64,000 nt of DNA from Escherichia phage ESCO5. This document shows positions 1 to 64,000 of this stretch, piece after piece. Each line of letters starts with the position of its first letter. Positions within the stretch are counted from its first letter, which is position 1. The notes under the pieces were generated by a model. The model was not told the DNA's origin. It saw only the letters and a list, made by a program, of their open reading frames with translations, and made no database searches. A program made the translations under genes and the position numbers. Where the stretch lies: sequence record NC_047776.2. One strand, 5' to 3'.

Positions 1-95
1 AATGATAATTATTCTCATTCGCATGATATTTGGGAATTGTCGCTGCGTGGACCTGACGGCCCGAAAATTCGCGTTAAGCACTTCTTACGTATACG

Positions 96-338
96 CCATG
101 ATTTTTGCCATATGATACTGATTCTATTAGATATTCTTGCCATGATTGCCATGAAACATGGTGTCCCGAAATAATCTCTCCCCGTGGATATTTTGGGTTA
201 CTTTTTATACAAGAGTGGGGTGTCAAAAATAATCGGTATATATGGGATAATTGATAGGAATCCCCTATGATAAATCGATTGTAATTGCCAAAGATTGATC
301 GTATGATGTTGGTGATTGATGATTGCCATGAAAGATGG
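96..338. repeat. Cluster of CCATGATT..GCCATG-type repeats in the leader upstream of the first ORF (copies near 96-117, 150-171, 318-338)
   Basis: Near-identical 18-nt copies GATTGCCATGAAA[C/G]ATGG at 154-171 and 321-338 plus a related copy at 96-117; non-coding AT-rich leader. Confidence 0.4.
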
Positions 339-360
339 CTAACGATGAGAGGAGATTGTC

Positions 361-735
361 ATGCAAAAGAGTAAAAATGTTCCGTTGAGTAGTGCAACAT
401 TGCTTCGCTTCTATAAAGCATGGATTGCCAACTATCCTGCAATGAATCGCACAACGAGTGGCTTATGTGGTTGTCTGGTAGATTATGTAGATGATTTTGT
501 TGGTGAGACAACTAGAGAAGAAGATAGAAGATGGCGTGATCATTTGTTAGACCGTTTGAAATATGAAATGAGGAAACAATTTACATGTGCAGGGCTGGAC
601 TACAATCTTCCGTTCAATGCAGATTGCATGGATTACCTTTCAGAGTGTATAAACTTGGCGTGTCATACCAACACGTTACGTCTTCAGTGGGTGAAAGATA
701 GGATTGAAGATGCAAATAATGCTTGCATTGAATAA
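361..735 (+). CDS. Hypothetical protein; member 1 of a five-copy small-protein family
   Basis: ORF with SD GAGAGGAG upstream; shares FY..W, GLCxCL, QF..GL..PF and R..WVKDR motifs with ORFs at 4578, 7798, 11097 and 12402. Confidence 0.6.
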   Translation: MQKSKNVPLSSATLLRFYKAWIANYPAMNRTTSGLCGCLVDYVDDFVGETTREEDRRWRDHLLDRLKYEMRKQFTCAGLDYNLPFNADCMDYLSECINLACHTNTLRLQWVKDRIEDANNACIE

Positions 736-784
736 AGATGTTTGTATAATGGATGACATAACAGATAGCCAATGAGGAGATGAA

Positions 785-994
785 ATGAAGAATTTGAAAA
801 CTGTCACAATGTTCTTGACTAATCCTACACGTGTGCAAGCACTGGCTAAAGCCAGCCGTGTAGCTGTAGAATTCCAAAACTTTAAGCCGTCCGTTGTGAC
901 AGGCAGTGAAACGTGTGTTATCGATTTCATTAACGAATACTTCCGAGGGAATCCGGTTGGTCGTTACTTTATTAAGGGTCTGAAGGATGCATAA
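785..994 (+). CDS. Hypothetical protein
   Basis: ORF with SD-like GGAG upstream. Confidence 0.45.
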   Translation: MKNLKTVTMFLTNPTRVQALAKASRVAVEFQNFKPSVVTGSETCVIDFINEYFRGNPVGRYFIKGLKDA

Positions 995-995
995 C

Positions 996-1217
996 ATGAA
1001 ACGCATGAAAATTCGTATTGAGAATGATGGTGGTTATAAAGGATTGGCACATGCAAAATTTCCACTTGTGTTGGAAGCTACTGTGGAATACAGTGGGCTT
1101 GCTCATGTGCGATTCTCGAAGATGATGGAAGTGCAGGAATGGTTTTGGGACGAGATAGATGCACGAGAAGGGGAAGATTATGTTTTCTTTCCTCACGAAT
1201 ATGAAATTGTCTATTAA
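996..1217 (+). CDS. Hypothetical protein
   Basis: ORF; ATG at 996 follows upstream stop with GAAGGA SD; track start 987 is an alternative. Confidence 0.4.
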   Translation: MKRMKIRIENDGGYKGLAHAKFPLVLEATVEYSGLAHVRFSKMMEVQEWFWDEIDAREGEDYVFFPHEYEIVY

Positions 1218-1229
1218 GGGTTGTGTGCA

Positions 1230-1469
1230 ATGATCACACCACAACAGAATGAAGCAGCAATGGATCTTCTTGATAGTTTGTATTTCGATAATTGGTACTC
1301 TGAATGTGAATGGATGAATGTGCAAACTCTGAAAGAGAAGACAGAAGCGTTGATTACCGTAGATCAATTTCTTGCAGAGACGGAAAGAATGAATTATGAT
1401 ATGGCATCTCGCGCACGACGCGTTTCCATTTTCAATAAAATGTTAGCATTATGGGGAGGTAGAAAATGA
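1230..1469 (+). CDS. Hypothetical protein
   Basis: ORF; first ATG at 1230 (track start 1221 is TTG). Confidence 0.4.
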   Translation: MITPQQNEAAMDLLDSLYFDNWYSECEWMNVQTLKEKTEALITVDQFLAETERMNYDMASRARRVSIFNKMLALWGGRK

Positions 1470-1927
1470 GACAATTCACTATACTGGCAGCTTATGTGCA
1501 ATGTGTTCACGATTATGTTAGTGCTCATACAGGTGTGCTGGAAGTTACCAGTAAAATTGAAGGTAATATGGGTACTGTCTGTGTGCAACATACTTTATCC
1601 AATGTGCCGTTTAAAGTGTTCACTGTTGTAGCTGCCGATTACAATCGTGTAGATGTGCGTTTCTTGGATCATAATTTTCGTAACGCACTAGATAATATTG
1701 AAGATTATCTTCCCGTGAAACCTTTGTCATTTCCACCGAGTCGTGCAAATAATGTAGTGACAAACCTTAATGAAAGGAATGTGGCTATGCACAAAAAAGT
1801 TCGTCAATTGAAAATGCTGATGGAAATGCAAGAAGAGATTGAAAAAGAACTGAAAGAAGATTTTGGTATGCTTCCAAAAGACGCTTTGAAATGGTTTAAT
1901 GGGCTTGAAGGAGAGAGCAATGTTTAA
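1466..1927 (+). CDS. Hypothetical protein
   Basis: ORF with SD GGGGAGG upstream; overlaps upstream stop (ATGA). Confidence 0.5.
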   Translation: MRQFTILAAYVQCVHDYVSAHTGVLEVTSKIEGNMGTVCVQHTLSNVPFKVFTVVAADYNRVDVRFLDHNFRNALDNIEDYLPVKPLSFPPSRANNVVTNLNERNVAMHKKVRQLKMLMEMQEEIEKELKEDFGMLPKDALKWFNGLEGESNV

Positions 1928-2378
1928 AGAAGGTCATGTCTACCGTTTCCAGGATGAGGATTATATGCGACTATATTCTACCTTTGATAACAGTATTGCA
2001 GCTATCATTGGAGAGAATTTTTTCGAGGTGTTGAGCACTGATACAAATGGTAATGTCTTGTCAATGGTTGTAATAGGTATGAGAGACGGTATTATCACTG
2101 CTGGCGATGGGGATCGTTACATAATCAATTCTGCTCATATAGATTATTTTGTTGACGGCGGTGTTCGTGGTGGTCGTGGAAAACCCCAAGAAGAACCTGT
2201 TGATACAACAAAAGAAGAGTGGTATGTTGTAATGACTGGTGACACCTGTATTTCTGGATCTCAAAATTATGAAGAAGCTTTGAAAGAAGCAGCGGAGCAT
2301 AAAATGGCTAATCCTACAGAAGAGGTTGAAGTTTATAAACGTTTGGTTGTTGCTACCATCGGCGTATCTTTTGTTTAA
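1920..2378 (+). CDS. Hypothetical protein
   Basis: ORF; ATG at 1920 preceded by GGAGAGAG. Confidence 0.5.
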   Translation: MFKEGHVYRFQDEDYMRLYSTFDNSIAAIIGENFFEVLSTDTNGNVLSMVVIGMRDGIITAGDGDRYIINSAHIDYFVDGGVRGGRGKPQEEPVDTTKEEWYVVMTGDTCISGSQNYEEALKEAAEHKMANPTEEVEVYKRLVVATIGVSFV

Positions 2379-2390
2379 AAGGAGAATGTT

Positions 2391-2828
2391 ATGTTTAAAA
2401 TTAATGCTGTTTACTGTTTCAAAAGCAAAGCTGCATGTGAAGCTTTCTCTATGATCTCTGATGAAAATTTCAAAATGGCAGCTTTGATTGAAGGGTCTTG
2501 TTTCCGCGTCGAAGATGTTAGTGAATCAGGGTCTGTTTGCTCATTGACTTTATTGGACAGCGGGGATATTATTGAAGCTGGACAGTATCCGTTCAGGAGT
2601 TGGGAGATATTGTTAGCTCGCGGAGAGCGTAACTTTTTTATGTGTGTGTCTGCGGGGGAAGTTGTGAAAGAAACTAAGGATGTTTCTGTTTACAATTCTG
2701 AATTTATAAGTTATAGTGAGTATCAACATCTGGAAGGCATTGTTGGTCACTTGTTATCTCTGATTGACATTGAATGTGACTTGCCTGAATCATTGAAAGA
2801 AGAGTTGAAAGCATTAGATCTGCTGTAA
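2391..2828 (+). CDS. Hypothetical protein
   Basis: ORF with SD AAGGAGA upstream. Confidence 0.5.
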   Translation: MFKINAVYCFKSKAACEAFSMISDENFKMAALIEGSCFRVEDVSESGSVCSLTLLDSGDIIEAGQYPFRSWEILLARGERNFFMCVSAGEVVKETKDVSVYNSEFISYSEYQHLEGIVGHLLSLIDIECDLPESLKEELKALDLL

Positions 2829-2855
2829 TGTTCCGCACAACGAAAGGAGAATAAA

Positions 2856-3155
2856 ATGAATCTGACCGAACAGTTACGCCGTATTGCAAAAGAAGCTTCC
2901 TTCAACTTCCCTGTTGAAGAAGTGATCGAGACATGTTTTGCTGAAGCACGAGCGGGAAACTCTTCAAGAAATTTCACGCCATCTGATTTTGGTCTGGATA
3001 ATTCCCCTACCCACCCAGGGGAGATCTACAATCAGGTGAAGTGGATGGATGAAGCAGTAGCAATTCTTCGTGAGCGTGGGCTTATTGTTTATAAAGAAAT
3101 GGATCTGAACGGGGCATACGAGTGGATCACTATTGATTGGTCGGAGGTGAAATAA
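2856..3155 (+). CDS. Hypothetical protein
   Basis: ORF with SD AAGGAGA upstream. Confidence 0.5.
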   Translation: MNLTEQLRRIAKEASFNFPVEEVIETCFAEARAGNSSRNFTPSDFGLDNSPTHPGEIYNQVKWMDEAVAILRERGLIVYKEMDLNGAYEWITIDWSEVK

Positions 3156-3364
3156 TGGTTACTATCACATTGACAGTTACACAAGAGCAAGCAGAAGAAT
3201 TACGTGATGCAGTGGCATACATGGGACGCTCTTATTATATGCCTTATAAATCACAAGATGTTTTTGCTACAGCCATTGAGAAAGCTTTAAACAAATATCG
3301 AGAAACTCATGCCGTTCCTAAAGTATCAGCAGAAGAGTTTGGCACTTGGCACGAAGTTCACTAA
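3155..3364 (+). CDS. Hypothetical protein
   Basis: ORF; ATG at 3155 preceded by GGAGGTGA. Confidence 0.45.
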   Translation: MVTITLTVTQEQAEELRDAVAYMGRSYYMPYKSQDVFATAIEKALNKYRETHAVPKVSAEEFGTWHEVH

Positions 3365-3374
3365 GGAGGTATCG

Positions 3375-3608
3375 ATGAAAGGTAACAAGATGAAAGTTAA
3401 TCAGGTACCGAGCGCATACACTTTGTGGCTTGCGCGAGCGTTAAACCAGACGATCAAAAATCCTAAGAAGCCAATGAAGAGTGGGAAGAAGTTTATGTCT
3501 AAGGGCAAAGCAACCTTTGGCTTCACTCGTATGTCTGTTAAGATGAAAAGGCTGGGGTATAAGCCAAACTACGCTCGTTACCCTTCCGAATACAACTGGT
3601 TTGACTAA
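3375..3608 (+). CDS. Hypothetical small basic protein
   Basis: ORF; ATG at 3375 preceded by AAGGAGG; Lys/Arg-rich. Confidence 0.45.
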   Translation: MKGNKMKVNQVPSAYTLWLARALNQTIKNPKKPMKSGKKFMSKGKATFGFTRMSVKMKRLGYKPNYARYPSEYNWFD

Positions 3609-3623
3609 AGAGGAGAACAAAAC

Positions 3624-3842
3624 ATGAAAACATCTATTCGCGTGAAACATGATCCGAACAGCAGTTACCCATACGTGTATGTTGAACGTCATGAAGGTGA
3701 CTATTACACCATAAAACGTAAAGTCCCAACTGATACAGGGTTTAACTTTGATGTTATTGCACTGGATGATCAAGGTGTTGATAATCTGGTGAATGCATTA
3801 CTCGCATTGAAGGAAGTACGATATGAAAATCAGACTAATTGA
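3624..3842 (+). CDS. Hypothetical protein
   Basis: ORF with SD AGAGGAGA upstream. Confidence 0.5.
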   Translation: MKTSIRVKHDPNSSYPYVYVERHEGDYYTIKRKVPTDTGFNFDVIALDDQGVDNLVNALLALKEVRYENQTN

Positions 3843-4014
3843 AAAGGGTGATACCATCTTCGAAACCCGTAAAGGGGAGATCACAGAGATTCCAGAAGAA
3901 CGATCAACAATCCTTGTAAATGGTGTTTTGAAATATTGCTGTAGTGTCTACAAATCTTACGAGAAGGATCAGTATGGCGATCCAGAAATCTGGTTTGTAG
4001 GCGATGTGTATTAA
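3823..4014 (+). CDS. Hypothetical protein
   Basis: ORF overlapping the end of the upstream gene. Confidence 0.4.
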   Translation: MKIRLIEKGDTIFETRKGEITEIPEERSTILVNGVLKYCCSVYKSYEKDQYGDPEIWFVGDVY

Positions 4015-4025
4015 GGAGGGGTAAA

Positions 4026-4385
4026 ATGAGCGGAGAGTTTCGTAAAGTAAAAAATATCCCTTTGTTTGAAGGAGATGTTGTTAGAATCAATGGAAGGTTG
4101 TTGAAATTTCACCAATTGATGTATCCAAGCACAACACGCAATGTGATGGTGATCTTCCAGGACGCTTTTGCTGCCAGCGATTACACTCCGTATTCAGCAG
4201 AAACCGAAGTATATTTTGAAGGATATGTTGATCGACCACTTGCAAAAGAGATGTGGGACAAGTATCATATAAACATTACAGATTCACGGGGTGTCTTCTG
4301 GAACTACCCTGGCGAAGGTAAGGTGGCTTTCGATTCTTGTGATCGTTTAGCCGAAGAGATTGCCGAATGGCGTGATACTCACTAA
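4026..4385 (+). CDS. Hypothetical protein
   Basis: ORF with SD AAGGAGGGG upstream. Confidence 0.5.
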   Translation: MSGEFRKVKNIPLFEGDVVRINGRLLKFHQLMYPSTTRNVMVIFQDAFAASDYTPYSAETEVYFEGYVDRPLAKEMWDKYHINITDSRGVFWNYPGEGKVAFDSCDRLAEEIAEWRDTH

Positions 4386-4400
4386 AACAGGAGAAAGATT

Positions 4401-4577
4401 ATGGCTACTTTTCGACAACTGAAAGATGTTTCACGTTTAGTAAGAAAAATCCGAGAAGCAGACGCTGCTGTGCGAAATGCGCTAACGCCAGCAGAGCGTG
4501 AAGATCTTGAAGAGGAGGTGAAAACAGCCGAGAATGCTTTTGCTGCGTATCTTTCAACACTGCACACAGGAGGTTAA
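4401..4577 (+). CDS. Hypothetical small protein (58 aa)
   Basis: ORF below the track cutoff; SD CAGGAGA upstream; fills the gap between neighbouring genes. Confidence 0.4.
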   Translation: MATFRQLKDVSRLVRKIREADAAVRNALTPAEREDLEEEVKTAENAFAAYLSTLHTGG

Positions 4578-4892
4578 ATGTCAGAGGAACTTAAAGAATT
4601 TTATCAGGCATATCATAACTGGCTGTTAGCTGGTGCTCCAGATAATAATCCTTTCTGGCATGATAAAGGGTTATGTAGTTGCCTCTATCTTTGGTCTGGT
4701 GGTTATGATGACCTAAATTATGAAATGCAAATGCAATTCCGCGAAGCAGGTTTGTCTGAAGAATACCCGTTTGATGATGGGGATTGGTTTAAATATGATT
4801 TTGCACAAAGAAACGGGCTGCTACATTTGAATGCTGCTCGTATAAAATGGGTAAAAGATCATGCCACACAGGAGGGTGTGCAATGCCTATAG
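4578..4892 (+). CDS. Hypothetical protein; member 2 of the five-copy family
   Basis: ORF with SD CAGGAGG; shares GLCSCL, YPF and IKWVKDH motifs with the family. Confidence 0.6.
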   Translation: MSEELKEFYQAYHNWLLAGAPDNNPFWHDKGLCSCLYLWSGGYDDLNYEMQMQFREAGLSEEYPFDDGDWFKYDFAQRNGLLHLNAARIKWVKDHATQEGVQCL

Positions 4893-5083
4893 TGTTAGTT
4901 TTCTTGGCGATTGTTATGGTAGTTCTTTTCGCTGCATGGCTTTGGGATTTTGACCCAGGAGCCGCGCAGCAAAGAGCTACAGACTTGAAAGAACAATGTA
5001 TTGTGCTCAAACATGAACGAAATGCGGAGAAATTTCTTGACCTGGAGTGTGATCGCCTTGTAAGATACAAGCAAGATAAATAA
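4883..5083 (+). CDS. Small membrane protein
   Basis: ORF; ATG at 4883 after AGGAGGG; hydrophobic N-terminal segment. Confidence 0.45.
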   Translation: MPIVLVFLAIVMVVLFAAWLWDFDPGAAQQRATDLKEQCIVLKHERNAEKFLDLECDRLVRYKQDK

Positions 5084-5097
5084 CCTTGAGGTGCAAA

Positions 5098-5286
5098 ATG
5101 GTAATTGAGATTAAACTTGAATATGCTTGGGCTGTTGCCTTGATCGCACAAATGCTTGGAGCAAAGATTGAAGAAGTGTATATCAACGCCTGGAGCGTAG
5201 AGATTGATGTTCCTATGGACAACATTGCTAATCGCTTGCTGGTGGCAGAGTGTGAACGCACCAACATAATCTACAAAGGAGCATAA
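5098..5286 (+). CDS. Hypothetical protein
   Basis: ORF; ATG at 5098. Confidence 0.4.
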   Translation: MVIEIKLEYAWAVALIAQMLGAKIEEVYINAWSVEIDVPMDNIANRLLVAECERTNIIYKGA

Positions 5287-5287
5287 T

Positions 5288-5509
5288 ATGAAAATTAGAG
5301 TTTGTGATGTATTGGGTTATGTTGGTTTTGAGAATGTTCAGATTCCTTTTGTTGTTGAAGCACATCTTGTTAGTGAGGATATGACAACATTCTTTGTTAC
5401 GATAGAAGAAATGTCCAAAGTTGAGGGATGGGAGTGGTTTGAAGAAGATGTTTGGGAAGGTTGTGATTACGTATTTTTCTCTGACGAAGTGAATGTTCTT
5501 GCGGAGTAG
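5288..5509 (+). CDS. Hypothetical protein
   Basis: ORF with SD AAAGGAG upstream. Confidence 0.5.
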   Translation: MKIRVCDVLGYVGFENVQIPFVVEAHLVSEDMTTFFVTIEEMSKVEGWEWFEEDVWEGCDYVFFSDEVNVLAE

Positions 5510-5511
5510 GT

Positions 5512-5718
5512 ATGTCTTGTTTTACAAAAGCAGTATCCATATGTAAGAAACAGTATGAAAGTGATTATGGAATATTTAATATTCCAGTAGACCATACAGT
5601 GTATTGTTCATGTGGTGGCAGAATGAAGAAAACAGTGATTTATGCGGATAATGGAGATGAACTTGTTCCAGTTATGGTTTGCAAAGCTTGTCATTCTGTT
5701 AAAACATTAAAAGCGTAA
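5512..5718 (+). CDS. Cys-rich small protein (zinc-ribbon-like)
   Basis: ORF; two Cys pairs (CSCGG...CKAC). Confidence 0.45.
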   Translation: MSCFTKAVSICKKQYESDYGIFNIPVDHTVYCSCGGRMKKTVIYADNGDELVPVMVCKACHSVKTLKA

Positions 5719-5813
5719 GGAGTCGGGACACCCGACGATTGGAGCTAAAAATTTTGCGTACAACCCTTTCCGCCCAACAGGGGCGCGTCGGGTAAATAAA
5801 GAGGAGAGTTTAT

Positions 5814-6212
5814 ATGAAAAAGATCATCGTAGGTTTCTTGTTACTCATTGCATCACTTGGAACAGCAAGTGCGTCTCAAGTTTATGAGTGTGTGTCAGAT
5901 GTGGTTGTTAAAAATCTGAAAGGTGAAGTGATTTCTGGTCCTAAGAAAATGGCTTCTGTTATCATTAATAAAGATAACTCCTTTATCCTTAAAAATTCGG
6001 GTGGTGCTTTGATGAGTGGCATTCTGCAATACACAGGAGAAAAAAGTAAAGATGGTAGTGCTATGTACGGTTCACAACAGTTTATTGGCACTACTGAAGT
6101 TGTGATGATGCGCACAGAGTATCGAGACACTTTGGCTTGGTTTGCATTTCTAAAAAATGATAAAACAATAACGAATGTTCTTACTCTAGAAGCTGATTGC
6201 ACGCAACGATAA
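5814..6212 (+). CDS. Secreted or periplasmic protein
   Basis: ORF with SD AGAGGAGAG; N-terminal signal peptide MKKIIVGFLLLIASLGTASA. Confidence 0.55.
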   Translation: MKKIIVGFLLLIASLGTASASQVYECVSDVVVKNLKGEVISGPKKMASVIINKDNSFILKNSGGALMSGILQYTGEKSKDGSAMYGSQQFIGTTEVVMMRTEYRDTLAWFAFLKNDKTITNVLTLEADCTQR

Positions 6213-6221
6213 GGGGTATTT

Positions 6222-6668
6222 ATGACTAAAATGAGACATTATGCTGTAAACTGCAACGATGTTTGGCGTTTGTGTCCTGATGATCCGACAGAAGGCACAT
6301 TTGTAAGATATGAGGATTATAAAGAGTTATCAGATGCTGTGATCGCATTGTTAACTGATATCCGTTCACGTTATCCAGGACAAGATTTCACTTGCCCTCA
6401 CATCAAACTTCTTGCTTGTCTGGTAGAAGGTGAGAAAGAAGTGGAAGATGGCTTCAAGCGTGTAGAGTATCAAGGTGAAACTTTAGAGGTTCCTGAATTT
6501 GTTAATTATATTGCAACAGATTCGAGTGGCGAGCGTTATGGCTACAGCCATAAGCCAGAGATTCCTGATTGGATTCCCGCTTGGAGATATTCCGTTAGTA
6601 CCGGAGACTATATCTTCCTTGGTGTAGGTAGTAGTAAGGATTGGCGTTTCTCTTTGACAGAGGTTTAA
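6222..6668 (+). CDS. Hypothetical protein
   Basis: ORF with SD AAGGGG upstream. Confidence 0.5.
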   Translation: MTKMRHYAVNCNDVWRLCPDDPTEGTFVRYEDYKELSDAVIALLTDIRSRYPGQDFTCPHIKLLACLVEGEKEVEDGFKRVEYQGETLEVPEFVNYIATDSSGERYGYSHKPEIPDWIPAWRYSVSTGDYIFLGVGSSKDWRFSLTEV

Positions 6669-6672
6669 TAAT

Positions 6673-6936
6673 ATGAAAGAGACATTGCCAGCAGCATACC
6701 GTTTGAATGATGAACGTATTTGGGAGTGGACCGACGTTTCTTGTTTTTACCCTGAAATAGTTCAATATTGGCGAGCGAAAGGGTGTGTTGTAGTTATCAA
6801 CCCTTGTGGACCAGTAGATGAAGATTGCTTGTATCTCGATGGAAAGTGGCACAGTTATTGTCGCTGGCCTTTTGAGTGGATGTGTAAAGAAGATCTCCCA
6901 GAGGGTTGGGAGTATCCAAAAGCAAATAGGAGATAA
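6673..6936 (+). CDS. Hypothetical protein
   Basis: ORF closely following the upstream gene. Confidence 0.45.
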   Translation: MKETLPAAYRLNDERIWEWTDVSCFYPEIVQYWRAKGCVVVINPCGPVDEDCLYLDGKWHSYCRWPFEWMCKEDLPEGWEYPKANRR

Positions 6937-6937
6937 T

Positions 6938-7300
6938 ATGTCTAAAGATTTTGTTGAAGTGTTTGTCAAAGACGAAGAAACTGGTTTAGGCACAGGTTTC
7001 ATTTGTGAAGAAACCTTTAAGCGTGAACAAGAAAAAGCTATTCTTATGCGAAACTATGATCACGCATTAGAACAATGGAAAAATGCAGAACAAAAATGCA
7101 AAAACCTTTATGCAGAAAATAGAAAACTACAAGATCAAATGGAGTTGTTAGCTATCAGTTTACGATCTCTCATTTTGGCTGTAGAAGATGGTTTTAAAAA
7201 TCCAGATGGTTTTCCTGTGAGCGATATTGAACATGATTTGTATCTTGCTCGTGGTGCTTACTTTTATGTTAAACAGAAGTCTGTAGAAGGAGAGAAGTGA
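6938..7300 (+). CDS. Hypothetical protein
   Basis: ORF; ATG at 6938 preceded by AGGAGA. Confidence 0.45.
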   Translation: MSKDFVEVFVKDEETGLGTGFICEETFKREQEKAILMRNYDHALEQWKNAEQKCKNLYAENRKLQDQMELLAISLRSLILAVEDGFKNPDGFPVSDIEHDLYLARGAYFYVKQKSVEGEK

Positions 7301-7497
7301 TGGAAGAAAAACTGGAACGTATTATCGAGTTAGCCATGTCTATTGGCTACGACGATTGTTTTATCCAAACTATTGGAGAAACACAGAACGATTACGACTC
7401 TTGGGTGAAAGAGTTGGAAGAACTCAAAACTTCCTTGATTGCTGACTTTGCTTACGCAGAGAATAAAGCAGATCGTTACAACTATCTGTGTCGATAA
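7297..7497 (+). CDS. Hypothetical protein
   Basis: ORF overlapping the upstream stop (ATGA). Confidence 0.4.
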   Translation: MMEEKLERIIELAMSIGYDDCFIQTIGETQNDYDSWVKELEELKTSLIADFAYAENKADRYNYLCR

Positions 7498-7500
7498 ACC

Positions 7501-7528
7501 TTGACATTTATTTTATGTATGGTATACA
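7501..7528 (+). promoter_or_regulatory. Sigma70-like promoter (TTGACA, 16-17 nt spacer, TATACA)
   Basis: Consensus -35 hexamer with a plausible -10, about 30 nt upstream of the ORF at 7560. Confidence 0.45.
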
Positions 7529-7559
7529 TACATTATCAACGTGAGCAAGGTGGTGTAAT

Positions 7560-7832
7560 ATGAATAAAGATCGGTTTCTTTCTTTAGTCGCGGAAGCGCC
7601 TTTTGATGTTCTTGGGGTGAGATTATGGAAAGACAGAAACTATGGGTTAGATGTTCAAACATATTCTCTTTGGTTGGTTGGGGAGCACAGCTTAGATGAA
7701 AGCTTGTGCATGGGTAGGGATTCTCGTTCCCTTTGTTTAAAGTTCAGAAGCTTAGAACGCGCAAACAAAGAGCAAGAAAAACTAACGAGGTGGCTAAATG
7801 AAAACAAGCACAGGGTTGATGGAGTTTTATAA
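7560..7832 (+). CDS. Hypothetical protein
   Basis: ORF with SD AAGGTGG upstream. Confidence 0.45.
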   Translation: MNKDRFLSLVAEAPFDVLGVRLWKDRNYGLDVQTYSLWLVGEHSLDESLCMGRDSRSLCLKFRSLERANKEQEKLTRWLNENKHRVDGVL

Positions 7833-8124
7833 AATTTATCTAGCATGGATTGATGTTGGTGCTCCTGATGGTAAACCTTTTCGGCGGGATTGTGGTTTGT
7901 GTGCCAACTTGTTCGATTATGTGCACAGAGGTAATTACAACCCCATTATAACAACCTTGTCAGATGAAATGCACGCACAGTTTTACCATAAAGGGTTGAA
8001 TCAAGGACTCCCTTTCAATGAGAACTACGATGCATATGTCTTAGAGTCAGATGCAGATGCCTGTCACCTGAACGTGGACAGAATTAATTGGGTAAGAGAT
8101 CGTATTGCAGAGGAGGATGAATAA
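7798..8124 (+). CDS. Hypothetical protein; member 3 of the five-copy family
   Basis: ORF with SD GAGGTGG; shares GLCANL, LPF and INWVRDR motifs. Confidence 0.6.
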   Translation: MKTSTGLMEFYKIYLAWIDVGAPDGKPFRRDCGLCANLFDYVHRGNYNPIITTLSDEMHAQFYHKGLNQGLPFNENYDAYVLESDADACHLNVDRINWVRDRIAEEDE

Positions 8125-8351
8125 TGTCGGATTATAACTGGTATGAACTTGAAGCTGTTTGTCAGTTTTATGATTCAATAGTTCTACGTGATCCAATCTG
8201 TCAAGAATTGAGTCGCCGTGCAAGTGCATTGGCAATCCGTGTTAAAATAAATGGTTGGAACCCAGACTTGGAAAAAGAGTTGGAATTTCTCTTAGAAACA
8301 ACACGTGTCTTCCACAAAGTGTTCCCTGAATGGTTCGAGATGGAAGAATGA
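8124..8351 (+). CDS. Hypothetical protein
   Basis: ORF; ATGTCG start overlaps the upstream stop. Confidence 0.45.
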   Translation: MSDYNWYELEAVCQFYDSIVLRDPICQELSRRASALAIRVKINGWNPDLEKELEFLLETTRVFHKVFPEWFEMEE

Positions 8352-8569
8352 TCATGTGGATTGTACGTCTTAAATATGATGGCCCTGATCCTTGGGTGCA
8401 TAACGTTTGCGGTTGTGATTCCGAAGAAGCAGCACATAAAGCAGGAAGAGCAGCAAGTGCCTTCTATAATGACAAACCTTTTTGTTTAGAAATGGCAGGT
8501 GTGGTTTGTATGAGCATGTTCGAATACTACTCTTATGAAATCAAAGAACACCAAGGGGAATGGAAATAA
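8348..8569 (+). CDS. Hypothetical protein
   Basis: ORF; ATG at 8348 overlaps the upstream stop (ATGA). Confidence 0.4.
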   Translation: MIMWIVRLKYDGPDPWVHNVCGCDSEEAAHKAGRAASAFYNDKPFCLEMAGVVCMSMFEYYSYEIKEHQGEWK

Positions 8570-8573
8570 ATCG

Positions 8574-8602
8574 TTGACAGAAGGATCTGTCTTTGTCATA
8601 AT
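8574..8602 (+). promoter_or_regulatory. Sigma70-like promoter (TTGACA, 17 nt spacer, CATAAT)
   Basis: Consensus -35 and near-consensus -10 upstream of the ORF at 8632. Confidence 0.5.
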
Positions 8603-8631
8603 CATCTCATCGAAACAAAGAGGAGAAAATC

Positions 8632-9045
8632 ATGAAAAAGTTTATTTGCACCCGTTCCACTAACAGTGATATCCTTGTAGGTAAGGTTATCAAAGGAGAA
8701 CTCTTCCATGCAAATGGTAAGAAATATATTCTGCTGAAAGATTCTTTCAACGGGGAATATCCGCGCTGCACTTTCTTCAATTACAACACTCCATTTGCTT
8801 TAGAAGGAGATGCTTGGGAATGGGCTGAACTCAATCCTTGTTATGAGGAAGAAGAATCTATGTTCTTAGGTTTAAACGTTTACCGTGTAGATTACACCAT
8901 GTGCGGAGCGGAACATTCTGTTCGCGTAGAAGCCGAATCCAAACTACAAGCACCTTTCAAGGCAGGATTGACTTTGGGTCATTGTTTGGCAAACATTGAA
9001 GATGTTGTGATCCAAAGAGTTGTTTTAGAGAAAGAGGCTATTTGA
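8632..9045 (+). CDS. Hypothetical protein
   Basis: ORF with SD AGAGGAGA upstream. Confidence 0.5.
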   Translation: MKKFICTRSTNSDILVGKVIKGELFHANGKKYILLKDSFNGEYPRCTFFNYNTPFALEGDAWEWAELNPCYEEEESMFLGLNVYRVDYTMCGAEHSVRVEAESKLQAPFKAGLTLGHCLANIEDVVIQRVVLEKEAI

Positions 9046-9099
9046 CAGAAGACGGTACAATATTTAAAATATAAAGATTAACCACAAAAGGAGAGAAAC

Positions 9100-9399
9100 A
9101 TGCAAGTTGAAGACCTGACCAAGATTCTGAATAAAGCCAAAGAGAAGGGTGCTATCAAAGACTGGAAACGTGAAACAAGTGAAGATTTATCTCATTGTTG
9201 TCGAGAATTTTACATTGAAGGTATTGCTAACGATCATTATACTATTGAATGGTATATTAACTTAATGACTCTTAAACACGGTTCATTTGAGGTTTGGTTT
9301 GATGACATTGATGTAAATGGTTTTCATCCTGGCTATAAAATCGCTATGCAGTTATCTTATCGTAGAGAAGTTGTAGCACATTTGGGTTTACATAACTAA
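9100..9399 (+). CDS. Hypothetical protein
   Basis: ORF with SD AAAGGAGAG upstream. Confidence 0.5.
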   Translation: MQVEDLTKILNKAKEKGAIKDWKRETSEDLSHCCREFYIEGIANDHYTIEWYINLMTLKHGSFEVWFDDIDVNGFHPGYKIAMQLSYRREVVAHLGLHN

Positions 9400-9409
9400 G
9401 GAGAAAAGA

Positions 9410-9733
9410 ATGCAAGCAGTTGTTAACGAAGCTATTATGAACTTATCCTTCTTGTTAGCTGGTTTAGGAGGTGTTCTCATAGGTTTGGCTCTTATCTGGT
9501 GTATTCGTCGATTAATCGGGTACCGACAAAAAGGTGTTTCATGTTTTGTATCTTACAATTTTACAACTGCTTACAGCAATGAGGTTGGATCTGGTAATGC
9601 TCAAGCATTTTTACCAACATATCCTCCTACGGTGGAAGATATTCGAAACTTGGAAGTAGAACTTATGGGACTAAGTGATAACTATACATCTCTCGTTATT
9701 CAAAATATTTTTCGACTAAAACAGGAGGCGTGA
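9410..9733 (+). CDS. Membrane protein
   Basis: ORF with SD AAGGAGA; hydrophobic N-terminal helix. Confidence 0.45.
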   Translation: MQAVVNEAIMNLSFLLAGLGGVLIGLALIWCIRRLIGYRQKGVSCFVSYNFTTAYSNEVGSGNAQAFLPTYPPTVEDIRNLEVELMGLSDNYTSLVIQNIFRLKQEA

Positions 9734-9946
9734 ATGAAGGCACATTACCCTCATCCCTTTGATCCTAAAAACAAAGCCGTAATTCTTCGTCAGTGGCAAC
9801 GGGTTTGTCGTACTAAATGTCCAATTAATAGCCAACACAATGTGGACAAGGATTATCTTGGGACATTTGTTGAATACACTTACATAGACAAAAACAAGCG
9901 TAAACAACATGTCGAGGAATACTGCTTAAAAGTAGAATGGCTGTAA
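9734..9946 (+). CDS. Hypothetical protein
   Basis: ORF with SD CAGGAGG upstream. Confidence 0.4.
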   Translation: MKAHYPHPFDPKNKAVILRQWQRVCRTKCPINSQHNVDKDYLGTFVEYTYIDKNKRKQHVEEYCLKVEWL

Positions 9947-9958
9947 ATAATAAATACC

Positions 9959-9987
9959 TTGACAAGTGTTTATTCGTTTTGTAAAGT
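9959..9987 (+). promoter_or_regulatory. Sigma70-like promoter (TTGACA, 17 nt spacer, TAAAGT)
   Basis: Consensus -35 hexamer upstream of the recombinase gene. Confidence 0.5.
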
Positions 9988-10016
9988 GAGAATACAGCAA
10001 TGGTTTAGGAGTGGTT

Positions 10017-10688
10017 ATGAAAAAGTTTGTTGTTTACAGTCGTCTTTCTAAACAGAAAAAAGGTGAGGCACAATATGGTATGGAGAGCCAAGAGAACGAT
10101 ATCCGTTACTTCTTAGACTCTGTGCCTGATGCTGAAGTTATTGGTCAATTTTCTGAATACTATTCGGGTAAGGGCGATTGGAAGCAACGTAAGGAACTGG
10201 TTAAAGCGGTTGAAATGTGTAAAGCTACCGGAGCAACTTTATTGGTAGCTAAAGTTGACCGCTTGGGTCGTAACAACGCCTCCGTAGCAACTCTTCTAGA
10301 GATGATCGATGTTAAGATAGCCATCATGCCAGACGCAGATAAAATGGTTATACAACTTCTATCTGTTCTGGCTGAACAAGAAGTTAGAGGTATTGCTGAT
10401 CGCATTAAAAAGGGTCTTGCTGTAGCAAAAAGTAAAGGTGTTTTATTAGGCAGTGCTAATCCTAAAACTGCTGCTGCACGTAGAAAAGGAAAAATGGAAT
10501 ACAATTCTGTTAAAGCAGACGCTTTTGCAGAGACATTCCGTGAACGCTTAGAAATCCTTAGAGATTTAAATACACCTTACAAAACTATTGCTGAAAAATT
10601 CAATAGTAAGAAAATCGCAACAGCACGTGGTGGTAAGTGGGATGCTAAAACTGTTTCTCGCTTGTGTGCTAGATTGAACATTAAATAG
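10017..10688 (+). CDS. Small serine recombinase (resolvase/invertase type)
   Basis: N-terminal YSRLS catalytic-serine motif and VDRLGRN motif; C-terminal helix-turn-helix; SD AGGAG before ATG 10017. Confidence 0.7.
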   Translation: MKKFVVYSRLSKQKKGEAQYGMESQENDIRYFLDSVPDAEVIGQFSEYYSGKGDWKQRKELVKAVEMCKATGATLLVAKVDRLGRNNASVATLLEMIDVKIAIMPDADKMVIQLLSVLAEQEVRGIADRIKKGLAVAKSKGVLLGSANPKTAAARRKGKMEYNSVKADAFAETFRERLEILRDLNTPYKTIAEKFNSKKIATARGGKWDAKTVSRLCARLNIK

Positions 10689-10696
10689 GAGAGGAT

Positions 10697-11107
10697 ATGA
10701 AACAAGAAAATGAATCTGTAGATCACTTAATCATGCTGTCAGCCCTTTTTGCCGGATGGGAGGTATTTTTTGAAAATTTGTTCAATTCTGCTACAGATGG
10801 TTCTGATTTTATGCGCCAATTTAAACGACGAACTGTTGAGGACTATACTTTCTATTCAGGTCGGATTGAAAAAGGTTACGAAGATATAGATACAGTACTT
10901 ACAATTAAAGTTTTAGATGTGATGTTTAGTGTTATAGATGCTATCGATGAAAGTCTTCCGATTTTAGAAGATTGTAATACGAAAGCTTATGTTTACAAAA
11001 TAGCCCGTGCTTATGTGTCTGCAAACAGTTGTCTTCTTTCCACCCAGATTGCGGTGAACAATCTTGCCAACTTGTTCGATGAAGGAGAAACTTTTTATGA
11101 CAATTGA
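10697..11107 (+). CDS. Hypothetical protein
   Basis: ORF with SD GGAGAGGA upstream. Confidence 0.45.
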   Translation: MKQENESVDHLIMLSALFAGWEVFFENLFNSATDGSDFMRQFKRRTVEDYTFYSGRIEKGYEDIDTVLTIKVLDVMFSVIDAIDESLPILEDCNTKAYVYKIARAYVSANSCLLSTQIAVNNLANLFDEGETFYDN

Positions 11108-11462
11108 TTTGAAGTGTAAGAGGATTCTTTTAGATTTCTATAATAATTGGTTAGAACACCTCCGTCTCTTTCCACGAGAAAGTGGTTACGCTAATGTTGG
11201 CTTATGCCGAGGTCTACGTATGTATATAAGTGATGAATTTCGAGCCGATCATTCTTTAGCATATTCTGTTTATGGTATGCAATTAGCCAGTTTTGAAAAT
11301 GCTGGTTTAGATACAACTTTCCCGTTTAACACAGCAAAATCTTTTGAGCAAGAGTGTAAGGAAAAACGTTGCATGTTTAATGAAAAACGTGTACAGTGGG
11401 TTAAGGATCGAGTTAAACAACTGGAACAAGAGTTGGATTTCTTTTATGACGAGGCAGAATAA
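11097..11462 (+). CDS. Hypothetical protein; member 4 of the five-copy family
   Basis: ORF; shares GLCRGL, FPF and VQWVKDR motifs; start taken at ATG 11097. Confidence 0.55.
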   Translation: MTIDLKCKRILLDFYNNWLEHLRLFPRESGYANVGLCRGLRMYISDEFRADHSLAYSVYGMQLASFENAGLDTTFPFNTAKSFEQECKEKRCMFNEKRVQWVKDRVKQLEQELDFFYDEAE

Positions 11463-11734
11463 TGGATAGACAAACCTTAAAAACAATGGCAGATGCTACT
11501 AATTCCCCGTACTTTGAAAAAGTAAGTAAATTGGTAGTTCAAGCCGCAGAGGAAGGATATTATAACATAAACATCCACAACCCAAATCTTATACTAGAAA
11601 TGCCAAGTGATAAGAAGATACAAGAGAGTATCTGTGAAGGTATTGTTAGTTACTGGCGCGAGCGTGGGTGTGGTGCAAACATGGCTTTAGACAGTGCAAA
11701 CATTGTAAGATATATAAATATTTCTTGGGGGTGA
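11462..11734 (+). CDS. Hypothetical protein
   Basis: ORF abutting the upstream stop. Confidence 0.45.
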   Translation: MDRQTLKTMADATNSPYFEKVSKLVVQAAEEGYYNINIHNPNLILEMPSDKKIQESICEGIVSYWRERGCGANMALDSANIVRYINISWG

Positions 11735-11738
11735 TTTT

Positions 11739-12350
11739 ATGATTCAATGCACTCATATCCAAATTACTTGGAGAGATGAACTTTACCATTTGGGACAATT
11801 TACTGTAGGGGAAACATACCCTGTCATTAAACATAATCCTAACATCGCAAACTTTGACAGGATGGTTCTTGTTGAGGACGATCTAGGTCAAACTTATTCT
11901 TTAGATCTAAAATATCCGTTTTCTTACGGCTACGATTGGATCGTTACTTTTGAAGACGTGGAGGAAAATAAAACAATGAACGAAAAAAATTCTTGGTATT
12001 ATCGTTGTGAACTGCCGCCAGTAGGTGAAAAGGTTATCTTTGTTCCTGATTTGGAAAGATATTCTTGGGACAGTTCTTATTCTGTTCCTAAAGAAGGCAC
12101 CGAAGTTGAAGTTATTGCACATCGCACAACTTCGCATGGTAACGATGTAGCAGTTGTTTTCTGGGATGATGAAGGCGCTGCTTGTGCAGGTGGCTTTGTT
12201 GCAGGTAATTTTGAACCCCTGCCAGATCCTTTGAAGGAGGCAATTTTAGGCGTAGCTTCTTTTGGACTCTCTTACACATCTGCACAGGAGATCGTAGAAG
12301 GTATTTTAAACGGTACCGTTCCAAACGAAATTTTCAAACAGATTAAATAA
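11739..12350 (+). CDS. Hypothetical protein
   Basis: 203-aa ORF. Confidence 0.5.
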   Translation: MIQCTHIQITWRDELYHLGQFTVGETYPVIKHNPNIANFDRMVLVEDDLGQTYSLDLKYPFSYGYDWIVTFEDVEENKTMNEKNSWYYRCELPPVGEKVIFVPDLERYSWDSSYSVPKEGTEVEVIAHRTTSHGNDVAVVFWDDEGAACAGGFVAGNFEPLPDPLKEAILGVASFGLSYTSAQEIVEGILNGTVPNEIFKQIK

Positions 12351-12401
12351 CAGTTGCACCCCGTTCTTCGGGGTGTTATTGTATACGTAAAGGAGGAGAT
12401 A

Positions 12402-12740
12402 ATGTATTACACTGAAGACTACATACTGTATAACTTTTTTAAAGGCTGGTTGAAATGGGCTGAACAAGCTCCTGTCGGAGATTGTGTTTTTCCTTGGGAT
12501 TCTCGTCAAGGTTTGTGTCGTTGTTTGGAAGATTGGCTTATAACCACAAACTACAACTCAGAAACTAAGAAATCTACATCACAGAGACTAAAAATGTTAT
12601 TTGAAGAAGATGGTTTAGATCCTATTTATCCTTTCGGTGAGGAAAGTTTCCACAATGGTCTTTTCCTTGGCACTCAACATTATGATAAAGATCGTGTAGA
12701 TTGGGTAAAAGAAAAGGTAGCACAGTATGAATGGGGTTAA
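12402..12740 (+). CDS. Hypothetical protein; member 5 of the five-copy family
   Basis: ORF; ATG at 12402 after AAGGAGGAG; shares GLCRCL, YPF and VDWVKEK motifs. Confidence 0.55.
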   Translation: MYYTEDYILYNFFKGWLKWAEQAPVGDCVFPWDSRQGLCRCLEDWLITTNYNSETKKSTSQRLKMLFEEDGLDPIYPFGEESFHNGLFLGTQHYDKDRVDWVKEKVAQYEWG

Positions 12741-12930
12741 GAATTATCACCGCTGGTTAGAAAGCTATCTTAAGAAATGTGAACTTGGTGTTCCAGGTTA
12801 TACTTACGACACAGACGAGATTCTTGATGAAATGGAAGTTTGGTTTAAAGAGCCTCGTGAACTATTGGCAAATATTCTAATGGCTTGGGATGGTACGGCA
12901 CAAAGCATCGGAGGAGGTAGAAATGAGTAA
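12727..12930 (+). CDS. Hypothetical protein
   Basis: ORF overlapping the upstream gene end. Confidence 0.4.
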   Translation: MNGVKNYHRWLESYLKKCELGVPGYTYDTDEILDEMEVWFKEPRELLANILMAWDGTAQSIGGGRNE

Positions 12931-13074
12931 GAAATTGTTTAATATTCGTGAGAACCGTGATGGATCGTTCTCTGTAGTCAATGAGTTTAACGTTTCGGTT
13001 GGGACTTTTATTACTAAACGTCAAGCAGAACAAGTAAGAGATACTTTAAACAAGTAAGTTTTTAAGGGGGACTT

Positions 13075-13494
13075 ATGTTAGGTAAGATCAAAGCTTTTTT
13101 CAAACGTATTGTTGAAGGAAGTCCAACAGAAGGTGCATTAGGAAGATCTCTAACAGGAGAACCACTTTCCATAATTTCTATCAGTCGGCATGGTGGATAT
13201 TCCATTCGACAAACACCTTTAGGTATAGAAGGTAGTATGCTTTCTTGGACAATATCTCAAGTTGGTGATAACAGACTTGCAGCTATAGCGTTACTTCGTG
13301 GGGAGTATGACTATTGTTTATCAGCATCTTGTAAAAAGCACCTCATAGAGCACATTAGAGACAGAGTAGAAAGAGAAGGCGGATACTTCTTCGAAACTAA
13401 GAGAAACGAACAAGGAACTCTTGACTTCACTAAGGTTTACTGGGACAATCATACTCGTCAAACTGTTGAACAACTTCTGGAGGAAAGATGTTAA
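13075..13494 (+). CDS. Hypothetical protein
   Basis: ORF with SD AAGGGGGA upstream. Confidence 0.5.
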   Translation: MLGKIKAFFKRIVEGSPTEGALGRSLTGEPLSIISISRHGGYSIRQTPLGIEGSMLSWTISQVGDNRLAAIALLRGEYDYCLSASCKKHLIEHIRDRVEREGGYFFETKRNEQGTLDFTKVYWDNHTRQTVEQLLEERC

Positions 13495-13697
13495 AAGCTT
13501 TTGCTGTATACTCTACTGTAGGATTCTTTTATTGGATTATAGTTATTGTCGGATGTTGGTTAGGTTCTTGTGTTGTGATGGGAGAATGGTTAACATACAA
13601 TGTATTCGAATGGGATGTAGTTTGTAGATCATTACTTGTTATATGGACTGCTATTGTTTGTTGGATAACTGTTAGTCTAACATTAGATCTATATTGA
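13488..13697 (+). CDS. Small membrane protein
   Basis: ORF; two hydrophobic segments. Confidence 0.4.
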   Translation: MLKAFAVYSTVGFFYWIIVIVGCWLGSCVVMGEWLTYNVFEWDVVCRSLLVIWTAIVCWITVSLTLDLY

Positions 13698-13706
13698 TTA
13701 ATAGAT

Positions 13707-13778
13707 GGTAGATAGATGATCATAGTTTATCTACCTTCACTTACGTTTCATACCTCACTATCGTGAGTAACATGAAAC
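13707..13778. repeat. Two inverted repeats in a 360-bp intergenic region (GGTAGATA...TATCTACC at 13707-13735; nested GTTTCAT..CTCAC/GTGAG..ATGAAAC at 13745-13778)
   Basis: Perfect 8-bp and 7-bp inverted repeats read directly from the sequence; no ORF in 13698-14057. Confidence 0.5.
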
Positions 13779-13990
13779 ATTATTATATAGAAATCTACTA
13801 CTCGCTATCGCTCGTAAACATATGTTTAGGGTACCATACTTTTTTGAAAAAGTCAATGGTGACTCACCTATCAATTATCTGTTTAAGATAAGTCTTACCT
13901 ATCAATCTAACTCTTAACTAGTATTGCACCTATAGTAAGACTATTCCTATAGTTATTAACCCTCTTCTTCTGTAGAATGTAATTAGATCC

Positions 13991-14019
13991 TTGACAAACT
14001 CACAAAGCTTGTGTTACAT
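13991..14019 (+). promoter_or_regulatory. Sigma70-like promoter (TTGACA, 17 nt spacer, TTACAT)
   Basis: Consensus -35 hexamer about 40 nt upstream of the ORF at 14058. Confidence 0.4.
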
Positions 14020-14057
14020 TGTGTCTCACAGGTGAATAATACCGAACAGGAGGAAGA

Positions 14058-14273
14058 ATGAGTTCCAATTTTCTATACAAAGCAAAAGATTCACGAGATG
14101 GAGAGAACCATTGGTGGTTGATCACAGGAGATGGTGTTATCATCCTACCGTGGGACGGAGAGACAAAAGTTCAAATACTAGAGAAAGTAAAAGGTGTTAG
14201 TTTTAATGTTAGTCATGACATAACAACTTTCAAAGCTTTTGCTATGAATCCTAGTCTTGTTGCTGAATGGTAA
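14058..14273 (+). CDS. Hypothetical protein
   Basis: ORF with SD CAGGAGGAAG upstream. Confidence 0.45.
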   Translation: MSSNFLYKAKDSRDGENHWWLITGDGVIILPWDGETKVQILEKVKGVSFNVSHDITTFKAFAMNPSLVAEW

Positions 14274-14286
14274 TCCAGGAGAAAAT

Positions 14287-14505
14287 ATGACTAAAATGTA
14301 TGCAGCCGTTGATAAGCTGGATGGGTCTGATTCTGTTTTTATTTTGAATAAAATGGGTGTCTTAGTTTATGCCCGAACTTCTCAAAACATAGAACACCAA
14401 GTGGAAGCAGCACAAATTTTAGAGCAAATAACCCCTCCATACCTATACTCAAATGTTGAGCGTTTTAACGATGCACTTGGTTTGACGTTAATAGCGGAAT
14501 GGTAG
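14287..14505 (+). CDS. Hypothetical protein
   Basis: ORF; ATG at 14287 after CAGGAGA. Confidence 0.4.
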   Translation: MTKMYAAVDKLDGSDSVFILNKMGVLVYARTSQNIEHQVEAAQILEQITPPYLYSNVERFNDALGLTLIAEW

Positions 14506-14507
14506 TA

Positions 14508-14705
14508 ATGGCGAAAATGTTGGAAATTGATAATGTCGTAACAATCACTACGTCCATACCTTGTCCTCCTATGCCTTGCCCCTATTGTGGTGGTGCAGGA
14601 TATGTTATGGCGGACGTAGGTCAAATTTACGAGTGCAACCCGTGCAAAACCACAGGTTATATCCAAATAGAATCAGAGGAGAAACACTATGAGCCAAAAC
14701 GCTAA
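14508..14705 (+). CDS. Cys-rich small protein (zinc-ribbon-like)
   Basis: ORF; CPYCGG...CNPCK motif. Confidence 0.4.
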   Translation: MAKMLEIDNVVTITTSIPCPPMPCPYCGGAGYVMADVGQIYECNPCKTTGYIQIESEEKHYEPKR

Positions 14706-15138
14706 AGAAAAAGAAGTAATCACGGTAATCCGTCAGATGGAAGGTGCCGAAAACAATGCTTTTGTTACTAAGATTCTTCTTAATATCTTTGAAGATGTTA
14801 TTTTAAACAACCCTGGTCATAAAGATTATCAGTATGATGTTATGATGGGTGCTTTGCTTGAGATTAACAAAAACACTTTTGCTGAATATGAGCAACACAT
14901 GCTTTTACCAGAGGAAGATCAGGATTATTTGTTATCTGGTGCTTTAAGTGCACAAGAAAATTTCTACCACGTTCTTAATATGGCTTATGCAGATGAACTT
15001 GCTGTTTCCCTTGAAGAGCGTATTCAAATGGTTCGTGATGTGATGAATGAACAAATCCAAGAAGTTGAAGACTTGGTAGCAGAACCTTTAGCAGAAATTC
15101 GTGCAGCTATTGAAAAACAAAAAGGAACTCAATCATGA
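14689..15138 (+). CDS. Hypothetical protein
   Basis: 149-aa ORF. Confidence 0.5.
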   Translation: MSQNAKEKEVITVIRQMEGAENNAFVTKILLNIFEDVILNNPGHKDYQYDVMMGALLEINKNTFAEYEQHMLLPEEDQDYLLSGALSAQENFYHVLNMAYADELAVSLEERIQMVRDVMNEQIQEVEDLVAEPLAEIRAAIEKQKGTQS

Positions 15139-15302
15139 TGCAAGTAGGTGATGTGGTTTGCCTTAAAGGTGCAAACAAACAAATGACAGTAATAGAAAGT
15201 TATGGTGAATCTTGTAAAGTAACTTGGTTCGATGAAAACGGGGAATTGCAACACGCCATATTCGATCAAAAAGCTTTGAGGAAGGTTGAAGAAAAAGAAT
15301 GA
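15135..15302 (+). CDS. Hypothetical small protein (55 aa)
   Basis: ORF below the track cutoff; ATGA overlaps at both ends; SD AAAGGA. Confidence 0.4.
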   Translation: MMQVGDVVCLKGANKQMTVIESYGESCKVTWFDENGELQHAIFDQKALRKVEEKE

Positions 15303-15562
15303 GCCATCCGTCAATATTTTTCTGTTTTGTAGATCTTGAAAACGAGTCTTTAATCGTTGATAGTGAGGGTTACTTCACTTATTGGGAATCCGAGCACGAA
15401 ACTATAAGTGTAGTGAAAGAAATTATGCAAACCAATCCAAGCCTACCAGCGCATAAGTACGGTATTGCAAAAGTGTTTGTTACTAAAACAGAGTACACAA
15501 AAGAGCGAAGCACTTTGTACCATAATATTGAAGTGATTCACTATTTCAAAGATGTTATTTAG
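15299..15562 (+). CDS. Hypothetical protein
   Basis: ORF overlapping the upstream stop. Confidence 0.45.
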   Translation: MSHPSIFFCFVDLENESLIVDSEGYFTYWESEHETISVVKEIMQTNPSLPAHKYGIAKVFVTKTEYTKERSTLYHNIEVIHYFKDVI

Positions 15563-15570
15563 GAGGTTAT

Positions 15571-16179
15571 ATGGAAGAGAAGATTTGGGATGGTAAAGAT
15601 CCTTTAGAAGTTGGACACGTAGCGCGTGTCAAAAAATCTACTACAGGTCCTGGTTTTTCTGGTTTGTATCATATACCAGAAGAAGGTCAGCACGTTACAA
15701 TTTTGGCTCGTGACAAACAAAACGGAGCAACGCCTGTGTGGATTGTTCGTTGGTATGACAAAGATCTTAACATTTGCTTGTCACCTATTATGGCTCATTT
15801 GCTGGAAGCCCCTTGCTCTGAAGAAGCTCTAATTTTTGTTTCGGCTTTTCAGAAAGCCACAGGTTTAACATTAGATGCAAAAGATGTGCAAAAAGCATTT
15901 GACATTATTCAGGAAGACAACGATACTACATCTAACGACGAACTGGTTGAAGTTACAATCTTATCTTCAGCAGATATCCGAGAGATTGATAATTGTGATT
16001 TTCCAATCACATTTAAAATGTCGCAGAAAGACATGCAGTCATCTGGAAGTTGTTTTGGTATACCTCGTTGGTTTTTTGATTCTATCAAAAATTCTACTAC
16101 AGAGGGATCAGACTATGATCAAGATGACGTGCTTTGGTTCTTAAAAAACCGAGAGATTGTTCTCTCACCACTTAAATAA
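15571..16179 (+). CDS. Hypothetical protein
   Basis: ORF with SD TAGGAGG upstream. Confidence 0.5.
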   Translation: MEEKIWDGKDPLEVGHVARVKKSTTGPGFSGLYHIPEEGQHVTILARDKQNGATPVWIVRWYDKDLNICLSPIMAHLLEAPCSEEALIFVSAFQKATGLTLDAKDVQKAFDIIQEDNDTTSNDELVEVTILSSADIREIDNCDFPITFKMSQKDMQSSGSCFGIPRWFFDSIKNSTTEGSDYDQDDVLWFLKNREIVLSPLK

Positions 16180-16188
16180 GGAGAAATA

Positions 16189-16290
16189 ATGGTTTCATTT
16201 ATCGTAGGTGTAGTTGTAGGCTATCTTATTAACAAATATCAAGACGTTATCACGGCAAAAGTAAAAGACATTTTAGACTCATCTAAATAA
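16189..16290 (+). CDS. Hydrophobic peptide (33 aa)
   Basis: Short ORF with SD AAGGAGA; single hydrophobic helix. Confidence 0.3.
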   Translation: MVSFIVGVVVGYLINKYQDVITAKVKDILDSSK

Positions 16291-16342
16291 TCTATCAAAG
16301 CTGCATCTTCAATAGGTGCAGCCTTTTAAAAGGAGATATGGC

Positions 16343-16516
16343 ATGACTAAACGCACTGATTTTAAATGTATGCATTGTGGGAAATCTTTTGGGGATCATC
16401 AAGCTCGCACATTCAACTGTCCACGTAAAGGTCGCGGAAATTTTAAAGGTTTTAATCCCGCACATGTTTATTCTCCAGATTACGATAAGCCAGAAGAAGA
16501 AAAATTTGTTATTTAA
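16343..16516 (+). CDS. Small Cys-containing protein
   Basis: ORF; ATG at 16343 after AAAGGAGA; CMHCGK...CPRKG. Confidence 0.4.
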   Translation: MTKRTDFKCMHCGKSFGDHQARTFNCPRKGRGNFKGFNPAHVYSPDYDKPEEEKFVI

Positions 16517-16528
16517 TAAGGAGGTCAT

Positions 16529-16810
16529 ATGGAACTCGTTCAAGAATTGTATAATGCTTTAGGAGCAAAAGGAAAAGATTGGCCCGAACATGCGCTTATT
16601 GCTATAAGAGACTCCGATGGTGAGATTAAGTTTTCAAGCGTAAGTAAAGAGCACATCGTAGAAACAAAACTGGGTATTTACATGCGTGGAACTTATTGCT
16701 TATTCAACACCAGAATGGTAGAAGCCCCTGTTATCGAGGATGGAACAAAAGATTGCCCCACAATCGTAACAAAATCTGAATATGAGAAGTTTTTCTACGC
16801 TAAGGCTTGA
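16529..16810 (+). CDS. Hypothetical protein
   Basis: ORF with SD AAGGAGG upstream. Confidence 0.5.
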   Translation: MELVQELYNALGAKGKDWPEHALIAIRDSDGEIKFSSVSKEHIVETKLGIYMRGTYCLFNTRMVEAPVIEDGTKDCPTIVTKSEYEKFFYAKA

Positions 16811-16854
16811 CACAGAAACAATACTATAGGATAGTGATCCTATCGTAGCAATAG

Positions 16855-16876
16855 AACCCGCTTCGGCGGGTTTTTT
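16855..16876 (+). terminator. Rho-independent terminator (CCCGC-TTCG-GCGGG followed by a T6 run)
   Basis: GC stem with UUCG tetraloop and T-run read from the sequence. Confidence 0.7.
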
Positions 16877-16901
16877 CATATCTGTAGCAATAGGAGGTCG
16901 T

Positions 16902-17132
16902 GTGTTAAATAAAATCGAAGAAGGTTGTATGGCATTTTTGGTAGATAACCCGTTTCCCTTTATGGTTAAGGTCCATGTAGGAGAGTATTTAGGTTATGAC
17001 GAATGGGATTGTAGTATCAATAGTGAAATGCACCACTACCAACCAACAATACTTAAGACGGATCAAATGGCGCGTATTACAGTAGAGGATGAATTGATCA
17101 TTGAGTTATACGAGAGAGCACTACACAAGTAA
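16902..17132 (+). CDS. Hypothetical protein
   Basis: ORF; GTG start at 16902 after TAGGAGG, alternative ATG at 16929. Confidence 0.4.
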   Translation: MLNKIEEGCMAFLVDNPFPFMVKVHVGEYLGYDEWDCSINSEMHHYQPTILKTDQMARITVEDELIIELYERALHK

Positions 17133-17173
17133 GCTAGAACCCACCTAAATCGAACAGAGACGCTCTAAAATAG

Positions 17174-17205
17174 AAAAGGCACCCACTTGGGTGCCTTTGT
17201 TTTAT
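17174..17205. terminator. Bidirectional terminator at the convergence point of the plus and minus blocks
   Basis: GGCACCC-ACTT-GGGTGCC hairpin flanked by an A-run upstream and a T-run downstream. Confidence 0.65.
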
Positions 17206-17474
17206 TCTTCGTTAGATTGCGTTTCAGACGCGTTAAATTCGGTTTCAGTGCAACTTGCTAGGTAACTTATGTTTCGCATCACTACAACTACAGGTGTTTG
17301 AAGTTTATCTTCTAGCCCAGCAGCCACTTGAGCCAAGGCATTATCAATATTTGATTTCCTAACACCTGTTCCATGCCCTGTTGCCAAGTAAAGATTACCT
17401 TCCCCTTTTTGTGTAGCATTAGCAAAGTAGTAAACGTAATGTGCAAGGTAGTAATCACGGATTTCTTCAGTCAT
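17202..17474 (-). CDS. Hypothetical protein
   Basis: ORF with SD AGGAG upstream. Confidence 0.45.
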   Translation of the reverse strand: MTEEIRDYYLAHYVYYFANATQKGEGNLYLATGHGTGVRKSNIDNALAQVAAGLEDKLQTPVVVVMRNISYLASCTETEFNASETQSNEE

Positions 17475-17485
17475 TTTGTTCTCCT

Positions 17486-17508
17486 AATAAGAAAGGGGCC
17501 GAAGCCCC
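17486..17508 (-). terminator. GGGGC-UUCG-GCCCC hairpin (terminator or processing site)
   Basis: Identical hairpin recurs at 29551-29564 and 36043-36056. Confidence 0.5.
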
Positions 17509-17517
17509 TTGAGTGGT

Positions 17518-18318
17518 TTATTTGTTTAAATGGTCTTCAACCATTTTGATAAAGCCTTCATCACTGAAGACTGTCCCTGCTTTCTCTCGGTAGACAAGCA
17601 CTCCACGTTCTTCGTAGAGAGTTTGTTCTACAAAATTCAAACCTGGGTTAACTACAACCATCTTAACCCCAATATTCAGGGCAGGGAAAAGTTCCCAATT
17701 GAAGTTGATAACTTGATTAGAGCAGCCCACAACGATAACCATGTCTTGAGCAGTTAGCGTGTCGAGGATTTGGTACATGTCGGTGTAGAACGGAGCATTT
17801 TCACCAAAAAACACCACGTTAGGTTTCACGTACTTGTAATCATCTACATCAATAGCAGCATAACCTACATCTTTGATGATTCGATTGTCTACAATCACTT
17901 CAGGCAGGAAGCCGTGAACATGCAGAACATCTTCATGAACAACACCTGCTTGTTCCAGAAGATCATCTACGTTTGTTGTGATGTTGATAACACGTTCACA
18001 ACCGTACTCTTGGAACCATTCCGCGATCTGGTAATGCGCAGCGTTAGGAGACACGCTATCCATCTCTACGCGACGTTTATTGTAGAAGTCGTGAGTTTTA
18101 CGGTAGAGGTTGTATCCCTCTGCATCTAATCCGCCAACAGCCCCAGGAACACACTGTTCTTGTTGGTATCCAGCACGGAAGTTGAAAATGTCGCATACTT
18201 CAGAGAGGTCATATTCGTCCCACAAAGCTTTACCGCTTGTGGTATCGGTGCGGAAAGTACGTACACCACTATCGGCGCTTAGACCAGCGCCGCTGATCAC
18301 TATTAATCGTCTTGGCAT
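17518..18318 (-). CDS. Sir2-family NAD-dependent deacetylase / ADP-ribosyltransferase-like protein
   Basis: GAGLSADSGVRTFR, TTNVDDL, HG and FFGE motifs typical of sirtuins. Confidence 0.6.
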   Translation of the reverse strand: MPRRLIVISGAGLSADSGVRTFRTDTTSGKALWDEYDLSEVCDIFNFRAGYQQEQCVPGAVGGLDAEGYNLYRKTHDFYNKRRVEMDSVSPNAAHYQIAEWFQEYGCERVINITTNVDDLLEQAGVVHEDVLHVHGFLPEVIVDNRIIKDVGYAAIDVDDYKYVKPNVVFFGENAPFYTDMYQILDTLTAQDMVIVVGCSNQVINFNWELFPALNIGVKMVVVNPGLNFVEQTLYEERGVLVYREKAGTVFSDEGFIKMVEDHLNK

Positions 18319-18803
18319 TCTTCCTCCTCATAATCATCATAATCTTCGTCATCCAAATCGTACACCTCGTCTTGAGAATAACTCACTTCAAAGTAAATAT
18401 CAAACTCTGCAAACAAACGTAGAATGTTGGACATGCTGTAATAGTTATCATAAGCTTCCTCTGCTTCATAGTAGAGGCGTAGCAAACGTTCAGCTTCTTC
18501 ATCTTCTACCCATTTATGATCGACATAGACAGAAGCAGCGTAGGTATTGTAGGCTTGTTCCCGACTATCGACAAGATTTCGGCTCAACAGTTCAGGGAAG
18601 TCCTTATAATTTACATTCAGTCTTCCGCATAACCACAAAGCAATATCATGCCAATCTGCATCCATACCACTAAAGCAACTTGCTTCTTCTCCAAAAGAAG
18701 CTTCTCCTAAATCGCCACTAATACGAACAACATTAGATGAATTATAGCCACACGTTTCACAATCAGAGTAACTATTATGCACATTGATATTTACTTGAAA
18801 CAT
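18303..18803 (-). CDS. Hypothetical protein with strongly acidic C-terminus
   Basis: ORF overlapping the Sir2-like gene by 16 nt; C-terminal D/E-rich tail. Confidence 0.45.
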   Translation of the reverse strand: MFQVNINVHNSYSDCETCGYNSSNVVRISGDLGEASFGEEASCFSGMDADWHDIALWLCGRLNVNYKDFPELLSRNLVDSREQAYNTYAASVYVDHKWVEDEEAERLLRLYYEAEEAYDNYYSMSNILRLFAEFDIYFEVSYSQDEVYDLDDEDYDDYEEEECQDD

Positions 18804-18861
18804 ATTCCCTCCTATAAAAGAAAAGCCCCCTGAAACAGGAGGCTTTGTTCAGATGTTGGCA

Positions 18862-19479
18862 CTATACCAGACTTTGTAGGTATTTGTCAAGGGCTTCTTG
18901 ATCACCTTGACAAACATAGCAACGGAAGTCTTGAGCAGAAGGTTCTTTGTCCTCGTCCCAATCCCAATAAACAGTACCTTTATAACGTGAGCCTGGGAAC
19001 TCGAAATATGCTGTATGAGTAATATGATGTGGGCCACCCCAAAACTGTGTAAAAGTAAATTGAGGATACGCTGCTTTAACTGTATTCTCAAACCAAGTTT
19101 TACGATCTAATGCTTCGTTTATAAAATAAGCATGGCGTTCCATTTCATCCCAGTCTTTCCAAACGCATTTTTCATCCAGAGAAAAAACAAAATCTTCACT
19201 GTTGAATTCATCTGTATCTTCCAAAATATCATAATCATGTGCACTAGGTATCCACCATCCAGCTTCTAATAGTGCTTTCACGGGTACAAAACCTTTTTCA
19301 GCATATTGATCAAATTCTTTTACTCTACGTACAGTGCAGTATTCATCTTCACCACCAATGTCCAGTAGACAAGCACCTTTGCGTCTTGCTGCAAGACCAT
19401 GTGTATCAAAAACTACAACACTACCTTCACCATCATTACGATCTACTTGATAAGCAACTACTGGTTTTGAATTTGACAT
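18862..19479 (-). CDS. Hypothetical protein
   Basis: 205-aa ORF. Confidence 0.5.
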   Translation of the reverse strand: MSNSKPVVAYQVDRNDGEGSVVVFDTHGLAARRKGACLLDIGGEDEYCTVRRVKEFDQYAEKGFVPVKALLEAGWWIPSAHDYDILEDTDEFNSEDFVFSLDEKCVWKDWDEMERHAYFINEALDRKTWFENTVKAAYPQFTFTQFWGGPHHITHTAYFEFPGSRYKGTVYWDWDEDKEPSAQDFRCYVCQGDQEALDKYLQSLV

Positions 19480-20162
19480 TATTTCTCCTTATCTAGAAGA
19501 TTGTTAGACAAAAACACTGCACGAGCAAAACCACGTGCGGTTAGTGATCTAAGTTGTTTTGTTTTTGCACTAGCTCCGCCTAAGCTTTTCCAACCCCAGA
19601 AGCAGCCTATATGATCTACTGGTTTCTTCACTGGTTGAACAAAGCCATTCCCGTGCCAAATACAAGTTTTCTTTGTATACCCATCACGGGTAGGCATTTT
19701 AGGATGAAAGCTTCCTTCTTCTTCAAACAAATACCCACCATACTCATAAGGATCAAAGTAAAAATCGGGTTTACGCCATAAGGTTGAAAGTTTACCTACT
19801 GGGTTCTCAATCATCCAAGGAACATTGTATTTGTTACCCAAAGCTTCCACTACACGAATATTAGCTAAAGCCTCATCTAATTCCTCTGTGCTGCGTTCGT
19901 GTTTGCTACCACTACCTGCTAACATAGTGCAAGGTGGAAATCCAAAAATAATATCGGGTTTAGGTATTCCATGATCTTCAGGGTTGAATGTAGAATCTAT
20001 CCAAGCATTCACATAGGTTATGTTTGGGTGCTCCATCCTAACCTCGTATTTACCGTGGTCCCCTTCATCAGCGTTTACACAAAAACACTTGTGACCTGCT
20101 TCGGCATAACGTAACACCATGATCCCAGATCCGTCAAACATAGACAAAACTGTTTTACTCAT
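19479..20162 (-). CDS. Cytosine-C5 methyltransferase-like protein (short)
   Basis: FDGSG (motif I-like), FPPCT (PC motif IV-like) and ENPVG (ENV-like); start taken at ATG 20162 after GGAGG. Confidence 0.45.
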   Translation of the reverse strand: MSKTVLSMFDGSGIMVLRYAEAGHKCFCVNADEGDHGKYEVRMEHPNITYVNAWIDSTFNPEDHGIPKPDIIFGFPPCTMLAGSGSKHERSTEELDEALANIRVVEALGNKYNVPWMIENPVGKLSTLWRKPDFYFDPYEYGGYLFEEEGSFHPKMPTRDGYTKKTCIWHGNGFVQPVKKPVDHIGCFWGWKSLGGASAKTKQLRSLTARGFARAVFLSNNLLDKEK

Positions 20163-20568
20163 TACCCCTCCATTCAAGACAAGCCATAACTTTACGCCAA
20201 TCACTTTCTGTAAGAAAAATCTCGTTTGCTTTCTTCCACAAATCTAGATCGTGAAGGGTTGGAATACGATATGTTAGTTCACAGAATCTATGTTCTTCTT
20301 CTGTAATATAACCAAAATGCAAAGCCACATCGTGAAACCAACACCAACCATGCATCTCTCGAACAACATGATCATGTTGAGACATTATTTTATGCCGTAA
20401 ACCTAACCAACAAGGAACAGATACTTTAGTAGTCTTTAATCTGTGATCAACAGTATTAGAGTATTCAATAATAGCTGTCAATTTCAATCGTGCTTTTTCT
20501 AAATCCTCATGCGTCACTTTGAAATAACTTTCTGAAAGATATCCACACATATTAATAACCTCCTTCAA
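20155..20568 (-). CDS. Hypothetical protein
   Basis: 137-aa ORF. Confidence 0.45.
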   Translation of the reverse strand: MKEVINMCGYLSESYFKVTHEDLEKARLKLTAIIEYSNTVDHRLKTTKVSVPCWLGLRHKIMSQHDHVVREMHGWCWFHDVALHFGYITEEEHRFCELTYRIPTLHDLDLWKKANEIFLTESDWRKVMACLEWRGNE

Positions 20569-21493
20569 AAGGCTTAACTACATGTTGATTAGCTTTAAAA
20601 CGTTCAACATAGTCGTTTTCACCCATGTTTTCATATAGCTTAATAACAACATAAAAGTTTTCCCAAGCATATTCCCTAAACCAACCACTAGTGATGGATG
20701 TGCAGACTTTAGATAAAGCCATTATAAAACTTTGCTTAGGGGTTGGACCTCCGATCTCTCCACCGAAAGGAATTTGTGAACGTTCCAAAGCCAAAACACA
20801 CGCTTCTTCATAAACACCTAACAGGCGCACATGTTTTGGTTGAGCAAAAAACTTTTCTTTGCTGGTCATAACTTCACTTCCATCTTTCATATAAGATTTA
20901 TATGCTGGAGCATCCATTACTGCGATTGCTTCATGAATAGAGTCATGATCATAAACATACGGAACCTCATCACCTTTAAAGAAATCTTTACTTCTCACGT
21001 TTAAGTTTGGATGAGAGTAAGTGTATGTTTCTTTCTCACGCAACTCATAAACACTCTTAAAATTTTCTGGGATCTTTGCGCCTAGTGATCGCATGAAATG
21101 AATATCTTTCATAGTTTTAAAGAAGTGAGGACTATCCTTTTTAAAACGATGACTCATTTTAAGAAGGTAGAGCACATCTAAAGGAGCAACAACGTGTCCA
21201 GCGTAAGTTCGACGAATATCATCAGAGTCTTCACAATAACTAATCAAAGCTTCTGTGCTATCTCCTTGAGAAGCAATATCGTATTCCAAATGTGCACCAG
21301 CTATCATTTTGACATGGCCCTTGTTCCCTTTACGCTCTACAAGTTCAACAAACTCATCTTGAGAGAACATTTTTGATAATTTTTCCCATTCTTGTTCTGT
21401 ACAGAGGTAATCTAAATCTACACAAGGGCGATACAAGTCTTTTCCCATATCCATAGCATGAATTTGTAATGCACGGCTACCGATTAACACCAT
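20552..21493 (-). CDS. Hypothetical protein (313 aa)
   Basis: ORF; weak GS...DLD pattern only, no confident family assignment. Confidence 0.5.
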   Translation of the reverse strand: MVLIGSRALQIHAMDMGKDLYRPCVDLDYLCTEQEWEKLSKMFSQDEFVELVERKGNKGHVKMIAGAHLEYDIASQGDSTEALISYCEDSDDIRRTYAGHVVAPLDVLYLLKMSHRFKKDSPHFFKTMKDIHFMRSLGAKIPENFKSVYELREKETYTYSHPNLNVRSKDFFKGDEVPYVYDHDSIHEAIAVMDAPAYKSYMKDGSEVMTSKEKFFAQPKHVRLLGVYEEACVLALERSQIPFGGEIGGPTPKQSFIMALSKVCTSITSGWFREYAWENFYVVIKLYENMGENDYVERFKANQHVVKPFEGGY

Positions 21494-21551
21494 AATATTT
21501 CTCCTCTATTGGTTGATAGGTTAAGTTTATCAAGCTTCCAGATTTCTGTCA

Positions 21552-21578
21552 ATAAAAAACCCGCCGAAGCGGGTTATT
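21552..21578 (-). terminator. Rho-independent terminator (CCCGC-UUCG-GCGGG followed by U-run on the minus strand)
   Basis: Hairpin and T-run read from the sequence. Confidence 0.6.
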
Positions 21579-21583
21579 ATTTA

Positions 21584-21856
21584 CTAACACATTGAGGAAG
21601 AAGAGATCCAAACACCTCTTGTGGTTAAACCATTTTCATCCAACTCTACACCATAATCTTCACAAATAAAATCAATATAGTGATCTGCGGCTGGCGTTCC
21701 TGTAGGGTAATAAGTTTCTCCGTTACCGTAGTCACCTATCCAAGCTTGTTCCTGAAACTGTTCACAAAGTTCTTCAATTTCCTTACGAAACTTTCTTTGT
21801 GCTTGTTCCATCTCTTTAACTTTCTTTTTTATCAGTAGTTCGCCTTCAGACTCCAC
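21584..21856 (-). CDS. Small acidic protein; paralog A of a three-copy family
   Basis: Shares a C-terminal GVW(I/H)SS..C end and FICEDY/AICFEDW motif with the ORFs at 21866 and 22365. Confidence 0.5.
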   Translation of the reverse strand: MESEGELLIKKKVKEMEQAQRKFRKEIEELCEQFQEQAWIGDYGNGETYYPTGTPAADHYIDFICEDYGVELDENGLTTRGVWISSSSMC

Positions 21857-21865
21857 AATCTCTCC

Positions 21866-22084
21866 TTAACAGCCACTACTGTGCCAAACGCCTTGAGAAT
21901 TAACGACGAAACCCTCATCACCTTCACCATAACAAGAAGAGGATTGCCAATCTTCAAAACAGATTGCGTCATCTTCTAAACTAAGACCAAAACCAGCATC
22001 TTCAGCTTCTTTTGTAAGTTCGTCCACTAAAGCCATAATAGCTTGGGCTTTTTCAGTTAATTCTTCAACATTACGATAACTCAT
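21866..22084 (-). CDS. Small acidic protein; paralog B
   Basis: Start at ATG 22084 (TAATG overlap with upstream stop, SD GGAG); ends ...QGVWHSSGC. Confidence 0.5.
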   Translation of the reverse strand: MSYRNVEELTEKAQAIMALVDELTKEAEDAGFGLSLEDDAICFEDWQSSSCYGEGDEGFVVNSQGVWHSSGC

Positions 22085-22392
22085 TAGTATTTCTCCTCTG
22101 GTTGGAAAACGGAACGACAGGCCCACATAGAAGATTCTTTCAACTTAGTCTTTGCTATTGAAATTTGGTCAAGGCGGGTGGATATATTGGTAGACTCTTC
22201 CAAATCTTCACAATCATCCAGTTCAGTCCACAATTCAGACATTAGAGCATCAAAGATTAAGCCTAATCGAACTTCAGCATCTTTAATAGCATTCACTTTA
22301 CCAATTTTGTCATCGGTATGCGCCTTATAACCTTTGATATCTTCGATTCCCACTTTACCTCCTATTAACAACTTAAAGAAGATGGATGCCAA
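22084..22392 (-). CDS. Hypothetical protein (start uncertain)
   Basis: ORF between paralogs B and C; track start is TTG. Confidence 0.35.
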   Translation of the reverse strand: MASIFFKLLIGGKVGIEDIKGYKAHTDDKIGKVNAIKDAEVRLGLIFDALMSELWTELDDCEDLEESTNISTRLDQISIAKTKLKESSMWACRSVFQPEEKY

Positions 22393-22562
22393 TTTGTCCC
22401 AGTGTTTTCATTTTCATCTTCTGGATCATAATAACCACCCATCCCATATTCAGGGGAGAAACGGAAACCTTCTCCAGTCTCGTCTGCTAACTGCTCTGCT
22501 TCCGCTAAAGCATCATAAGCTGCTTTTACGGCTTCTTCTACTGTTTTAAACTTGGTCGTCAT
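22365..22562 (-). CDS. Small acidic protein; paralog C
   Basis: Strong SD AGGAGAGGAG; ends ...TNWHPSSLSC. Confidence 0.5.
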   Translation of the reverse strand: MTTKFKTVEEAVKAAYDALAEAEQLADETGEGFRFSPEYGMGGYYDPEDENENTGTNWHPSSLSC

Positions 22563-22836
22563 AAAATTTCTCCTCTCCTAAAGACATGGTGACATGAAAT
22601 GCACGATATGTAAATTCGTTGTCCGTTGTGTTTGAATAAAACTCAAATTGAACAACACCGTCTTGAGAAGACAAATACATGCCAATTTGAACTGTACCTT
22701 CTGGTACCAAGTAAGCATACTCTGGGCGTAGTGTTACATTGTAAAAATAAAGTTCCCCAACACCCATTTCATCCCAAGCTTCCCAAGCGGTAACGAAGTT
22801 ACTTTCAAAACTTGTTACTGATCCGAACTCTGCCAT
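22546..22836 (-). CDS. Hypothetical protein
   Basis: ORF with SD GAGGAGG upstream. Confidence 0.5.
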   Translation of the reverse strand: MAEFGSVTSFESNFVTAWEAWDEMGVGELYFYNVTLRPEYAYLVPEGTVQIGMYLSSQDGVVQFEFYSNTTDNEFTYRAFHVTMSLGEEKFYDDQV

Positions 22837-23327
22837 AAAACCTCCTCAATCTTGTAGTTTGACTCCATCTCCAACACATTTCCACGAACGTCTCTCCGAA
22901 GAAAGGCATAAGCTTTATTAGGTATTGTAGACTCATATTTAACCATATCTGGCACAGCAAAAGATACTACTACTCCTGCTGGGCTTCTGTCAAGAGCCTT
23001 ATTAATATTTCTAAGGATATCGTTAGCCAAGATTTCTGCCAATTCTCCAAGAACGGTTTCGGTTATATCTTTATATCCCATTAAGTATTTGTTGATATCT
23101 TTCATCTCTGTATTGTTCAGAGTATAATCCAAAGGATAGAAATTCAAAGCGGAGTCACTTTTATGTGTCCACATGAAATGCACCCGATCCGAGCAGAATC
23201 GTAACCCTCTTTGAAGAATATCTTCTACAACAGGCAGAATTTCTTTTGTCACATCATTAACCATGTTGTAATCTAAGATTTCTGCCAAGTTTGTTCTTTG
23301 TTCACCACGTTTACGTTTAGGAATCAC
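22815..23327 (-). CDS. Hypothetical protein
   Basis: 170-aa ORF. Confidence 0.5.
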   Translation of the reverse strand: MIPKRKRGEQRTNLAEILDYNMVNDVTKEILPVVEDILQRGLRFCSDRVHFMWTHKSDSALNFYPLDYTLNNTEMKDINKYLMGYKDITETVLGELAEILANDILRNINKALDRSPAGVVVSFAVPDMVKYESTIPNKAYAFLRRDVRGNVLEMESNYKIEEVLWQSSDQ

Positions 23328-23898
23328 TTGTTATTGCCCTCATTACCAAAGGTCGTAGAAAATCGTAAATCTCTTGTTTTGTTTTCCCACGAATGTTTAA
23401 ACAAGGAACATTATTGGCTTTAGCTATCTTCCAAGCCGTAGCTGTTCCACCTTTTGCATCTCCATGTTTATCAGTATTAGCACAAGCCAACAAGAAACAT
23501 GATGGAGCAGGATTCTCCAAATCTCTACCTAACACTTGATGCACATTACGTTGGTGCAATTTTCTAGCACCCTGCTTAAGCTTTTCATAGGCTGGGTGAA
23601 CATCTTTGATCCATTGCACAGAGATAGCATAGTTCATTGTATCTGGTTTTGCAAGAACAATAACATCCCCTGGAATCTGATTACCTTTGAAATTTTCCCA
23701 AGGAACATAAATCTCCTTGTTAGTAGGATTTTCAGACTCTTGGACACCTGTTTCAAAAGCAGAATCACTACCCTCTGCCTTCCCAGACCTTAATTTAAAC
23801 CCAAGGTTTGAAAGCCATTTCCCTATGGCTACCATCAAAGCCCACTCTTCTTCGGATATGTCTCTACTTCCAACTCCCGTATAGAACAGTTCTGCCAT
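23317..23898 (-). CDS. DprA/SLOG-like Rossmann-fold protein
   Basis: TGVGSR ... RSGKAEGSDSAFETG pattern resembling the DprA/Smf nucleotide-binding core; start at ATG 23898 after GAGGTGA. Confidence 0.4.
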   Translation of the reverse strand: MAELFYTGVGSRDISEEEWALMVAIGKWLSNLGFKLRSGKAEGSDSAFETGVQESENPTNKEIYVPWENFKGNQIPGDVIVLAKPDTMNYAISVQWIKDVHPAYEKLKQGARKLHQRNVHQVLGRDLENPAPSCFLLACANTDKHGDAKGGTATAWKIAKANNVPCLNIRGKTKQEIYDFLRPLVMRAITSDS

Positions 23899-23905
23899 AA
23901 TCACC

Positions 23906-24214
23906 TCAACAAGTAATTTCAAAAGGTGTATACGGTTCCGTATTTCTCATGATCCAAGGACTGCTAGGATTGCTCGGATCATAAGGACCAAAAGGTTTTA
24001 TGGTCGGTTGTGTTTCTTTCTTCTGAATCTCTTCAAAAATACGACGAAGTTCAGAATATTCTTGATCCACCATAAGATTCGGTGCATCTGATTCTACAGC
24101 TTGCAGGTTATCTTCCTTAAGAACAATCTCACGAACAAGATTAACATCTTCTGTTTCTAAGATAACTTCTTTACGGATATTACCTACACTTTGAATAATT
24201 GTAATCTTATACAT
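23906..24214 (-). CDS. Hypothetical protein
   Basis: 102-aa ORF. Confidence 0.45.
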   Translation of the reverse strand: MYKITIIQSVGNIRKEVILETEDVNLVREIVLKEDNLQAVESDAPNLMVDQEYSELRRIFEEIQKKETQPTIKPFGPYDPSNPSSPWIMRNTEPYTPFEITC

Positions 24215-24957
24215 TAATCCTCCTCAAGAGTTGAATAAAATTGAAGACCACCGTCCATATCGAAATAAGCAAATGTTAAGTTATTATTGAACACAGATCC
24301 AGTATCCATATAAACACGATTCGCATTGATAATAGGTGTTTTTACATAAGAGTGTCCATGAAACACATAATCCACACCCATCACAACAGGAAGTTTCATT
24401 CCCTCTTTAGCACAGTCTACCATATCTCTGTCCCACATAAGTGCTTCAGCAAAACGGTTTTCCTGTGTTTTTGTCATCTTCGAAATGTATTCTGGAATAT
24501 CTGTTACAGGGAGATATTCCAAAGAAGATGGATACCCACCATGAATAAACGCAAGTTTCATGCCTCTGTAGTTAACAATGAGAACAACAGGTAAATCTTC
24601 TGTCATCATTGCTAAGGCTGTAGCTCCTTCTTCACCACATTCTTCAAAGACCGTATATCCTCCATTTTGATACCAACACTCGTAGTAGCTACGATCTCCT
24701 TCCAGCATACCTTTAATCATCATGTCTTCATGATTGCCACGAATAGCGTAGCGATTGTGTTTACGAGTAAATTCTAAAACACAACGAAAGTTTTGCTTTC
24801 CACGGTCAGTAAGATCTCCTAGAGATACAACCACATCTGTATCTCGGATACCTAACTTTGCCTTTCCTTTTTCATACAAATTATAACAACCGTGTAGATC
24901 TCCAATTATAAAAAGATCTTGATCGCTTTTAACAGTAATTTCTCTGTGTATGATCAC
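24214..24957 (-). CDS. Metallophosphoesterase (Ser/Thr protein phosphatase family)
   Basis: GDLHGCY and GNHE motifs of calcineurin-like phosphoesterases. Confidence 0.7.
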   Translation of the reverse strand: MIIHREITVKSDQDLFIIGDLHGCYNLYEKGKAKLGIRDTDVVVSLGDLTDRGKQNFRCVLEFTRKHNRYAIRGNHEDMMIKGMLEGDRSYYECWYQNGGYTVFEECGEEGATALAMMTEDLPVVLIVNYRGMKLAFIHGGYPSSLEYLPVTDIPEYISKMTKTQENRFAEALMWDRDMVDCAKEGMKLPVVMGVDYVFHGHSYVKTPIINANRVYMDTGSVFNNNLTFAYFDMDGGLQFYSTLEED

Positions 24958-25283
24958 TTATCCTCCTCAAAATCTAAGAAAATAAAAATATTCACCTTTC
25001 CTTCAATCTCTTGTTCTAAAACAAGATCGGCAAATTCTGCATAAGCTTTCTCTTCAACTTTTTCAATATGTTCTGCGGCATCTTTAAAAGGTGTATCCCC
25101 ATCCACCTTTACTAATAAGAAAAGAGATCGCATTTCGACGCTTTTACTGTTACGAGGAAGGAAATCTACAGCTTCAACAATTCTCCAACCCAAATAGCCA
25201 GGGGTTTTATGAATCTCCCCTAAATACTTTTCTAAGATTTTACGACCCTCGTCGATAAGGGCTTGTTCTGTAGTAATTTCCAT
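24954..25283 (-). CDS. Hypothetical protein
   Basis: 109-aa ORF. Confidence 0.45.
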   Translation of the reverse strand: MEITTEQALIDEGRKILEKYLGEIHKTPGYLGWRIVEAVDFLPRNSKSVEMRSLFLLVKVDGDTPFKDAAEHIEKVEEKAYAEFADLVLEQEIEGKVNIFIFLDFEEDK

Positions 25284-25293
25284 TCCTTCCTCC

Positions 25294-25884
25294 TCAAATT
25301 ATTAACGAAACCGCATGACTAAATCTTGGTTCAGATATAACCTCTGCTACAGTCACATATGTATCGTGCAGCCAAAAAGATTCTACTCTACAAACACAAA
25401 TACCGTTGATAATGAAATCTACACAGGATTTATTATTTTCGCACACCTGTTGACTATAAACAACCCCTAAAGAGTCATAAAGTGATCTCACTGTTGCTAC
25501 CATTTCATCTGTTTCGTCTTCCTGTGAAACAAAGAAAACGAATACAGACAAGTTATTAGCGAAAGTATTGCTATTCTCTACTTCAACCGACTTACAAGGT
25601 AAAAAGGAGTAATATTTACCATTAGGTATCAATTTCGCCTCAACCTGGTTAAGTATGCTTTGAGATGGTTTTGTTACATAAAAAAGATTTTCTGTTGGGT
25701 TTTCAACATTACTCCTTACTATGCAACGAGTGGGGTTCGAAGGATCAAAAACATGATCGAAATCGACACACACAGGTAAGTTAACAACTTTAAACTTTTT
25801 GCTAAGAATGCTTACTGCTGTAAAAATCAAACCAGCATTTATTTTGCCAGTGAAAGTTGAACGCATAACTACTCCTCGGATCAT
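25294..25884 (-). CDS. Hypothetical protein
   Basis: 196-aa ORF. Confidence 0.45.
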   Translation of the reverse strand: MIRGVVMRSTFTGKINAGLIFTAVSILSKKFKVVNLPVCVDFDHVFDPSNPTRCIVRSNVENPTENLFYVTKPSQSILNQVEAKLIPNGKYYSFLPCKSVEVENSNTFANNLSVFVFFVSQEDETDEMVATVRSLYDSLGVVYSQQVCENNKSCVDFIINGICVCRVESFWLHDTYVTVAEVISEPRFSHAVSLII

Positions 25885-26075
25885 TCTACCAAAGAGAATT
25901 CCGCCTCTTCCAGGTAGATTACAGACCTTGTTGCATGATATTTAACGCTCCAGAAATTACCTTCGCGCCGTAAAAGTATCTCATTCACATCAAGATTGCT
26001 TAGAAAAACCATATAACTTAAAGCTTGTTGACGCGTTGAGAATTGTTTCTCTAAAAGTTCTTCTCCGCTCTGCAT
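25881..26075 (-). CDS. Hypothetical protein
   Basis: 64-aa ORF. Confidence 0.35.
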   Translation of the reverse strand: MQSGEELLEKQFSTRQQALSYMVFLSNLDVNEILLRREGNFWSVKYHATRSVIYLEEAEFSLVE

Positions 26076-26120
26076 AATCCCTCCTTAAAATACTCCCTCC
26101 GAAAAGGGAGTATAAGTATA

Positions 26121-26324
26121 TCACGTAGTTGTTATGTTGTCTTCTTGGATACTAGAATCCACTTCTGCAAACATATCTTCTGCACTGTAATTATTTCCAG
26201 TCCAGCGTGATAAAAGGATAGCACCAATCTCTTTTGCATGAGATTCGGACTCTGCATAAACGTTAGTCCCAGTGTCACCTTTTTTCTTTTCATGTGCATA
26301 AATGCAGTAATAATTGTAAGCCAT
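26121..26324 (-). CDS. Hypothetical protein
   Basis: 67-aa ORF. Confidence 0.4.
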   Translation of the reverse strand: MAYNYYCIYAHEKKKGDTGTNVYAESESHAKEIGAILLSRWTGNNYSAEDMFAEVDSSIQEDNITTT

Positions 26325-26560
26325 TAATCTTCCCAGTCATTGCCCTCGGTAGAGTGAACTAAAGCTCGCACGATACCACCGTAATCTACTGCCTGATTTG
26401 CAGCATGTTCGGCATAAACTTCAATGGCTTTTTTGAAGAAAAGAGCAGTAGCTGCTTCAATATTATCCATTTCGCCATCTACATCAGTAGAAAGTGAAAG
26501 GTTGAGGCTTTCATCTACTTCATCAAAATCAATAGCCACTGTCATAATTAGTTTACCCAT
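26324..26560 (-). CDS. Hypothetical acidic protein
   Basis: 78-aa ORF. Confidence 0.4.
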   Translation of the reverse strand: MGKLIMTVAIDFDEVDESLNLSLSTDVDGEMDNIEAATALFFKKAIEVYAEHAANQAVDYGGIVRALVHSTEGNDWED

Positions 26561-26572
26561 AGTTCACACTCC

Positions 26573-27082
26573 TTAAACAAAATAAAATGGTTGAGAGAGG
26601 CCCAAACGATTCTTTGGGTCGTATACATACCAAGCGTATGCTGTCTTATCTGTTCCACCTGCAACAAACGAAGGCCGTTCTGAAAGGACTATAAGGTTTG
26701 TTGGTGGATTCTTTTGATGGAACTCTCGTCGTTTCTTTGACTCCAAGAAGCCCAACCGAAGAAGATAAATACAAACATCCGCCTCTTTTAAGCTCTTTTC
26801 CAAGAACTCCATTGCTAACTTAAATGGAGGATTTGTGATTATAATGTCGGGACGATTTTCCCATTCATGACTAAAATAATCTTTACCTTCTTCAAGTTCG
26901 CAATATTCTGAACCTTCAGGAAAATGGCGATAAATCGCTTCAGCTTCACCTCTGCAAGGTTCTGCAAAAACCCAACCTTCTTCCTTTAGATTTTTGAAAT
27001 CTATAACACTAAACAAACTATTGATTGCTTTTTGCGGTGTCGGATAATAATCGCTCGTTGGGCGATCATAATCTAATGCCAT
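26573..27082 (-). CDS. Small N6-adenine DNA methyltransferase-like protein (phage Dam type)
   Basis: IITNPPF catalytic motif (D/N-PP-F/Y) and size typical of small phage adenine methyltransferases. Confidence 0.55.
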   Translation of the reverse strand: MALDYDRPTSDYYPTPQKAINSLFSVIDFKNLKEEGWVFAEPCRGEAEAIYRHFPEGSEYCELEEGKDYFSHEWENRPDIIITNPPFKLAMEFLEKSLKEADVCIYLLRLGFLESKKRREFHQKNPPTNLIVLSERPSFVAGGTDKTAYAWYVYDPKNRLGLSQPFYFV

Positions 27083-27500
27083 CTAAAATCTCCTCTTTTG
27101 TAATATTATCCAACTCTTTAAAGGATGAAATCTCGTTTAATAATCCTATTTGATCAGCCTCTAGAGGATAAGTGTTTTTATCTGTTTTTCTAGACAGAAT
27201 ATCTTCAACAAACTTATCAATAGCCAAAGAAGAATCATAAAATTTTAAAAGTTGGTAATCCATAGGAGATATTTTGTCATCTCTTAGAAATATTTCTAAC
27301 ATGTTTTCAGGAGTATCGTGGTTTAGTTTATGTTCACCAAAAATATTAACTTCGTAAACATCTTTGCCAAACCAACGTTTCTTCTTTTCAACAGTATAGG
27401 TTTTTGCCACCAGACCATCTAAACAGTTTCTTGCCCTCTTACATGTTTGACGGTAAGAGTGGATAGCGCCTTCAACAAACTTAGCAGGAACTTGTAACAT
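27066..27500 (-). CDS. Hypothetical protein
   Basis: 144-aa ORF. Confidence 0.45.
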   Translation of the reverse strand: MLQVPAKFVEGAIHSYRQTCKRARNCLDGLVAKTYTVEKKKRWFGKDVYEVNIFGEHKLNHDTPENMLEIFLRDDKISPMDYQLLKFYDSSLAIDKFVEDILSRKTDKNTYPLEADQIGLLNEISSFKELDNITKEEILDGIRL

Positions 27501-27524
27501 TATTAATCTCCTATGTTTAAGAAA

Positions 27525-27541
27525 TGCCCCCGAAGGGGCAG
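27525..27541 (-). terminator. GCCCC-UUCG-GGGGC hairpin followed by U-rich tract on the minus strand
   Basis: Hairpin read from the sequence between two minus-strand genes. Confidence 0.5.
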
Positions 27542-27545
27542 TTTG

Positions 27546-28238
27546 TTAAATAGCGGTTCCTTCGAAATCCGCCACATTTACGAGATTAATATTTTCAGAT
27601 TTAGAAGTCAAGTTGTTTTCTGCAACAGATTTTTCTTCAGTATCCGCCTCGTTACCTGCCACGTTACGAGGTTCTTCTTCACCGTAGGGATTACCGAATT
27701 TCAAAAGATTGATCAATTCTTCTTTGGAGAAGTTTTCTAAATCATCATCTGTTAATTCAATAATCTCGTCTTGTTCTTCAATAAATGTTTCACCACCAGA
27801 AAAAGCATCTCGCTTTTTAGCTACTTCCATAGCCTGTTCTGGTGTTGCCCCTGCATCAAGAGCAGCTAAAGCAAAGTCTGACCCGCTTCCTACCGCATAA
27901 TATTCTTCATCAATCGGATATGCACGTGTTGGGTTATTACCTTCGTGCAGGAAAATACGTCCGTCTGGATGAACAACAAGTGCAATAAACTCTTCATCTT
28001 CTTTATCTGGATCAGAGTGAATCATCAAACCAGGGACAGCATCACGTGCTGCTTCGCACTGTAGATTTTGTTCAAACCATTGAAAGAAAGAAAGCACGGA
28101 GGTCAGACGACCAGCACCACCTACAAGGTAATCTCCAATTTTTCGGACCTTTTTGAAATTAATAGAATCTACACGTCCACCAAAAGTTACCTTACCGTCA
28201 CTCAAAATCTTATTTTTGGTTGCAATAATTGTCGTCAC
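27546..28238 (-). CDS. HslV-like N-terminal-threonine peptidase with acidic C-terminal extension
   Basis: MTTIIATKN start, KKVRK, GGAG and GSG motifs aligning with bacterial HslV. Confidence 0.55.
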   Translation of the reverse strand: MTTIIATKNKILSDGKVTFGGRVDSINFKKVRKIGDYLVGGAGRLTSVLSFFQWFEQNLQCEAARDAVPGLMIHSDPDKEDEEFIALVVHPDGRIFLHEGNNPTRAYPIDEEYYAVGSGSDFALAALDAGATPEQAMEVAKKRDAFSGGETFIEEQDEIIELTDDDLENFSKEELINLLKFGNPYGEEEPRNVAGNEADTEEKSVAENNLTSKSENINLVNVADFEGTAI

Positions 28239-28741
28239 TATTCTTCCTCCTCTGTTAATGTTTTAAGAACCGCTTTCCCGCCATTCACATATTTGCAGAT
28301 GTATTCTATCGCACGTAGTGTCTCTTTGTCAACAAAAATTTGATCAGACGTTGCGAGCGGGTTATTAAGAAGATCACTACAATCACGAACAAGCAGTGCT
28401 TTCTTATTAAACAAATTACTTAAGAACAGTAACTTCGCCTCTTCTTCTGTTATGTGCAGAAGGCTAGGATCGGAGCCAGCTATTCCTATTATACAATCAA
28501 ACAAGCTTTCTTTACTATCAGAAAGTTCTTGAAAATGGTTTAAAAGCCAATCTTCTCCTAGACACCAACATTTAAACATTTCCAGTTTATCTCGGAGGGT
28601 CATATTCTCTAAAGTAAGAGCAATCTCTTTTTCAATATGGTTTACACAAATTTGACGAAATTCGTTAGGTTTTACGAGTCCCGTTTGATAGCACTCATCT
28701 ATACCGCTTCTTCCGATAGCTATTGTTGCTACACCCATCAA
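28238..28741 (-). CDS. Hypothetical protein
   Basis: 167-aa ORF. Confidence 0.45.
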   Translation of the reverse strand: MMGVATIAIGRSGIDECYQTGLVKPNEFRQICVNHIEKEIALTLENMTLRDKLEMFKCWCLGEDWLLNHFQELSDSKESLFDCIIGIAGSDPSLLHITEEEAKLLFLSNLFNKKALLVRDCSDLLNNPLATSDQIFVDKETLRAIEYICKYVNGGKAVLKTLTEEEE

Positions 28742-28773
28742 TCCTCCTTATAAATGGCTTCCCTGCCACATTA

Positions 28774-29532
28774 TTAAATAAACACTTCAGTAATCAGTTT
28801 AGACAAACGTCCACGTTTATTATCGTCCGTTGTCAGTTCAACGTATCCAATAAAATCTACAATTGGCTCACGAACACCTTCTTCATTTTCTGGATATAAA
28901 AGTTCCAAAATTTGATGCAGACCATTGCTACGTTTTTTAATTGCATATGTCTGGCGAACATCGCCTAATACAATAACATGCGTATTAATACCTGCACGTT
29001 CAATAAGAAGTTTAAGTGTTTCTGTTGACATAAGTTGTGCTTCGTCAATAATGACGATTGTATTATCCAGGGTAGCCCCCAACAAATAGTTAGGAATATT
29101 CAATTCGATCTTACCTGATCCAATATCGTTTTCCAATTTGTTGGCTGTCATGAATTGCTGGAAAATACGTTTTGTAGATTCATAGTGTGCTGCTAGTTTA
29201 TCTGTTTTATCCCCAGACAAGAAACCAATCTGGTCATCTCCGACTTCAGTAGGGTTCTTGATAAAAAGTAGTTTACGGAAGTCTCCTGAACGAAGCATCT
29301 GCAAAGCTTTCCATAAAGCAACAGAGGTTTTACCAGTCCCTGCCGGAGCATTTACAACAGTCAAATCATTCCAGATCATGCTTTGAACAATCTTATTTTG
29401 GTCCCCTTCAGGCATAAATTCATCTAAACGGTAATCGTCATTACCTACCGCTTTTGCTGCATAACGGCTTTCAATCTTTGCTGAATTAGCCAGTTTCTGC
29501 CGTTGTGTTTTAGCTGCGGTTTTATTTCCCAT
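28774..29532 (-). CDS. phoH: PhoH-like ATPase
   Basis: P-loop GTGKTS and DEAQ box; start taken at internal ATG 29532 after SD GGAGTG (track start 29583 would cover the intergenic hairpin). Confidence 0.8.
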   Translation of the reverse strand: MGNKTAAKTQRQKLANSAKIESRYAAKAVGNDDYRLDEFMPEGDQNKIVQSMIWNDLTVVNAPAGTGKTSVALWKALQMLRSGDFRKLLFIKNPTEVGDDQIGFLSGDKTDKLAAHYESTKRIFQQFMTANKLENDIGSGKIELNIPNYLLGATLDNTIVIIDEAQLMSTETLKLLIERAGINTHVIVLGDVRQTYAIKKRSNGLHQILELLYPENEEGVREPIVDFIGYVELTTDDNKRGRLSKLITEVFI

Positions 29533-29550
29533 AGTAGCACTCCTTTTAGA

Positions 29551-29564
29551 AGGGGCCGAAGCCC
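29551..29564 (-). terminator. GGGGC-UUCG-GCCCC hairpin between lysozyme and phoH
   Basis: Same hairpin as at 17495 and 36043. Confidence 0.45.
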
Positions 29565-29569
29565 CTTTA

Positions 29570-30070
29570 TTAGTTGTAAGCATCTAAAGTTCCAGAAGTC
29601 AGAACTTTAATTACTCGTTCAGCACGGTTTGGCGTCTGGCTATACCATCGGCTTTTACGCATGTTTTTACCTGCTTGAGTATAATATGCATTGCTGATTA
29701 AAGTCAAGCTATTTTGAAACCCTTCAGCACCTTTTAACCCCAACTGGAAAACCATGTTGATTATTCCCAATTTACGAGTATCACTTACCTTATCATAGAT
29801 TGGTGATAAGATAGCACTGTTTTTTATGTCTCTCTTCACTTTTGCAACATCGTCAGCAAAGATTTGACGGGCTTCTTTTTCTGTGATAACTCCATTAGTC
29901 TTACGACCAAGAAGATTATCTAAGATTTGAATAGCCTTTGCTTTATCTTTTATTTTAGTCAGAAGGTGTCCTATGCCGACTGTCCAATAACCAAGATGGT
30001 CTTGATAAACAGTAAGCTTCAGTCCTTCATCGACTCGTAGCATATCAAACTCATCTACTACTTTAGCCAT
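29570..30070 (-). CDS. T4-type lysozyme (muramidase, likely endolysin)
   Basis: MLRVDEGLKL..Y.D..GYWTVGIGHLLT and NMVFQLG, SRWY.QTPNRA motifs matching T4 lysozyme. Confidence 0.85.
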   Translation of the reverse strand: MAKVVDEFDMLRVDEGLKLTVYQDHLGYWTVGIGHLLTKIKDKAKAIQILDNLLGRKTNGVITEKEARQIFADDVAKVKRDIKNSAILSPIYDKVSDTRKLGIINMVFQLGLKGAEGFQNSLTLISNAYYTQAGKNMRKSRWYSQTPNRAERVIKVLTSGTLDAYN

Positions 30071-30077
30071 TTACTTC

Positions 30078-30227
30078 CTATTCGTCGTCTCCTACTCCGT
30101 GATCCAACTCGTTAAACAACAGATGTTCTGGAGAAGTTTCACGTTTTGGTTTCGTTTTCTTTATGTTGGACTTCAGCTCATTTGCCAAAGCACGAGAAAA
30201 GATCTTACGTTTCTGTTTACTTTTCAT
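30078..30227 (-). CDS. Small basic protein (49 aa)
   Basis: ORF below the track cutoff; SD GGAG; Lys/Arg-rich. Confidence 0.35.
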   Translation of the reverse strand: MKSKQKRKIFSRALANELKSNIKKTKPKRETSPEHLLFNELDHGVGDDE

Positions 30228-30232
30228 AATTG

Positions 30233-30493
30233 TTACTCCGCAATTTGAGCCATGAGATCACGCAGTTCGGTAAAACCGCCTACGTATGTTACCTCCCCGT
30301 TCACTTCAGACAGAATTTGTGGAAATGTGCGTGGAGGAACTCCGGTAAGATCAACAACTGTTTTAGTCATTGATTCTAAATCATAGTCTTGGCCAAGACT
30401 TAAATATTCAAACTGTTTATTGCGCATAGTCAATAGTTGTTTTGACATTTCACAAAATTGACAGTTAGGTTTACCAAAAATTACAAATTCCAT
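30233..30493 (-). CDS. Glutaredoxin (T4 NrdC-like)
   Basis: CQFC active site and C-terminal TFPQI...GGFTELRDL resembling T4 glutaredoxin. Confidence 0.75.
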   Translation of the reverse strand: MEFVIFGKPNCQFCEMSKQLLTMRNKQFEYLSLGQDYDLESMTKTVVDLTGVPPRTFPQILSEVNGEVTYVGGFTELRDLMAQIAE

Positions 30494-31335
30494 TACCTCT
30501 CCTTATTAAGTAATACTGCTAAAGACTGTTCAATACCTTTATTTAAATCTGATTTTGTAAGATAGTGACTGGTTACTAGTTGTGACTTCACCGGACGTGC
30601 TGCTGGAGCATTATAGGTTGAAGCTGATACCGCCGATATCTTAACAGGTTCTGGCATCTGTGTCAAGATCTTTTCCGCAAACTCCGCCCAAGAAATAAGA
30701 TGGCTTCCTGCAAAATGGTAAGTCTTAACAGACCTTGACCAACCTGTTTTTAATACTTCAAAAATAGCTTCTGCTAAATCTGGAGCATATGTTGGACAAG
30801 AGAACTGATCAGCAACAATAATAAAATCACGTTGTCCATCATTATAGCGAGACAACATAGTTTTTAGAAAGTTATTTCCAAATTCGCTATATACCGAGGC
30901 TGTTCGAATAATATATGCATTTGGGTTAACTCCTCGCACCATTTTTTCACCAAGTTTTTTCGTATACCCATAATTGTTTATTGGGTTAGGTGCAGTATCT
31001 TCAAAAATAGGATGAGAATAATTAAAAATATAGTCTGTAGAAATATGCACAAAATCAATTTTAAGTTTGCTGCACACTGCCGCAATATTTGCAGGTCCAT
31101 ATGCATTAACAGCCAAAGCAGTAGCAAAATCATGTTCTGCTTTATCTACAGCCGTATAAGCGGCGCAATTAATAACACCATCTACATAATCTTCAACAAT
31201 AGCGTTTCGCACAGCTTCAAAATTTGTAATATCTACACGTTCTTTAGGATAAATTAAAGATACATTTGAAGGAACCACTTTACGTAAAGCTTGTCCCAGT
31301 TGTCCATTACCACCCAATACCAGATATGTTAGCAT
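30493..31335 (-). CDS. rmlD: dTDP-4-dehydrorhamnose reductase
   Basis: NCAAYTAVDKAE, STDYIF, YGYTK and DQF.CPTYA motifs characteristic of RmlD. Confidence 0.85.
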   Translation of the reverse strand: MLTYLVLGGNGQLGQALRKVVPSNVSLIYPKERVDITNFEAVRNAIVEDYVDGVINCAAYTAVDKAEHDFATALAVNAYGPANIAAVCSKLKIDFVHISTDYIFNYSHPIFEDTAPNPINNYGYTKKLGEKMVRGVNPNAYIIRTASVYSEFGNNFLKTMLSRYNDGQRDFIIVADQFSCPTYAPDLAEAIFEVLKTGWSRSVKTYHFAGSHLISWAEFAEKILTQMPEPVKISAVSASTYNAPAARPVKSQLVTSHYLTKSDLNKGIEQSLAVLLNKER

Positions 31336-31895
31336 ACACCCTCGCTACGTAACTGTTGAAAAGATTTAGCCATTGCATCTTTTGTTGATAAAATAGGTTT
31401 AAAACCTTCGTCAAAAATCATATCGAAGCCCCAATCGATACCTATGTCAGGATCATCCCAACGTAAACTTTGTTCACTAGAAGGGTCGTATGGAGTTGTG
31501 CATTTGTATTCAAAGATCGCATCCATACTCAAAACTATAAAACCATGTGCCAAACCAGGAGGAAGCCAAAACTGCGTATGGTGTCGTGCACGAAGAACAA
31601 CACCGTCCCAAGCACCGTAAGTTGGACTATCTTTACGTAAATCTACAGCGAAATCCAATACTTCTCCACTTACACAACGAACAAGCTTACCTTGCGGATT
31701 ATTTGTTTGAAAGTGCATTCCTCGCAAAACACCGAAGTTTGATTTAGACATATTATCTTGAACGAAAGTTTGCTTACCAATGATATCTTCGTATTTTTGT
31801 TCATTGTATGTTTCTAAAAAGAAACCACGGTCGTCTTTATAAACGTCTGGTTTGATAATTACCGCACCTTCAATTTTTGTTTTTTCTACTTTCAT
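31329..31895 (-). CDS. rmlC: dTDP-4-dehydrorhamnose 3,5-epimerase
   Basis: DDRGFF, FVQDN.S and GVLRGMHFQ motifs of RmlC; start at ATG 31895 (4-nt overlap with rmlA stop) rather than the longer track ORF. Confidence 0.85.
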
Positions 31896-32770
31896 TTTCC
31901 CTCCGCTAATTTGAGTAGGTATTGCCCGTACTCTGTTTTCTTCAGTGAGTTTCCATGGTAGACCAAAGTCTCTAAAGAAATCCACCCTTTTTTGAAAGCA
32001 ATTTCTTCCAGGCACGCAATCTTCAATCCTTGACAGTTCTCAATAGTCTGCACGAATTGACCAGCTTCCATCAGACTGGCGTGTGTTCCTGTGTCAAGCC
32101 AAGTAAATCCTCGTCCGAGAACTTCCACTTGTAACTTCCTGTCTTCGAGGTAGCTGCGATTGATATCAGTGATCTCCAGTTCTCCACGCGCGGAAGGGGT
32201 TACTTCTAATGCACGTTGAATAACAGAGTTATCATAGAAATACAAACCTGTGACAGCATAATCTGATTTAGGATTTTCAGGTTTCTCTTCAATAGAAATA
32301 ACTTGACGATTACTCCCAAATTCAACCACACCGAATCGTTCAGGATCTTTCACCAAACACCCGAAGATACAAGCTCCGCCCCAAACATCTACCATCTCAC
32401 TAGCGTCAATCAGTAGTTTACCAAAGCTTTGTCCGAAGAATAGGTTGTCACCTAAAATAAGAGCAACAGAGTCTTCTCCGATAAAATCTTTACCGATGAT
32501 GAAAGCGTCCGCAAGACCTCGTGGCTTGGATTGGATTGCGTAAGTGAGTTTTATCCCAAACATAGACCCATCTCCAAGAAGATACTCAAAGTCTTCCTGA
32601 TCGCCTGGTGTGGTGATGATTAAGATATCCTTAATGTCAGCCAACATCAATACCGATAAAGGGTAGTAGATCATGGGTTTGTCATACACAGGGAGCAATT
32701 GCTTGCTCACACTGCGTGTTACCGGATGAAGGCGGGTTCCACTTCCTCCCGCCAAAATAATACCTTTCAT
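31892..32770 (-). CDS. rmlA: Glucose-1-phosphate thymidylyltransferase
   Basis: [19 protein letters not shown]-terminus and overall RmlA pattern. Confidence 0.9.
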
Positions 32771-32778
32771 AACCCTCC

Positions 32779-33771
32779 TTAAATCTTCTCACTCCACCAT
32801 TGAGGGTTGTTTAAGTACCATTCAATCGTTGAGTAGAGATCTTGTTCAAATGTAGAGTTTGCACTCCAACCCAGTTCAGACTCTATTTTAGAAGGATTGA
32901 TTTCATAACGCAAGTCATGTCCTTTACGATCTTCAACAAAAGTTATCAAGTTGGAAGAAGGGTAGGTTCCTGCTTCTGGATGTACAGCATCTATGTAGTC
33001 ACAAACCATATAGATGATCTCCATATTGGTTTTGGGATTACGTGTTCCAACATTATACGTTTGACCTGGTTCTCCACCTGTTGCCACTTGAAGAATAGCT
33101 CGCGCATGATCCTCAACAAAAAGCCAGTCTCGCACCTGATCGCCTTTACCATACACCGGAATCTCTTTATTCGTCAAGATACTTGTGATGATTTTTGGGA
33201 TCAGCTTTTCTGGATGTTGATAAGGTCCAAAGTTATTGGAGCAGTTGGTTATCACAACAGGTAAACCGTAGGTACGGTACCAAGCTTTCACAAGATGGTC
33301 AGATGCTGCCTTAGACGCACTGTACGGGCTTGAAGGGGCATAAGCTGTCTCTTCGGTAAAGGGAACGCCAGAGTCTGCCATATCGCCGTACACTTCGTCT
33401 GTGGAGACATGTACGAACATCTTAAGTTTATTTTTTGGGAGGAGCCTTGCAGCTTCCAATAAATTGTATGTACCAATAATATTGGAGTCGATGAAAACTC
33501 GTGGATTCTTGATAGAATTATCCACATGACTCTCTGCCGCTAAGTGAATGATGAAATCGGGATTGCACTCTACTACTAAACTTTTGACCTGGGTTTCGTT
33601 TGCCAAATCTGTTATGCTCAGTTTAACGTGAGTGATATCGCCTACATTCTCAATATCTGCTGCATAGCCCATCTTATCAACGACAAAAACTTCGTTATTG
33701 GGATCTTGACAAAGAGAGCGCACCACGGCACTCCCAATAAAACCAAGACCACCTGTTACCAGATAGCGCAT
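32779..33771 (-). CDS. rmlB: dTDP-glucose 4,6-dehydratase
   Basis: [11 protein letters not shown]-binding motif, YSASKA catalytic motif, size 330 aa. Confidence 0.9.
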
Positions 33772-33780
33772 CAGTTCTCC

Positions 33781-34107
33781 TTACCAGACATGTTGAGAAA
33801 TAATAGTTTCCGTTTTAATGTTATATTTTTCAAGTAGCTTTGCATAGGCTTCTTTTGCATTCTCATTCAATTGCTCAAGATCTACAGCTATGCTTCCTTC
33901 TCCTCCTTCTAAATCAAGGCCATATATGCAATAAGACTCATCCGCATCGTAGAAAGGAGAGATGCGGCTTAAGTCAAGACCTTCTTGTAAGAACCAGTTA
34001 AAATCTCCGTCAAATTCTTCTTCAATTCTAGGATCTTCTCCTACAGCCTCTTCCCACTTATTTAAAGGTGCACCCTGTAACATACGCCATTCGATATCAA
34101 TACCCAT
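33781..34107 (-). CDS. Hypothetical acidic protein
   Basis: 108-aa ORF. Confidence 0.45.
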   Translation of the reverse strand: MGIDIEWRMLQGAPLNKWEEAVGEDPRIEEEFDGDFNWFLQEGLDLSRISPFYDADESYCIYGLDLEGGEGSIAVDLEQLNENAKEAYAKLLEKYNIKTETIISQHVW

Positions 34108-34261
34108 TTTTCATCTCCTCCTCTTCTTGAGCAGCTTTAATAATTGCTTCATAAATATCGTAAGCAATGCCTCCACAACATCTAGCTTCGAAAGCTATTG
34201 CTTCTGCAATGTGATCTGTTAATTCTCGTGGAATGCGGACATACTCTTTTTCACTCGCCAT
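34097..34261 (-). CDS. Small protein (54 aa)
   Basis: ORF below the track cutoff; SD GGAGG. Confidence 0.35.
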   Translation of the reverse strand: MASEKEYVRIPRELTDHIAEAIAFEARCCGGIAYDIYEAIIKAAQEEEEMKNGY

Positions 34262-34403
34262 CTTCTACCTCCAACCCTTCTTTTTCAAAGACTACTACTC
34301 GTCCCTCACCATGACAATTCAGGCAAGGAAATGTTACCATAATTTCCACTTCCATCTGTCCAGTCCCACCGCACACAGGACAAAAAATAAGTTTTTCAGC
34401 CAT
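34251..34403 (-). CDS. Small zinc-ribbon protein (50 aa)
   Basis: ORF below the track cutoff; CPVCGG...CLNCHG. Confidence 0.35.
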   Translation of the reverse strand: MAEKLIFCPVCGGTGQMEVEIMVTFPCLNCHGEGRVVVFEKEGLEVEDGE

Positions 34404-34612
34404 TATTCCTCCTTAATTATTTCAAACTTGGCAACACCATTTACAATAATATGACCACAAGACATAACTCCTAGCCAAGGATCGCCGTTTTTCTTCAGGC
34501 GTTTACCGAATACATCACAAAAACCATTCTTCATTTCAGAGGCTTCATAAGAAGCCCCTTTATCAAAAACGTCTTTGAATGTGTCGATTATACCAACACA
34601 TTTCAAAATCAT
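34403..34612 (-). CDS. Hypothetical protein
   Basis: 69-aa ORF. Confidence 0.4.
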   Translation of the reverse strand: MILKCVGIIDTFKDVFDKGASYEASEMKNGFCDVFGKRLKKNGDPWLGVMSCGHIIVNGVAKFEIIKEE

Positions 34613-35697
34613 TCGAAGTCAAGCTCCTCATCATCAGAGAGATCTTTGTTAGCTGAATTCAATTTGTAGTTAGTTAACTGAATCTCTTGGGCTGCTGACT
34701 GAATCAAATCAGGATTCAACCATTTTTCCATCCAAGCTAAAGGGCTATGTTTAGGTGCTTTAAACTTGGCTTTCATTTTCAATCGACGATAAATAGGAGC
34801 AGCATTGAAATAAACCCACTGTTTAGACAATTCGGCGTTAAGACCTACAATAAAACGACCTTCACTAAACAGGTAGTCACACCACTGTTCCTCTTGTTCA
34901 ACAACAGTGTCGAGGATCAAAGTCAACTCTTCAATATTGTCTTCGTAAATTTTACGCCAAATTGGGTCATGCATCAATGCATCAATTACAGCATAATCCA
35001 TCTTAACATGCAAGATTTCATCTAGCATAATTTTCTGGATCAGTTTACAAGCTCCAACAAACAGTTGTTGTTCTGCCATAGCAAAAGTAGCAGAGAAGGA
35101 AGATATAAACTGAATACCTTCTAACCCAATCAGGGCTACCATCCCTTTAAGAATCAGCAGTCGAAGTTCATCGTTAGCTTCAATCAATCCTAGAGCATAC
35201 TTATGACCAGCTTCTTCCAACTGACCCATGATATCAGCAATGATACCCATACGATTGAAAATTTTATCATTAATCATAATCTGATTGATGACTTCAATTG
35301 GATCTGGAGTACATTGACGGATTATTTCAGAATACGTTAACGCATGGAGAACTTCCATTTCACTCTGCTTCATCATCATAGCACAGGCTTCATTGTTACT
35401 CAAGAATGGAGAGAACAAAGTGATGATTGATTTTGCAAGAGAATCATTTTCCCATTGGAACGATAAGTTTTTAATCATAACATCATAGTTGTTTTTAGAA
35501 CAAGCTACGAAATCTTTACGTGTCTGATCCAAGTTAACTTCGTTTTCATCCCAATCTTGTGCTTTTTGAAGTTTGTAGAGTTTGTGCATTTCTGGATAAG
35601 TCACGTTAACAGAATCAAAGATCCCTAATTGCTCCCCCAAAAATACTGGATATTTCCCTGTCTTGTAAACTTCGTTGTGTAAATTAATTGCTGCCAT
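34609..35697 (-). CDS. nrdB: Ribonucleotide reductase class Ia beta subunit
   Basis: Di-iron ligand pattern (E..H in EMEVLHALTYSE) and typical size 362 aa. Confidence 0.9.
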   Translation of the reverse strand: MAAINLHNEVYKTGKYPVFLGEQLGIFDSVNVTYPEMHKLYKLQKAQDWDENEVNLDQTRKDFVACSKNNYDVMIKNLSFQWENDSLAKSIITLFSPFLSNNEACAMMMKQSEMEVLHALTYSEIIRQCTPDPIEVINQIMINDKIFNRMGIIADIMGQLEEAGHKYALGLIEANDELRLLILKGMVALIGLEGIQFISSFSATFAMAEQQLFVGACKLIQKIMLDEILHVKMDYAVIDALMHDPIWRKIYEDNIEELTLILDTVVEQEEQWCDYLFSEGRFIVGLNAELSKQWVYFNAAPIYRRLKMKAKFKAPKHSPLAWMEKWLNPDLIQSAAQEIQLTNYKLNSANKDLSDDEELDFE

Positions 35698-36022
35698 TTA
35701 AATCCTCCACTATTTCACAAAAACCTTTTAAGTTTAAAATATCTTGTTCCTCAACACCATTAATCCGGTAGAAACCTTCTAAGGCTTGCCATACGCTTCT
35801 ACCAAGTATAACAGTCACTGTTTCTTCACTTCTTGCTCTTGTTATTGCGTAAGCCGTAGCTTCTGGATAAAAAGATTCCCAAATCTGGATATTAGCTATT
35901 TGAAGTCCGCCAAGATAATGGTGACACCAAACAGGGGTAAAATCTTCAGGGGGAATCAACAAAGGCTTAAACCCAGGACGGTAGATTGGGGTTACTCCAG
36001 GTAAAACTATAAGTGTGCTCAT
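35684..36022 (-). CDS. Hypothetical protein
   Basis: 112-aa ORF. Confidence 0.45.
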   Translation of the reverse strand: MSTLIVLPGVTPIYRPGFKPLLIPPEDFTPVWCHHYLGGLQIANIQIWESFYPEATAYAITRARSEETVTVILGRSVWQALEGFYRINGVEEQDILNLKGFCEIVEDLNGSN

Positions 36023-36030
36023 AATCTCTC

Positions 36031-36056
36031 CTCAATAAAAAAGGGGCCGAAGCCCC
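36031..36056 (-). terminator. Rho-independent terminator (GGGGC-UUCG-GCCCC followed by U6 on the minus strand)
   Basis: Hairpin at 36043-36056 with the A6 run on the plus strand immediately upstream. Confidence 0.65.
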
Positions 36057-36063
36057 TGTATTG

Positions 36064-36723
36064 TTAGCCTCGGAATACTGTTTTTGTTTCTGCCAGATTG
36101 TAATAGAAATCCGACTTGTTTACAAGTGTTTTGTAAACATCCTTACAAAAATGATCTTCCTGTTTGTAACGTTCCGCTGTCTCTTTGATGGACTTGGCTT
36201 TATCCTTAAGCCAAGCAAAATGTGCTTCTTCTTCTGTTGCAAAGTATCCTAAATGTTTGCTCTTGCTACCAGAAGCTTTGGCATAAATTTTACCATCTCC
36301 TTTCCTGACGTGCGCTCCCAGTAAATACTTCCTTTCTGTTCTCTTTGAGAAACTCAAAAGGGTATTCACATACGGAGGAACAAATCTACAATATTCAGGG
36401 CAGTATACAGTATTACCTTCCAGAACAAGGTCTTTGTCTAAAACAAAACCTTCGACATTATGTTCTTGATACCAGGTATCAAAATTTGAGAAAGTAAACC
36501 AAGAATCACACACAGTAGTAAACTCATAACCAGGACGTGTGTCCTTCATTTTATAAGCCCTATCAAACATGTTCCTCCACGCTGCATAAGAAGGATCTAT
36601 GAAAGTGTTTACTCTCTTCCCATTAATGGTTCCCCCTTCCCACAGTCTACGATCTACGTCCACAATCAAGGGGATTTCTCCCCTCTCTGTGAGAACGGTA
36701 ACTTTACGTTTACCCTTCTTCAT
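36064..36723 (-). CDS. Homing-endonuclease-like protein with AP2-type DNA-binding domain (paralog of 53002-53607)
   Basis: C-terminal HLGYFATEEEAHFAW AP2-like motif; W..M..R, CD.W..FSNF and LDKD motifs shared with the ORF at 53002. Confidence 0.55.
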   Translation of the reverse strand: MKKGKRKVTVLTERGEIPLIVDVDRRLWEGGTINGKRVNTFIDPSYAAWRNMFDRAYKMKDTRPGYEFTTVCDSWFTFSNFDTWYQEHNVEGFVLDKDLVLEGNTVYCPEYCRFVPPYVNTLLSFSKRTERKYLLGAHVRKGDGKIYAKASGSKSKHLGYFATEEEAHFAWLKDKAKSIKETAERYKQEDHFCKDVYKTLVNKSDFYYNLAETKTVFRG

Positions 36724-36734
36724 CTGTTCTCCTA

Positions 36735-38978
36735 CTACATTTTACAGGCACTACACCCTTCGTCTTCAGAATCTTCTTGTGCTAAAGAATCTGCTGATTT
36801 TGTTCTACTATTAAGGTAATACAATGATTTGCCACCCAGTCTAGCAAAATTCAGAATAAACTGCATCTCAGCTTTCACGGATAAACGTCCACCTACTAAT
36901 TTAGAATAATCTAGCCAAGAATCACAAGAAATTCCTTGGTCAGTAAATTTGGTAAAGATACCATACATTTCTGCAAGGTCTTTAGCCGGAGTATCCCAGG
37001 CAGATTGGTAGAACATTTTCAGTTTTTCGTAGTCTGGAACAATAAATAATACACTACCTTTCTGACTTTGTTTATACATAATGGTATCACGGACAGGATA
37101 CAGAGAGTTAGTAGTATTGCTTACCAAACTGCTGGACTCATTAGGTGCAATAGCAGCCAATACACTGTTACGGATACCACCTTGTTCAATGATTTCAGCA
37201 CGTAAGCCTTCCCAGTCCATTTTAAGATCAAAATTACCGATACTATCTACTGTTTTAGCATAGGTGTCAATTGGTAGCCAACCTTGAGGCCATTTGGTCT
37301 TATCGATCCATTCCGCATTACCTTTTTCCTTAGCCAGACGCAGAGAGGCTTTTGCCAACCAAAAGTAATGACGTTCTGCAAGTTCATGCATTAATTTTTT
37401 AGCATAAGCATCTGAATAATTTACAAAATTACTTGCCAAGTAATGCGCTAAGTTTGTAATACCTACACCAATAGATCTACGTGCTTTAGCAGTTATTTCG
37501 TTATGTTTAAATGGATAATCCATTGTTTCAATAACGTTGTCAATTGTCAATACAGTGTAGTATGCAACATCCTCATATTCTTCAGGTAATACACGACCAG
37601 CAACAATAGAAGATAAGAAGCATAAAGCCAATTCTTGATCTTCTGTATTCTCACCAGTAAAGAGATCCGGCATACTGTGGAAAGCTTTAGTTGGCAAGAA
37701 GATCTCTTGACACAGGTTTGATTGATACACCGTATCCAGGAAAGGTGTATGGTTGTTAACGTTGTCAGCAAAGAACATGTAAATACGTCCTGTTTCTGCA
37801 CGTTGAACAATAATCTCTGTCAGAAGATCACGAGCCTTAACAAATTTTTTCTTAATGCGACGACGACTTACTTTGTCATAAACTGCATCAAACTCTTCTT
37901 CACTTTTATATAAAGCTTCATAAAGTTCAGGAGCATCATCACAACTAACTAACATCCAGTCTTCGTTTTTTGCTGCTCGACGCAAGAACGAACGGTTAAC
38001 AACAATAGAATAATCTAGTTTATCCACTCGTTTATCTATAGGTGTTGTTGGATTCTTCAGTCGAATCAGATCGTCGAAGTCTGGTTCAAGTATGGTAAAG
38101 GTAACTGTAGCACTACCTCCACGGCTTGCTTGCTTTGAAGCTCCAACACTATCTTCCATCCATTTCAGATACGGAAGAAGACCACCGTGAATAATACGAT
38201 TATTCTTAACACCTTGACCTGTGGCACGAGTTTGAAGATTAACACCAATACCTGCGTTATTCAACGTATACTCATGAGCTAAGTAATTAGCAATGGCTAA
38301 AGACTCTGCCGTATCGTCTGCACGGAATAAACAACAAGACGCACTTCCTTTGATTGGAGTTCGTAGAGTTGTCAGATATGGCGATGGCAGATTAATCTTA
38401 AGATCGCTGACATAAGTATAAAGTTTTTTAATATCTTCTATACGGCGTTCTTTTGGTTGGATCTCCATAACCTTCATTGCGATACCAATGAAAAGGAACT
38501 GTGGAGACTCATGCACCACATCGTTTACTGCATCTCGAATAAGATATTTATCCACCATTTGACGTAAAACAGAATAACCATAAGTTAGATTTTTATTATG
38601 CTTTACAATCTTACCGATTTCTTTGATCTCTTCATCAGTATAATCCATTTTAGCCCAATGACCACGTTCTACCATATCATGATAAAAGGTATTCAGTGAA
38701 GGGATACTGTGGTATCCCCCATGAGCCTGTTTGTAAATCATACCCAGAAGAAGTCTTCCTGCCATATCACTGTAAGCTTGTGTTTTCTTGTCAATACACG
38801 CTGCAATCATTGCTTTATGCAGATCACGTGTAGACACACCGTCATAACACCGCTTCACAGCTTCTAATTCAATTTCAGACCAGTTTAGTTTACCTGCTGC
38901 AAATTCAGACCACTTGCGAAGTTTTTCTGGGTTAAACTCCTCTGTCTTACCATTAGATTTAGTTACAAAACGAATCAA
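36735..38978 (-). CDS. nrdA: Ribonucleotide reductase class Ia alpha subunit
   Basis: 747 aa; N-terminal ATP-cone-like region, catalytic-core motifs and C-terminal CSAC tail. Confidence 0.9.
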   Translation of the reverse strand: MIRFVTKSNGKTEEFNPEKLRKWSEFAAGKLNWSEIELEAVKRCYDGVSTRDLHKAMIAACIDKKTQAYSDMAGRLLLGMIYKQAHGGYHSIPSLNTFYHDMVERGHWAKMDYTDEEIKEIGKIVKHNKNLTYGYSVLRQMVDKYLIRDAVNDVVHESPQFLFIGIAMKVMEIQPKERRIEDIKKLYTYVSDLKINLPSPYLTTLRTPIKGSASCCLFRADDTAESLAIANYLAHEYTLNNAGIGVNLQTRATGQGVKNNRIIHGGLLPYLKWMEDSVGASKQASRGGSATVTFTILEPDFDDLIRLKNPTTPIDKRVDKLDYSIVVNRSFLRRAAKNEDWMLVSCDDAPELYEALYKSEEEFDAVYDKVSRRRIKKKFVKARDLLTEIIVQRAETGRIYMFFADNVNNHTPFLDTVYQSNLCQEIFLPTKAFHSMPDLFTGENTEDQELALCFLSSIVAGRVLPEEYEDVAYYTVLTIDNVIETMDYPFKHNEITAKARRSIGVGITNLAHYLASNFVNYSDAYAKKLMHELAERHYFWLAKASLRLAKEKGNAEWIDKTKWPQGWLPIDTYAKTVDSIGNFDLKMDWEGLRAEIIEQGGIRNSVLAAIAPNESSSLVSNTTNSLYPVRDTIMYKQSQKGSVLFIVPDYEKLKMFYQSAWDTPAKDLAEMYGIFTKFTDQGISCDSWLDYSKLVGGRLSVKAEMQFILNFARLGGKSLYYLNSRTKSADSLAQEDSEDEGCSACKM

Positions 38979-38994
38979 CTTCTCCTCCCTATTA

Positions 38995-39249
38995 TTAATG
39001 CATATTCAAAACATCTACATCATAACCGAACTTCATTTCATTAAAAAGTCCATTAGCATATAGAAAACCTTCAAAATGAGTTATGTCATCAAACCCTTTT
39101 GCTTTTGCTCGACGATCTGCTTCTTGTCTTTTAGGAGATAAACGTTTTGAAGTGTCTAGAATTACAGTTACATTACAACCAATAGTTTCATCAAAATAGA
39201 CTTCGATTTCACAGCCTTCATATTTATTATCAGTCATTGTCCCTCTCAT
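38995..39249 (-). CDS. Hypothetical protein
   Basis: 84-aa ORF. Confidence 0.45.
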   Translation of the reverse strand: MRGTMTDNKYEGCEIEVYFDETIGCNVTVILDTSKRLSPKRQEADRRAKAKGFDDITHFEGFLYANGLFNEMKFGYDVDVLNMH

Positions 39250-39689
39250 TGATTAGTATCATCTGCTTTCGCAGGATCATAAGAGTTACCGAAATCATCC
39301 ATCTTAATATGTGACGCACCCCAACCTGTAAATTCTTCATCACCAAAATGAAAAATATCATTTTCTTGATAGATTCGTTTAAAACCACAATTAGGTGAAA
39401 CAGGGAAAGTGAAAAGCGTTGTATTTGCAAACACTACTCGCTTATCGTTATTGCTTCGGATATTCACATTACGCTCAACAGAATAGTGTGAATCTTCAGC
39501 CATACCCAGCATTACAAGCGACGCTCTAATAACAGCATTTTGTTTCTCGTGTGGAATATTGCCATTGTGTTTATTTGATTCTAGTTTCCAGATAGGGGTA
39601 GACATTACAGTAGACATGCTTACGGTAGCCCAAGTTGTAGTATTTACTAATGACATATTTTCTCCTTCGTTTTGAATGGGAGGACTCAC
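39246..39689 (-). CDS. Hypothetical protein
   Basis: 147-aa ORF with SD AAGGAGA. Confidence 0.45.
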   Translation of the reverse strand: MSPPIQNEGENMSLVNTTTWATVSMSTVMSTPIWKLESNKHNGNIPHEKQNAVIRASLVMLGMAEDSHYSVERNVNIRSNNDKRVVFANTTLFTFPVSPNCGFKRIYQENDIFHFGDEEFTGWGASHIKMDDFGNSYDPAKADDTNQ

Positions 39690-39710
39690 CTCCTCCCAGT
39701 ATTGTGCTAT

Positions 39711-39738
39711 ATTATACTAAAACTAATACTAAAGTCAA
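39711..39738 (-). promoter_or_regulatory. Sigma70-like promoter on the minus strand (TTGACT, 16 nt spacer, TATAAT)
   Basis: Reverse complement of 39711-39738 gives consensus -35 and -10 hexamers; a GGGAGGA/TCCTCCC hairpin lies in the leader at 39678-39697. Confidence 0.55.
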
Positions 39739-39754
39739 TAACTATTTAAACAGA

Positions 39755-40753
39755 TCACCATTTAGTATGATTTGTTAAAAGTTGACGATGTTGAATCCAA
39801 CCTTTGAAATTGCCAGACCAAAACTTACCATTACGATCTACATGGGTAATACCTGGTTCCCAAGAGTTAAAATCCCAGGGAGCATTGATAAACAAATCTT
39901 CAAAACAGTTCTCTCCGTATTGTTCGCATGTTTCTTGCATTGGGGTGGCTTGATGTTCAAACGGAGAAGCATGAACCTTACGCCCAGTCAGCAAACGACC
40001 ATAGATATCTAAAGCTTTATCTTTAGTTGCATTCAAACGACGATAGCTAACCTGTGCACAACACGAAGCTGAAATAGCTTTGGCTTCTTCCAAAGTAAGC
40101 ACAACAACTTCTCCAGATTCATCTTGAACATAGTATCCACCAAAAACAAAATGATCGTCACCTTCTGTGCCAATATTATCATAGAAATGGTCTACATAAG
40201 GTGTGTGCCATTGCCCTGGTTTCAGCACTTCTGGTGTAGATTCTTCATACTCTTTGTGCATCTCTTTAGCCAAAGCTTCGATAGTAGGATCGGCTTCTTT
40301 GTCATCACGTAGCCACCAGAAATTTTCATATTCTGTTGCTGTCAGAACTGTTTTAATTCGTTGGAAAGGTTCCAGAAGACGGTTTGCAACTTGTTTGTGG
40401 TACCCTGCCAAAGAGAATTCTTCTGCAAAACGTGCTGCACTAAGCGCGGCAAGATCCCACCACTCTTGAGCAGTATAACCTGCATCAATAAGAGCATCAT
40501 GGTCAACACCTTTGTCCTGCATACCAGGTTGGTTAGCCCCAAAACGATAAGGACGAGCAGGCTGATTTCGCACCATTTCGATCAGTGTTTTAACAGGTAT
40601 AGCACGGCTAGAAGCAGCGTTACGACTGAACAGGCGGTGAGTCATCAGTTCTGAATGAATAATACGTGGATATTCAAGTTCGAAAGTTACAATCTCTTTT
40701 CCGTCTTCAGTGATGGAATGTGCAATAATACTAGCCGAAATCTGTTTTGTCAT
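39755..40753 (-). CDS. ThyX-like (flavin-dependent thymidylate synthase family) protein, divergent and C-terminally extended
   Basis: THRLFSRNAASSR aligns with the ThyX RHR..S.N..S.R signature; 332 aa is longer than typical ThyX. Confidence 0.55.
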   Translation of the reverse strand: MTKQISASIIAHSITEDGKEIVTFELEYPRIIHSELMTHRLFSRNAASSRAIPVKTLIEMVRNQPARPYRFGANQPGMQDKGVDHDALIDAGYTAQEWWDLAALSAARFAEEFSLAGYHKQVANRLLEPFQRIKTVLTATEYENFWWLRDDKEADPTIEALAKEMHKEYEESTPEVLKPGQWHTPYVDHFYDNIGTEGDDHFVFGGYYVQDESGEVVVLTLEEAKAISASCCAQVSYRRLNATKDKALDIYGRLLTGRKVHASPFEHQATPMQETCEQYGENCFEDLFINAPWDFNSWEPGITHVDRNGKFWSGNFKGWIQHRQLLTNHTKW

Positions 40754-40762
40754 TTTTTCTCC

Positions 40763-41371
40763 TTAGTTTTTAAAATTGTTCAAAGTGTTAAAAACATCCA
40801 AACATGTTAGCCACTGATCTTCTAAACCTGTGATCACAACGTTTGGTTTTTTCTTTAGTTCTTCTAGATGGTTATCTTTATAAGGTGTATTAAAATATAT
40901 TTTAACTACTTCATCCGGAAAATATAATAGGTTATCAGCCCTGTCATCTATTGCTATATCACAAGGTAATAAGTATTTTTCTTTCGTAGCAAAAAAGCCG
41001 TTACCAGATCCTTTGCTAAAATCAATCGTATCTAATGTTCTTAAAACATGTTTATGTTTAGAACTTAAGTGACCACCTTTTGTCACACTCGCGATCAAAA
41101 GATTGCTACCTTTCCTTGAAACATACTTTAAGAAATCTGGCATACCTGGAACAAAACCCATTGTATCGTAGAGATGAGGATTATCCAGAAATCCGTAAGG
41201 ATCTATGTTGAACTCTTCCCTGAAACCAGGAAAATAGTTGGTAAGATCATAATCTGCATTTTTTGTGAATGTGTCGATTTTAACACCAAGGCCACTAATC
41301 TTATTCAACCATTCTAACCAAGCAACATCTAACGGAGCCACAACTAAATCCCAATCACATACTATCTGCAT
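40763..41371 (-). CDS. HAD-superfamily phosphatase, putative 5'-deoxynucleotidase
   Basis: N-terminal CDWDLV (DxD-type nucleophile motif) and IDDRADN C-terminal motif. Confidence 0.45.
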   Translation of the reverse strand: MQIVCDWDLVVAPLDVAWLEWLNKISGLGVKIDTFTKNADYDLTNYFPGFREEFNIDPYGFLDNPHLYDTMGFVPGMPDFLKYVSRKGSNLLIASVTKGGHLSSKHKHVLRTLDTIDFSKGSGNGFFATKEKYLLPCDIAIDDRADNLLYFPDEVVKIYFNTPYKDNHLEELKKKPNVVITGLEDQWLTCLDVFNTLNNFKN

Positions 41372-41407
41372 AAAACCTCCTCTCTCTTTTAGTATAGTTA
41401 TCTTATA

Positions 41408-41983
41408 CTAACTTTCAATTTCCTGCAATAGGATTTTGACTATTTGTTTACGGCGTTTTGCTACTGTGCTTTCAGGTTCTATTTTACGCTTCTTCAGCCA
41501 TGCTTTATCTTTCTTAGCTCTACACAAAGCTATCGCTTCTTTTTCAGCTTTTGCTTCTTCAAAAGATATGCCTTGCTTGTCTGCATAAGCAAGAATAGAG
41601 TTGCACAATTTACAAACCATTCGCAAATCTTCTTCTTTCACATAAATCAAACGGAAAACAAAAAGAGGAATATCATCAAAACATTGAAGTTGTTTTGCTG
41701 CGTGAATATGATCCACTTGGAAGTCTTTCATTCCTCCTCTATGTCCACATATTTCGCACTCACAATTCCAAACTTGTTTTGGTTTTCCAGTTTTCTTATC
41801 TAGCATTACATTGCCGTCTTTATCTACGCGATCAACTTTAAAACGCCTTGCATTGATAACCTTAATTTTATTAGGGTGTCTCATCCATGCTTTTCTAAAA
41901 CATCCCCTAAGATAAGTATAAAATTCCGCTTGTGTTTTCCAGGGTGTTCCTTCACCCCACATTATTTTTGGTTCACCTGCCAA
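41408..41983 (-). CDS. HNH endonuclease
   Basis: CECEICGH...DHIH...CKLCN zinc-bound HNH motif. Confidence 0.65.
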   Translation of the reverse strand: MAGEPKIMWGEGTPWKTQAEFYTYLRGCFRKAWMRHPNKIKVINARRFKVDRVDKDGNVMLDKKTGKPKQVWNCECEICGHRGGMKDFQVDHIHAAKQLQCFDDIPLFVFRLIYVKEEDLRMVCKLCNSILAYADKQGISFEEAKAEKEAIALCRAKKDKAWLKKRKIEPESTVAKRRKQIVKILLQEIES

Positions 41984-42206
41984 TATTGCTCACCTTTTTA
42001 GCTGTATATTCCCCTGGTGGGATATTGTGTTTAAAAAACAAAAGGCGGTCTAACCCCGCCTTGCACATTGTTTCTGGAATAGTCAAAGTTAGTAAAAGTT
42101 TATCACCTTTTCGGTTGAATATTTTATAAACTTCTCCTGCTCCATATTGTTTAGTATTGCTCGCCACTAATACGTTCCTTAAGTTGTTTAATAGCTTCGA
42201 TTGCAT
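41973..42206 (-). CDS. Hypothetical protein
   Basis: 77-aa ORF, start uncertain. Confidence 0.3.
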   Translation of the reverse strand: MQSKLLNNLRNVLVASNTKQYGAGEVYKIFNRKGDKLLLTLTIPETMCKAGLDRLLFFKHNIPPGEYTAKKVSNIGR

Positions 42207-42552
42207 CTACATAAGAAGAGTTATACATGTGTTTCAGTGCTACTCGTATTAAAGGATCTTTTGTGAAGAAATCAATAAGAAGCATAGCTTGATCATGTTT
42301 AGCTGCATTTGTCATAGATGGATAATTTTCACGAACCATATACGTGTTATTTTGCATAAGGGTTCTTTCTAGTTCAATACAATGAATAGCTTTATCTAGG
42401 TTAATCTGACGTTCACCTTTAATACGTGTTGCGTATTTTGCCAATTTGCAAAAACAAGGTGTGCCACCAACCAAATAAGCTAGTTCAATAGGTTGCATTG
42501 CCATTTTTGTGTAGTGATCACCGTCAACCTGATTATCAAAAGCATTAGACAT
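42151..42552 (-). CDS. Hypothetical protein (DUF3310-like pattern)
   Basis: GDHYT...QPIE pattern seen in a common phage protein family. Confidence 0.4.
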   Translation of the reverse strand: MSNAFDNQVDGDHYTKMAMQPIELAYLVGGTPCFCKLAKYATRIKGERQINLDKAIHCIELERTLMQNNTYMVRENYPSMTNAAKHDQAMLLIDFFTKDPLIRVALKHMYNSSYVDAIEAIKQLKERISGEQY

Positions 42553-42817
42553 AATTTTCCTCCTGAATTCCTACTGCACCTTCTTCTGGGTAGTCTGCAT
42601 AATAAGCTACCCTACCTTGATAGATAATATCACCATCGTCATTATAAATTGCTGTATCTTCTTGGATTGTTATTTCAACGTCAAGAAGATCTGGATCTTT
42701 ATTGATGGTATAGTTCAAACCTAACATTTCAAACAGTTCGAAAATTTCGTTACCTGTTAATGTAATGCTCATATTTCCTCCTTTTATTGTGGTTAGCAGA
42801 GTATACACTAATATCAA
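42545..42817 (-). CDS. Hypothetical protein
   Basis: 90-aa ORF. Confidence 0.4.
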   Translation of the reverse strand: MILVYTLLTTIKGGNMSITLTGNEIFELFEMLGLNYTINKDPDLLDVEITIQEDTAIYNDDGDIIYQGRVAYYADYPEEGAVGIQEENYV

Positions 42818-42858
42818 ATTTTTGTCAATAAAAAAGGGAGCAATAAGCTCCCTGATTA

Positions 42859-43818
42859 TTAGATTCCAATGATAGTTGCTGCTCGTTTATCCTTGGATCT
42901 GGTGTTTGCTCTACTACGTGACAAACCTCCGCAAGATTCACAACGAATGATATCGAAAGAACTTACCGCAGTGTGGTATTGTTTACCAGTAACAACGTGA
43001 ACGTGATCACTGCCACAACGAGAACAACGGACCTTCTCATCTGGGTAATAAGCGGATAAGTTAGGATGCTGTGGAATCCACGGAAGGATTTTCATATACA
43101 AATCACGGAGTGAAACAACATCACCGTCATTGTAAATCTGCATACGTTCAAAAGCATCACGATCACCTTCACAACATGCTTTCCATAAAGGGAACCCCTC
43201 GTTATCCAGTTTTTCACTTTCTGTTTCGAAATATGCTCCCATTTCTTTAAGGGAGTTGGAAGGAAGTGCAAATTGTTTCTTAGCTGCCTTCAATGTATCA
43301 ACAACTACATAATTAGAAGGAGGAGCCATATCGTGATATGCAAATCGTTGGTTAATGTATGCACGGTCAAACTTATACCCGTTGTGTGCCACAACTACAT
43401 CTGCCTCATTCAGAAGGTTCCAAAGATCTTGGCAAAGCTCCCAATCATCTGTATGATCAATATCAAAAAGAGGATAAGAAGACAAATTCTTACCTTCCAC
43501 TTCACCAGTATACAGATCAGCAGAAGAATAAGATAACAAATAACCTCTGCGAATTACCTGGTCTGGAGAAATGAAGGCTTTGAATCGACGGAAAGTATAT
43601 GCAATCTCTGGTGCAGTTTCAACATCAATAATTTTAATAACTGGTTGTTTCTTTTTAACTGGTTCTTGTTTACTTCCACTGAAACGTGCAAGGAAATCAT
43701 TCACTGTGCTTTTTCTTGTTGGGCTACCTAAAACAATTGCTGCAATATTGCGAGAAGACATACCCTCTGCACTCATACTAAGGATATCTGCTTTCTGCTC
43801 TTCTGTTAATCTGCTCAC
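42859..43818 (-). CDS. DEDD-family 3'-5' exonuclease with N-terminal HTH and C-terminal zinc ribbon
   Basis: IDVETA (Exo I-like), VVVAHNGYKFD (Exo II-like), N-terminal resolvase-type HTH, C-terminal CSRCG...CESCG. Confidence 0.55.
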   Translation of the reverse strand: MSRLTEEQKADILSMSAEGMSSRNIAAIVLGSPTRKSTVNDFLARFSGSKQEPVKKKQPVIKIIDVETAPEIAYTFRRFKAFISPDQVIRRGYLLSYSSADLYTGEVEGKNLSSYPLFDIDHTDDWELCQDLWNLLNEADVVVAHNGYKFDRAYINQRFAYHDMAPPSNYVVVDTLKAAKKQFALPSNSLKEMGAYFETESEKLDNEGFPLWKACCEGDRDAFERMQIYNDGDVVSLRDLYMKILPWIPQHPNLSAYYPDEKVRCSRCGSDHVHVVTGKQYHTAVSSFDIIRCESCGGLSRSRANTRSKDKRAATIIGI

Positions 43819-44933
43819 TCTGCCTCCTGTTGTGAGATGTATGACTGAAGCATACTCTCAAATGTTGTATCGTCATTATCCCAGCGTTTCATGTATACCA
43901 ACTGGAAAATTGTTTCTATCCATTCATCTGTTGTCATATGGACTTCTTCTCCATCCCAAGAAGTAAAATTAACACCATCTGGGAACCACGAGTAGTAAGT
44001 ATCTTTAACTGTTTGGAAAAGCTCTGCTTGAGTTTTACAAGCTGAAAGAAGATTAAAACAAGTAATATCTCCAAACTTAATATCAAAATCTTGATAGGGT
44101 CGGATACTATCTGTTTTATCTCCCATTAGCATCTGATATGCTAACCAGTAACTGCCCCAACCTTTAACTTCTTTCTTTTTACCTTTATCTACGATCCATA
44201 TATCGCCAATAGATTCATCAATAAGAATTATATCTGGATTTTTAAAGACTCCATCTTCTTTGTAGAAATTAAAAAGAATACTAGGAGTATGTAAACTATC
44301 TTTATCTATAGATACCACGATATAAGAAAATTTACCCGTCCTTTTATAATCTTTATAACCTTGGAAACCATATTTCTCTAACTCATCGTCAGCCTCTATT
44401 ACAGTAACAACATCACCATTGTGGAACTCCACAAGATAATCTTTGGTTTCTGAAAGCTGAAGTGGTTTGATATCTAATCGTTCAGACTTATATTCTACAG
44501 GCATTTTGAAGGCGTGTCTGAAAGTTTTTCCTACGCCAATAACTCCGCAATATTTTTCTAAACGCAGATGTTTTAGAATACCTAAGACTTTTGTTTTAGC
44601 TGCTTGGAAGGTGTGTCCGATATCTTCTGGCGGGTATTGCTTATCAATAATTTCGAACTCTTCCTTTGTGAAGGGACGTTTGTTTTTGGAGGCTCTTTCT
44701 GCATTTGTATCTCCTAGCCAACCTCCAATTTTAGTCTTACTTTTACCCCAAAACTCTGTCTTATTTTTAAATTCCTTTTGAGCACCTGAAGGGATGTGCT
44801 TCGCAATGATTGTTCTTTTCTCTAATGCAGACGCTGCTTGGAAAGCAATCTGATCATAATCAATTGCAGCTATTGTCTCTTCGTTGACATATAAATGAAG
44901 ATCTTCAGGTTTAATTAAAATATAACCGCTAAT
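43815..44933 (-). CDS. T4 RNase H-like 5'-3' exonuclease / flap endonuclease; start codon non-canonical or unresolved
   Basis: AAIDYDQIA, YKSER, EADD, LIDESIGD and LMGDKTDSI motifs align with T4 RNase H; the conserved N-terminal part lies in a 147-codon open stretch with no in-frame ATG/GTG/TTG upstream of the track start at 44504. Confidence 0.5.
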   Translation of the reverse strand: MSGYILIKPEDLHLYVNEETIAAIDYDQIAFQAASALEKRTIIAKHIPSGAQKEFKNKTEFWGKSKTKIGGWLGDTNAERASKNKRPFTKEEFEIIDKQYPPEDIGHTFQAAKTKVLGILKHLRLEKYCGVIGVGKTFRHAFKMPVEYKSERLDIKPLQLSETKDYLVEFHNGDVVTVIEADDELEKYGFQGYKDYKRTGKFSYIVVSIDKDSLHTPSILFNFYKEDGVFKNPDIILIDESIGDIWIVDKGKKKEVKGWGSYWLAYQMLMGDKTDSIRPYQDFDIKFGDITCFNLLSACKTQAELFQTVKDTYYSWFPDGVNFTSWDGEEVHMTTDEWIETIFQLVYMKRWDNDDTTFESMLQSYISQQEAE

Positions 44934-44945
44934 ATTTCCCCCTAA

Positions 44946-45155
44946 TTATTCATCGTCATCCTCTGTTGAGAATGTTTTAGTATACGGACATTGACGACTT
45001 TTCGGGATTGCTATAACTTCATCTTGGTTAGCGTTAGAATAGTAGCAATATTTTGTGTTGCCATTAACTTCAGAATTAGACAAGATTAAAGTAATTTGAC
45101 CTGCTGCTACTGTGAAACTAAAAGCTAAAAGAACAACTGTCAGAATCTTTTTCAT
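44946..45155 (-). CDS. Small secreted protein
   Basis: Strong SD AGGAGG; N-terminal signal peptide; stop TAA is in frame with the downstream flap-endonuclease reading frame. Confidence 0.5.
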   Translation of the reverse strand: MKKILTVVLLAFSFTVAAGQITLILSNSEVNGNTKYCYYSNANQDEVIAIPKSRQCPYTKTFSTEDDDE

Positions 45156-45164
45156 AACGCCTCC

Positions 45165-45192
45165 TAAAAAGCCTACCTCATTAAGTAGGTAG
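45165..45192 (-). terminator. Rho-independent terminator (GCCTACCT/AGGTAGGC stem followed by U5 on the minus strand)
   Basis: Perfect 8-bp inverted repeat and T-run read from the sequence. Confidence 0.6.
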
Positions 45193-45227
45193 GCATAATA
45201 TCATAACTAATCCCGCAAGTCAAGAAC

Positions 45228-46106
45228 TTATTTAAGGATTGTTGCTTTGGTTAAATCTTCCATCAGACCTCGAATCTCATTGAAGCACAGAAGGACTGAA
45301 GCTTCAATACTACCTTCTTCGTCTGCAAAATATTTCGGAAAACGTAGTTTAGAAAGTTTAAACTCTTTATCAACTACAAAATCTACAACACCGTCATATT
45401 CAAGACCGATTGCAACAACATCTTTACCATCTTCTTTTAGTTCGACAGCTTTAGACTCGTATAGGGATTCTTTACTCCAAACAACAACGCCCTCGCTATC
45501 CTCCATTTTGATATAATTTCCGAGAGTAATACGATCTGCTTCGTGATTCTCCAGCAATTCACCAAAACCTTTTACAATAGCTTCTTCGTGCACACTAAAA
45601 CCTACCGAAGGGAAAGTCCCCAGGACGGAACGGAGGAAAGAAGTAATCTCTTCTGCAACCTTTTTACTTCCATTAAGAACATAAAGAAGATTCGTAGTTT
45701 TATCCAAGACAACATAGTTAGAGAAATCTTCAGGTTCTGTTTCAGGCAATAGTGCAAATTCAATATCTTCTTTCATTGCTTTGACTACTTCTTTATCGAC
45801 ATAAAACTCTTTACCTTCGCTCTCCATGTCCTGACGCATTTCTTCTAGACGTTCATTCAGAATACGTTTAACTTTCTTTTTATCTACTTTCTTCACAGAT
45901 TGACCTACATTAAGCAGTTCAAGATCTGAAAACTCTTTTACAAATTTAGAGTCATCTTCGAAACGAACAAGACCGATAGTGTGTGACTGGGAGCCTTCTG
46001 CTGTTACAAATTCCAGAGGAATATCTGTAATGCTGTTAAGGGATGCTACAGAAGCATTGTCACCAACAACCATAGGCAGAGCGGATTTAAAAGATTTTAC
46101 AAACAT
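45228..46106 (-). CDS. RdgC-like recombination-associated protein
   Basis: Lys-rich central segment and LRSVLGTFPSV, GKDVVAIGLEYDGVVDFV segments resembling E. coli RdgC. Confidence 0.45.
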   Translation of the reverse strand: MFVKSFKSALPMVVGDNASVASLNSITDIPLEFVTAEGSQSHTIGLVRFEDDSKFVKEFSDLELLNVGQSVKKVDKKKVKRILNERLEEMRQDMESEGKEFYVDKEVVKAMKEDIEFALLPETEPEDFSNYVVLDKTTNLLYVLNGSKKVAEEITSFLRSVLGTFPSVGFSVHEEAIVKGFGELLENHEADRITLGNYIKMEDSEGVVVWSKESLYESKAVELKEDGKDVVAIGLEYDGVVDFVVDKEFKLSKLRFPKYFADEEGSIEASVLLCFNEIRGLMEDLTKATILK

Positions 46107-46162
46107 GTTTCCTCCTATTTAATACATCTCACATTACCGCCCGTAAAGGGCGGCTTACAACA

Positions 46163-46888
46163 TTACTTGTTAATAATGGCTGCAATGTTAGGTTCAATGA
46201 AACCTGACCACTTCATGATCTTACCTTTATCATCAAAGAACACATACACTTTCTGTTTTTCATTATAAACAGCATGAACACCAGTGTATGCCCCTTCTGG
46301 ACGATTGGCATTTCGTTCTTCAATTGCAGCGCATTCTTGTGCAATGGCTGAATCGATATCCGAAGTTTTCCAAGTTTTCAGCAACTGTTGTTTAGTTGGA
46401 TACTTGGAATCATTACTTTTCAATACCTCTTTAATAACTTTCTTTTCTGGATATTTTGAACGGATTAGAGTGTCACGAGACATACGCATAATACCAGCAG
46501 CCATTAGTGCCATTTGAACTGGCTCTGTAAATGTTTGTTCCAAAGCATCAAAATCAGTATACACAGTTGGAGTAAAAACATCGCCTACAGCATAGTCCAA
46601 GAAATTCATCGTATGTTCTTCACCAAAGAACATGTAGGTCAGATAACTGGATACTACAAAAATATCCGCTGCTGCATCCAATAGTTCTACATGATCGTTT
46701 ACTTTCGCGGCTGTTTCATACTCTTTAAGCTCTTCACGAACGAATCCGATTTGGGACATAAATAGCTCTTGAGTGAATTCAGGTTGTTCACCACCCCGTG
46801 CTTTAGCATTCCAATCAATCACGTGCTTCGCTGCATTTTTGAAAAATTCAGTATCGAACTTAATATCTTTAAAAAAATTCTCGATCAT
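46163..46888 (-). CDS. MazG-like all-alpha nucleoside triphosphate pyrophosphohydrolase
   Basis: EELKEYETAAKVNDHVELLDAAADIF (E..E...E..D metal-binding pattern). Confidence 0.5.
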   Translation of the reverse strand: MIENFFKDIKFDTEFFKNAAKHVIDWNAKARGGEQPEFTQELFMSQIGFVREELKEYETAAKVNDHVELLDAAADIFVVSSYLTYMFFGEEHTMNFLDYAVGDVFTPTVYTDFDALEQTFTEPVQMALMAAGIMRMSRDTLIRSKYPEKKVIKEVLKSNDSKYPTKQQLLKTWKTSDIDSAIAQECAAIEERNANRPEGAYTGVHAVYNEKQKVYVFFDDKGKIMKWSGFIEPNIAAIINK

Positions 46889-46897
46889 TATAACTCC

Positions 46898-47158
46898 TTA
46901 TTTAAAATAGCTTTCTAGAAAGTTGCTAATATTTACTACAGTCTCACCCATGTAAATTCCTGCGAAACCGAAAACAAGCATACGTGGAATATTGAAATAC
47001 CATTTATCCGCTGGAAAAGATGCCAGAATTACAATAGCAATTGCTATCAGCATCATAAGAATTGTTGCTAAAATTATCATAAAAATGCCTCCAGGTATTT
47101 TGAACAATGATAAGCTAAGAAACAAGAAACTACCGCATACCCAACTCCAGACATACAT
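46898..47158 (-). CDS. Small membrane protein
   Basis: Two hydrophobic helices. Confidence 0.4.
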   Translation of the reverse strand: MYVWSWVCGSFLFLSLSLFKIPGGIFMIILATILMMLIAIAIVILASFPADKWYFNIPRMLVFGFAGIYMGETVVNISNFLESYFK

Positions 47159-47271
47159 GAATCAATCACAACACATACGGTTCTTTTCTTTGAATTCTTA
47201 GGAAAGTTTTCTGAAGCATTCATACAATAAAAAGAAAGCACACTGAAAATGATTAAAATGGCTAAGAACAT
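47077..47271 (-). CDS. Small membrane protein
   Basis: 64-aa hydrophobic ORF. Confidence 0.35.
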   Translation of the reverse strand: MFLAILIIFSVLSFYCMNASENFPKNSKKRTVCVVIDSCMSGVGYAVVSCFLAYHCSKYLEAFL

Positions 47272-47280
47272 TTTTCCTCC

Positions 47281-48408
47281 TTACTCTGCTGGTTCCCAAG
47301 TGCCTGGGATCATTTCTCGAATACGAACACCAACAGGTTTTGTTGGAATACCTTCATCTGAAAATTCTTCATACTCTATTTCAACGAACTGATTAATCAA
47401 GGTAGAAGCATTCTCTGCTTTACGATAATTGATAGTCTCATGAGCATCTTTACGCATTAAGAATTCGACTACTTTACCATTTTCCATCTCACCTGTCAAC
47501 ACTCCATCGCCATTTTTATCGCTTTTTGAATTTGTTACTTTAACTTCAAGGGTGTGGCGAGGCTTACGTTTAATAACGTCATAAGAACGTTTATCAAATT
47601 CGTAAACTCCGTGAGCATTACGATATACTACACCTTCAGCTTTCTCAAGTAAAGCTTTTTCATAGAAAGCGTCAAACTGCTCTTGGTTTTCAATATACTC
47701 TGTATGAACTACACAAATAAGCTCGTCAAGACCATAATCTTCAACTACTGCCTTAAGAGCAGCAAGAGCATCAACACGTTTTTCAAACGGTAGACCTGGA
47801 ACTGGAATATCGTATACGTAATAATTCAGCAAAGGTGTATTTGCATTATGCTTCTTCCAAGCACTGTTAATTTGTTGCAGACTAAGGACACCTAACCCAG
47901 CAAACACTTCACCATCAAGAGGATGACCAACAACTTCACTAATAAAGTTTGGAATACCTTTCCAATGAGGTGGCAGGTTATACACTTCCCCAGCTTTTGA
48001 TAAACACTCCCCTTTCATGTTAATCATAGAACGTAACCCGTTCAGTTTGTATTGTGCATAACCAGGGAACACAACCCTTTCAGGATAATCTTTATAATCC
48101 TGGCATTTCATTGGTGTGGAAGGAACATGGTTTTCAGCTTCTTCTTTTGTTTTATAATAGCCATTCTTTAACTGTTTTGTCCATTTGGCAAAAGCTTCAA
48201 GTTCAGCTTGTTCTTCCGGTGTTGTTTCATTGGAACGACCAATGTTTTTTGCTTCTGCTGTATAAGATTTTTCTGTGATCTTTCCACCTACTCTTCCATG
48301 AGCTACAGTAACAACTGCACCATCTGTATATACTGTCCACTGTTTAAGTTTTCCTTTTGAATCTTTACCATACAGCGTTTGATTTGTTTGTTGCATTAGT
48401 CCTCCCAT
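47281..48408 (-). CDS. ATP-dependent polynucleotide ligase (nucleotidyltransferase superfamily; DNA or RNA ligase)
   Basis: Motif I variant KLNGLR, motif III LDGEVF, motif IV EGVVYRN, motif V VIKRKP. Confidence 0.6.
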   Translation of the reverse strand: MGGLMQQTNQTLYGKDSKGKLKQWTVYTDGAVVTVAHGRVGGKITEKSYTAEAKNIGRSNETTPEEQAELEAFAKWTKQLKNGYYKTKEEAENHVPSTPMKCQDYKDYPERVVFPGYAQYKLNGLRSMINMKGECLSKAGEVYNLPPHWKGIPNFISEVVGHPLDGEVFAGLGVLSLQQINSAWKKHNANTPLLNYYVYDIPVPGLPFEKRVDALAALKAVVEDYGLDELICVVHTEYIENQEQFDAFYEKALLEKAEGVVYRNAHGVYEFDKRSYDVIKRKPRHTLEVKVTNSKSDKNGDGVLTGEMENGKVVEFLMRKDAHETINYRKAENASTLINQFVEIEYEEFSDEGIPTKPVGVRIREMIPGTWEPAE

Positions 48409-48617
48409 TTAAAAACTGAAATTTTCAATCTGTTACACACTTCATCCAAATCTGCGTCGAGTAACGTTGTAGATGTTGCCAACATATAATCAATGCTTGT
48501 GAAACCTTGCCCTTTGGCATAGTCAAGCATATCTTCATACATATCTTCAAGATCACCGTCATCAAAAGTAGCTAGAAAATCCTCGTCTCCGCTACGAACA
48601 TAAAATGCAGTACTCAT
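48396..48617 (-). CDS. Hypothetical acidic protein
   Basis: 73-aa ORF. Confidence 0.4.
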   Translation of the reverse strand: MSTAFYVRSGDEDFLATFDDGDLEDMYEDMLDYAKGQGFTSIDYMLATSTTLLDADLDEVCNRLKISVFKWED

Positions 48618-48805
48618 TCTTCTTCATCCCAAGATTCAAAAGCACAACAATCATCGGTTTCTATAATACCAACACGTCCGCAGGTATTGCAAGTGATTTT
48701 ATCCCCGTAGAATAAATAATTTTTATCACCCTCTGTGTTTACAGTTATGTCATTACTACCACAAGGGCAAGTCAGCCAACCAACAACAACGATATCTTTT
48801 TTCAT
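48614..48805 (-). CDS. Zinc-ribbon protein
   Basis: CPCGS...CNTCG. Confidence 0.4.
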   Translation of the reverse strand: MKKDIVVVGWLTCPCGSNDITVNTEGDKNYLFYGDKITCNTCGRVGIIETDDCCAFESWDEEE

Positions 48806-48814
48806 AATCCCTCC

Positions 48815-49141
48815 TTAAGCGTTCAGTTCGTTGTTGAGTTCGTAAATCTCTTCTTGAAGAGCATCAATCTCTTCCTCCAAACGGGAGATCTCTTCTTTTA
48901 GATATACCATTTCGGACTCTTTCTCTTCTAATTCATTTTCAAATTTTACTTTATTCGCCTCATTTTCATAATGCAGTTCAGCGTAATCATCACGCATTTG
49001 TTCAATAAGATGAATCAGAGACAAGATATAATTGTCTCCCGTTTCATCACGCCACTCTTCACCGTGACGGAGAACGGTAATTCGTCCAGTATCTTCATCT
49101 AAAATTGTCTCATATTTACGATCATCTGTATAAATCTGCAT
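48815..49141 (-). CDS. Coiled-coil protein
   Basis: Glu/Leu-rich heptad-like C-terminus. Confidence 0.45.
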   Translation of the reverse strand: MQIYTDDRKYETILDEDTGRITVLRHGEEWRDETGDNYILSLIHLIEQMRDDYAELHYENEANKVKFENELEEKESEMVYLKEEISRLEEEIDALQEEIYELNNELNA

Positions 49142-49150
49142 TATTTCTCC

Positions 49151-49555
49151 TTATTGAAGTTTAAGTGAACCACGAAGACGTTTCTCTTGCTGATCACGGA
49201 TATATTGTGGAACCTCGTGAATTGAATCATTACCGTGCCTATTTTCAACAATTAAAGAGATAACTTGATAACCAAACTCTTCAGCAAGAGCTAGATAAGG
49301 TTTAAGTTCTTTCTCTGTGGTTGAAGTATTAGAAACAATAATCTTGTTAAGATTAGATGCCATAGCATCACGAACAATACCCTGACACCATGCGTGTGCT
49401 TTACCTACATTTTCTGGCTTCCAATCGTAAACACCACTCTCTGTGTAATGATATTGATCTGCCTCACAGATAGGCCAATAACCTTCAGAAATAATTTCTG
49501 CTACTGTAGATTTACCAGCACCTGAAACGCCACGTAAAATGATAAGTTGTTTCAT
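49151..49555 (-). CDS. Polynucleotide 5'-kinase-like P-loop kinase (T4 Pnk kinase-domain type, kinase only)
   Basis: LRGVSGAGKSTVA Walker A and overall resemblance to the T4 Pnkp N-terminal kinase domain; 134 aa, no phosphatase domain. Confidence 0.6.
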   Translation of the reverse strand: MKQLIILRGVSGAGKSTVAEIISEGYWPICEADQYHYTESGVYDWKPENVGKAHAWCQGIVRDAMASNLNKIIVSNTSTTEKELKPYLALAEEFGYQVISLIVENRHGNDSIHEVPQYIRDQQEKRLRGSLKLQ

Positions 49556-50488
49556 TTATCCTCCAAAAAAGTTTTCGATTTTTTCACGTCGCTCTTGCTG
49601 ATTTAAAGCAGCCCATTGAGTCTTCGTAAAATTATTTCGAATCCATTCTAACAAAGCGTAATATTCTTCGTCAACAATTTGTTTGGCATTTTTCGGATTA
49701 TCCCAAATCAGATCCCACTTTTTATCTCCACCGCGCATAAGAAACTTCTTAGTAAGATAGTGTGGTGATTTAATTTTTAAAAGTAAGTTGAACGGATAGT
49801 TTGTTTCACGAACTACAAACCCTTCGTGTTTACAATGTTTAGACATTTCAACAACATCTGAAAACTTAACCATTGGATAAACTTCAGGACGCTTAAATTT
49901 GGTGACAGAAGCAATTCCATCAAGAGCACCTTCAGGTAACATAAAACTTGTCCCATCAGGATTTTGAATTCTGGCACCAATTAAGTATGCACCTGGTTCT
50001 TCTTCGACAATATGCGGATCAGAAGGATCACAGATTTCAAAAAGGAAAGTTGCTTTTGCACTCTCTGTCCATTTGATGAAATGTTCTATGTCATCACACT
50101 CTGAAACAATACGATTCTTTGCAATACTTGCAAAATCTGATTCAAGGCTTCCTGTTGTCGATACAATAAGTTGACCTTTATATACACCTACAGAGGCCAT
50201 AAAACCATTTACTTTACGAACCACATCTACAAGTTCATCCAATGGTAGATCTGTGCCATTCTCAAAACGATTAAAAATCTTAGTGAAAGGCCAAATAACA
50301 ACATTGTCATCAGCATCAACAACGATTCCGCGACATTCTAGAAGACGAGAATCAATGCTCCATAAGTTATCCCAGAAAACTTTGTTCTTATACTTAAGAA
50401 CAGATAGACCAGAATACTCTCCTTCTTTATATGTTTTCTTATGAACTAAACCTTTTTCAACCAAATCGTCGCAATTAAATTTAGTCAC
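49556..50488 (-). CDS. RNA ligase, T4 Rnl1-like
   Basis: LLECRGIVV matches T4 Rnl1 LECRGIMF; motif I variant RKVNG; SLESDFAS region. Confidence 0.6.
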   Translation of the reverse strand: MTKFNCDDLVEKGLVHKKTYKEGEYSGLSVLKYKNKVFWDNLWSIDSRLLECRGIVVDADDNVVIWPFTKIFNRFENGTDLPLDELVDVVRKVNGFMASVGVYKGQLIVSTTGSLESDFASIAKNRIVSECDDIEHFIKWTESAKATFLFEICDPSDPHIVEEEPGAYLIGARIQNPDGTSFMLPEGALDGIASVTKFKRPEVYPMVKFSDVVEMSKHCKHEGFVVRETNYPFNLLLKIKSPHYLTKKFLMRGGDKKWDLIWDNPKNAKQIVDEEYYALLEWIRNNFTKTQWAALNQQERREKIENFFGG

Positions 50489-50489
50489 A

Positions 50490-51041
50490 TTACTCTCCTT
50501 TGATTATTTTGTGATGGTCTACAGTCACGATATCTCGTTTACTCATCATAGAAATTATCTCATCAAAATGCAAGATTTTTCCGTGTGCATCCCAACCCAC
50601 ATCTAACATTTTACCATAAGCTTCATCAGGGAAAGATCCGTGGGAATGCCCGTGTAGCATGATTGATCCACGACCTTGTTTATTCCAGGAGGCCATAGGG
50701 TAATGACTTAAGACGAAGAACAGCTTCTGATATTTCACTTCGTCATAATACACCACTTCACCATACTCTGCAAGCACTTCTCGGTGTTTGCTGTAGTCAT
50801 GGTTCCCAACACAGTAGGTGATATCTCCTTGGAGACGAGAAGCAATTTTACGGGTATCTTCTTCAGTTCCGAAACAGAAGTCGCCCAAATGCCACATCTT
50901 AACACCAGGAGTAGTAGCACATTTGTTCCATGCTTCGATCAAGGCTTCTGTCATGTGGTCCATATCTTCCCACGGACGATATTCAGGAGCAAACTCTCGA
51001 ATACGTTTATGCATAAAATGCAAATCGCTTGTAATAAACAT
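50490..51041 (-). CDS. Metallophosphoesterase (calcineurin-like)
   Basis: SDLHF, GDF and GNHD metal-binding motifs. Confidence 0.65.
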   Translation of the reverse strand: MFITSDLHFMHKRIREFAPEYRPWEDMDHMTEALIEAWNKCATTPGVKMWHLGDFCFGTEEDTRKIASRLQGDITYCVGNHDYSKHREVLAEYGEVVYYDEVKYQKLFFVLSHYPMASWNKQGRGSIMLHGHSHGSFPDEAYGKMLDVGWDAHGKILHFDEIISMMSKRDIVTVDHHKIIKGE

Positions 51042-51397
51042 TAGTATAATCCCTCGCTAAATAATTCATGGTCGTGACCATTACGCTCATGGTCGATCTG
51101 GTCAGCATTTTCCGCGATGATGTAAGCATCCGCACGACTCCACCAATTGTAATACTGATCGATAAAGCCTTGATTATCTGGTGTGCACAAAGTTTTGTTG
51201 ATTACACCTGCTTCTTTCAACACGTTTAACTGTGCATATAGTACAGGATTTGCATGTCGAACACAAGGAATAATTAACTCTTCACCATTATTCAAAATAT
51301 ACTTATTTGCAGCACAGACGATAACACGTTGCGCATAATGACCCTCACCCATCCAGGTAAGAGGTTGGTAACAAATATTGTTTTCAATACCACTCAT
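51041..51397 (-). CDS. Hypothetical protein
   Basis: 118-aa ORF with SD GAGGA. Confidence 0.45.
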   Translation of the reverse strand: MSGIENNICYQPLTWMGEGHYAQRVIVCAANKYILNNGEELIIPCVRHANPVLYAQLNVLKEAGVINKTLCTPDNQGFIDQYYNWWSRADAYIIAENADQIDHERNGHDHELFSEGLY

Positions 51398-51403
51398 TGT
51401 TTC

Positions 51404-51547
51404 CTAATCCTCCTCTCTTAAGTTATCCTCGAAAAAACTAGTGTCTGGAAGTAAAAGATCATTACTTGTGTCGGGCCAATCCTCTTCTTCTCGGTAGATA
51501 AAGTAACCTTCGTCCTCTTCTTGTTCCGACCAAACCGAATGATGCAT
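51404..51547 (-). CDS. Small acidic protein (47 aa)
   Basis: ORF below the track cutoff with SD GGAGAG. Confidence 0.35.
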   Translation of the reverse strand: MHHSVWSEQEEDEGYFIYREEEDWPDTSNDLLLPDTSFFEDNLREED

Positions 51548-51556
51548 GTTCTCTCC

Positions 51557-51901
51557 TTAGTAGTGCACACGAATCATTTTAATACCATAACGCAGCATAG
51601 ATTCTTTTGCAAGCATGAATTTATCCCCAGCGGCGGGATTAGAAGTATGCACGAAAATGGTGGGTGAACCAAAGCAAGGTTTACCAAACGCCAGAAGTTC
51701 TTCCAGGTACAGGAAAACATCATACCCATCTTGGTCTGACTCCATACCTAAATCATTGTCAAAAGACCACTCGGTTACTCTTCGATACAGTTTAGCAGGA
51801 TCGTTGAGAAAGGCCATAGCTTCTTGTGACGTTTTAAACCAAATTGCATCCTCCTGTCCATAGTCGGCTGGGTTCCGCATATCATCTATCCAAACTTTCA
51901 T
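51557..51901 (-). CDS. Hypothetical protein
   Basis: 114-aa ORF. Confidence 0.45.
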   Translation of the reverse strand: MKVWIDDMRNPADYGQEDAIWFKTSQEAMAFLNDPAKLYRRVTEWSFDNDLGMESDQDGYDVFLYLEELLAFGKPCFGSPTIFVHTSNPAAGDKFMLAKESMLRYGIKMIRVHY

Positions 51902-51911
51902 ATAACCTCCT

Positions 51912-52382
51912 TTAAGCTGGCATGATTAAAAAAGAACTTTCCACTTCAAAATGCCAATCATCAACAAGCCCTGATTCCCAATCCTTCTCTTCATGGAAAG
52001 AGCAAATCCAACGGTACATACCTGGCGGTGTATTCTCAACATCTTCTGGCAACCCATAATCCAAAGCTGTCTTACCGTTCTCTGTAAAACTAGGATGGAG
52101 ATTAGGAGCCTTCAGTACAGAAACCATACCTCCAACATCCACAGCTACGATCCACTCTGTCATGTATGGGCTGTCATATTGAGGCTCATCAGAACCTACC
52201 TCAACAGCCTCTGTGCGTAAGATGATAATAGCCTGCTCTGTGATTGGGGCTTTGACAATATAACCGTGGTCCTCAAAAAGATCGATAACCTCGAACTCAT
52301 CGCCGTTTTCGACACCATAACTCTTATTCAAAGAGATAAACTTCGGGTTATCATCGTAAGCTTTAGTTACTTTAATTCTCAT
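51912..52382 (-). CDS. Hypothetical protein
   Basis: 156-aa ORF. Confidence 0.45.
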   Translation of the reverse strand: MRIKVTKAYDDNPKFISLNKSYGVENGDEFEVIDLFEDHGYIVKAPITEQAIIILRTEAVEVGSDEPQYDSPYMTEWIVAVDVGGMVSVLKAPNLHPSFTENGKTALDYGLPEDVENTPPGMYRWICSFHEEKDWESGLVDDWHFEVESSFLIMPA

Positions 52383-52603
52383 TTTTCCTCCTTCACTTTA
52401 ACCTCAAATTCTACAGGATTACCCTCAATGTAAAAACACTGATACTCTGCCTTATCATCATCATCACGAGGCCAAGTTACCAAGGAGTTATAGCAATCTT
52501 CTGGTGCTTTGAAGATGGTTTTAGTCTCCACAGTAACATTCCCATTAAGTGTTGCCAATACCACCCACCCAGCTACAGGGATCATAGTGCCTCCACTTTC
52601 CAC
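52379..52603 (-). CDS. Hypothetical protein
   Basis: 74-aa ORF. Confidence 0.4.
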   Translation of the reverse strand: MESGGTMIPVAGWVVLATLNGNVTVETKTIFKAPEDCYNSLVTWPRDDDDKAEYQCFYIEGNPVEFEVKVKEEK

Positions 52604-52764
52604 GTTTTACCCTTATCAACCAAGGTCTTTGCTACAGCATACTCCTTCCCATTAACAATGAAATAATAAACTATAAAAGATTTTCCGATTGTTACTGTCT
52701 TAGTAACCTCTACGCGTTTAACACCTTGCATGTATTTTGCCTTACCGGAATAGAGTAAAATCAT
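52582..52764 (-). CDS. Hypothetical protein
   Basis: 60-aa ORF. Confidence 0.35.
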   Translation of the reverse strand: MILLYSGKAKYMQGVKRVEVTKTVTIGKSFIVYYFIVNGKEYAVAKTLVDKGKTWKVEAL

Positions 52765-53042
52765 TTTGCATTCCTCTTGTTGTTGATAACATCCATAGCA
52801 GTATATGGTTTATTAGTGCCATGATACTCCAGAATCATTGGAGATCCTTCTTGCACTACTTCAAAGATACCATAAACAGAACTTTCAGCAAATACCATTT
52901 GCTTCGTACCTTCATCGTTTACAACGAGAGAAAACTTCTTGCCTGTCCCGTTGAGGATCTCGTATTTCTTGCCAGCCGTGAATAATCCAGAGTACCACTC
53001 ATTATCTGTTGCTTTTACACACTTCAGGAAAGTCTTGATCAT
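52761..53042 (-). CDS. Hypothetical protein
   Basis: 93-aa ORF. Confidence 0.4.
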   Translation of the reverse strand: MIKTFLKCVKATDNEWYSGLFTAGKKYEILNGTGKKFSLVVNDEGTKQMVFAESSVYGIFEVVQEGSPMILEYHGTNKPYTAMDVINNKRNAK

Positions 53043-53607
53043 TTCTTTTTATCTCCTCTTTTAATCTATCTACTATACGAACATCATAGACGCCCTCTGT
53101 ATACATGTCAATAACTTCTTCAAGATAAACTTTTTTAGCTTTTCTGTAAGCTTCTTTTGCTGCCTCTTCTGTAGAAAAACTTCCAAGATAGAAGCCCTTA
53201 CCGAACTTACGGATGCTCGCTTGGTAGACCTTATCTCTCTTGTGATATGTAACACCCCTATAAGATGTCGAACCCATAAGTGCAAAATTCACATACTCTG
53301 GTATAAAGACACACGTGCTTGGTGAATAAACTTTAGAATCGGAAAGAAAATCCTTATCTAAAACTTTACCTTCCCAAGATTGACTCTCCATCCAGTTTTT
53401 GAAGTTAGAGAAGACCAACCATTCATCACAAACTTGAGAATTTTTGTATGCTGGCATCCTTGCCAACTGCTTCTCACAGTAACACCTACGCAACATATCC
53501 GTCCATCTCTCGTAATAAGGGCATGTCTTCCTTTTACCATCTTCTCCCCAAAAAGTAACTGGAACTTTTGAATCATTTATTCCTTTTCCGAACACTAGTT
53601 TTTTCAT
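53002..53607 (-). CDS. Homing-endonuclease-like protein with AP2-type DNA-binding domain (paralog of 36064-36723)
   Basis: FYLGSFSTEEAAKEAY AP2-like motif; W..M..RC, CDEW..FSNF and LDKDFL motifs shared with the ORF at 36064. Confidence 0.55.
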   Translation of the reverse strand: MKKLVFGKGINDSKVPVTFWGEDGKRKTCPYYERWTDMLRRCYCEKQLARMPAYKNSQVCDEWLVFSNFKNWMESQSWEGKVLDKDFLSDSKVYSPSTCVFIPEYVNFALMGSTSYRGVTYHKRDKVYQASIRKFGKGFYLGSFSTEEAAKEAYRKAKKVYLEEVIDMYTEGVYDVRIVDRLKEEIKRNDQDFPEVCKSNR

Positions 53608-53926
53608 AAATTTTTAATACTCCGTTTTCTTTTGCACAGGTTGGTACTGTCTTAAGTCCTCTTCGTTTTGCATCTGGAAGATTGAGTGTCCACCATCCGA
53701 ACCAATAAATTTGGTCTGCCGTGAGTGGTTCAGCCATTGGATCTGCCTCCTGCTCCTCAAGACGTTGCAACGCTTCTTCAATCTTCTCGATTGGTGTGTC
53801 AAAGACGAATGCCTCCGTATCAAATTTATCTTTCTTAGGAACTGATTTGGCTACTTTGAGAACCTCGTTTTTCGGTTTCTTAGTAACGTTCTTTGGCTTT
53901 GATAACTTCTTCGGTGTTTTCGCCAC
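53573..53926 (-). CDS. Hypothetical protein with Lys-rich N-terminus
   Basis: 117-aa ORF. Confidence 0.4.
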   Translation of the reverse strand: MAKTPKKLSKPKNVTKKPKNEVLKVAKSVPKKDKFDTEAFVFDTPIEKIEEALQRLEEQEADPMAEPLTADQIYWFGWWTLNLPDAKRRGLKTVPTCAKENGVLKIYEKTSVRKRNK

Positions 53927-54119
53927 TTACTACCTCCATACGATCTAAAAAGTCATTCACAAATCTCCAGTAACGTTGACCTGTTCTAAGATCTTCATAG
54001 ATAACCACAGGATCAAACACTTTAGATATTCCGGCGGGTTTTGGAAATTCCACTACTGTATATAAACCACCTTTTGCTACACAAGAATAGGTTACGCCTG
54101 TAATTGGATAGTTGCTCAT
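53880..54119 (-). CDS. Hypothetical protein
   Basis: 79-aa ORF. Confidence 0.4.
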   Translation of the reverse strand: MSNYPITGVTYSCVAKGGLYTVVEFPKPAGISKVFDPVVIYEDLRTGQRYWRFVNDFLDRMEVVSGENTEEVIKAKERY

Positions 54120-54310
54120 TTCTTTACGTACTCCATGATTGGGGTATGGTCGCCAGTAAGCGTAACACGGCTGTAGGACACATCTTGTGTCTTCAATGTA
54201 TCAATCCACTCTAAGAAGTGTTCTTTCGCTTCTGTGTAGTTCTGTGTGCCTTTAACAACGTGTATACCATCTAGAGTTACACGGAATACCATTTGAATAA
54301 CGTCTTTCAT
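54116..54310 (-). CDS. Hypothetical protein
   Basis: 64-aa ORF. Confidence 0.4.
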   Translation of the reverse strand: MKDVIQMVFRVTLDGIHVVKGTQNYTEAKEHFLEWIDTLKTQDVSYSRVTLTGDHTPIMEYVKK

Positions 54311-54423
54311 TTCTTACCTCCCTTGTTTTCAAAATAACTTACTAGAACATCGTGAACCACACACATGGCAAAAATCAGAACAATTGTTGTCAGGACTGGA
54401 TTCTCACTAATTAGTGCTATCAT
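54307..54423 (-). CDS. Small membrane peptide
   Basis: Internal ATG with SD GGAGGTGG; hydrophobic. Confidence 0.3.
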   Translation of the reverse strand: MIALISENPVLTTIVLIFAMCVVHDVLVSYFENKGGKK

Positions 54424-54730
54424 CTTTAACCACCTCCAATTGCCTTTCGAGTTTGACTTTGTTTGAGAACTGATAATGACACAACTTACATTGCATGTCA
54501 ACAATCTGATCGTGATTTAACCCTACAATTTTAACTTCCTTTGCACCATCCCACTCCAAATACTCAAAGCCATCCAAATGATTACTCTTGTCCAACAGGA
54601 ATGCTATCTGCTGCCATTCAATCTGAATGTCATTTAAATGATATGCTGCACAGAATATATCTTCATAGTAAAAAACGATCATTGTCATTGCTTCGTCCAG
54701 CACAACTACCTCTTGTCTTGTAAATCTCAT
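54407..54730 (-). CDS. Hypothetical protein; first gene of the minus-strand block
   Basis: ORF with SD TAGGAGG upstream. Confidence 0.5.
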   Translation of the reverse strand: MRFTRQEVVVLDEAMTMIVFYYEDIFCAAYHLNDIQIEWQQIAFLLDKSNHLDGFEYLEWDGAKEVKIVGLNHDQIVDMQCKLCHYQFSNKVKLERQLEVVKDDSTN

Positions 54731-54980
54731 TCTAGCCTCCTAAACGCGTCTCTGACGCACTTTTTATATATAAGATGATAAATCACCTTACCTAGTAAGT
54801 GAACTTGCTCTACGAGCCTCTTATGAAGCTTATGTTATAGGCTATACTATTGCTACCTGTTTAAGCAAGGTTTTTGCACAAAGAAAATAATTTTTAATAA
54901 AACTCTTGACTTTTGTGTTCGAAGTATGCTACCCTAGAAATCTATTAACGAGCGCAGCGAGTTAAGGTTTTAGGTTGTTG

Positions 54981-55190
54981 ATGTAGTACTCTGTACTCAA
55001 GTACTGTACTCCGTACTAGATTAATAATTATTAAATATTAATAATAAATAATTATTAGATCTAACAAACAGGTACAGTGTATCAGAACTGGTACGTACAG
55101 ATCAACTTCTATCAATTAAAAAATAAAATAATAAATTATTATAAATAATACTTGATCTATAGATCAGTATGAAGTACAGTACAGAACATC
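54981..55190. repeat. Repeat-rich AT-rich non-coding region: five tandem GTACT motifs (54984-55017), AT palindrome TAATAATTATTA (55021 onward), GTAC-containing segment, palindrome GATCTATAGATC (55154-55165), inverted AGTACAGTACAG (55171-55187)
   Basis: Read directly from the sequence; lies between the divergent minus-strand and plus-strand blocks. Confidence 0.6.
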
Positions 55191-55212
55191 TTAACAAGAA
55201 TGGAGGTGTGCA

Positions 55213-55383
55213 ATGATTAGCGAGAATCCGTGCAAATGGCATCATGTACCTATTAAAGATTGTATGTCTTGTAATCCACGTTCTATTTATAACATTGCAT
55301 CTTATGACGATGACAATGTGTTAGACGATGATGAAGGCTGGGAGGATTTAGATTGGACTGGTTATGAAACCAAAAAAGGATAA
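55213..55383 (+). CDS. Small Cys-containing protein (56 aa)
   Basis: ORF below the track cutoff; SD GGAGGTG. Confidence 0.4.
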   Translation: MISENPCKWHHVPIKDCMSCNPRSIYNIASYDDDNVLDDDEGWEDLDWTGYETKKG

Positions 55384-55436
55384 AATTATTCCTAGTTGAC
55401 TTAAGATATCCTTCGTGCTAAACTAGAAGTGAGGAG

Positions 55437-55688
55437 ATGCCGATCACTCCCCATTTGGGGTTCGAAGGATATATGCAAAATAGTTTTTATTTTAGGCGCC
55501 GTGCTTGTAATAGGCATTTGACAAACCACTCCAGACGTGATAAAAATGGAGTCATCAAGGAATCAGACCTCTGTTCTATTTGCACAGGTTTGGCTTTTGA
55601 TGATAGTCCCGAAAGGGTTTATCAGCATCAATGTATAACAGACGTTCTCGTGTCAAACTTGGTAGAGGACGAACAACTAACAGATTAG
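55437..55688 (+). CDS. Hypothetical protein
   Basis: 83-aa ORF. Confidence 0.4.
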   Translation: MPITPHLGFEGYMQNSFYFRRRACNRHLTNHSRRDKNGVIKESDLCSICTGLAFDDSPERVYQHQCITDVLVSNLVEDEQLTD

Positions 55689-55696
55689 GAGGAACA

Positions 55697-55945
55697 ATGT
55701 CTCTATTAGAAAAACACGTGTTTGAAGATGGTAACGGCAATGCAGTTTTTCTTTTCCATCCAGAAAAATACACATCTGAAAACAATGGTACAACTTCTAT
55801 TGTAATCACTAAAGATGTTAAAGTTATTGATTTCTTGGCTCTGATGCGAGAGATGGATCTTGAAATTAATACTTTTAACGCAGAAGCTTTGGTTGTTGCT
55901 CTTCTGGAAAAGAAAGATAGTGAAGAAGTAGCAGAATATGCTTAA
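55697..55945 (+). CDS. Hypothetical protein
   Basis: ORF; ATG at 55697 after TTAGGAGG. Confidence 0.45.
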   Translation: MSLLEKHVFEDGNGNAVFLFHPEKYTSENNGTTSIVITKDVKVIDFLALMREMDLEINTFNAEALVVALLEKKDSEEVAEYA

Positions 55946-55952
55946 ATAACTA

Positions 55953-55982
55953 TTGACAAACGTATCCTTCATATGTTAGGAT
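55953..55982 (+). promoter_or_regulatory. Sigma70-like promoter with extended -10 (TTGACA, 18 nt spacer, TGnTAGGAT)
   Basis: Shares the AACTATTGACAA -35 context with the promoters at 56541 and 57509. Confidence 0.4.
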
Positions 55983-56192
55983 ACGTTCATCAAGTGTGGT
56001 AACAGGGTCGTTGACTTTTGTTAAGAGAGGCTTGCACTGCGGATAGTGTTAGAGACTACTTCTTCAGAGGTTAGCTACCAAAGAGGAAAAGGAATAGTCT
56101 CGGCTCAAGAACTTTTACGCTGAAAGTTGGGCTTGGTCTTAGAGAATGTAGCGGTTCCCTACAATCGTCAGCGTCTCTGTTACCACATTTAT

Positions 56193-56267
56193 GGCCCTGT
56201 AGCTCAATGGGAGAGCTGTCGGCTCATAACCGATAGGTAGCTGGATCGAAACCAGCCAGGGCCACCA
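56193..56267 (+). tRNA. tRNA with CAU anticodon (Met or lysidine-modified Ile2 type)
   Basis: Hand-folded cloverleaf: acceptor GGCCCTG/CAGGGCC, anticodon loop CTCATAA, encoded CCA; resembles E. coli tRNA-Ile2. Confidence 0.7.
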
Positions 56268-56269
56268 AC

Positions 56270-56344
56270 GTCTTTATGGTGTAATGGATAGCACAGGAGT
56301 CTTCTAAACTCTTAGTCAAGGTTCGATTCCTTGTAAAGACACCA
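56270..56344 (+). tRNA. tRNA-Arg (anticodon TCT)
   Basis: Acceptor GTCTTTA/TAAAGAC, anticodon loop CTTCTAA, T-loop TTCGATT, encoded CCA. Confidence 0.7.
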
Positions 56345-56540
56345 GAACATTTTAACATGAATTAGCTCAAGTGATTTGAACCCACTACTGATCATGGTGG
56401 CAGAGAATGAGGCAAGTATGTCAGACATTATAAACAAAGGCCACGGTTATATTAGAAGACATAAATGCTCGAAGAGCACCGTTCGTGGAGAACGGGGGTT
56501 GGTGGAGTCACCATTCATGGTAAAATGTTTTAAAAAACTA

Positions 56541-56570
56541 TTGACAACAAACATTATTTTATGTTAGATT
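56541..56570 (+). promoter_or_regulatory. Sigma70-like promoter with extended -10 (TTGACA, 18 nt spacer, TGnTAGATT)
   Basis: Immediately upstream of tRNA-Ser at 56579. Confidence 0.45.
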
Positions 56571-56578
56571 ATAAGTAT

Positions 56579-56669
56579 GGAAGGGCAAATCGACGTGGCG
56601 ACGAAAACGGTCTTGAAAACCGCCGAGCTTGAAAGAGCCTTGGGAGTTCGACTCTCCCTCCTTCCGCCA
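56579..56669 (+). tRNA. tRNA-Ser (anticodon TGA), type II
   Basis: Anticodon arm CGGTCTTGAAAACCG matches E. coli tRNA-Ser(UGA); long variable arm; discriminator G; encoded CCA. Confidence 0.7.
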
Positions 56670-56674
56670 GATTA

Positions 56675-56760
56675 GGTAGATTGGTGAAATGGTAGCCACG
56701 ACAGTTTGCTAAACTGTAGTCGGAAACGGCGTGTAGGTTCGAGTCCTACATCTACCGCCA
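56675..56760 (+). tRNA. tRNA-Ser (anticodon GCT), type II
   Basis: Acceptor GGTAGAT/ATCTACC, anticodon stem-loop ACAGT-TTGCTAA-ACTGT, long variable arm, discriminator G. Confidence 0.7.
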
Positions 56761-56890
56761 AGTTCTTTTTAATGTAGCTTACTTTAGCAGAGTAAATCTT
56801 CGGCAAGTGGCGGTAACCACTTTACCGATACCTCATAGTTAGTGGTGCGAACACTGGCTATTTTAAAAAGAATTTAAATATTAGTATTTA

Positions 56891-56978
56891 GGTGAGTTAA
56901 TTCCGTAGGGGTAGCGGGGCAGACTGTAAATCTGTTATCATTGCGATTCGGGTGGTTCGACTCCATCACTCACCACCA
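56891..56978 (+). tRNA. tRNA-Tyr (anticodon GTA), type II
   Basis: Anticodon arm GCAGACTGTAAATCTG matches E. coli tRNA-Tyr; long variable arm; discriminator A. Confidence 0.7.
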
Positions 56979-56984
56979 AATTAA

Positions 56985-57070
56985 GATGAGTTGGCTGAAT
57001 GGTTTAAGCGGCGGACTGTTAATCCGTGTTCGAAAGAACAATATAGGTTCGAATCCTATACTCATCGCCA
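56985..57070 (+). tRNA. Type-II-shaped tRNA with GTT (Asn) anticodon and discriminator G
   Basis: Acceptor GATGAGT/ACTCATC, 3-bp D-stem, anticodon arm GCGGACTGTTAATCCGT as in E. coli tRNA-Asn, extra GTTC-GAAA-GAAC hairpin in the variable region, T-arm ATAGG-TTCGAAT-CCTAT. Confidence 0.55.
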
Positions 57071-57077
57071 GAATTAT

Positions 57078-57152
57078 GGACTTGTAGAGTTAAGGTAAAC
57101 CCCCAGTCGCCAATAGGCTTCTGGAATTGCAGGTATCGAATCCTGCCGAGTC
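57078..57152 (+). pseudogene. tRNA-like remnant with aberrant anticodon domain
   Basis: Acceptor-like GGACTTG/CGAGTCC and T-arm-like GCAGG-TATCGAAT-CCTGC (8-nt loop); no 7-nt anticodon loop could be folded. Confidence 0.3.
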
Positions 57153-57160
57153 CCAGCATT

Positions 57161-57235
57161 GCTCCTATAGTATAATGGCTATTACAACGGTTTTGTAATC
57201 CGTGGATCTCTGTTCGATTCAGTGTGGGAGCACCA
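57161..57235 (+). tRNA. tRNA-Thr (anticodon TGT)
   Basis: Acceptor GCTCCTA/TGGGAGC, anticodon loop TTTGTAA, T-loop TTCGATT, encoded CCA. Confidence 0.6.
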
Positions 57236-57508
57236 ACACAACATTAAGAGCACTGTGATTGATCGTCGTATCCTGTGCACAAGGTCTGCTCGAAAGACAG
57301 TGTTCTTAGTATTGTGTTGATCACAAAAAGAGTCACCCGAAACTTGACCGGAGTAGGGTTGGATGGGGCAAAATGAGAAGCGGCTCTCCCATCGACAGCA
57401 ACGAAGAATAATATTTGACTTTTGTTTTGTATTATTTTAAGTTAGCTTACCGAACGTAGGGCTAGTCACCCAACGGGATACTCGTCACTGTCCCACTCAA
57501 TAAAACTA

Positions 57509-57538
57509 TTGACAACCAATAGTAAAATGTAGTATAGT
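57509..57538 (+). promoter_or_regulatory. Sigma70-like promoter (TTGACA, 18 nt spacer, TATAGT)
   Basis: Consensus -35 and near-consensus -10 about 12 nt upstream of tRNA-Gly. Confidence 0.55.
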
Positions 57539-57549
57539 AAAGATGTAGG

Positions 57550-57623
57550 GCGTTCTTGGTGTAGCGGTAGCATTCCGTCCTTCCAAGTCGGCGGCACGAG
57601 TTCGATCCTCGTAGAACGCTCCA
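57550..57623 (+). tRNA. tRNA-Gly (anticodon TCC)
   Basis: Acceptor GCGTTCT/AGAACGC, anticodon loop CTTCCAA, T-arm ACGAG-TTCGATC-CTCGT, discriminator T, encoded CCA. Confidence 0.7.
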
Positions 57624-57721
57624 AATTATTTAATAAAGGGTTGCCAGAAAACTTTCTCTTTTACTCATGGTTTTCTCCTTCTCTCACACTTCTTCTGGTT
57701 GCCCTTCATTAAATGATTTAT

Positions 57722-57797
57722 TGGTTTGTAGTGTAGTCCGGTAGCACACGACACTTTGACTGTCGTAGGTTTGGTTCAAATCCAGACAGACCAGCCA
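57722..57797 (+). tRNA. tRNA-Gln (anticodon TTG)
   Basis: U1-A72 start and discriminator G as in E. coli tRNA-Gln; anticodon stem-loop CGACA-CTTTGAC-TGTCG; encoded CCA. Confidence 0.7.
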
Positions 57798-57890
57798 TAT
57801 AACAAAGGTGAGTCACTACCTTAAGTGTGAAGTTAAAAACGAGGAGCCGCCGAACACTTTCTTTTGCGGTGTACCTTTAGAATGTTATCA

Positions 57891-57975
57891 CGGGACGTAG
57901 CACAGCTTGGTAGTGCGCTCGCTTTGGGAGCGAGAGGTCGAGTGTTCGAATCACTCCGTCCCGACCAATTAAATG
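57891..57975 (+). tRNA. tRNA-Pro (anticodon TGG)
   Basis: Acceptor CGGGACG/CGTCCCG, D-stem GCAC/GTGC, anticodon stem-loop CTCGC-TTTGGGA-GCGAG, T-loop TTCGAAT, encoded CCA. Confidence 0.7.
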
Positions 57976-57981
57976 TTTCGT

Positions 57982-58057
57982 AGTTCAATGGTAGAACCCA
58001 CGACTGATAATCGTGAGACACAAGTTCGATTCTTGTCGAAACAACCAGTTTCCCGTT
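57982..58057 (+). tRNA. tRNA-Ile (anticodon GAT)
   Basis: Acceptor TGTTTCG/CGAAACA, D-stem GTTC/GAAC, anticodon stem-loop CACGA-CTGATAA-TCGTG, encoded CCA. Confidence 0.65.
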
Positions 58058-58059
58058 AG

Positions 58060-58129
58060 ACTTACAGGATAAGAGATCCACAATTTATTGTGACGCTGGT
58101 TCGAATCCAGCACGGGATACATAATAGCG
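58060..58129 (+). pseudogene. tRNA-like remnant with perfect T-arm but no foldable anticodon loop
   Basis: T-arm GCTGG-TTCGAAT-CCAGC and acceptor-like TTCCCGT/ACGGGAT; central hairpin CACAA-TTTA-TTGTG has a 4-nt loop; no CCA. Confidence 0.3.
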
Positions 58130-58135
58130 GGATAG

Positions 58136-58214
58136 AGGAGTCTGGTCGTCCTCGCCAGTTTCATATGCTGGAGATCATTGGTTCAAATCCAATTCCCGCC
58201 TCCAAATATCGCTT
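58136..58214 (+). tRNA. tRNA with CAT anticodon (Met type) and mismatched 1:72 pair
   Basis: Anticodon stem-loop CCAGT-TTCATAT-GCTGG, T-arm ATTGG-TTCAAAT-CCAAT, encoded CCA; A1 opposite C72. Confidence 0.6.
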
Positions 58215-58320
58215 GCCAGCGGTATCTTTGAAGACCTTGCCTGGTTCCTTCTAAGATGGAGGGGTGCGACTCCTTAACGCACAATCATAATAAAGCATTT
58301 CAAATTAACAGTATTTATTG

Positions 58321-58342
58321 GCCTCCTTATTGGAGGCTTTTT
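58321..58342 (+). terminator. Rho-independent terminator (GCCTCC-TTATT-GGAGGC followed by T5) ending the tRNA cluster
   Basis: Perfect 6-bp stem and T-run read from the sequence. Confidence 0.7.
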
Positions 58343-58361
58343 GCTATCTATCGAATAAAAC

Positions 58362-58390
58362 TTGACTTATTATTTTTTATATGTTAAGAT
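58362..58390 (+). promoter_or_regulatory. Sigma70-like promoter with extended -10 (TTGACT, 17 nt spacer, TGnTAAGAT)
   Basis: Upstream of the ORF at 58412. Confidence 0.5.
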
Positions 58391-58411
58391 AAAGTTTAGG
58401 AGGATTTTATT

Positions 58412-58708
58412 ATGCCTAAACTAAAACGTGGTCGTGGAAGACCAACAGCCGAAATGCAACAGATTTACGCAATGGATGCGGCGCAAGCAAGTGTAAAAGA
58501 ATTATTTGCAGAGCATTATTTAGAAGCTATGCGGTATATTGTTGAACTTGTTAATGATAAGGATGCAGCAAAACCTCTCCGCTTCCAAGCAGCTAAAGCT
58601 ATTAAAGAGCAAGTAGAAGAATGGTTAGAAGAACATTATGAAGCTATGGAAGAAGAAACCCCTGCCGTGCAGAATACAGATGACGTTCCTAAAAAGATCG
58701 TAATCTAA
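58412..58708 (+). CDS. AT-hook-like DNA-binding protein (possible regulator or small terminase subunit)
   Basis: N-terminal KRGRGRPT motif; own promoter and terminators on both sides. Confidence 0.4.
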   Translation: MPKLKRGRGRPTAEMQQIYAMDAAQASVKELFAEHYLEAMRYIVELVNDKDAAKPLRFQAAKAIKEQVEEWLEEHYEAMEEETPAVQNTDDVPKKIVI

Positions 58709-58756
58709 TCCCTCTCCTCTCTTGGGGCTTTGCCCCTCCTCCTTGTTATTTTTAAC

Positions 58757-58786
58757 ACCCCTCTCCGAAAGGTTAGGGGCTTTTTT
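58757..58786 (+). terminator. Rho-independent terminator (CCCCT...AGGGG stem followed by T6)
   Basis: GC stem plus T-run after the ORF at 58412. Confidence 0.55.
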
Positions 58787-58797
58787 ATTTTTAATGC

Positions 58798-58827
58798 TTG
58801 CAATTGTATATCCTTTTGTGATAAGAT
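58798..58827 (+). promoter_or_regulatory. Sigma70-like promoter with extended -10 (TTGCAA, 18 nt spacer, TGnTAAGAT)
   Basis: Same extended -10 as the promoter at 58362. Confidence 0.4.
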
Positions 58828-58848
58828 CAGATATGAGGAGGATAAAAT

Positions 58849-59022
58849 ATGCGCAATTTTGTAGTTAAAAATGATTTTAACCGTTCTTCTTATCATAAAG
58901 ATAAAAAGAATGATTACACACGGGCTTGGAACTTGGAGGAAGAACTTTATGATGACAGAGAAGACGTGGGAAGAGATCCTAGCGGAGGCTCAACCAATGG
59001 AAGTGAAGAAGATAGTTAATAA
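58849..59022 (+). CDS. Small hydrophilic protein (57 aa)
   Basis: ORF below the track cutoff with strong SD GAGGAGG; overlaps the track ORF 58871-59086 in another frame. Confidence 0.4.
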
Positions 59023-59069
59023 TGCCCCTTCTCTTCCTAAAATAAAATTTTATGAGGAAGTAGAAGATA

Positions 59070-59462
59070 ATGAATCTAAAGACTAAAACTGTATTAGGTT
59101 TTGTTTTAATTGTTGTTCTTATTTTTGCCGGAATGTTTGCTTATAACAAGATACGTGAGTCTGGCTACAAAGATGGTGTTGCCTATCAAACGCAATTATA
59201 TCAAGCAGCCCAAGCAAAAGCAAAACAGGATTTTGATGTTCTTCAAAAAAGAGCCGATGAAGAAAGAGCATTATTAAATACTCAAATAAACAACTTGTCT
59301 AAAAACAATGCACAATTAAGAGCAGATTTAGAGAAGAAGAAACAAACGATCAATGAGGATACAACGAATTATGCAAAAACTAATTCTGGCAGTATGTCTT
59401 GCTTTGCCCCTAATGATGATGGGTTGTTCATCATCAATAAAAGTTTCCCCAGTTCTTATTGA
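59070..59462 (+). CDS. Inner-membrane spanin-like protein (i-spanin candidate)
   Basis: N-terminal transmembrane helix followed by a charged coiled-coil region; overlapped at its 3' end by a lipoprotein ORF. Confidence 0.5.
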   Translation: MNLKTKTVLGFVLIVVLIFAGMFAYNKIRESGYKDGVAYQTQLYQAAQAKAKQDFDVLQKRADEERALLNTQINNLSKNNAQLRADLEKKKQTINEDTTNYAKTNSGSMSCFAPNDDGLFIINKSFPSSY

Positions 59463-59697
59463 TGAGTGTAAGGCTGTAGCCATAGAAAAGGTTAAAGGTC
59501 CAGATTCGGATTTGATGGATAAAGTATCGACACCTGTACCATACACTAAAAATCAAATTGCAAAAGGGGTTAGTAGATCTGAAGTTGTTAACAACCAAAC
59601 TCAAAACAACGCTCTTTGGGAGCAAGATAGACGAAAGGTTTTAGGTTTACAAACATATATTAAAACACTGCAAGAAAAAGGTATTATTGCTGAATAA
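59353..59697 (+). CDS. Outer-membrane lipoprotein spanin-like protein (o-spanin candidate)
   Basis: Signal peptide with lipobox-like LMMMGC followed by SSS; overlaps the i-spanin candidate out of frame. Confidence 0.4.
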   Translation: MRIQRIMQKLILAVCLALPLMMMGCSSSIKVSPVLIDECKAVAIEKVKGPDSDLMDKVSTPVPYTKNQIAKGVSRSEVVNNQTQNNALWEQDRRKVLGLQTYIKTLQEKGIIAE

Positions 59698-59706
59698 GGA
59701 GGGAAT

Positions 59707-61782
59707 GTGGCAAAGAAAAAGGCAGCAGGTAGTTTAGCTGGAGTAGATATTGAAGTAAAGGCTCAACCAGGTAAACAGACTCTTGCAATGGATTTAATGC
59801 CAGAAGTTATGATTTATGGTGGTGCCGCTGGATGTGTTTCTGCTGAAACGGAATATCTTACAAAAGATGGTTGGAAACAGATTAGTGAATATTCGGGAGA
59901 GGATATTTACCAATACAACCCTAAGAATAAGCGTTTAGAATTGGTAACACCTTACTTTGTAGAATACGATTTAAATGGAGATAATCTATACAGAATAACA
60001 AATGGTGTAGGATTGTTCCAAGAACTTAGTATGGAACACCGTTTTGTATTCTATAAGAAAAAGAAATCAAAGAAACATTTCGAGATTCTTGTAGGAGATC
60101 TTATTGCATTACAGCAAATAGGAAAACCCCTGCAAGGTTATGTAGAAAATCCATTCGGTAAACGTGTTCCTTTTAACATACCTGGTAAAAAGAGCACTTA
60201 CTTAAAAATACACGAGGTTATTTCAACAGATGATAAGAAATATTGTTTTGAGACTCCAAGCAGCTATATTGTCTTTAGACGTGGCGATCACTGCTTCGTT
60301 ACTGGGAATAGCGGCAAGTCTCGTCTGCTATTGCTGAAAGCTTTAAAATACGCCTACAAAGACCCTTTGTTTGGGGGAATACTTTTCCGTAAGAACACCA
60401 CTGCTCACCGTAAACCAGGTGGTCTGTTTACAGAAGCAAAACGTTTGTATCTTCCTTTACAACCGCACGTAAAAGAAAGTACAATGGATATCATTTTTGA
60501 AGCCACTGGTGGCGGAACCCTCAAATTCGACCATTTGGAAAATGATAACGTAACAGCAGAAACAAACCATCAGGGTACACAGTATTCAATGGTAGGTTTT
60601 GACGAGTTAACCCACTTCACGCAATATGAAATGCTCTATCTTCTGGGACGTATGCGTTCAGAATCAGAAACAAGCTTCATGTTGTGCACATGTAACCCCG
60701 ATGCAGATAGTTGGGTTTTGAATTGGGTGTTACCTTATCTTGATGAGGGTGGTTATCCTAGAGAAGATATGTGTGGTAAACAAAAATATTTCATCATTGT
60801 TAACGATGAACCTGTTTTTGCTGACACACCTGAAGAACTGAAAGAAAAATATCCAGAAAACTGTTTCATGGAAAACCCTAATACAGGGGAGACAGTTGTT
60901 ATTGAACCACAAACTTTCGTATTTATTGGTGGGACAATATTTGATAACCCAGAACTGATTAGGCTTAACCCTAATTACTTAGCACAGCTTAAATCACAAA
61001 CAGCAATTAAAAGAGCACAGCTTCTGGATGGTTGTTGGTTTGCACGTATTCAGAAAGAATCTTTCTTTCAACGTGAATGGTTACATAAAATATCTTATAA
61101 AGATGTTCCTAACAATCTTAAACTAATGCGAGCCTGGGATAAAGCTGTTTCAGTTCCTACAGAAACTTATCGTTATCCAGACTATACAACGTCTGTCAAA
61201 ATGGGTAAAGATCAAGATGGTAATATCTACATCTTTGGTGACTATGACTATGACGCTGTGGATGAGAAAAGTAAAATTTTCGGAAGGTTTAGAAGACTAC
61301 CTGGGGAAAGGGATAATCTGATTCTTAATCAATGTAAGATTGATGGACCAGAAGTTACAGTAGTGCTTCCTAAAGACCCATCTGGTGCTGGGACAATAGA
61401 ATATACAGAGTCTGCAAAGAAACTTATTCTAGAAGGTTTTGTTGTTAAACCAGACGCTATGCCAGGCAACAAGAAAAAGCTTCAGCGTTTTATGCCTTTT
61501 AGTAGTGCGTGTCAAAATGGTTTTGTTTATATTGTTGAAGATTCTTTCCCTAATGTGGAAACTCTAACCCACTTTTATAAAGAATTGGAATCTTTCAATG
61601 GTGAAAGATCTACAGCCACTATTAAAGATGACATTCCCGATGCTGCTGCTTCTTGTTTCAATACTCTGTCAAAAGAGAATACTTTTAAGGCAGTAGCTAT
61701 CCCTACAACAACAAATGCTCCTACAGGATACAGTAGAATGAACAGCGGATTTCACCAACCGTATAGTGTCCGTAAAAGATAA
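59707..61782 (+). CDS. Terminase large subunit, interrupted by a mini-intein
   Basis: Split Walker A YGGAAG...SGKS, Walker B MVGFDELTHF, size and position upstream of the portal gene. Confidence 0.75.
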   Translation: MAKKKAAGSLAGVDIEVKAQPGKQTLAMDLMPEVMIYGGAAGCVSAETEYLTKDGWKQISEYSGEDIYQYNPKNKRLELVTPYFVEYDLNGDNLYRITNGVGLFQELSMEHRFVFYKKKKSKKHFEILVGDLIALQQIGKPLQGYVENPFGKRVPFNIPGKKSTYLKIHEVISTDDKKYCFETPSSYIVFRRGDHCFVTGNSGKSRLLLLKALKYAYKDPLFGGILFRKNTTAHRKPGGLFTEAKRLYLPLQPHVKESTMDIIFEATGGGTLKFDHLENDNVTAETNHQGTQYSMVGFDELTHFTQYEMLYLLGRMRSESETSFMLCTCNPDADSWVLNWVLPYLDEGGYPREDMCGKQKYFIIVNDEPVFADTPEELKEKYPENCFMENPNTGETVVIEPQTFVFIGGTIFDNPELIRLNPNYLAQLKSQTAIKRAQLLDGCWFARIQKESFFQREWLHKISYKDVPNNLKLMRAWDKAVSVPTETYRYPDYTTSVKMGKDQDGNIYIFGDYDYDAVDEKSKIFGRFRRLPGERDNLILNQCKIDGPEVTVVLPKDPSGAGTIEYTESAKKLILEGFVVKPDAMPGNKKKLQRFMPFSSACQNGFVYIVEDSFPNVETLTHFYKELESFNGERSTATIKDDIPDAAASCFNTLSKENTFKAVAIPTTTNAPTGYSRMNSGFHQPYSVRKR
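59833..60309 (+). mobile_element. Mini-intein (159 aa, HINT domain only) in the terminase P-loop
   Basis: Begins CVSAETEYLT (block A, Cys1), contains SMEHRF (block B TxxH-like), ends DHCFVTGN with +1 Ser; resembles the Ssp DnaE intein termini. Confidence 0.7.
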
Positions 61783-61785
61783 TTG

Positions 61786-61814
61786 TTGACAAAAGTCACT
61801 TTAAAGTGTATTAT
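61786..61814 (+). promoter_or_regulatory. Sigma70-like promoter (TTGACA, 17 nt spacer, TATTAT)
   Basis: Consensus hexamers upstream of the portal gene. Confidence 0.55.
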
Positions 61815-61883
61815 AACTAGATAGGTGAGGTTGTATATAATACAGCCTTGCCTTAACGATTTTATACCTGACTGGAGGAACAA

Positions 61884-63449
61884 GTGTCAACAGGAAAAAG
61901 AACGTACACTAAAAAGTCAGAATACTGGGACAAAGGTGCTGCAAATAAAGCTGCTCTCTCTCCAACAAAAGAAGCAGAGAAAGAGAAAACGTTACTCCTG
62001 TCACCTGAAATAGGAACGATCGGATTAAACTCAATCAAAGCATTTACGAATTTCATGCAGCCTTATGAGACTCGTTTCCCAGAATGTATTCGAACTTTTA
62101 AAGAGATGGGTGAAGACCCTGATGTAGCTACTGCTCTTGATGCTACGTATATCTTTGTAGATAGAGCATTCTTTGATTTTAAGATAAAATACAATGTAAG
62201 CTCGGCAAAGTCAAGAAAAGCTGCTAAGTTTATCGATTATATGTTACGTAATATGCAAGCCCCTCTACGTCAATATGTTAGATCACTTTTGACATATAAG
62301 CAATACGGGTTTGCATTCGCAGAAAAAGTTTATGAGTTGGATGAAGATCCTAAGAGTCCTTACTTTGGGTATTGGCGATTAACTAAGCTGGCTTTTAGAC
62401 CACAAGATACTCTTCACATGGCTCAACCTTTTACATATTCGGCAGACGGACGTTCTATCTTGTCTGTTAACCAGAATATCACCAATACAATGTTAGCCCC
62501 AGGTAATACAACTTTAGAAACTGGTATTAAAGAAATTCCTTTCAGTAAAGTTTTATTTGTTGGTAGCAACATTACAGAGAATAACCCACTAGGAGTTAGT
62601 CCGCTTTTAGCTGTATATCGTAGCTGGCGTGAAAAATCTCTTATTCAGGAATTTGAGGTTATTGGGGTATCTAAAGATTTAGGCGGTATGCCAGTTCTTA
62701 AGGTTCCAAGTGACATTCTAAACAGGGCATCTTTAGATCCTGCTGGGGATGAAGCACAATCTCTTCGAGTTCTCCAAGCCAACATCGCTAACCTGCACTC
62801 TGGTGAGCAAGCCTACATGGTATTGCCTTCAGACGTTTATGAAGGTACAGTGATGCGTCAATACGATCTTGTATTCCAAGGTGTTGATGGCACGGGTAAA
62901 CAGTTTGACACTCAAGCACTAATCAAACAACGCAAACTAGATATTTATAACCGCTTTGGTGCGGGTGTGTTGATTATGGGTGATGGTGATGCAGGAAGTT
63001 TTGCGCTTTCTGACAACAAACAAACACTATTGTCTCATTTTATTGAGCGAGATGTAGATATTGTTGTAGAAGCTATAAACTCTCAACTAATCCCTCAAAC
63101 ACTACGACTAAACAATATCTTCCTTTCTGATGAAGATATGCCTAAGTTTGTCAGTGGTGAAATGGGTGATCCTGATATTGAAGTAAATGCTAAAGCTATT
63201 CAACAGTTGGTAGCCTCTGGTGCAATACCTTTAACCCCAGAAGTTATTAACGAGTTCCTTGAAAAAATTGGTTTTGAATATCGCATCCCTGACGATATTG
63301 TTGCCAATAAAGAGAAATTCTTTGAATTCATGGATAACTATATGCCTGACAAAACTTCACGATCAGGAGATGGTTTAGCTACAGCAGGGACTGGAACATC
63401 TGATACTGTTTCTGCTTTAGATCCTTCAGCACAAAACCTGTCGAATTAA
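61884..63449 (+). CDS. Putative portal protein
   Basis: 521-aa ORF immediately downstream of the terminase; GTG start after GGAGG; call is positional. Confidence 0.5.
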   Translation: MSTGKRTYTKKSEYWDKGAANKAALSPTKEAEKEKTLLLSPEIGTIGLNSIKAFTNFMQPYETRFPECIRTFKEMGEDPDVATALDATYIFVDRAFFDFKIKYNVSSAKSRKAAKFIDYMLRNMQAPLRQYVRSLLTYKQYGFAFAEKVYELDEDPKSPYFGYWRLTKLAFRPQDTLHMAQPFTYSADGRSILSVNQNITNTMLAPGNTTLETGIKEIPFSKVLFVGSNITENNPLGVSPLLAVYRSWREKSLIQEFEVIGVSKDLGGMPVLKVPSDILNRASLDPAGDEAQSLRVLQANIANLHSGEQAYMVLPSDVYEGTVMRQYDLVFQGVDGTGKQFDTQALIKQRKLDIYNRFGAGVLIMGDGDAGSFALSDNKQTLLSHFIERDVDIVVEAINSQLIPQTLRLNNIFLSDEDMPKFVSGEMGDPDIEVNAKAIQQLVASGAIPLTPEVINEFLEKIGFEYRIPDDIVANKEKFFEFMDNYMPDKTSRSGDGLATAGTGTSDTVSALDPSAQNLSN

Positions 63450-63477
63450 AAATATTTAATATTTTTTAATTTTTCTA

Positions 63478-63506
63478 TTGACAAAACAACAAATATCCTG
63501 TAGACT
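63478..63506 (+). promoter_or_regulatory. Sigma70-like promoter (TTGACA, 17 nt spacer, TAGACT)
   Basis: Consensus -35 upstream of the ORF at 63543. Confidence 0.4.
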
Positions 63507-63542
63507 AAGATTTATGGGATATCTGTTTTTAAGAGGTTTCAA

Positions 63543-64000
63543 ATGGAACTCAATAAAGATACACTGTGGGAACTCTTCAAAACCTTCGCTGGTTTTAAAG
63601 AGAATTCTGAATCCCAACAAGATTCTATACCATCTCAAAAACCTGAAACTTTAGTCAAACAAAATAAATTTGATGAAGAAAAGATGCAGGTTATTGAGGT
63701 CTTGTATTGTCCACCTGAAGAAGACGATCTCCACGGAGAGCGCATGTCTGATTTGGAAATCAGGAAGATGGTTGACAACTTCAATGAGAATATTACCAAC
63801 ATTAGTGGTAATCTTGGTCACATGAAGAACACCGATAAGTTTTCTCCAATTAAAGCTTGGGTAAATGAAGTTGATTGTTACATTGGTGACGAACTCGTTG
63901 TGGAAGGAACTCCCCTCGTTAAAATCCAATTCAACGACCCTGAATTATATCAAGCTCGTAAAGACGGCGTTCTTAAAGGTTTGAGTATAGGCGCAATGGG
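63543..64000 (+). CDS. Head-morphogenesis protein (possibly prohead protease or scaffold), 3'-truncated by the window
   Basis: Open frame from ATG 63543 to the window end; call is positional. Confidence 0.35.
   Translation, partial: MELNKDTLWELFKTFAGFKENSESQQDSIPSQKPETLVKQNKFDEEKMQVIEVLYCPPEEDDLHGERMSDLEIRKMVDNFNENITNISGNLGHMKNTDKFSPIKAWVNEVDCYIGDELVVEGTPLVKIQFNDPELYQARKDGVLKGLSIGAM

Follow-up and report, generated by a model that had tools for sequence, protein, structure and literature searches.

A small serine recombinase gene of virulent phAPEC8-like phages: sequence relationships, inheritance, and possible roles

Recombinase gene and its product

The window, i.e., the whole stretch of 64,000 nucleotides of Escherichia phage ESCO5 DNA that was analysed (NC_047776.2), carries a rightward serine recombinase gene at 10017–10688, where an earlier reading of the sequence (the original prediction) had placed one. 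The features of the gene and its upstream region are as follows.

9959–9987 (+): sigma-70-like promoter, TTGACA-17-TAAAGT (consensus scan, 10 of 12 matches)
10007–10011 (+): ribosome-binding site AGGAG, read straight from the sequence
10017–10688 (+): serine recombinase gene, 223 codons and a stop (open reading frame, PF00239, PHROG 125, and invariant catalytic residues)
10017–10433 (+): catalytic domain (residues 1 to about 105) and helix E (109–139) (AlphaFold, Foldseek, and family profile)
10047–10049 (+): codon of the catalytic Ser11, within the recombinase gene
10461–10673 (+): predicted C-terminal four-helix DNA-binding domain, residues 149–219 (AlphaFold helices, PF07508 match, and integrase alignments)

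The program-listed open reading frame starts from GTG at 10011 and encodes 225 aa, the length given in the original prediction. As the AGGAG lies 5 nt ahead of the ATG at 10017 and is itself overlapped by the GTG, the biological start is this ATG, which yields 223 aa with the stop ending at 10688; the same 672-nt gene is used in annotated relatives. The YSRLS motif noted earlier was confirmed at residues 7–11.

The distance from the −35 hexamer of the promoter to the ATG is 58 nt, and an equal distance was observed at the early promoter-like sites at 8574 and 9042 when the three were aligned. In the consensus scan, promoter-like sites in the whole region were no commoner than in shuffled sequences. 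A TTGACA-type promoter was also located immediately 5' of the homologues in phage alia, ICP1, and the Vibrio and Shewanella phages. In Phapecoctavirus, the gene lies inside a long block of small rightward genes, which we read as early, and it appears to be transcribed from its own host-type promoter.

The product matched Pfam Resolvase (PF00239) over residues 5–142 with 66 bits (E = 5e-18; cut-off, 23.3 bits). PF00239 was also matched by all 33 family members. It also matched PHROG 125, named 'DNA invertase' (2.6e-32), and PHROG 95, named 'integrase' (7.6e-22), and no NCBIfam model reached its cut-off. Single-sequence matches to the PDB were weak (Tn3 and γδ resolvases, E about 1e-6). The family profile gave Gin as the best PDB match (6e-18), with Tn3 resolvase at 3e-16, and by sequence profile the catalytic domain appears nearest to the small serine enzymes.

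In the 33 aligned homologues, with identities down to 29%, residues Y7, R9, S11, Q25, R58, D81, R82, and R85 were invariant. Pairwise and profile alignments equated Y7/R9/S11/R58/D81/R82/R85 with Y6/R8/S10/R45/D67/R68/R71 of the Tn3 and γδ resolvases, and the counterpart of D36 was E47, in a column occupied by D or E in all 33 homologues. Q25 was left without a counterpart in these alignments. The Tn3 resolvase residues Y6, R8, S10, D36, R68, and R71 are crucial for catalysis (PMC2794168). The assignment of the catalytic serine thus stood up to alignment: S11 is conserved and matches S10 of Tn3/γδ, and the family profile aligns positions 10/11 with γδ resolvase residues 9/10.

The AlphaFold model built on the alignment had a mean pLDDT of 88.6 and comprised a beta-alpha core, helix E (109–139), and four C-terminal helices (149–172, 175–183, 188–197, and 210–219). 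The order found in the model, in which helix E follows the core and is followed by the DNA-binding domain, is one of the marks of the serine recombinase superfamily. Foldseek retrieved only serine recombinases at E below 0.004 (Sin, γδ resolvase, TP901-1, and Bxb1), with Bxb1 as the top match, aligned over the full length. In two relatives with 1.6–2.5% nucleotide difference, 27 codon changes were synonymous and 1 was non-synonymous, and proportionally more amino-acid changes were found in the neighbour genes; the recombinase gene is under strong purifying selection. Because the active site is invariant, the model confident, and the ratio of codon changes 27:1, the gene is likely to be functional, and catalysis, not DNA binding alone, is likely to be selected. 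The protein is predicted with high confidence to be an active serine recombinase.

The enzyme was rightly described as a small serine recombinase and not a large integrase, having 223 aa and neither zinc-ribbon nor coiled-coil domains. The accompanying claim of a C-terminal helix-turn-helix (HTH) typical of resolvases and invertases did not hold, as the Pfam search yielded 0 matches to HTH_7 (PF02796) in the protein or its 33 relatives. The Pfam domain 'Recombinase' (PF07508), which in large serine recombinases comes next after the catalytic domain, gave a weak match at residues 187–216 (E = 0.003, below the cut-off; profile positions 19–48 of 102), and its N-terminal part was matched by 18 of the 33 family members (best 6e-06). 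Bxb1 and SPβ integrases aligned through the recombinase C-terminus in the profile search, and the protein terminates just past the ...ATARGGKWDAKTVSRLCARL helix (...RGGKW....V.RL). When the C-terminal domain was folded alone, the pLDDT was 54.5, which was too poor for a fold search.

From these matches, the C-terminal HTH appears to have arisen from the beginning of the 'recombinase domain' that large serine recombinases carry. The C-terminal helices share this start with the integrases of Bxb1, φC31, SPβ, and A118, whereas the phage enzyme stops after the first HTH and is much shorter than the 450–600 aa of large serine recombinases; it is also unlike them in that no attP/attB and no lysogeny accompany it. 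In a clade of about 220-aa proteins, the resolvase-type catalytic domain and helix E seem to be joined to a short PF07508-derived HTH, and full-length proteins with the same two domains were found in 93 database clusters, 124 plasmids, and 542 IMG/VR stretches. An IS607-type serine transposase was also considered. In that type, the DNA-binding domain is N-terminal to the catalytic domain and the gene is usually paired with tnpB; here, the catalytic domain is N-terminal and there is no tnpB-like neighbour, and this assignment was rejected. No feature of the sequence appears to mark the recombinase as a new kind of system.

Distribution and position of the gene

The window was 97–100% identical to the genomes of Phapecoctavirus (phAPEC8-like, Stephanstirmvirinae), and its positions 25001–50000 showed 100.0% identity to REC, a phage recombined in the laboratory from ESCO5 and ESCO37 (PMC10269720). 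Phapecoctavirus phages are virulent myoviruses of about 150 kb, and a virulent lifestyle was reported by the authors of the ESCO phages (PMC10269720), in agreement with the earlier description of an apparently lytic phage. Schickermooser has direct terminal repeats of 329 bp (record positions 1–329 = 150866–151194), part of which lies in the window.

1–76 (no strand): right-hand 76 bp of the 329-bp terminal repeat; matches Schickermooser positions 254–329

Apart from promoter cassettes, the virion DNA contains no long repeated sequence other than the terminal repeat. Terminal repeats of 342 bp were reported for the phi92-like phage BME3 (PMC12210895). The 329-bp repeat is rich in Fur-box-like sequences.

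The recombinase was at least 99% identical in 61 phage records. Its identity was 74% in phiWec179, about 57% in phi92-like phages (Justusliebigvirus), 52–55% in Klebsiella relatives, 35–38% in Vibrio and Shewanella myoviruses, and 30% in some ICP1 isolates. Among the matches listed, the gene was present in every phAPEC8-like and phi92-like record matched over the region. The protein search returned no match to the recombinase in the rV5-type sister group, and no near-identical copies in unrelated phages were found in database searches.

The position of the gene differs between genera. In alia (phi92-like) and Klebsiella phage phi1_175008, the recombinase is encoded in a leftward DNA-metabolism block, in the order ...lysozyme, PhoH, HslV-like peptidase, methyltransferase, two small genes, recombinase, small gene, ...phosphatase, DprA-like. 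By tblastn of the alia neighbours, the window retains all of them at 39–87% identity, with a short spacer at the corresponding point.

26076–26120 (−): empty ancestral recombinase position; spacer of 45 bp, flanked by the homologues of alia gp179 and gp177 and containing a terminator-like hairpin

The recombinase occupies the equivalent point in phi92-like phages, Klebsiella phages, and one uncultivated phage. An IMG/VR uncultivated contig (L028) carries the methyltransferase, the gp179 homologue, and the recombinase in the alia order, and the module of Shewanella phage 1/40 runs PhoH, HslV, ...recombinase, DprA-like, and then rIIA/rIIB. The order PhoH, HslV, ...serine recombinase, ...DprA was thus shared by alia, phi1_175008, L028, and Shewanella phage 1/40, with neighbours 33–54% identical. 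Because the same module order is found in Shewanella phage 1/40 and L028, the phi92-type position is ancestral, and the recombinase was relocated to the early block in Phapecoctavirus. The gene is old and vertically inherited across a wide lineage of virulent myoviruses of about 130–150 kb. Carriage by a mobile element was considered and rejected: the junctions are tight at both positions, without terminal repeats or duplications, and the deep synteny indicates an ancestral gene.

Putative sites in relatives and in the phage

Full-length homologues with 33–40% identity to the phage enzyme were encoded on 124 plasmids, several of which are complete replicons of 5.8–6.5 kb. These 'recombinase family protein' genes of about 220 aa, as on pIIIF7SW-P1_2 and Marinovum pMaD11, belong to small plasmids and temperate phages and share the two-domain layout; no experimental study of these relatives was found in the literature. 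No conserved partner gene was present among 80 IMG/VR loci, the largest neighbour cluster covering 12 of the 80. Some of the elements also hold a tyrosine or large serine integrase, and therefore the small enzyme is not the integrase there. In some relatives, the gene is near the ends of prophage-like contigs, and the prophage context of one relative (P0071) contained nothing convincing as an invertible segment.

The relatives commonly differ from Phapecoctavirus in having a clear 30–34-bp upstream dyad with a 2-bp centre. On the Klebsiella plasmid pIIIF7SW-P1_2, a 16+2+16 dyad, TATCATTTGTTTGCCG-AA-CGGCAAATTTATGATA, stands 34 bp before the start codon. When the 300 bp upstream of the gene were scanned for 14+2+14 dyads, 16 of 79 relatives had one in which 11 or more of the 14 positions were complementary, compared with 20 of 702 control windows; because the 79 relatives are not independent, several contigs sharing one site, the nominal P of 4e-08 is inflated. 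Most of the dyads fall between −31 and −54, and the motif ...CTAACG-NN-CGTTAG... recurs in several. In 13 of 13 relatives checked, the dyad was single-copy in the whole plasmid or within 6 kb on either side of the gene, less where the contig ended sooner. In the 139-kb genome of Shewanella phage 1/40, ACCCAGTGACTTAA-TA-TAAGGTTACTGGGT occurs once, overlapping the −10 region of the promoter of the recombinase gene. One promoter-borne site per replicon suggests an autoregulated resolution system and not an invertase.

The corresponding feature of the window is much weaker.

9949–9974 (+): weak candidate site, AATAAATACCTT-GA-CAAGTGTTTATT, 12+2+12, 9 of 12 positions complementary; overlaps the −35 hexamer

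This dyad is a low-confidence candidate for the binding and crossover site. It occurs once in the window and once in the REC genome, and dyads as good occur three times in 2.7 kb, i.e., at chance level. Its left arm is the AATAAAT element that is also present at the 8574 promoter, and its right arm is not conserved in phiWec179. No comparable conserved dyad was found upstream of the gene in alia and other phi92-like phages or in Klebsiella phages. The core CTAACG-NN-CGTTAG of the relatives occurred in the window at chance level. Strong dyads with a 2-bp centre were no commoner genome-wide than in shuffled sequence, and the hits were terminators, an AT-rich intergenic palindrome (window 55023–55056), and one near the genome end. 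A site for cyclisation within the 329-bp terminal repeat was examined and rejected, as the best dyad (11 of 14) was not conserved in alia.

Possible roles of the enzyme

We give a probability of about one in three to a role in which the enzyme would act at a single cognate site per phage genome and regulate its own synthesis. The bound enzyme would repress its own promoter and would recombine site by site between genome copies, in a manner resembling res/resolvase or Cre/loxP, thereby resolving or reshuffling multimeric replication intermediates; it would neither flip a switch nor integrate the phage. Single-site binding is proposed because the plasmid and phage relatives commonly show one upstream dyad, of which no second copy was found in the DNA searched. 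This role, for which the relatives provide the grounds, is a modified form of the earlier suggestion that the enzyme resolves replication concatemers. Counting against it, the 9949–9974 dyad is at chance level and not conserved. To our knowledge, phages with short direct terminal repeats form and package concatemers without a site-specific resolvase, and since the rV5-type sister group gave no match, the enzyme is probably not a general requirement of this genome architecture. A dyad over the promoter may also be an operator and nothing more.

The nearest parallels to single-site recombination between genome copies are Tn3/γδ resolvase and Cre/loxP of P1. The phage enzyme shares with Tn3/γδ resolvase the catalytic domain, helix E, the crucial residues (Y/R/S/acidic/R/R), and the small size, and its relatives have a putative site over their own promoter, in line with the favoured combination of resolution and autoregulation. 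It differs in its weak overall similarity, in a longer C-terminal domain (about 80 aa) that is not HTH_7, and in being encoded by a virulent phage and not a transposon. The dyad searches beside the gene brought out one weak upstream dyad and no three-subsite res. Cre is a tyrosine recombinase that serves in cyclisation and dimer resolution. The likeness to Cre/loxP concerns the proposed role only (a phage-encoded recombinase, a single site per genome, and recombination of genome copies), as the two enzymes are unrelated in family and chemistry, P1 is temperate and plasmid-borne, and the site of the present phage is only a candidate.

More broadly, and tentatively, the virulent myovirus lineage of about 130–150 kb (the phAPEC8-like and phi92-like phages and those infecting Klebsiella, Vibrio, and Shewanella) may long have retained an active serine recombinase that serves the lytic cycle itself at one of its steps, either by a single-site reaction of the Cre/lox kind on terminally repeated genomes during their replication or by a directed attack on host or satellite DNA. 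If true, this would be site-specific recombination outside lysogeny, inversion switches, and transposition. It is mildly surprising that a catalytic serine recombinase should have persisted so long in a strictly lytic lineage. A lytic-cycle role, if worked out, would add a new use of serine recombinases, and the enzyme might be a compact one with a simple site.

The second of these options, in which the enzyme would act on the host chromosome, prophages, plasmids, or satellites as an early take-over or counter-defence function, is rather unlikely on its own account. The target element would be excised, inverted, or broken, and the site would be absent from the phage genome, which agrees with the repeat and dyad searches, as these returned no credible site there. 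The gene lies among the small early genes and has its own host-type promoter, and its ICP1 homologue lies in a stretch without old reference gp numbers, suggesting a variable region. Precedents exist: a lytic phage and its satellite fight over recombinase/att systems (PMC9638900, PMC6002521), and prophage invertases have an effect on infection by phages (PMC12529663). However, the ancestral place of the gene is a DNA-metabolism module and not a take-over block, the enzyme is common to phages of Escherichia, Klebsiella, Vibrio, and Shewanella, for which no shared target is obvious, and the relatives keep a site at their own gene.

It is unlikely that the protein has been kept mainly for sequence-specific DNA binding, in a regulatory or architectural capacity, or that the gene persists as a selfish gene or a relic, with recombination of minor importance in the phage life cycle. 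The dyads of the relatives do overlap the core promoter in the manner of an operator, the gene stands at different places in different genera, where its junctions are tight and it has a promoter of its own, and the rV5-like sister group lacks it. Nevertheless, the catalytic residues are invariant family-wide, which pure DNA binding would not need, and the gene is under strong purifying selection; a selfish gene is further opposed by the deep synteny, by the lack of near-identical copies in unrelated phages in the searches above, and by the absence of terminal repeats.

The original prediction also suggested an invertase acting elsewhere in the genome, for example on a tail-fibre or host-range switch. 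This is now very improbable, and the sequence comparisons largely refute it. The name 'DNA invertase' of PHROG 125 and of many records favours it, as does the best PDB profile match to Gin. Gin of Mu and Cin of P1 are examples of such invertases. The enzyme resembles Gin, Hin, Cin, and Pin in being small and phage-encoded, but its DNA-binding domain is of another type than that of Hin/Gin, and its gene is not beside the tail-fibre genes, which are all on one strand. The search for gix/hix-like inverted sites in the window and the whole REC genome produced no such pair: inverted repeats in the window were chance-level pairs and a terminator pair, and self-comparison of REC (156 kb; a 98.8–100% identical relative) yielded one inverted repeat, the same terminator (22 bp, bidirectional). 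The direct repeats in the window and REC are early promoter and 5' stem-loop units, and those of the early region were for this reason rejected as cassette sites. About 60 best-matching Phapecoctavirus records listed were collinear over window positions 1–25 kb and 25–50 kb and over the 23-kb tail-fibre module, and the differences among them in these regions were same-strand cassette replacements.

An integrase or excisionase of a cryptic temperate or episomal lifestyle is the least probable role and is likewise largely refuted on sequence grounds: the 'integrase' name of PHROG 95 and the relatives near prophage-like contig ends speak for it, but a search of the chromosomes and plasmids in 5,426 complete E. 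coli genomes gave 0 matches to the gene, close copies on plasmids were not found, neither a repressor nor att-like sequences are present, the zinc-ribbon and coiled-coil domains are missing, and the phage is reported to be virulent (PMC10269720). The absence of att-like repeats flanking the gene, stated earlier, was borne out by repeat and dyad searches in the window and the related REC genome. In these searches and comparisons, the recombinase was without an associated invertible segment, att site, or prophage state.

Site-specific recombinase genes are routinely read as markers of a temperate lifestyle in the screening of therapy phages, and phAPEC8-like and phi92-like phages are popular therapy candidates. 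If the enzyme is neither an integrase nor a switch, this safety worry is removed. No functional study of this recombinase gene was found in the literature; the ICP1 Adi paper, considered as a source on function, deals with a different protein. No recombinase gene was predicted in the ESCO phage paper (PMC10269720). The gene is already present in public records, loosely annotated, as an enzyme of a known kind: its names vary among DNA invertase, resolvase, serine recombinase, and hypothetical protein, and it was also met under the wrong name 'methionine ABC transporter ATP-binding protein'.

Upstream ORF and early cassettes

The ORF directly upstream of the small serine recombinase gene, and the promoter-like sites of the same block, were located as follows.

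Window 9734-9946: 70-aa ORF
Window 8574, 9042 and 9959: promoter-like sites, three in a row; in every case the ATG of the next gene follows the start of the -35 element by exactly 58 nt

Over ~200 bp, the 70-aa ORF was 72-81% identical at the DNA level to the tk.3/tk.4 region found in many T4-like phages, implying exchange of this sequence between unrelated phage families. In a spread sample of 40 rows drawn from 803 matching records, 31 were tk.3/tk.4 matches from T4-like phages. The ORF is named 'putative ABC transporter ATP-binding protein' in the databases, which looks like a propagated mis-annotation, and in some records this name is now attached to the recombinase itself.

The geometry of the cassettes at the three promoter-like sites was very regular. 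Outside the window, early promoter and stem-loop cassettes were found in the 156-kb relative REC (OM386667) at 143-156 kb (42000-50000 of stretch L009, together with stretch L010). The early promoter (TTGACA-N17-TAAGAT/TAAACT) was present there in about ten or more copies. Downstream of each copy are the stem-loop GTAGGGCGGCAATGGTGCCGC, which is conserved, and a small ORF preceded by an RBS, an arrangement that recalls the promoter-early-stem-loop cassettes of T4-type phages.

Dyads and hairpins in the window

Window 17170-17203: bidirectional terminator hairpin, AAAAGGCACCCACTTGGGTGCCTTTG
Window 55023-55056: AT-rich 16+2+16 dyad, AATAATTATTAAATAT-TA-ATAATAAATAATTATT, 14/16 complementary

The hairpin marks the meeting point of the rightward early block and a leftward block. 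The dyad, which lies ahead of the tRNA cluster in a divergent intergenic region of ~480 bp and may be an origin or promoter region, was not statistically above the expectation from shuffled sequences.

Terminal repeat and nearby non-coding block

Sequences closely similar to the Fur box of E. coli (consensus GATAATGATAATCATTATC) were observed at three places.

Window 1-19, inside the direct terminal repeat: AATGATAATTATTCTCATT
Schickermooser (Phapecoctavirus) terminal repeat, 74-92
Repeat-like region of the phi92-like phage alia, stretch L020, about 34280-34300: GCAAATGATAATCATTATCAGC, almost exact

As both genera carry such sequences within the direct terminal repeat, their placement hints that something at the genome end could be under iron-dependent control.

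Outside the window, a 125-bp non-coding block with 81% identity between the two genera was located ~400 bp to the left of the terminal repeat (REC, about 155850-155990; alia L020, about 33800-33925). This block is a candidate signal for packaging or replication. Two strong palindromes occur within it, CTTGCAAT-A-ATTGCAAG and ATTAGCAGCCTATG-N7-CATAGGCGGCTAAT; these are unlikely to form a serine-recombinase crossover site because their centres are odd-length.

Contigs and records of relatives

The uncultivated contig L027 (IMG/VR 3300025809_001961) carries two recombinase-family copies about 5 kb apart (4-657 and 6007-6633). In the prophage carrying the recombinase relative P0071, which also harbors a large serine integrase, two similar dyads were identified.

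Stretch L017, 21-49 and 905-938: CGTCTGAAATA...TATTTCAGACG

Four small genes lie within the 860 bp that separate them, 5 kb away from the small recombinase, and the arrangement may represent a cassette that is invertible or regulated.

Four 155-161-kb Phapecoctavirus records, PV659873, PV691511, PV763039, and PV682947 (WPEC1, 2, 6, and 4, respectively), are probably scrambled or redundant assemblies; each 25-kb query matched them at 10-14 separate places, compared with one in other records.

Follow-up and report, generated by a model that had tools for sequence, protein, structure and literature searches.

The gene at positions 17518..18318, on the minus strand of the DNA analyzed here (a 64,000-nucleotide stretch of Escherichia phage ESCO5, termed here the window), almost certainly encodes a zinc-less phage sirtuin; the gene starts with ATG and its product is 266 residues long. 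This protein is an ordinary member of a large, phage-specific clade of sirtuins of class III (that is, CobB/SIRT5-like) origin, and the gene is already known, having been annotated publicly in the window phage and in hundreds of its relatives. Among the functions considered below, the best supported, and the one tentatively favored, is an NAD-consuming transfer of ADP-ribose that would be tied to RNA repair. The gene is overlapped by that of a 166-residue acidic protein, termed here the acidic neighbor. The two probably do not constitute an obligate pair; the acidic neighbor is mainly confined to one phage subfamily and is not a required partner.

Sequence and fold of the Sir2-like protein

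The window is 100% identical to Escherichia phage vB_EcoM_REC (Phapecoctavirus; OM386667.1), which confirms the phage origin that a first-pass annotation of this DNA had proposed for the gene; the 266-residue open reading frame (ORF) is the same protein as UPW40168.1 of that phage, a 'putative Sir2-like protein', and is present as one copy in the genome. The first-pass annotation had also described the ORF as Sir2-like, with NAD-binding motifs, and this description stands: the ORF matches Pfam family SIR2 (PF02146) with 74.2 bits (E=1.7e-20; gathering cut-off 24), it matches PHROGs family phrog_2162 over its full length (residues 2-266; E=4e-99), and its motifs are intact. Because both this ORF and that of the acidic neighbor are conserved in more than 100 phage genomes and are confidently folded by AlphaFold2 (pLDDT 92.6 and 88.4, respectively), both are real genes rather than chance ORFs.

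The sirtuin motifs of the protein are GAGLS (residues 10-14), FR (22-23), TTNVDD (114-119), HVHG (133-136), GCS (198-200) and VVN (222-224). Twelve NAD-site and catalytic residues within or near these motifs (G10, A11, G12, S14, F22, R23, N116, D118, H135, G198, S200 and N224) do not vary among 40 members of the clade, and they align onto the matching residues of CobB; clade invariants include GAGxS, FR, Y79, R82, R83, T115, N116, D118 and H135. The residues needed for NAD+ binding and nicotinamide cleavage (GAGxS, FR, N116, D118 and H135) are all kept and, since they are intact, NAD-consuming activity of the protein during infection is plausible.

The protein lacks the sirtuin zinc module, which shapes the peptide cleft. 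Its only cysteines are C42, C56, C107 and C199, and residues 136-170, which stand in place of CobB's Cys-bearing zinc module, contain no cysteine, either here or across the clade; the Cys4 zinc-binding module of the sirtuin small domain is thus absent, as the first-pass annotation had pointed out. Two further replacements accompany this loss. The canonical Gln of the TQNID motif is a Thr here (TTNVD) and is Thr, Ala or Ser across the phage clade, with Ala or Ser occurring in its distant members. The Val-Tyr-Pro loop of CobB (HVYP) aligns to QVIN, the start of a QVINFNW segment in which V-I-N-F-N-W is invariant. That phage Sir2/CobB proteins are zinc-less was reported in 2016 (PMC5107563), and the same loss of Cys4 and replacement of Gln characterize the 'distinct clade of viral sirtuins' (phrog_2162) defined by Iyer, Burroughs, Anantharaman and Aravind in 2022 (PMC9503650).

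Other features of class III sirtuins are retained. The catalytic His and the FGE loop are invariant in the close clade, as is the Tyr-x-x-Arg pair (Y79/R82, within FYNKRR, which corresponds to FYNARR in CobB); in jumbo-phage members R82 is replaced by Leu and R83 is retained. Some clade members have an extra insertion at residues 48-70. The AlphaFold2 model (pTM 0.88) is closest to CobB, Sir2Af1 and SIRT5: a Foldseek search of the PDB yields 281 matches at E<=0.001, the best 50 of which, as listed, are all sirtuins, and the top solved fold is CobB (1s5p; TM 0.74/0.86, E=6e-18, 26% identity), which is also the best phmmer match among the sequences of solved structures (E=7e-15). What the phage protein shares with the class III enzymes CobB (of E. 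coli) and SIRT5 (human) comprises its Rossmann NAD site, its catalytic His, an FGE loop and a Tyr-x-x-Arg pair; what sets it apart from them is the absence of zinc cysteines, TTNVD in place of TQNID and the replaced Val-Tyr-Pro loop. All seven of the matching NCBIfam models for the CobB family score it under their curated cut-offs. The protein is acidic (pI 4.6, net charge -18); a sample of the clade ranges in pI from 4.6 to 5.9, and no conserved basic residues beyond the usual sirtuin ones were seen in it.

The acidic neighbor and the arrangement of the two genes

The gene for the acidic neighbor (phrog_9509; ATG start) occupies positions 18303..18803 on the minus strand, directly upstream of the Sir2 gene. 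(The first-pass annotation did not give the strand, which is minus for both ORFs.) Its product consists of a compact alpha/beta core (residues 1-145), with an invariant C15-x-x-C18 and C43--three cysteines, one fewer than a complete zinc site--followed by a disordered Asp/Glu/Tyr tail (residues 146-166; EVYDLDDEDYDDYEEEECQDD). The long Asp/Glu tail noted by the first-pass annotation is therefore real, having a net charge of about -14 and being predicted as disordered by AlphaFold2 (pLDDT about 54); the net charge of the whole protein is -32. The terminal residues CQDD are found only where the two genes overlap: the protein ends in ...EEEEGE in phage ECML-183-2, where an HNH gene intervenes, and in ...WDDDY in the phi92-like phage Eryne, where 11 nt separate it from the Sir2 gene. 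Searches of Pfam, NCBIfam and PADLOC with the window protein and 15 family members return no match; PHROGs returns only phrog_9509, a family without assigned function; and a Foldseek search of BFVD returns only uncharacterized phage proteins. The acidic neighbor occurs in 131 phage records; a word-indexed homology search finds only 9 close relatives, an exhaustive profile search finds 16 further clusters, and a search of IMG/VR with an alignment of the close relatives finds only 2 loci.

The two ORFs overlap by 16 nt (18303..18318, minus strand), as had been claimed, such that the ATG of the Sir2 gene lies within the last codons of the acidic neighbor (...GAG GAG GAA GAA TGC CAA GAC GAT TAA). 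A Shine-Dalgarno sequence for Sir2, GAGGAGG (18323..18329, minus strand), lies 4 nt before the ATG at 18318 and is formed by Glu codons of the tail, which may thus double as the Sir2 ribosome-binding site. The overlap does not, however, imply the coupling that the first-pass annotation had read into it: 36 of the 74 same-strand neighboring pairs overlap, eight of them by at least 16 nt, and the overlap is the normal tight gene packing of this operon. Both genes lie between terminator-like hairpins on the minus strand: one, of 11 pairs followed by a T-run, separates the acidic neighbor from the gene upstream (18822..18846), and another, GGGGC-TTCG-GCCCC followed by a T-run (17493..17510), starts 8 nt past the Sir2 stop. 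A sigma-70 promoter-like site on the same strand (18861..18890; TTGACA, 18 nt, TG-n-TATAGT), identified solely as a consensus match (11 of 12 positions), lies inside the end of the upstream gene and points at the pair. Phage Eryne has a similar hairpin ahead of its gene for the acidic neighbor, and an extended -10 (TGGTATAAT) at the equivalent relative position. This arrangement suggests that in the subfamily Stephanstirmvirinae the two genes would be co-transcribed.

One way to interpret this arrangement is that the two genes form a functional module, in which the acidic, three-cysteine protein regulates, inhibits or targets the sirtuin, in the style of an antitoxin and toxin or of an adaptor and enzyme; during takeover, this module would use up NAD+ or ADP-ribosylate proteins of the host. 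Consistent with such a module are the position of the acidic neighbor directly upstream of Sir2 in Phapecoctavirus and phi92-like phages, the placement of the pair between hairpins and behind a near-consensus promoter-like site, and the cysteine count of the acidic neighbor, one short of a zinc site, next to a sirtuin that has no zinc site of its own. The gene order also resembles that of type II toxin-antitoxin operons, in which a small acidic protein precedes an overlapping enzyme. Moreover, two jumbo phages, RaK2 and GAP32, encode homologs of the acidic neighbor, and their relatives PBECO4 and Muenster hold a Sir2 gene elsewhere in the genome; GAP32 itself is among the Sir2 carriers listed in PMC5107563.

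Nevertheless, a module of this kind appears quite unlikely. The Sir2 gene occurs in 981 phage records as against 131 for its supposed coupled partner, so that about 850 of the former lack the latter, and the two are adjacent only in Stephanstirmvirinae; on these counts the partnership claimed by the first-pass annotation does not hold up. Two relatives (loci L026 and L069) keep the flanking synteny, that is, the upstream neighbor followed by Sir2, and yet lack the gene for the acidic protein; ECML-183-2 and Serratia phage KKP_3264 are viable with an HNH endonuclease gene inserted between the two; and Sir2 is missing from the fetched flanks (about 1 to 10 kb) of six distant loci of the acidic protein's family, which belong to T4-like and jumbo phages. 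Proteins with net charges of -18 and -32 are unlikely to interact simply through charge, overlaps of this size are routine in the operon, and no sequence signature sets Sir2 proteins that have the acidic neighbor apart from those that do not. (A 171-residue ORF in L026 and a 92-residue ORF in L069 were considered as diverged versions of the acidic protein and rejected, with hhalign probabilities below 1%.)

A narrower version, in which the sirtuin of Stephanstirmvirinae has acquired a dedicated subunit, is likewise improbable, and is unlikely as a general rule. The acidic protein, with its incomplete three-cysteine metal site and its nucleic-acid-like Asp/Glu/Tyr tail, would then attach to the sirtuin and either gate the consumption of NAD by the latter or direct it to a target. 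It may, for example, be a pseudo-substrate inhibitor that cues of infection release, or an adaptor that leads to a nucleic-acid-binding protein of the host. The two genes would in that case form a self-contained, terminator-bounded unit.

Gene neighborhoods of the clade and a possible role in RNA repair

Within the 981 phage records that carry the Sir2 clade, 910 matches cover at least 80% of the protein, and about 2% of sequenced phage genomes encode this zinc-less sirtuin. Identity to the orthologs of T5, rV5, phAPEC8, PVP-SE1, KVP40/phiGrn1 and Serratia phage BF ranges from 34 to 93% over the whole length; the phAPEC8 gene had earlier been annotated as resembling those of rV5 and PVP-SE1. 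Among the carriers are phages related to two model phages, T5 and rV5, together with several therapy candidates.

The gene neighborhoods of these orthologs are of three types. In rV5, the ortholog (50% identical) lies between genes for cREC_REC and an Rnl1 ligase, on one side, and a pyrophosphohydrolase gene, on the other, with kinase and phosphoesterase genes alongside; Raoultella phage Ro1 has the same arrangement. In the T5-like phage L6jm, the gene for a HAD_SAK_2 'RNA repair' phosphatase overlaps the Sir2 gene. A Nudix gene follows the ortholog in two jumbo phages, BF and PBECO4; the ortholog of BF also adjoins the NAD salvage gene NadV and a gene that its record names 'RNA ligase', the product of which is a 2H protein (PMC9503650). 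Among 59 IMG/VR loci with Sir2, HAD_SAK2 occurs within 6 kb in 27, the Rnl1/kinase/phosphoesterase/MazG cluster in 11-14, the acidic neighbor in only five and NadV, within 6 kb, in two. These neighborhood types trace back to no more than three or four independent lineages.

Because the Sir2 genes of T5-like, rV5-like and jumbo phages adjoin genes for RNA end repair or for ADP-ribose processing, the reading tentatively favored here is that the sirtuin would, during infection, transfer ADP-ribose from NAD+ onto an anionic acceptor, most likely within a phage toolkit for RNA end repair and ADP-ribose processing. In sirtuins and in Tpt1 alike, an oxyanion attacks C1' of NAD+, and a 1',2'-cyclic species then arises via the ribose 2'-OH. 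The Tyr-x-x-Arg pair holds an anionic group in CobB and SIRT5. The reaction might thus be a Tpt1/KptA-like removal of the 2'-phosphate of RNA, as proposed by Iyer et al. 2022 (PMC9503650), with the ADP-ribose by-product then falling to the enzymes encoded beside the ortholog in other phages (Nudix, MazG, HAD or cREC), which would clear it. The resemblance to Tpt1/KptA is functional and hypothetical only: it lies in the use of NAD+, the anionic oxygen nucleophile, the cyclic ADP-ribose product and a setting, seen in the neighborhoods of relatives, of ligase, kinase, cyclic-phosphate-processing and ADP-ribose-clearing enzymes (PMC9503650). Tpt1/KptA proteins, RNA 2'-phosphotransferases that catalyze the NAD-dependent step in RNA repair of the tRNA-ligase type, have the ADP-ribosyltransferase (ART) fold, whereas the phage protein has the unrelated Sir2 Rossmann fold and is not a member of their family; a Pfam scan of the 266-residue ORF finds SIR2 and SIR2_2 and no match to KptA/Tpt1. 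A literature search found no biochemical work on any member of the phage sirtuin clade. To our knowledge, removal of RNA 2'-phosphate has never been demonstrated for any sirtuin.

The window phage itself speaks on both sides. Genes for RNA end repair or ADP-ribose processing are absent directly around its Sir2 gene, the immediate neighbors of which are phrog_9509, phrog_8514, a DNA methylase gene and phrog_15991. Compared with the RNA-repair and Nudix neighborhoods described for the clade, the Sir2 gene of Stephanstirmvirinae lies at the end of another operon, beside phrog_9509, an arrangement of which the 2022 survey makes no mention (PMC9503650). The phage has, however, a complete RNA end-repair cluster on the minus strand (49151..51901, assigned from annotation and Pfam domains), which comprises an AAA_33 kinase (49151-49555), a T4 Rnl1-type RNA ligase (49556-50488), a calcineurin-like phosphoesterase (50490-51041) and a cREC_REC protein (51557-51901), and its genome has ten clustered tRNA genes; both lend support to the RNA-repair role. 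This cluster is about 31 kb from the Sir2 gene, a distance that weighs against that role, and in sister phages the Sir2 ortholog lies inside the cluster; a connection between the two in the window phage is one that we infer.

Other considerations also weigh against a role in RNA repair. The acidity of the protein is unlike that expected of an RNA-binding enzyme. At the level of whole genomes, no strict co-occurrence of Sir2 with Rnl1 or cREC was found: among Salmonella phage records, 15 match Rnl1, 15 match cREC and 289 match Sir2, and T5-like phages, which make up most Sir2 carriers, include few that hold Rnl1 or cREC homologs. Since, conversely, many phages with Rnl1 (Pseudomonas and Streptomyces phages, for example) have no Sir2, the association is not a strict one. 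The small number of independent lineages further reduces its weight. Finally, the argument is partly circular, because the roles of cREC and HAD_SAK are themselves only predicted, and by the same research group.

Deacylation and NAD+ depletion as alternatives

A close rival is the function usually annotated for this gene, namely that of an NAD-dependent protein lysine deacylase that would, during infection, act on proteins of the host or the phage as a deacetylase, desuccinylase or demalonylase, for instance by reactivating acetyl-CoA synthetase or by stripping acyl marks off basic nucleic-acid-binding proteins; this is a possible, if somewhat doubtful, activity. CobB and SIRT5 are the nearest characterized relatives by both sequence and fold, and the close clade has kept, without variation, its catalytic His, its FGE loop and the Tyr-x-x-Arg pair by which class III enzymes recognize succinyl groups; the pair that recognizes the acyl carboxylate is Y92/R95 in CobB and Y102/R105 in SIRT5. 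CobB is acidic as well (pI 5.4), so that charge is no argument against deacylation, and O-acyl-ADP-ribose could just as well be the compound that the adjacent Nudix, MazG or HAD enzymes clear. Such a role has been proposed for a Vibrio phage homolog by Skliros et al. (PMC5107563). On the other hand, the protein falls far under every curated NCBIfam cut-off for CobB or deacylases (99.5 bits versus 243 for NF001753; 81.9 versus 320 for NF040867), its zinc module is missing, its Val-Tyr-Pro loop has become the invariant V-I-N-F-N-W and its canonical Gln has become Thr, Ala or Ser; moreover, deacylation leaves unexplained why these genes are sited repeatedly beside those for Rnl1, cREC and HAD_SAK.

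The least probable of the activities considered, and a very unlikely one, is that of a free NADase or of an enzyme acting on NAD-derived immune signals, which would either drain the host of NAD+, so as to shut it off or to exclude superinfecting phages, or act as a counter-defense by destroying ADP-ribose-based defense messengers. Sir2 domains do act as NADases in the Thoeris, DSR, SIR2-HerA and short pAgo systems (reviewed in PMC9503650 and PMC13464706), and NadV, as described above, adjoins the BF ortholog and lies near Sir2 in two of the 59 IMG/VR loci. The kinship to defense effectors implied by the first-pass annotation nevertheless finds no counterpart in the protein, for which CobB and SIRT5 are nearest and which sequence and fold place among the deacylase-type class III sirtuins: PADLOC yields no meaningful defense Sir2 match (only a 17.7-bit local match to PDC-S65), and Pfam SIR2_2 (PF13289) reaches 13.4 bits, well under its cut-off of 24.5. 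The protein shares with the defense NADases (ThsA, DSR1/DSR2, SIR2-HerA and SPARSA) membership in the Sir2 superfamily and a putative consumption of NAD but, unlike them, is a stand-alone, 266-residue enzyme of a lytic phage with no fused or adjacent sensor; neither it nor the neighboring genes encode SLOG, HerA, pAgo or large C-terminal sensor domains. Nor does it resemble the macrodomain-linked sirtuins (SirTM), for which a Macro-domain operon partner is expected: none is present among seven ORFs (Sir2 and six neighbors), and the phage sirtuin clade is not Macro-coupled (Iyer et al., PMC9503650). Because NAD salvage genes are not annotated at record positions 13,473 to 156,300, wholesale depletion of NAD+ would hurt a lytic phage such as this one, and it would hurt T5-like phages especially. 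The latter rely on an NAD-dependent DNA ligase.

The acidic neighbor is not where the answer to the function of the Sir2 protein lies. Were the protein to deacylate, a phage would, as rarely happens, be rewriting the acyl-proteome of its host. Were it instead to remove the 2'-phosphate of RNA at the expense of NAD+, this would add a new class of substrate to those of the sirtuins and a new step to the repair, by phages, of tRNAs cut by host defenses.

The Sir2-like gene and its surroundings

Positions 17000-19600 of the window are 100% identical to OM386667.1, the record of Escherichia phage vB_EcoM_REC (Caudoviricetes, Stephanstirmvirinae, Phapecoctavirus), whose coordinates are converted to window coordinates by subtracting 2473; phAPEC8 and many relatives are 84-94% identical over the same segment. 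The minus strand here encodes a 266-aa protein (17518..18318), which that record already annotates as a 'putative Sir2-like protein' (UPW40168.1), and, immediately upstream, a 166-aa protein (18303..18803; termed here the partner), which it annotates as hypothetical. The first-pass annotation had described the former ORF as having NAD-binding motifs but no obvious zinc-binding cysteine cluster, and as overlapping by 16 nt an ORF that ends in an Asp/Glu tail; every element of this observation is borne out by the ORF limits and overlap, by Pfam and PHROG matches, by the cysteine positions and by the tail sequence (EVYDLDDEDYDDYEEEECQDD).

On the minus strand the junction reads ...GAT TAT GAG GAG GAA GAA TGC CAA GAC GAT TAA, so that the Sir2 ATG is embedded in the GAA TGC of the partner's last codons, while the partner's Glu codons also spell a strong Shine-Dalgarno sequence, GAGGAGG (18323-18329), 4 nt 5' of that ATG. 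The partner's terminal CQDD is a by-product of the overlap: in ECML-183-2, where an HNH endonuclease gene stands between the two genes, the partner ends in ...EEEEGE, and in the phi92-like phage Eryne, where 11 nt separate it from Sir2, in ...WDDDY. A sequence scan finds terminator-like hairpins on the upstream (18846-18822, minus strand) and downstream (17510-17493, minus strand) sides of the two genes and, ahead of them, a promoter-like site that nearly matches the sigma-70 consensus (TTGACA-18 nt-TG-n-TATAGT; 18890-18861, minus strand); given this arrangement, the two genes are probably co-transcribed. The arrangement at 18822-18890, in which the promoter-like site leads directly into a strong terminator-like hairpin that precedes the partner's ribosome-binding site, recurs in Eryne (extended -10, hairpin, gene; locus L010:3395-3440). 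It is odd for a promoter to run directly into a terminator, and the hairpin may serve as an attenuator or 5' stabiliser.

Several other features of this genome may be recorded. A hairpin with a perfect 10-bp stem (17175-17198), which is predicted to be a terminator in either orientation and is the counterpart of a terminator annotated in phAPEC8, lies where the early block of the plus strand and the long operon of the minus strand converge. Upstream of the partner and Sir2 genes is a six-gene block whose first gene encodes a protein of 313 aa that carries DUF7277 and DUF7275 domains (20552-21493, minus strand; E=5e-75), whose position is kept in the related contig L007. The annotation assigns four consecutive genes at 30493-33771 (minus strand), adjoining glutaredoxin and lysozyme genes, to the dTDP-L-rhamnose pathway (RmlA, RmlB, RmlC and RmlD equivalents); it is unusual for a lytic coliphage to carry a complete nucleotide-sugar pathway, whose candidate purposes are modification of DNA, virion or host surface.

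Sequence and fold of the sirtuin

Profile searches assign the 266-aa protein to Pfam SIR2 (E=1.7e-20) and to the PHROG family phrog_2162, 'Sir2 (NAD-dependent deacetylase)' (E=4e-99). With 40 homologues as input, AlphaFold2 gives a confident model (pLDDT 92.6, pTM 0.88), and the closest solved fold is that of E. coli CobB (Foldseek E=6e-18, TM 0.74/0.86, 26% identity). Sir2Af1 and SIRT5 come next, and all three are class III sirtuins; sequence searches rank the relatives identically. Across 40 clade members the residues G10, A11, G12, S14, F22, R23, Y79, R82, R83, T114, T115, N116, V117, D118, H135, G136, K165-P-N-V, F170, F171, E173, G198, S200 and N224 do not vary, and the clade hence retains the NAD site along with the catalytic His and the Tyr-x-x-Arg pair of class III; CobB FYNARR, for example, aligns with FYNKRR of the present protein. 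Unlike CobB, the clade lacks the zinc cysteines: all four cysteines of the present protein (42, 56, 107 and 199) fall outside the segment that replaces CobB's Cys-bearing zinc module. Moreover, the Gln of TQNID is Thr in the clade (Ala or Ser in jumbo-phage members), and the HVYP peptide-binding loop of CobB is replaced by an invariant QVINFNW.

That phage Sir2/CobB proteins lack zinc ligands was already described by Skliros et al. in 2016 (PMC5107563). By tblastn the clade is present in 981 of 50,697 phage records, its carriers including T5-like (Demerecviridae), rV5-like (Vequintavirinae), Stephanstirmvirinae, large Vibrio and several jumbo phages. About 25 unannotated 'Campylobacter phage' records of 134-146 kb (MG065689.1, MG065645.1, MG065682.1 and others) carry Sir2, partner and cREC genes near-identical to their counterparts in phi92-like and rV5-like coliphages; the host labels of these records look doubtful.

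The acidic-tailed upstream protein

The partner's sole family match is to phrog_9509, with no match in Pfam, NCBIfam or PADLOC, and searching 1.8 billion representative proteins exhaustively with a profile yields just 17 clusters for this family. Its AlphaFold2 model (pLDDT 88.4) has a compact alpha/beta core (residues 1-145) and a disordered tail. The family's invariant residues are C15, C18, G38, A41 and C43, C15 and C18 belonging to a CxxCG knuckle in the turn of a beta-hairpin; in a diverse alignment three cysteines and no more are invariant (CxxCG plus one), and no fourth ligand is conserved. In two T4-like or jumbo contexts (loci L008 and L009) a DUF5856 (ferritin-like) gene directly precedes the phrog_9509 gene; in L015 such a gene lies ~1 kb downstream of it. 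L009 and L015 also have a thymidine kinase gene no more than 3 kb away. In L009, from the 358-kb jumbo phage MT939486, a gene of the NADAR family, which is linked to NAD and ADP-ribose, lies at 5445-5951, ~1 kb downstream of a distant partner homologue; this is the sole NAD-related neighbour seen for a family member outside Stephanstirmvirinae and may be coincidence.

The proposal that this protein is coupled to the sirtuin is not supported: the evidence says that the two are not a pair, or are a pair in one lineage at most. The partner occurs in 131 phage records versus 981 for Sir2, and their adjacency is limited to Stephanstirmvirinae-type genomes (loci L001, L003, L007, L010, L019, L020 and L023). 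At six partner-family loci, on T4-like, jumbo and other contigs, the flanks covered (~1 to 10 kb) contain no Sir2 gene, no partner lies within 5 kb of Sir2 in six loci of other lineages, and a partner lies within 6 kb at only 5 of 59 IMG/VR Sir2 loci. The related contigs L026 and L069 have the upstream neighbour and then Sir2, without a partner gene. (Their intervening ORFs were considered as possible family members and proved unrelated by hhalign.) In Escherichia phage ECML-183-2 and Serratia phage KKP_3264, which belong to two separate Stephanstirmvirinae genera, an HNH-type (homing) endonuclease gene (L020:1975-2562 and L019:1771-2511, respectively) is inserted exactly between partner and Sir2; the ECML-183-2 record leaves the whole stretch, including Sir2, without annotation.

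Gene overlap is commonplace in this operon: among 74 pairs of same-strand neighbours, 36 overlap, by 10 nt or more in 13 cases and by 16 nt or more in 8. The acidic C-terminal tail is a trait of the partner family, and it is disordered and Tyr-rich also in members that overlap no Sir2 gene. Both proteins are strongly acidic (net charge -18 for Sir2 and -32 for the partner), which counts against pairing; the bracketing hairpins and the promoter-like site favour some coupling. A functional module of the two proteins is rated improbable, and the claim of a coupled partner is best explained by subfamily-level synteny together with routine gene overlap.

Gene neighbourhoods and possible functions

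Neighbourhoods of viral sirtuins, first described by Iyer et al. (PMC9503650), were checked independently; that paper also identifies the small gene recorded as 'RNA ligase' in Serratia phage BF as a 2H protein. In rV5 the Sir2 orthologue directly follows a T4 Rnl1-type RNA ligase and cREC_REC and precedes a pyrophosphohydrolase, with an AAA_33 kinase and a calcineurin-like phosphoesterase alongside; Raoultella phage Ro1 is similar. In the T5-like phage L6jm Sir2 is overlapped by a HAD_SAK_2 gene ('HAD domain in Swiss Army Knife RNA repair proteins'). A Nudix gene comes next after the orthologue in BF and PBECO4, and BF also has the 2H gene and NadV nearby. Within 6 kb of the 59 IMG/VR Sir2 loci, HAD_SAK2 is found at 27 and the Rnl1 cluster at 11-14. 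The present phage, by annotation and Pfam, carries the whole predicted RNA end-repair cluster (kinase, ligase, phosphoesterase and cREC_REC) at 49151-51901 (minus strand), 31 kb from Sir2. Within this cluster the cREC gene is misnamed 'RNA ligase and tail attachment protein', and a 118-aa ORF annotated as 'anti-restriction nuclease' has no Pfam match. A tRNA cluster at 56193-58204 (plus strand) has ten genes by annotation (Met, Arg, Ser, Asn, Thr, Gly, Gln, Pro, Ile, Met).

These neighbourhoods, together with the fit of the sirtuin mechanism to a Tpt1-like reaction, place RNA-repair-linked ADP-ribosyl transfer first, tentatively, among the possible functions. Judged from established mechanisms, such a reaction suits a sirtuin active site: an anionic oxygen would attack C1' of NAD+, the His-activated ribose 2'-OH would then give a 1',2'-cyclic species, and the Tyr-x-x-Arg pair, which binds a carboxylate in SIRT5 and CobB, could hold a phosphate. 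Against this reading count the partial co-occurrence with Rnl1 or cREC, the acidity of the clade (pI 4.6-5.9), the fact that the neighbouring families are themselves only predicted to act in RNA repair, and the small number of independent lineages (just three or four) behind the neighbourhood types; so does the lack, in the literature searched, of biochemical work on the clade or of experimental characterisation of any phage sirtuin. Close behind in rank, and somewhat doubtful, is a protein deacylase; the protein scores far under every curated CobB/deacylase cut-off in NCBIfam (e.g., 99.5 versus 243 bits). An NADase or anti-signal role is improbable, marginally more so than a functional Sir2-partner module, and the suggested link to defence-system Sir2 proteins fails: PADLOC models give one 17.7-bit local match only, and Pfam SIR2_2 scores 13 bits against a cut-off of 24.5. 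Both a deacetylase activating host acetyl-CoA synthetase (PMC5107563) and a KptA-like RNA-repair role (PMC9503650) have been hypothesized in print; neither paper mentions the Stephanstirmvirinae arrangement beside phrog_9509.

The gene belongs to an established phage sirtuin clade and is itself known and widely annotated. tRNA arrays tend to occur in the lineages that carry this clade (T5-like, rV5-like, phi92-like, KVP40-like and some jumbo phages), which would fit a role in tRNA or RNA maintenance, and the function of the clade as a whole is a fair experimental target.

Follow-up and report, generated by a model that had tools for sequence, protein, structure and literature searches.

Small acidic phage proteins with a conserved Ser/Cys tail are linked to a DUF7277-DUF7275 gene in Escherichia phage ESCO5 and other phages

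Anti-defence proteins are typically small, and the DNA mimics T7 Ocr, ArdA, T4 Arn, and T7 gp5.9 are in addition very acidic and encoded by phages in early or counter-defence surroundings. To our knowledge, DNA mimics need no dedicated enzyme. Other small proteins work together with an enzyme of their own. In RiPP clusters, such as those of the prochlorosins, several small precursor genes share one modifying enzyme, and epidermin-type Ser...Cys-COOH tails form AviCys rings, for which S-x-x-C-COOH is the register used. The carrier proteins LysW, ThiS, and ACP present a tail to their enzymes, and LysW, whose small acidic body bears an exposed, conserved, Trp-containing tail at the C-terminus, ends in EDWGE. 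Nucleotidyltransferases of the Pol-beta type carry the motif hG[GS]-x(9-13)-Dh[DE]h plus a third carboxylate. Here we compare with these systems a phage locus encoding three small acidic proteins next to a DUF7277-DUF7275 protein, an arrangement that, by analogy, most resembles precursor-plus-modifying-enzyme cassettes.

The window analyzed is a stretch of 64,000 nucleotides from Escherichia phage ESCO5 (NC_047776.2). A sequence-only reading of it had described three small, strongly acidic ORFs with a common C-terminal end as tandem paralogs and had proposed that they act as DNA mimics that block restriction. Translation agreed with the positions, minus strand, and C-terminal ends given for the three ORFs, which are called paralogs A, B, and C below (Table 1). 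Paralog A starts with GTG at 21856, in agreement with GenBank and with the homologs of A, and a strong Shine-Dalgarno sequence can be read before each of the three genes. The region 20500–23500, in which every gene lies on the minus strand and is annotated as hypothetical throughout, matched Escherichia phage vB_EcoM_REC (OM386667, Phapecoctavirus) with 100% identity and some 60 phAPEC8-like phages with about 98%.

Table 1. Features of the locus, with positions numbered from the first nucleotide of the window
Feature	Position	Strand	Description
DUF7277-DUF7275 gene (partner gene)	20552–21493	-	313-aa protein, presumed enzyme; Pfam PF23942 (1.6e-13) and PF23940 (5.5e-75)
Sigma-70-like promoter (proximal)	21524–21552	-	TTGACA, 17-nt spacer, TAAACT, extended TG; consensus scan only, 10/12 positions
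Terminator-like hairpin	21558–21575	-	AACCCGC-TTCG-GCGGGTT, then TTTTTAT; directly 3′ of gene A; consensus scan match only
Paralog A	21584–21856	-	90 aa, "DYGNGETYYP" subfamily; tail WISSSSMC-COOH at 21587–21610
Paralog B	21866–22084	-	72 aa, short-tail subfamily; terminal WHSSGC-COOH at 21869–21886
Acb2/Vs.4 homolog	22084–22353	-	89 aa, cyclic-oligonucleotide sponge; between C and B; outside the PHROG 899 family
Paralog C	22365–22562	-	65 aa, "YGMGG" subfamily; tail WHPSSLSC-COOH at 22368–22391
96-aa ORF	22546–22836	-	First in transcription order, ahead of C
Sigma-70-like promoter (distal)	22964–22993	-	TTGACA, 18-nt spacer, TAGTAT; consensus scan match only

The order of transcription is the 96-aa ORF, C, the Acb2/Vs.4 gene, B, A, the hairpin, the proximal promoter-like site, and the partner gene. 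The three paralogs are not strictly tandem, because the Acb2/Vs.4 gene separates B from C. The product of this gene matched Pfam PF24729 (Acb2_Tad1_hairpin; E = 1.2e-17) and the PDB entry 7UQ2 (T4 Vs.4; E = 5.8e-41). The distal promoter-like site lies upstream of the whole run from the 96-aa ORF to A, and A, B, and C are apparently co-transcribed with the Acb2/Vs.4 anti-CBASS gene, whose counter-defence role is proven. A terminator is annotated at the site matching the hairpin in phAPEC8, and also after gp140 in Citrobacter phage Moon. Since the terminator-like hairpin and the proximal promoter-like site, which precedes the partner gene, lie between them, A and the partner gene need not share a transcript here. 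The window's tRNA cluster is about 35 kb away, and no link of the locus to tRNA was found.

The surroundings of A, B, and C look like an early region, with methyltransferase-like and Sir2-like genes besides Acb2. Because of this early-type region and the apparent co-transcription with Acb2, an anti-defence or host-takeover role of the finished small proteins is plausible. The Acb2/Vs.4, Tad1, and Tad2 sponges are of the same size class as A, B, and C and belong to the same kind of early region, and an Acb2 gene is embedded in this array. However, A, B, and C matched neither PF24729 nor the solved Acb2 structures, and the fold predicted for C differs. The arrays of phage RB69 and Moon contain no Acb2/Vs.4 gene among their family genes.

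The strong acidity attributed to the three proteins was confirmed by pI values of 4.05–4.16 and net charges of -10 to -13. The similarity of their C-termini exceeds chance. Among 850 stop-to-stop ORFs in the window, only A, B, and C have a W..S..C ending; the chance expectation was about 0.33, and the probability of three or more was 0.005, with the adjacency of the genes not counted. Pairwise BLAST among the three was weak (E = 0.004–0.27), and pairwise BLAST and phmmer are too weak on their own, so that the homology rests on profiles: A, B, and C matched PHROG 899 with E values of 5.1e-14, 6e-5, and 6.1e-13, respectively, all at profile positions 148–221. Because all three match this profile despite their weak pairwise similarity, A, B, and C are true paralogs.

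The paralogs are also distinct from each other. A core of the form [DE]YG-x-G-G/E-x-Y-Y-P is present in A and C and absent from B. The (A/F)ICFED(W/Y) motif that had been noticed in two of the proteins is approximate (FICEDY in A and AICFEDW in B) and is not conserved by the family. In the T4-like phage Moon, the orthologs of A, B, and C are gp142 (1.6e-13), gp140 (3.9e-16), and gp141 (2e-7), respectively, and each of these matches was far better than that of any A/B/C pair within the genome. Since each has its own ortholog in Moon, A, B, and C represent old, separately maintained subfamilies rather than recent duplicates and, by the same evidence from a T4-like phage, are not redundant. The description as tandem diversified copies is for this reason not quite accurate. 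Paralog A had tblastn matches in 441 phage records, many T4-like phages among them.

A structure prediction, which had been suggested as a check, was run for paralog C. The AlphaFold model was confident (pLDDT 92) and consisted of a helix (residues 8–29) and a three-stranded sheet (residues 33–38, 41–45, and 58–60), with the tail predicted less confidently than the folded body. The fold has no relative among solved structures, DNA mimics included. In a Pfam scan at E ≤ 1, A and B gave only chance coiled-coil matches and C gave none, and NCBIfam and PADLOC scans of the three proteins gave only chance matches. Several candidates were discarded. The SflA lanthipeptide model matched B without significance (E = 0.05). 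When the PDB was searched by sequence, either with each protein alone or with a profile built from 93 sequences, the only matches were to peroxiredoxins (E > 0.02) or designed helical bundles, which were discounted because of compositional bias. The colicin TolB box (DGSGWSSE) resembles the G-W-S-S of the tails; this likeness was dropped, since TolB resides in the periplasm and the three proteins lack a signal peptide.

These results bear on the proposal that A, B, and C function on their own, as DNA mimics or other direct inhibitors of DNA-binding defences, such as type I restriction-modification, with the nearby enzyme unrelated or loosely related to them. Their small size of 65–90 aa, the pI of about 4.1 and the net charge, both of which describe the sequence and not a spatial pattern of charges, and the location beside Acb2, methyltransferase-like, and Sir2-like genes are all as in DNA mimics. 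However, neither the Pfam scan at E ≤ 1 nor the PDB sequence searches gave a match to Ocr, ArdA, or ArdB/KlcA, and the model of C matches no solved fold. Moreover, the proposal leaves unexplained why 97% of the family end in Cys and why, in neighborhoods that are otherwise unrelated, about 99% of loci also contain the DUF7275 gene; known DNA mimics have neither such a tail nor an enzyme neighbor. None of the tests run supported DNA mimicry, and we consider it improbable.

The family was delineated by searches with a word index and by comparing a profile exhaustively with 1.84 billion representatives. At E ≤ 1e-3, the profile search gave at least 303 clusters at 50% identity. Nearly all members are 60–150 aa long, none has a functional name, and N-terminally extended members contain no known domain. 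The family to which A, B, and C belong is large, confined to phages, and made up of small acidic proteins of the alpha/beta type. In RB69, an array of this kind is located between e.2 and e.3.

Tail statistics were obtained from 413 non-redundant sequences, in which database members were pooled with members from the fetched loci. The last residue is exactly Cys in 402 of them (97%), which bears out the weight that the sequence-only reading had placed on the terminal Cys. The long-tail class (367 members) follows the pattern G-W-x-[S/P/A]-S-S-x-x-C-COOH, with Trp at -7, Ser, Pro, or Ala at -5, and Ser at -4 (100%) and -3 (96%). The short-tail class, which includes B and accounts for 26 of the 413 members, follows W-x-S-S-x-C, with Trp at -5 and Ser at -2. 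In many members, the [DE]-W-x-S-S motif occurs once or twice more in the interior of the protein; the internal copy of B reads DWQSSSC. The small proteins evolve fast, in contrast to the much more conserved partner protein, and in diverged members the nearly invariant tail is the element that survives.

The family is closely linked to the DUF7277-DUF7275 gene. In 72 of 80 IMG/VR loci anchored on DUF7275, between one and six members of the small family are encoded in the orientation of the DUF7275 gene, almost always upstream of it. In seven of the other eight loci, the upstream ORFs keep only an acidic stretch and the W-SS-C tail, and the linkage including these diverged tails amounts to 79 of 80 loci. 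When loci were anchored on the small family, a DUF7275 gene was found downstream in 29 of 29, and it lay zero to three genes downstream of diverse metagenomic family members in four of four cases. The neighborhoods of these metagenomic pairs vary (after gp62/regA, after gp32/NADAR, and after ribonucleotide reductase). Of 106 distinct loci, 105 had one to six small genes upstream of a single DUF7275 gene. In total, 170 family genes were located upstream of this gene versus 5 downstream. The last small gene is situated within 30 nt of the start of the DUF7275 gene in 16 of 89 loci.

When the neighbors in 92 non-redundant loci were clustered, wide conservation was seen for the small family alone (79 loci). 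No third conserved partner was found in this set; the next cluster occurred in 16 loci and itself contained 3 family members, and clusters without family members reached at most 13 of the 92 loci. The DUF7277-DUF7275 gene had only 8 matches in 185,579 species genomes, all of them on MAG contigs. The small family and the DUF7277-DUF7275 gene form a module that is essentially phage-only, and A, B, C, and the 313-aa protein very probably belong to one such two-gene module.

The partner gene was detected by tblastn in 733 of 50,697 phage records. Its carriers include RB69, T4-like coliphages, phAPEC8-like phages, Acinetobacter, Aeromonas, Klebsiella, and Pseudomonas phages, and jumbo-phage contigs. 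In a set of 44 sequences, the homologs share 41–77% identity and about 34 invariant residues. The N-terminus has the pattern hhhhGSxAh...DhDhh...hEh, in which G5, S6, D26, and D28 never vary and at least 90% of the 44 sequences have E70; K112, H115, H161, H183, D184, H187, E229, E230, E237, R238, C264, and R273 are likewise invariant or conserved in at least 90%. The arrangement GS...DxD...E suggests a resemblance, at the level of motifs only, to minimal Pol-beta nucleotidyltransferases. The spacing between GS and DxD is 9–19 residues in seven aligned homologs and 19 in this phage, compared with the canonical 9–13. Three GenBank annotators independently labeled homologs as "nucleotidyltransferase". 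In the C-terminal part, H115, H161, H183-D184, H187, E229-E230, E237-R238, and C264 suggest a metal or catalytic site, again as read from conservation.

Database and profile comparisons gave no confirmation of these motif-level readings. A Pfam scan of seven partner homologs at E ≤ 10 identified only DUF7277 and DUF7275, in seven of seven, and no NTP_transf domain. NCBIfam, PADLOC, and PDB sequence searches with the partner protein gave no match beyond the two DUFs, and the 44-sequence profile had no match in the PDB. In hhalign comparisons, the probability was 0.4% against RlaP and 0.2% against kanamycin nucleotidyltransferase (KNTase). A match to the RNase L KEN domain (E = 0.75) was judged to be due to chance, and the single-sequence AlphaFold model of the partner protein (pLDDT 34) was unusable. 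The module may be like GlnD-PII and MNT-HEPN in that a protein with a Pol-beta-like N-terminal motif and a His/Asp-rich domain would act on a small dedicated protein. It differs from them in the negative nucleotidyltransferase profile comparisons, in a C-terminal tail instead of a loop Tyr as the presumed acceptor, and in the absence of a HEPN motif.

The best reading of these data is that the module consists of an enzyme with dedicated small protein partners. Nearly all members end in Cys and are tied to one conserved enzyme, which suggests a specific chemistry at the C-terminus of the small proteins. We propose that the functional element of the family would be the C-terminal tail ending in Cys-COOH and that the small proteins may be dedicated partners, most likely substrates, of the DUF7277-DUF7275 protein. 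The Ser/Cys tail would be recognized through its free C-terminus and then covalently modified, with one putative enzyme serving several distinct acidic proteins. Recognition and probable modification of the tail by the partner protein are suggested by the survival of the tail alone in diverged members, by its obligatory position at the free C-terminus, and by the combination of one conserved enzyme with several fast-evolving proteins and nothing else conserved nearby. The small proteins would be made early, apparently on one transcript with Acb2, and the matured proteins would act on host targets, either in takeover or in counter-defence.

The leading guesses for the chemistry are nucleotidylylation of the tail serines and metal-dependent chemistry on the terminal Cys; they are prompted by the nucleotidyltransferase-like GS...DxD...E pattern and by the invariant His/Asp/Glu/Cys set of the partner protein. 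The difference in the spacing from Trp to Cys between long and short tails fits poorly with one rigid register in the active site. We hold the statement as a whole, that A, B, and C are one half of the module and act on the host as tail-bearing partners or substrates of the DUF7277-DUF7275 protein, tentatively and at slightly less than even confidence. That the small proteins are indeed its substrates, with a covalently modified tail, is a real possibility that falls somewhat short of probable.

The co-location of the genes could equally reflect regulation, inhibition, or an adaptor function, and the data agree with a role as adaptors or inhibitors almost as closely as with the substrate reading. 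The small proteins would then be partners of the enzyme without being its substrates. As specificity adaptors, the subfamilies would dock by the common Cys tail, each bringing a different host target to the enzyme. As inhibitors or regulators, they would be antitoxin-like or would work as a "cysteine switch", with a metal site of the enzyme being covered by the thiolate and carboxylate of the last residue. The linkage in 72 of 80 and 29 of 29 loci and the position as the only conserved neighbor apply to such partners as well, as does the sharing of one tail and one enzyme by several old subfamilies. Acidic bodies that evolve fast beside an invariant tail would be expected of docking proteins, the invariant His/Asp/Glu/Cys set of the partner could bind a thiolate, and small genes upstream of the enzyme gene recall the antitoxin-toxin order. 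For a pure antitoxin, however, one gene would suffice, as against three to six conserved subfamilies, and the terminator-like and promoter-like sites between A and the partner gene do not favor it. The module also showed no similarity to PADLOC or toxin-antitoxin families and hardly occurs in bacterial genomes or in plasmid-like contexts; the few MAG contigs among the species genomes do not correspond to type II toxin-antitoxin operons of two genes on bacterial chromosomes or plasmids. Taken together, we regard non-substrate partners as rather unlikely.

The terminal Cys might instead be a carrier or ligand site, by analogy with LysW-type carriers, so that the small proteins would shuttle a persulfide, an acyl group, or a metal to or from the enzyme. 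An invariant Cys at a free C-terminus, a tail modeled with lower confidence than the body, acidity as in carrier proteins, several carriers per enzyme, and the conserved Cys264 of the partner protein agree with this. However, domains for sulfur transfer, acyl transfer, or metallochaperone function were not detected in the module or its neighbors, carrier proteins usually occur in one copy, and a pathway context is missing, which makes a carrier function very improbable. LysW itself shares with the family the small acidic body and the conserved, exposed C-terminal tail with Trp; the family differs from it in having no zinc ribbon, another tail, several copies per locus, no biosynthetic genes, and an occurrence limited to phages.

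With respect to the substrate reading, the module is similar to RiPP clusters in that one to six small genes are located directly upstream of one enzyme gene, and the family tail Ser-Ser-x-x-Cys ends, like an AviCys-forming tail, at a free C-terminus. There are also clear differences. The partner protein has no similarity to LanB/C/M/KC/L, HFCD decarboxylases, YcaO, radical-SAM proteins, or DUF692, and no protease or exporter is conserved nearby in the 92 loci. What would correspond to the leader is a well-folded 60-aa domain, and the C-terminus is conserved rather than variable. Finally, the module is found in virulent T4-like, phAPEC8-like, and jumbo phages. It is unlikely, though a real chance, that the module is an unrecognized and perhaps RiPP-like system by which virulent phages modify protein tails, with a new enzyme family acting on the Ser-Ser-x-x-Cys-COOH of several folded acidic scaffolds. 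Candidate reactions for such a system would be nucleotidylylation of Ser, elimination followed by formation of a thioether ring of the lanthionine or AviCys kind, and metal-dependent chemistry on Cys, and the product used against the host would be either a warhead bearing a covalent modification or a small molecule set free. Membership of the module in the RiPP, nucleotidyltransferase-substrate, or LysW-type families is not supported.

Neither component of the module has previously been characterized in the databases or in the literature that we found. PHROG 899 is listed as "function unknown", the partner protein is described only as DUF7275/DUF7277, the records are labeled "hypothetical", and a search of the searchable literature returned nothing on the family or on the partner enzyme. 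If the proposed relationship is true, the DUF7277-DUF7275 proteins would represent a new family of post-translational or peptide-modification enzymes and the small proteins a new class of phage early effectors, and one of the larger "unknown" PHROGs would gain a function. The carriers of the module include the model phage RB69 and therapeutic-type phAPEC8-like phages.

Many members of the small acidic protein family have the acidic linker enlarged by one or two additional [DE]-W-x-S-S-(D/C) repeats upstream of the terminal W-SS-C tail, as exemplified by family members P0060, P0068, P0081, P0086, and P0177 and by paralog B of the window. Given these internal copies, the W-x-S-S motif behaves like a short linear element that can be repeated, rather than solely as a C-terminal cap. 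In the reference genome of the T4-like phage RB69, the A-type family member was found as two pieces in different frames, ORF139c and ORF138c, the latter of which still keeps the C-terminal end GAWVSSPALC. Either a frameshift, the loss of the gene to a pseudogene, or an error in the sequencing accounts for this split.

Directly 3′ of gene A there is a terminator-like hairpin, and after it comes a sigma-70-like promoter of the TG-extended type that precedes the DUF7277/7275 gene, encoding the presumed partner enzyme. The presence of these signals between the two genes suggests that the expression level of the small genes would differ from that of the enzyme gene in this phage. In 16 of 89 other loci, no more than 30 nt separated the last small gene from the enzyme gene.

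The small-gene array of the window is interrupted by a homologue of T4 Vs.4/Acb2, and no Acb2-type gene was present among the family genes in the arrays of RB69 and Moon, another T4-like phage. Vs.4/Acb2 is a cyclic-oligonucleotide sponge with anti-CBASS activity. The second gene downstream from that of the enzyme encodes a short C5-cytosine-methyltransferase-like protein, which gave weak PADLOC matches to MTase_II and DruM (E 1e-4) and which carries a DNA methylase annotation in relatives. The surrounding early-type region looks like a block of host-takeover or counter-defence genes.

Features of the window and of the compared loci
Feature	Location	Strand	Remarks
Terminator-like hairpin, then promoter-like site	window 21524-21575	-	
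Vs.4/Acb2 homologue	window 22084-22353	-	89 aa; PDB 7UQ2, E 5.8e-41
C5-cytosine-methyltransferase-like gene	window 19479-20162	-	227 aa; FDGSG and GFPPC motifs
Early-type region	window about 17500-25000	-	
Sir2-like gene	within window about 17500-25000	-	GenBank annotation, this and related phages
DprA-like gene	window 23317-23898	-	GenBank annotation, this and related phages
Ser/Thr phosphatase gene	window 24214-24957	-	GenBank annotation, this and related phages
RB69 split family member	L003 (NC_004928) 3926-4232		
RlaP gene	L005 7507-8496; L092; L073		
DUF7275 homologue with flanking small acidic family, Vibrio phage KVP40	L130 3043-4100		
DUF7275 homologue with flanking small acidic family, Gordonia phage Cucurbita	L129 3312-5300		

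Some of the T4-like metagenomic phages have a gene for an RlaP nucleotidyltransferase (PF10127) less than about 3 kb from the DUF7275 gene; it lies upstream of the latter in locus L073 and just downstream in loci L005 and L092. Similarity between RlaP and DUF7277/7275 was undetectable by hhalign. The distant DUF7275 homologues of KVP40 and Cucurbita are shorter (253-263 aa) and retain the N-terminal GS..DxD pattern. Their neighbours belong to a different small acidic protein family, which has the motif ...FRKNGWYQSYSGGEYDG... and lacks the W-SS-C tail. Other phage lineages may pair the enzyme superfamily with other small partners.
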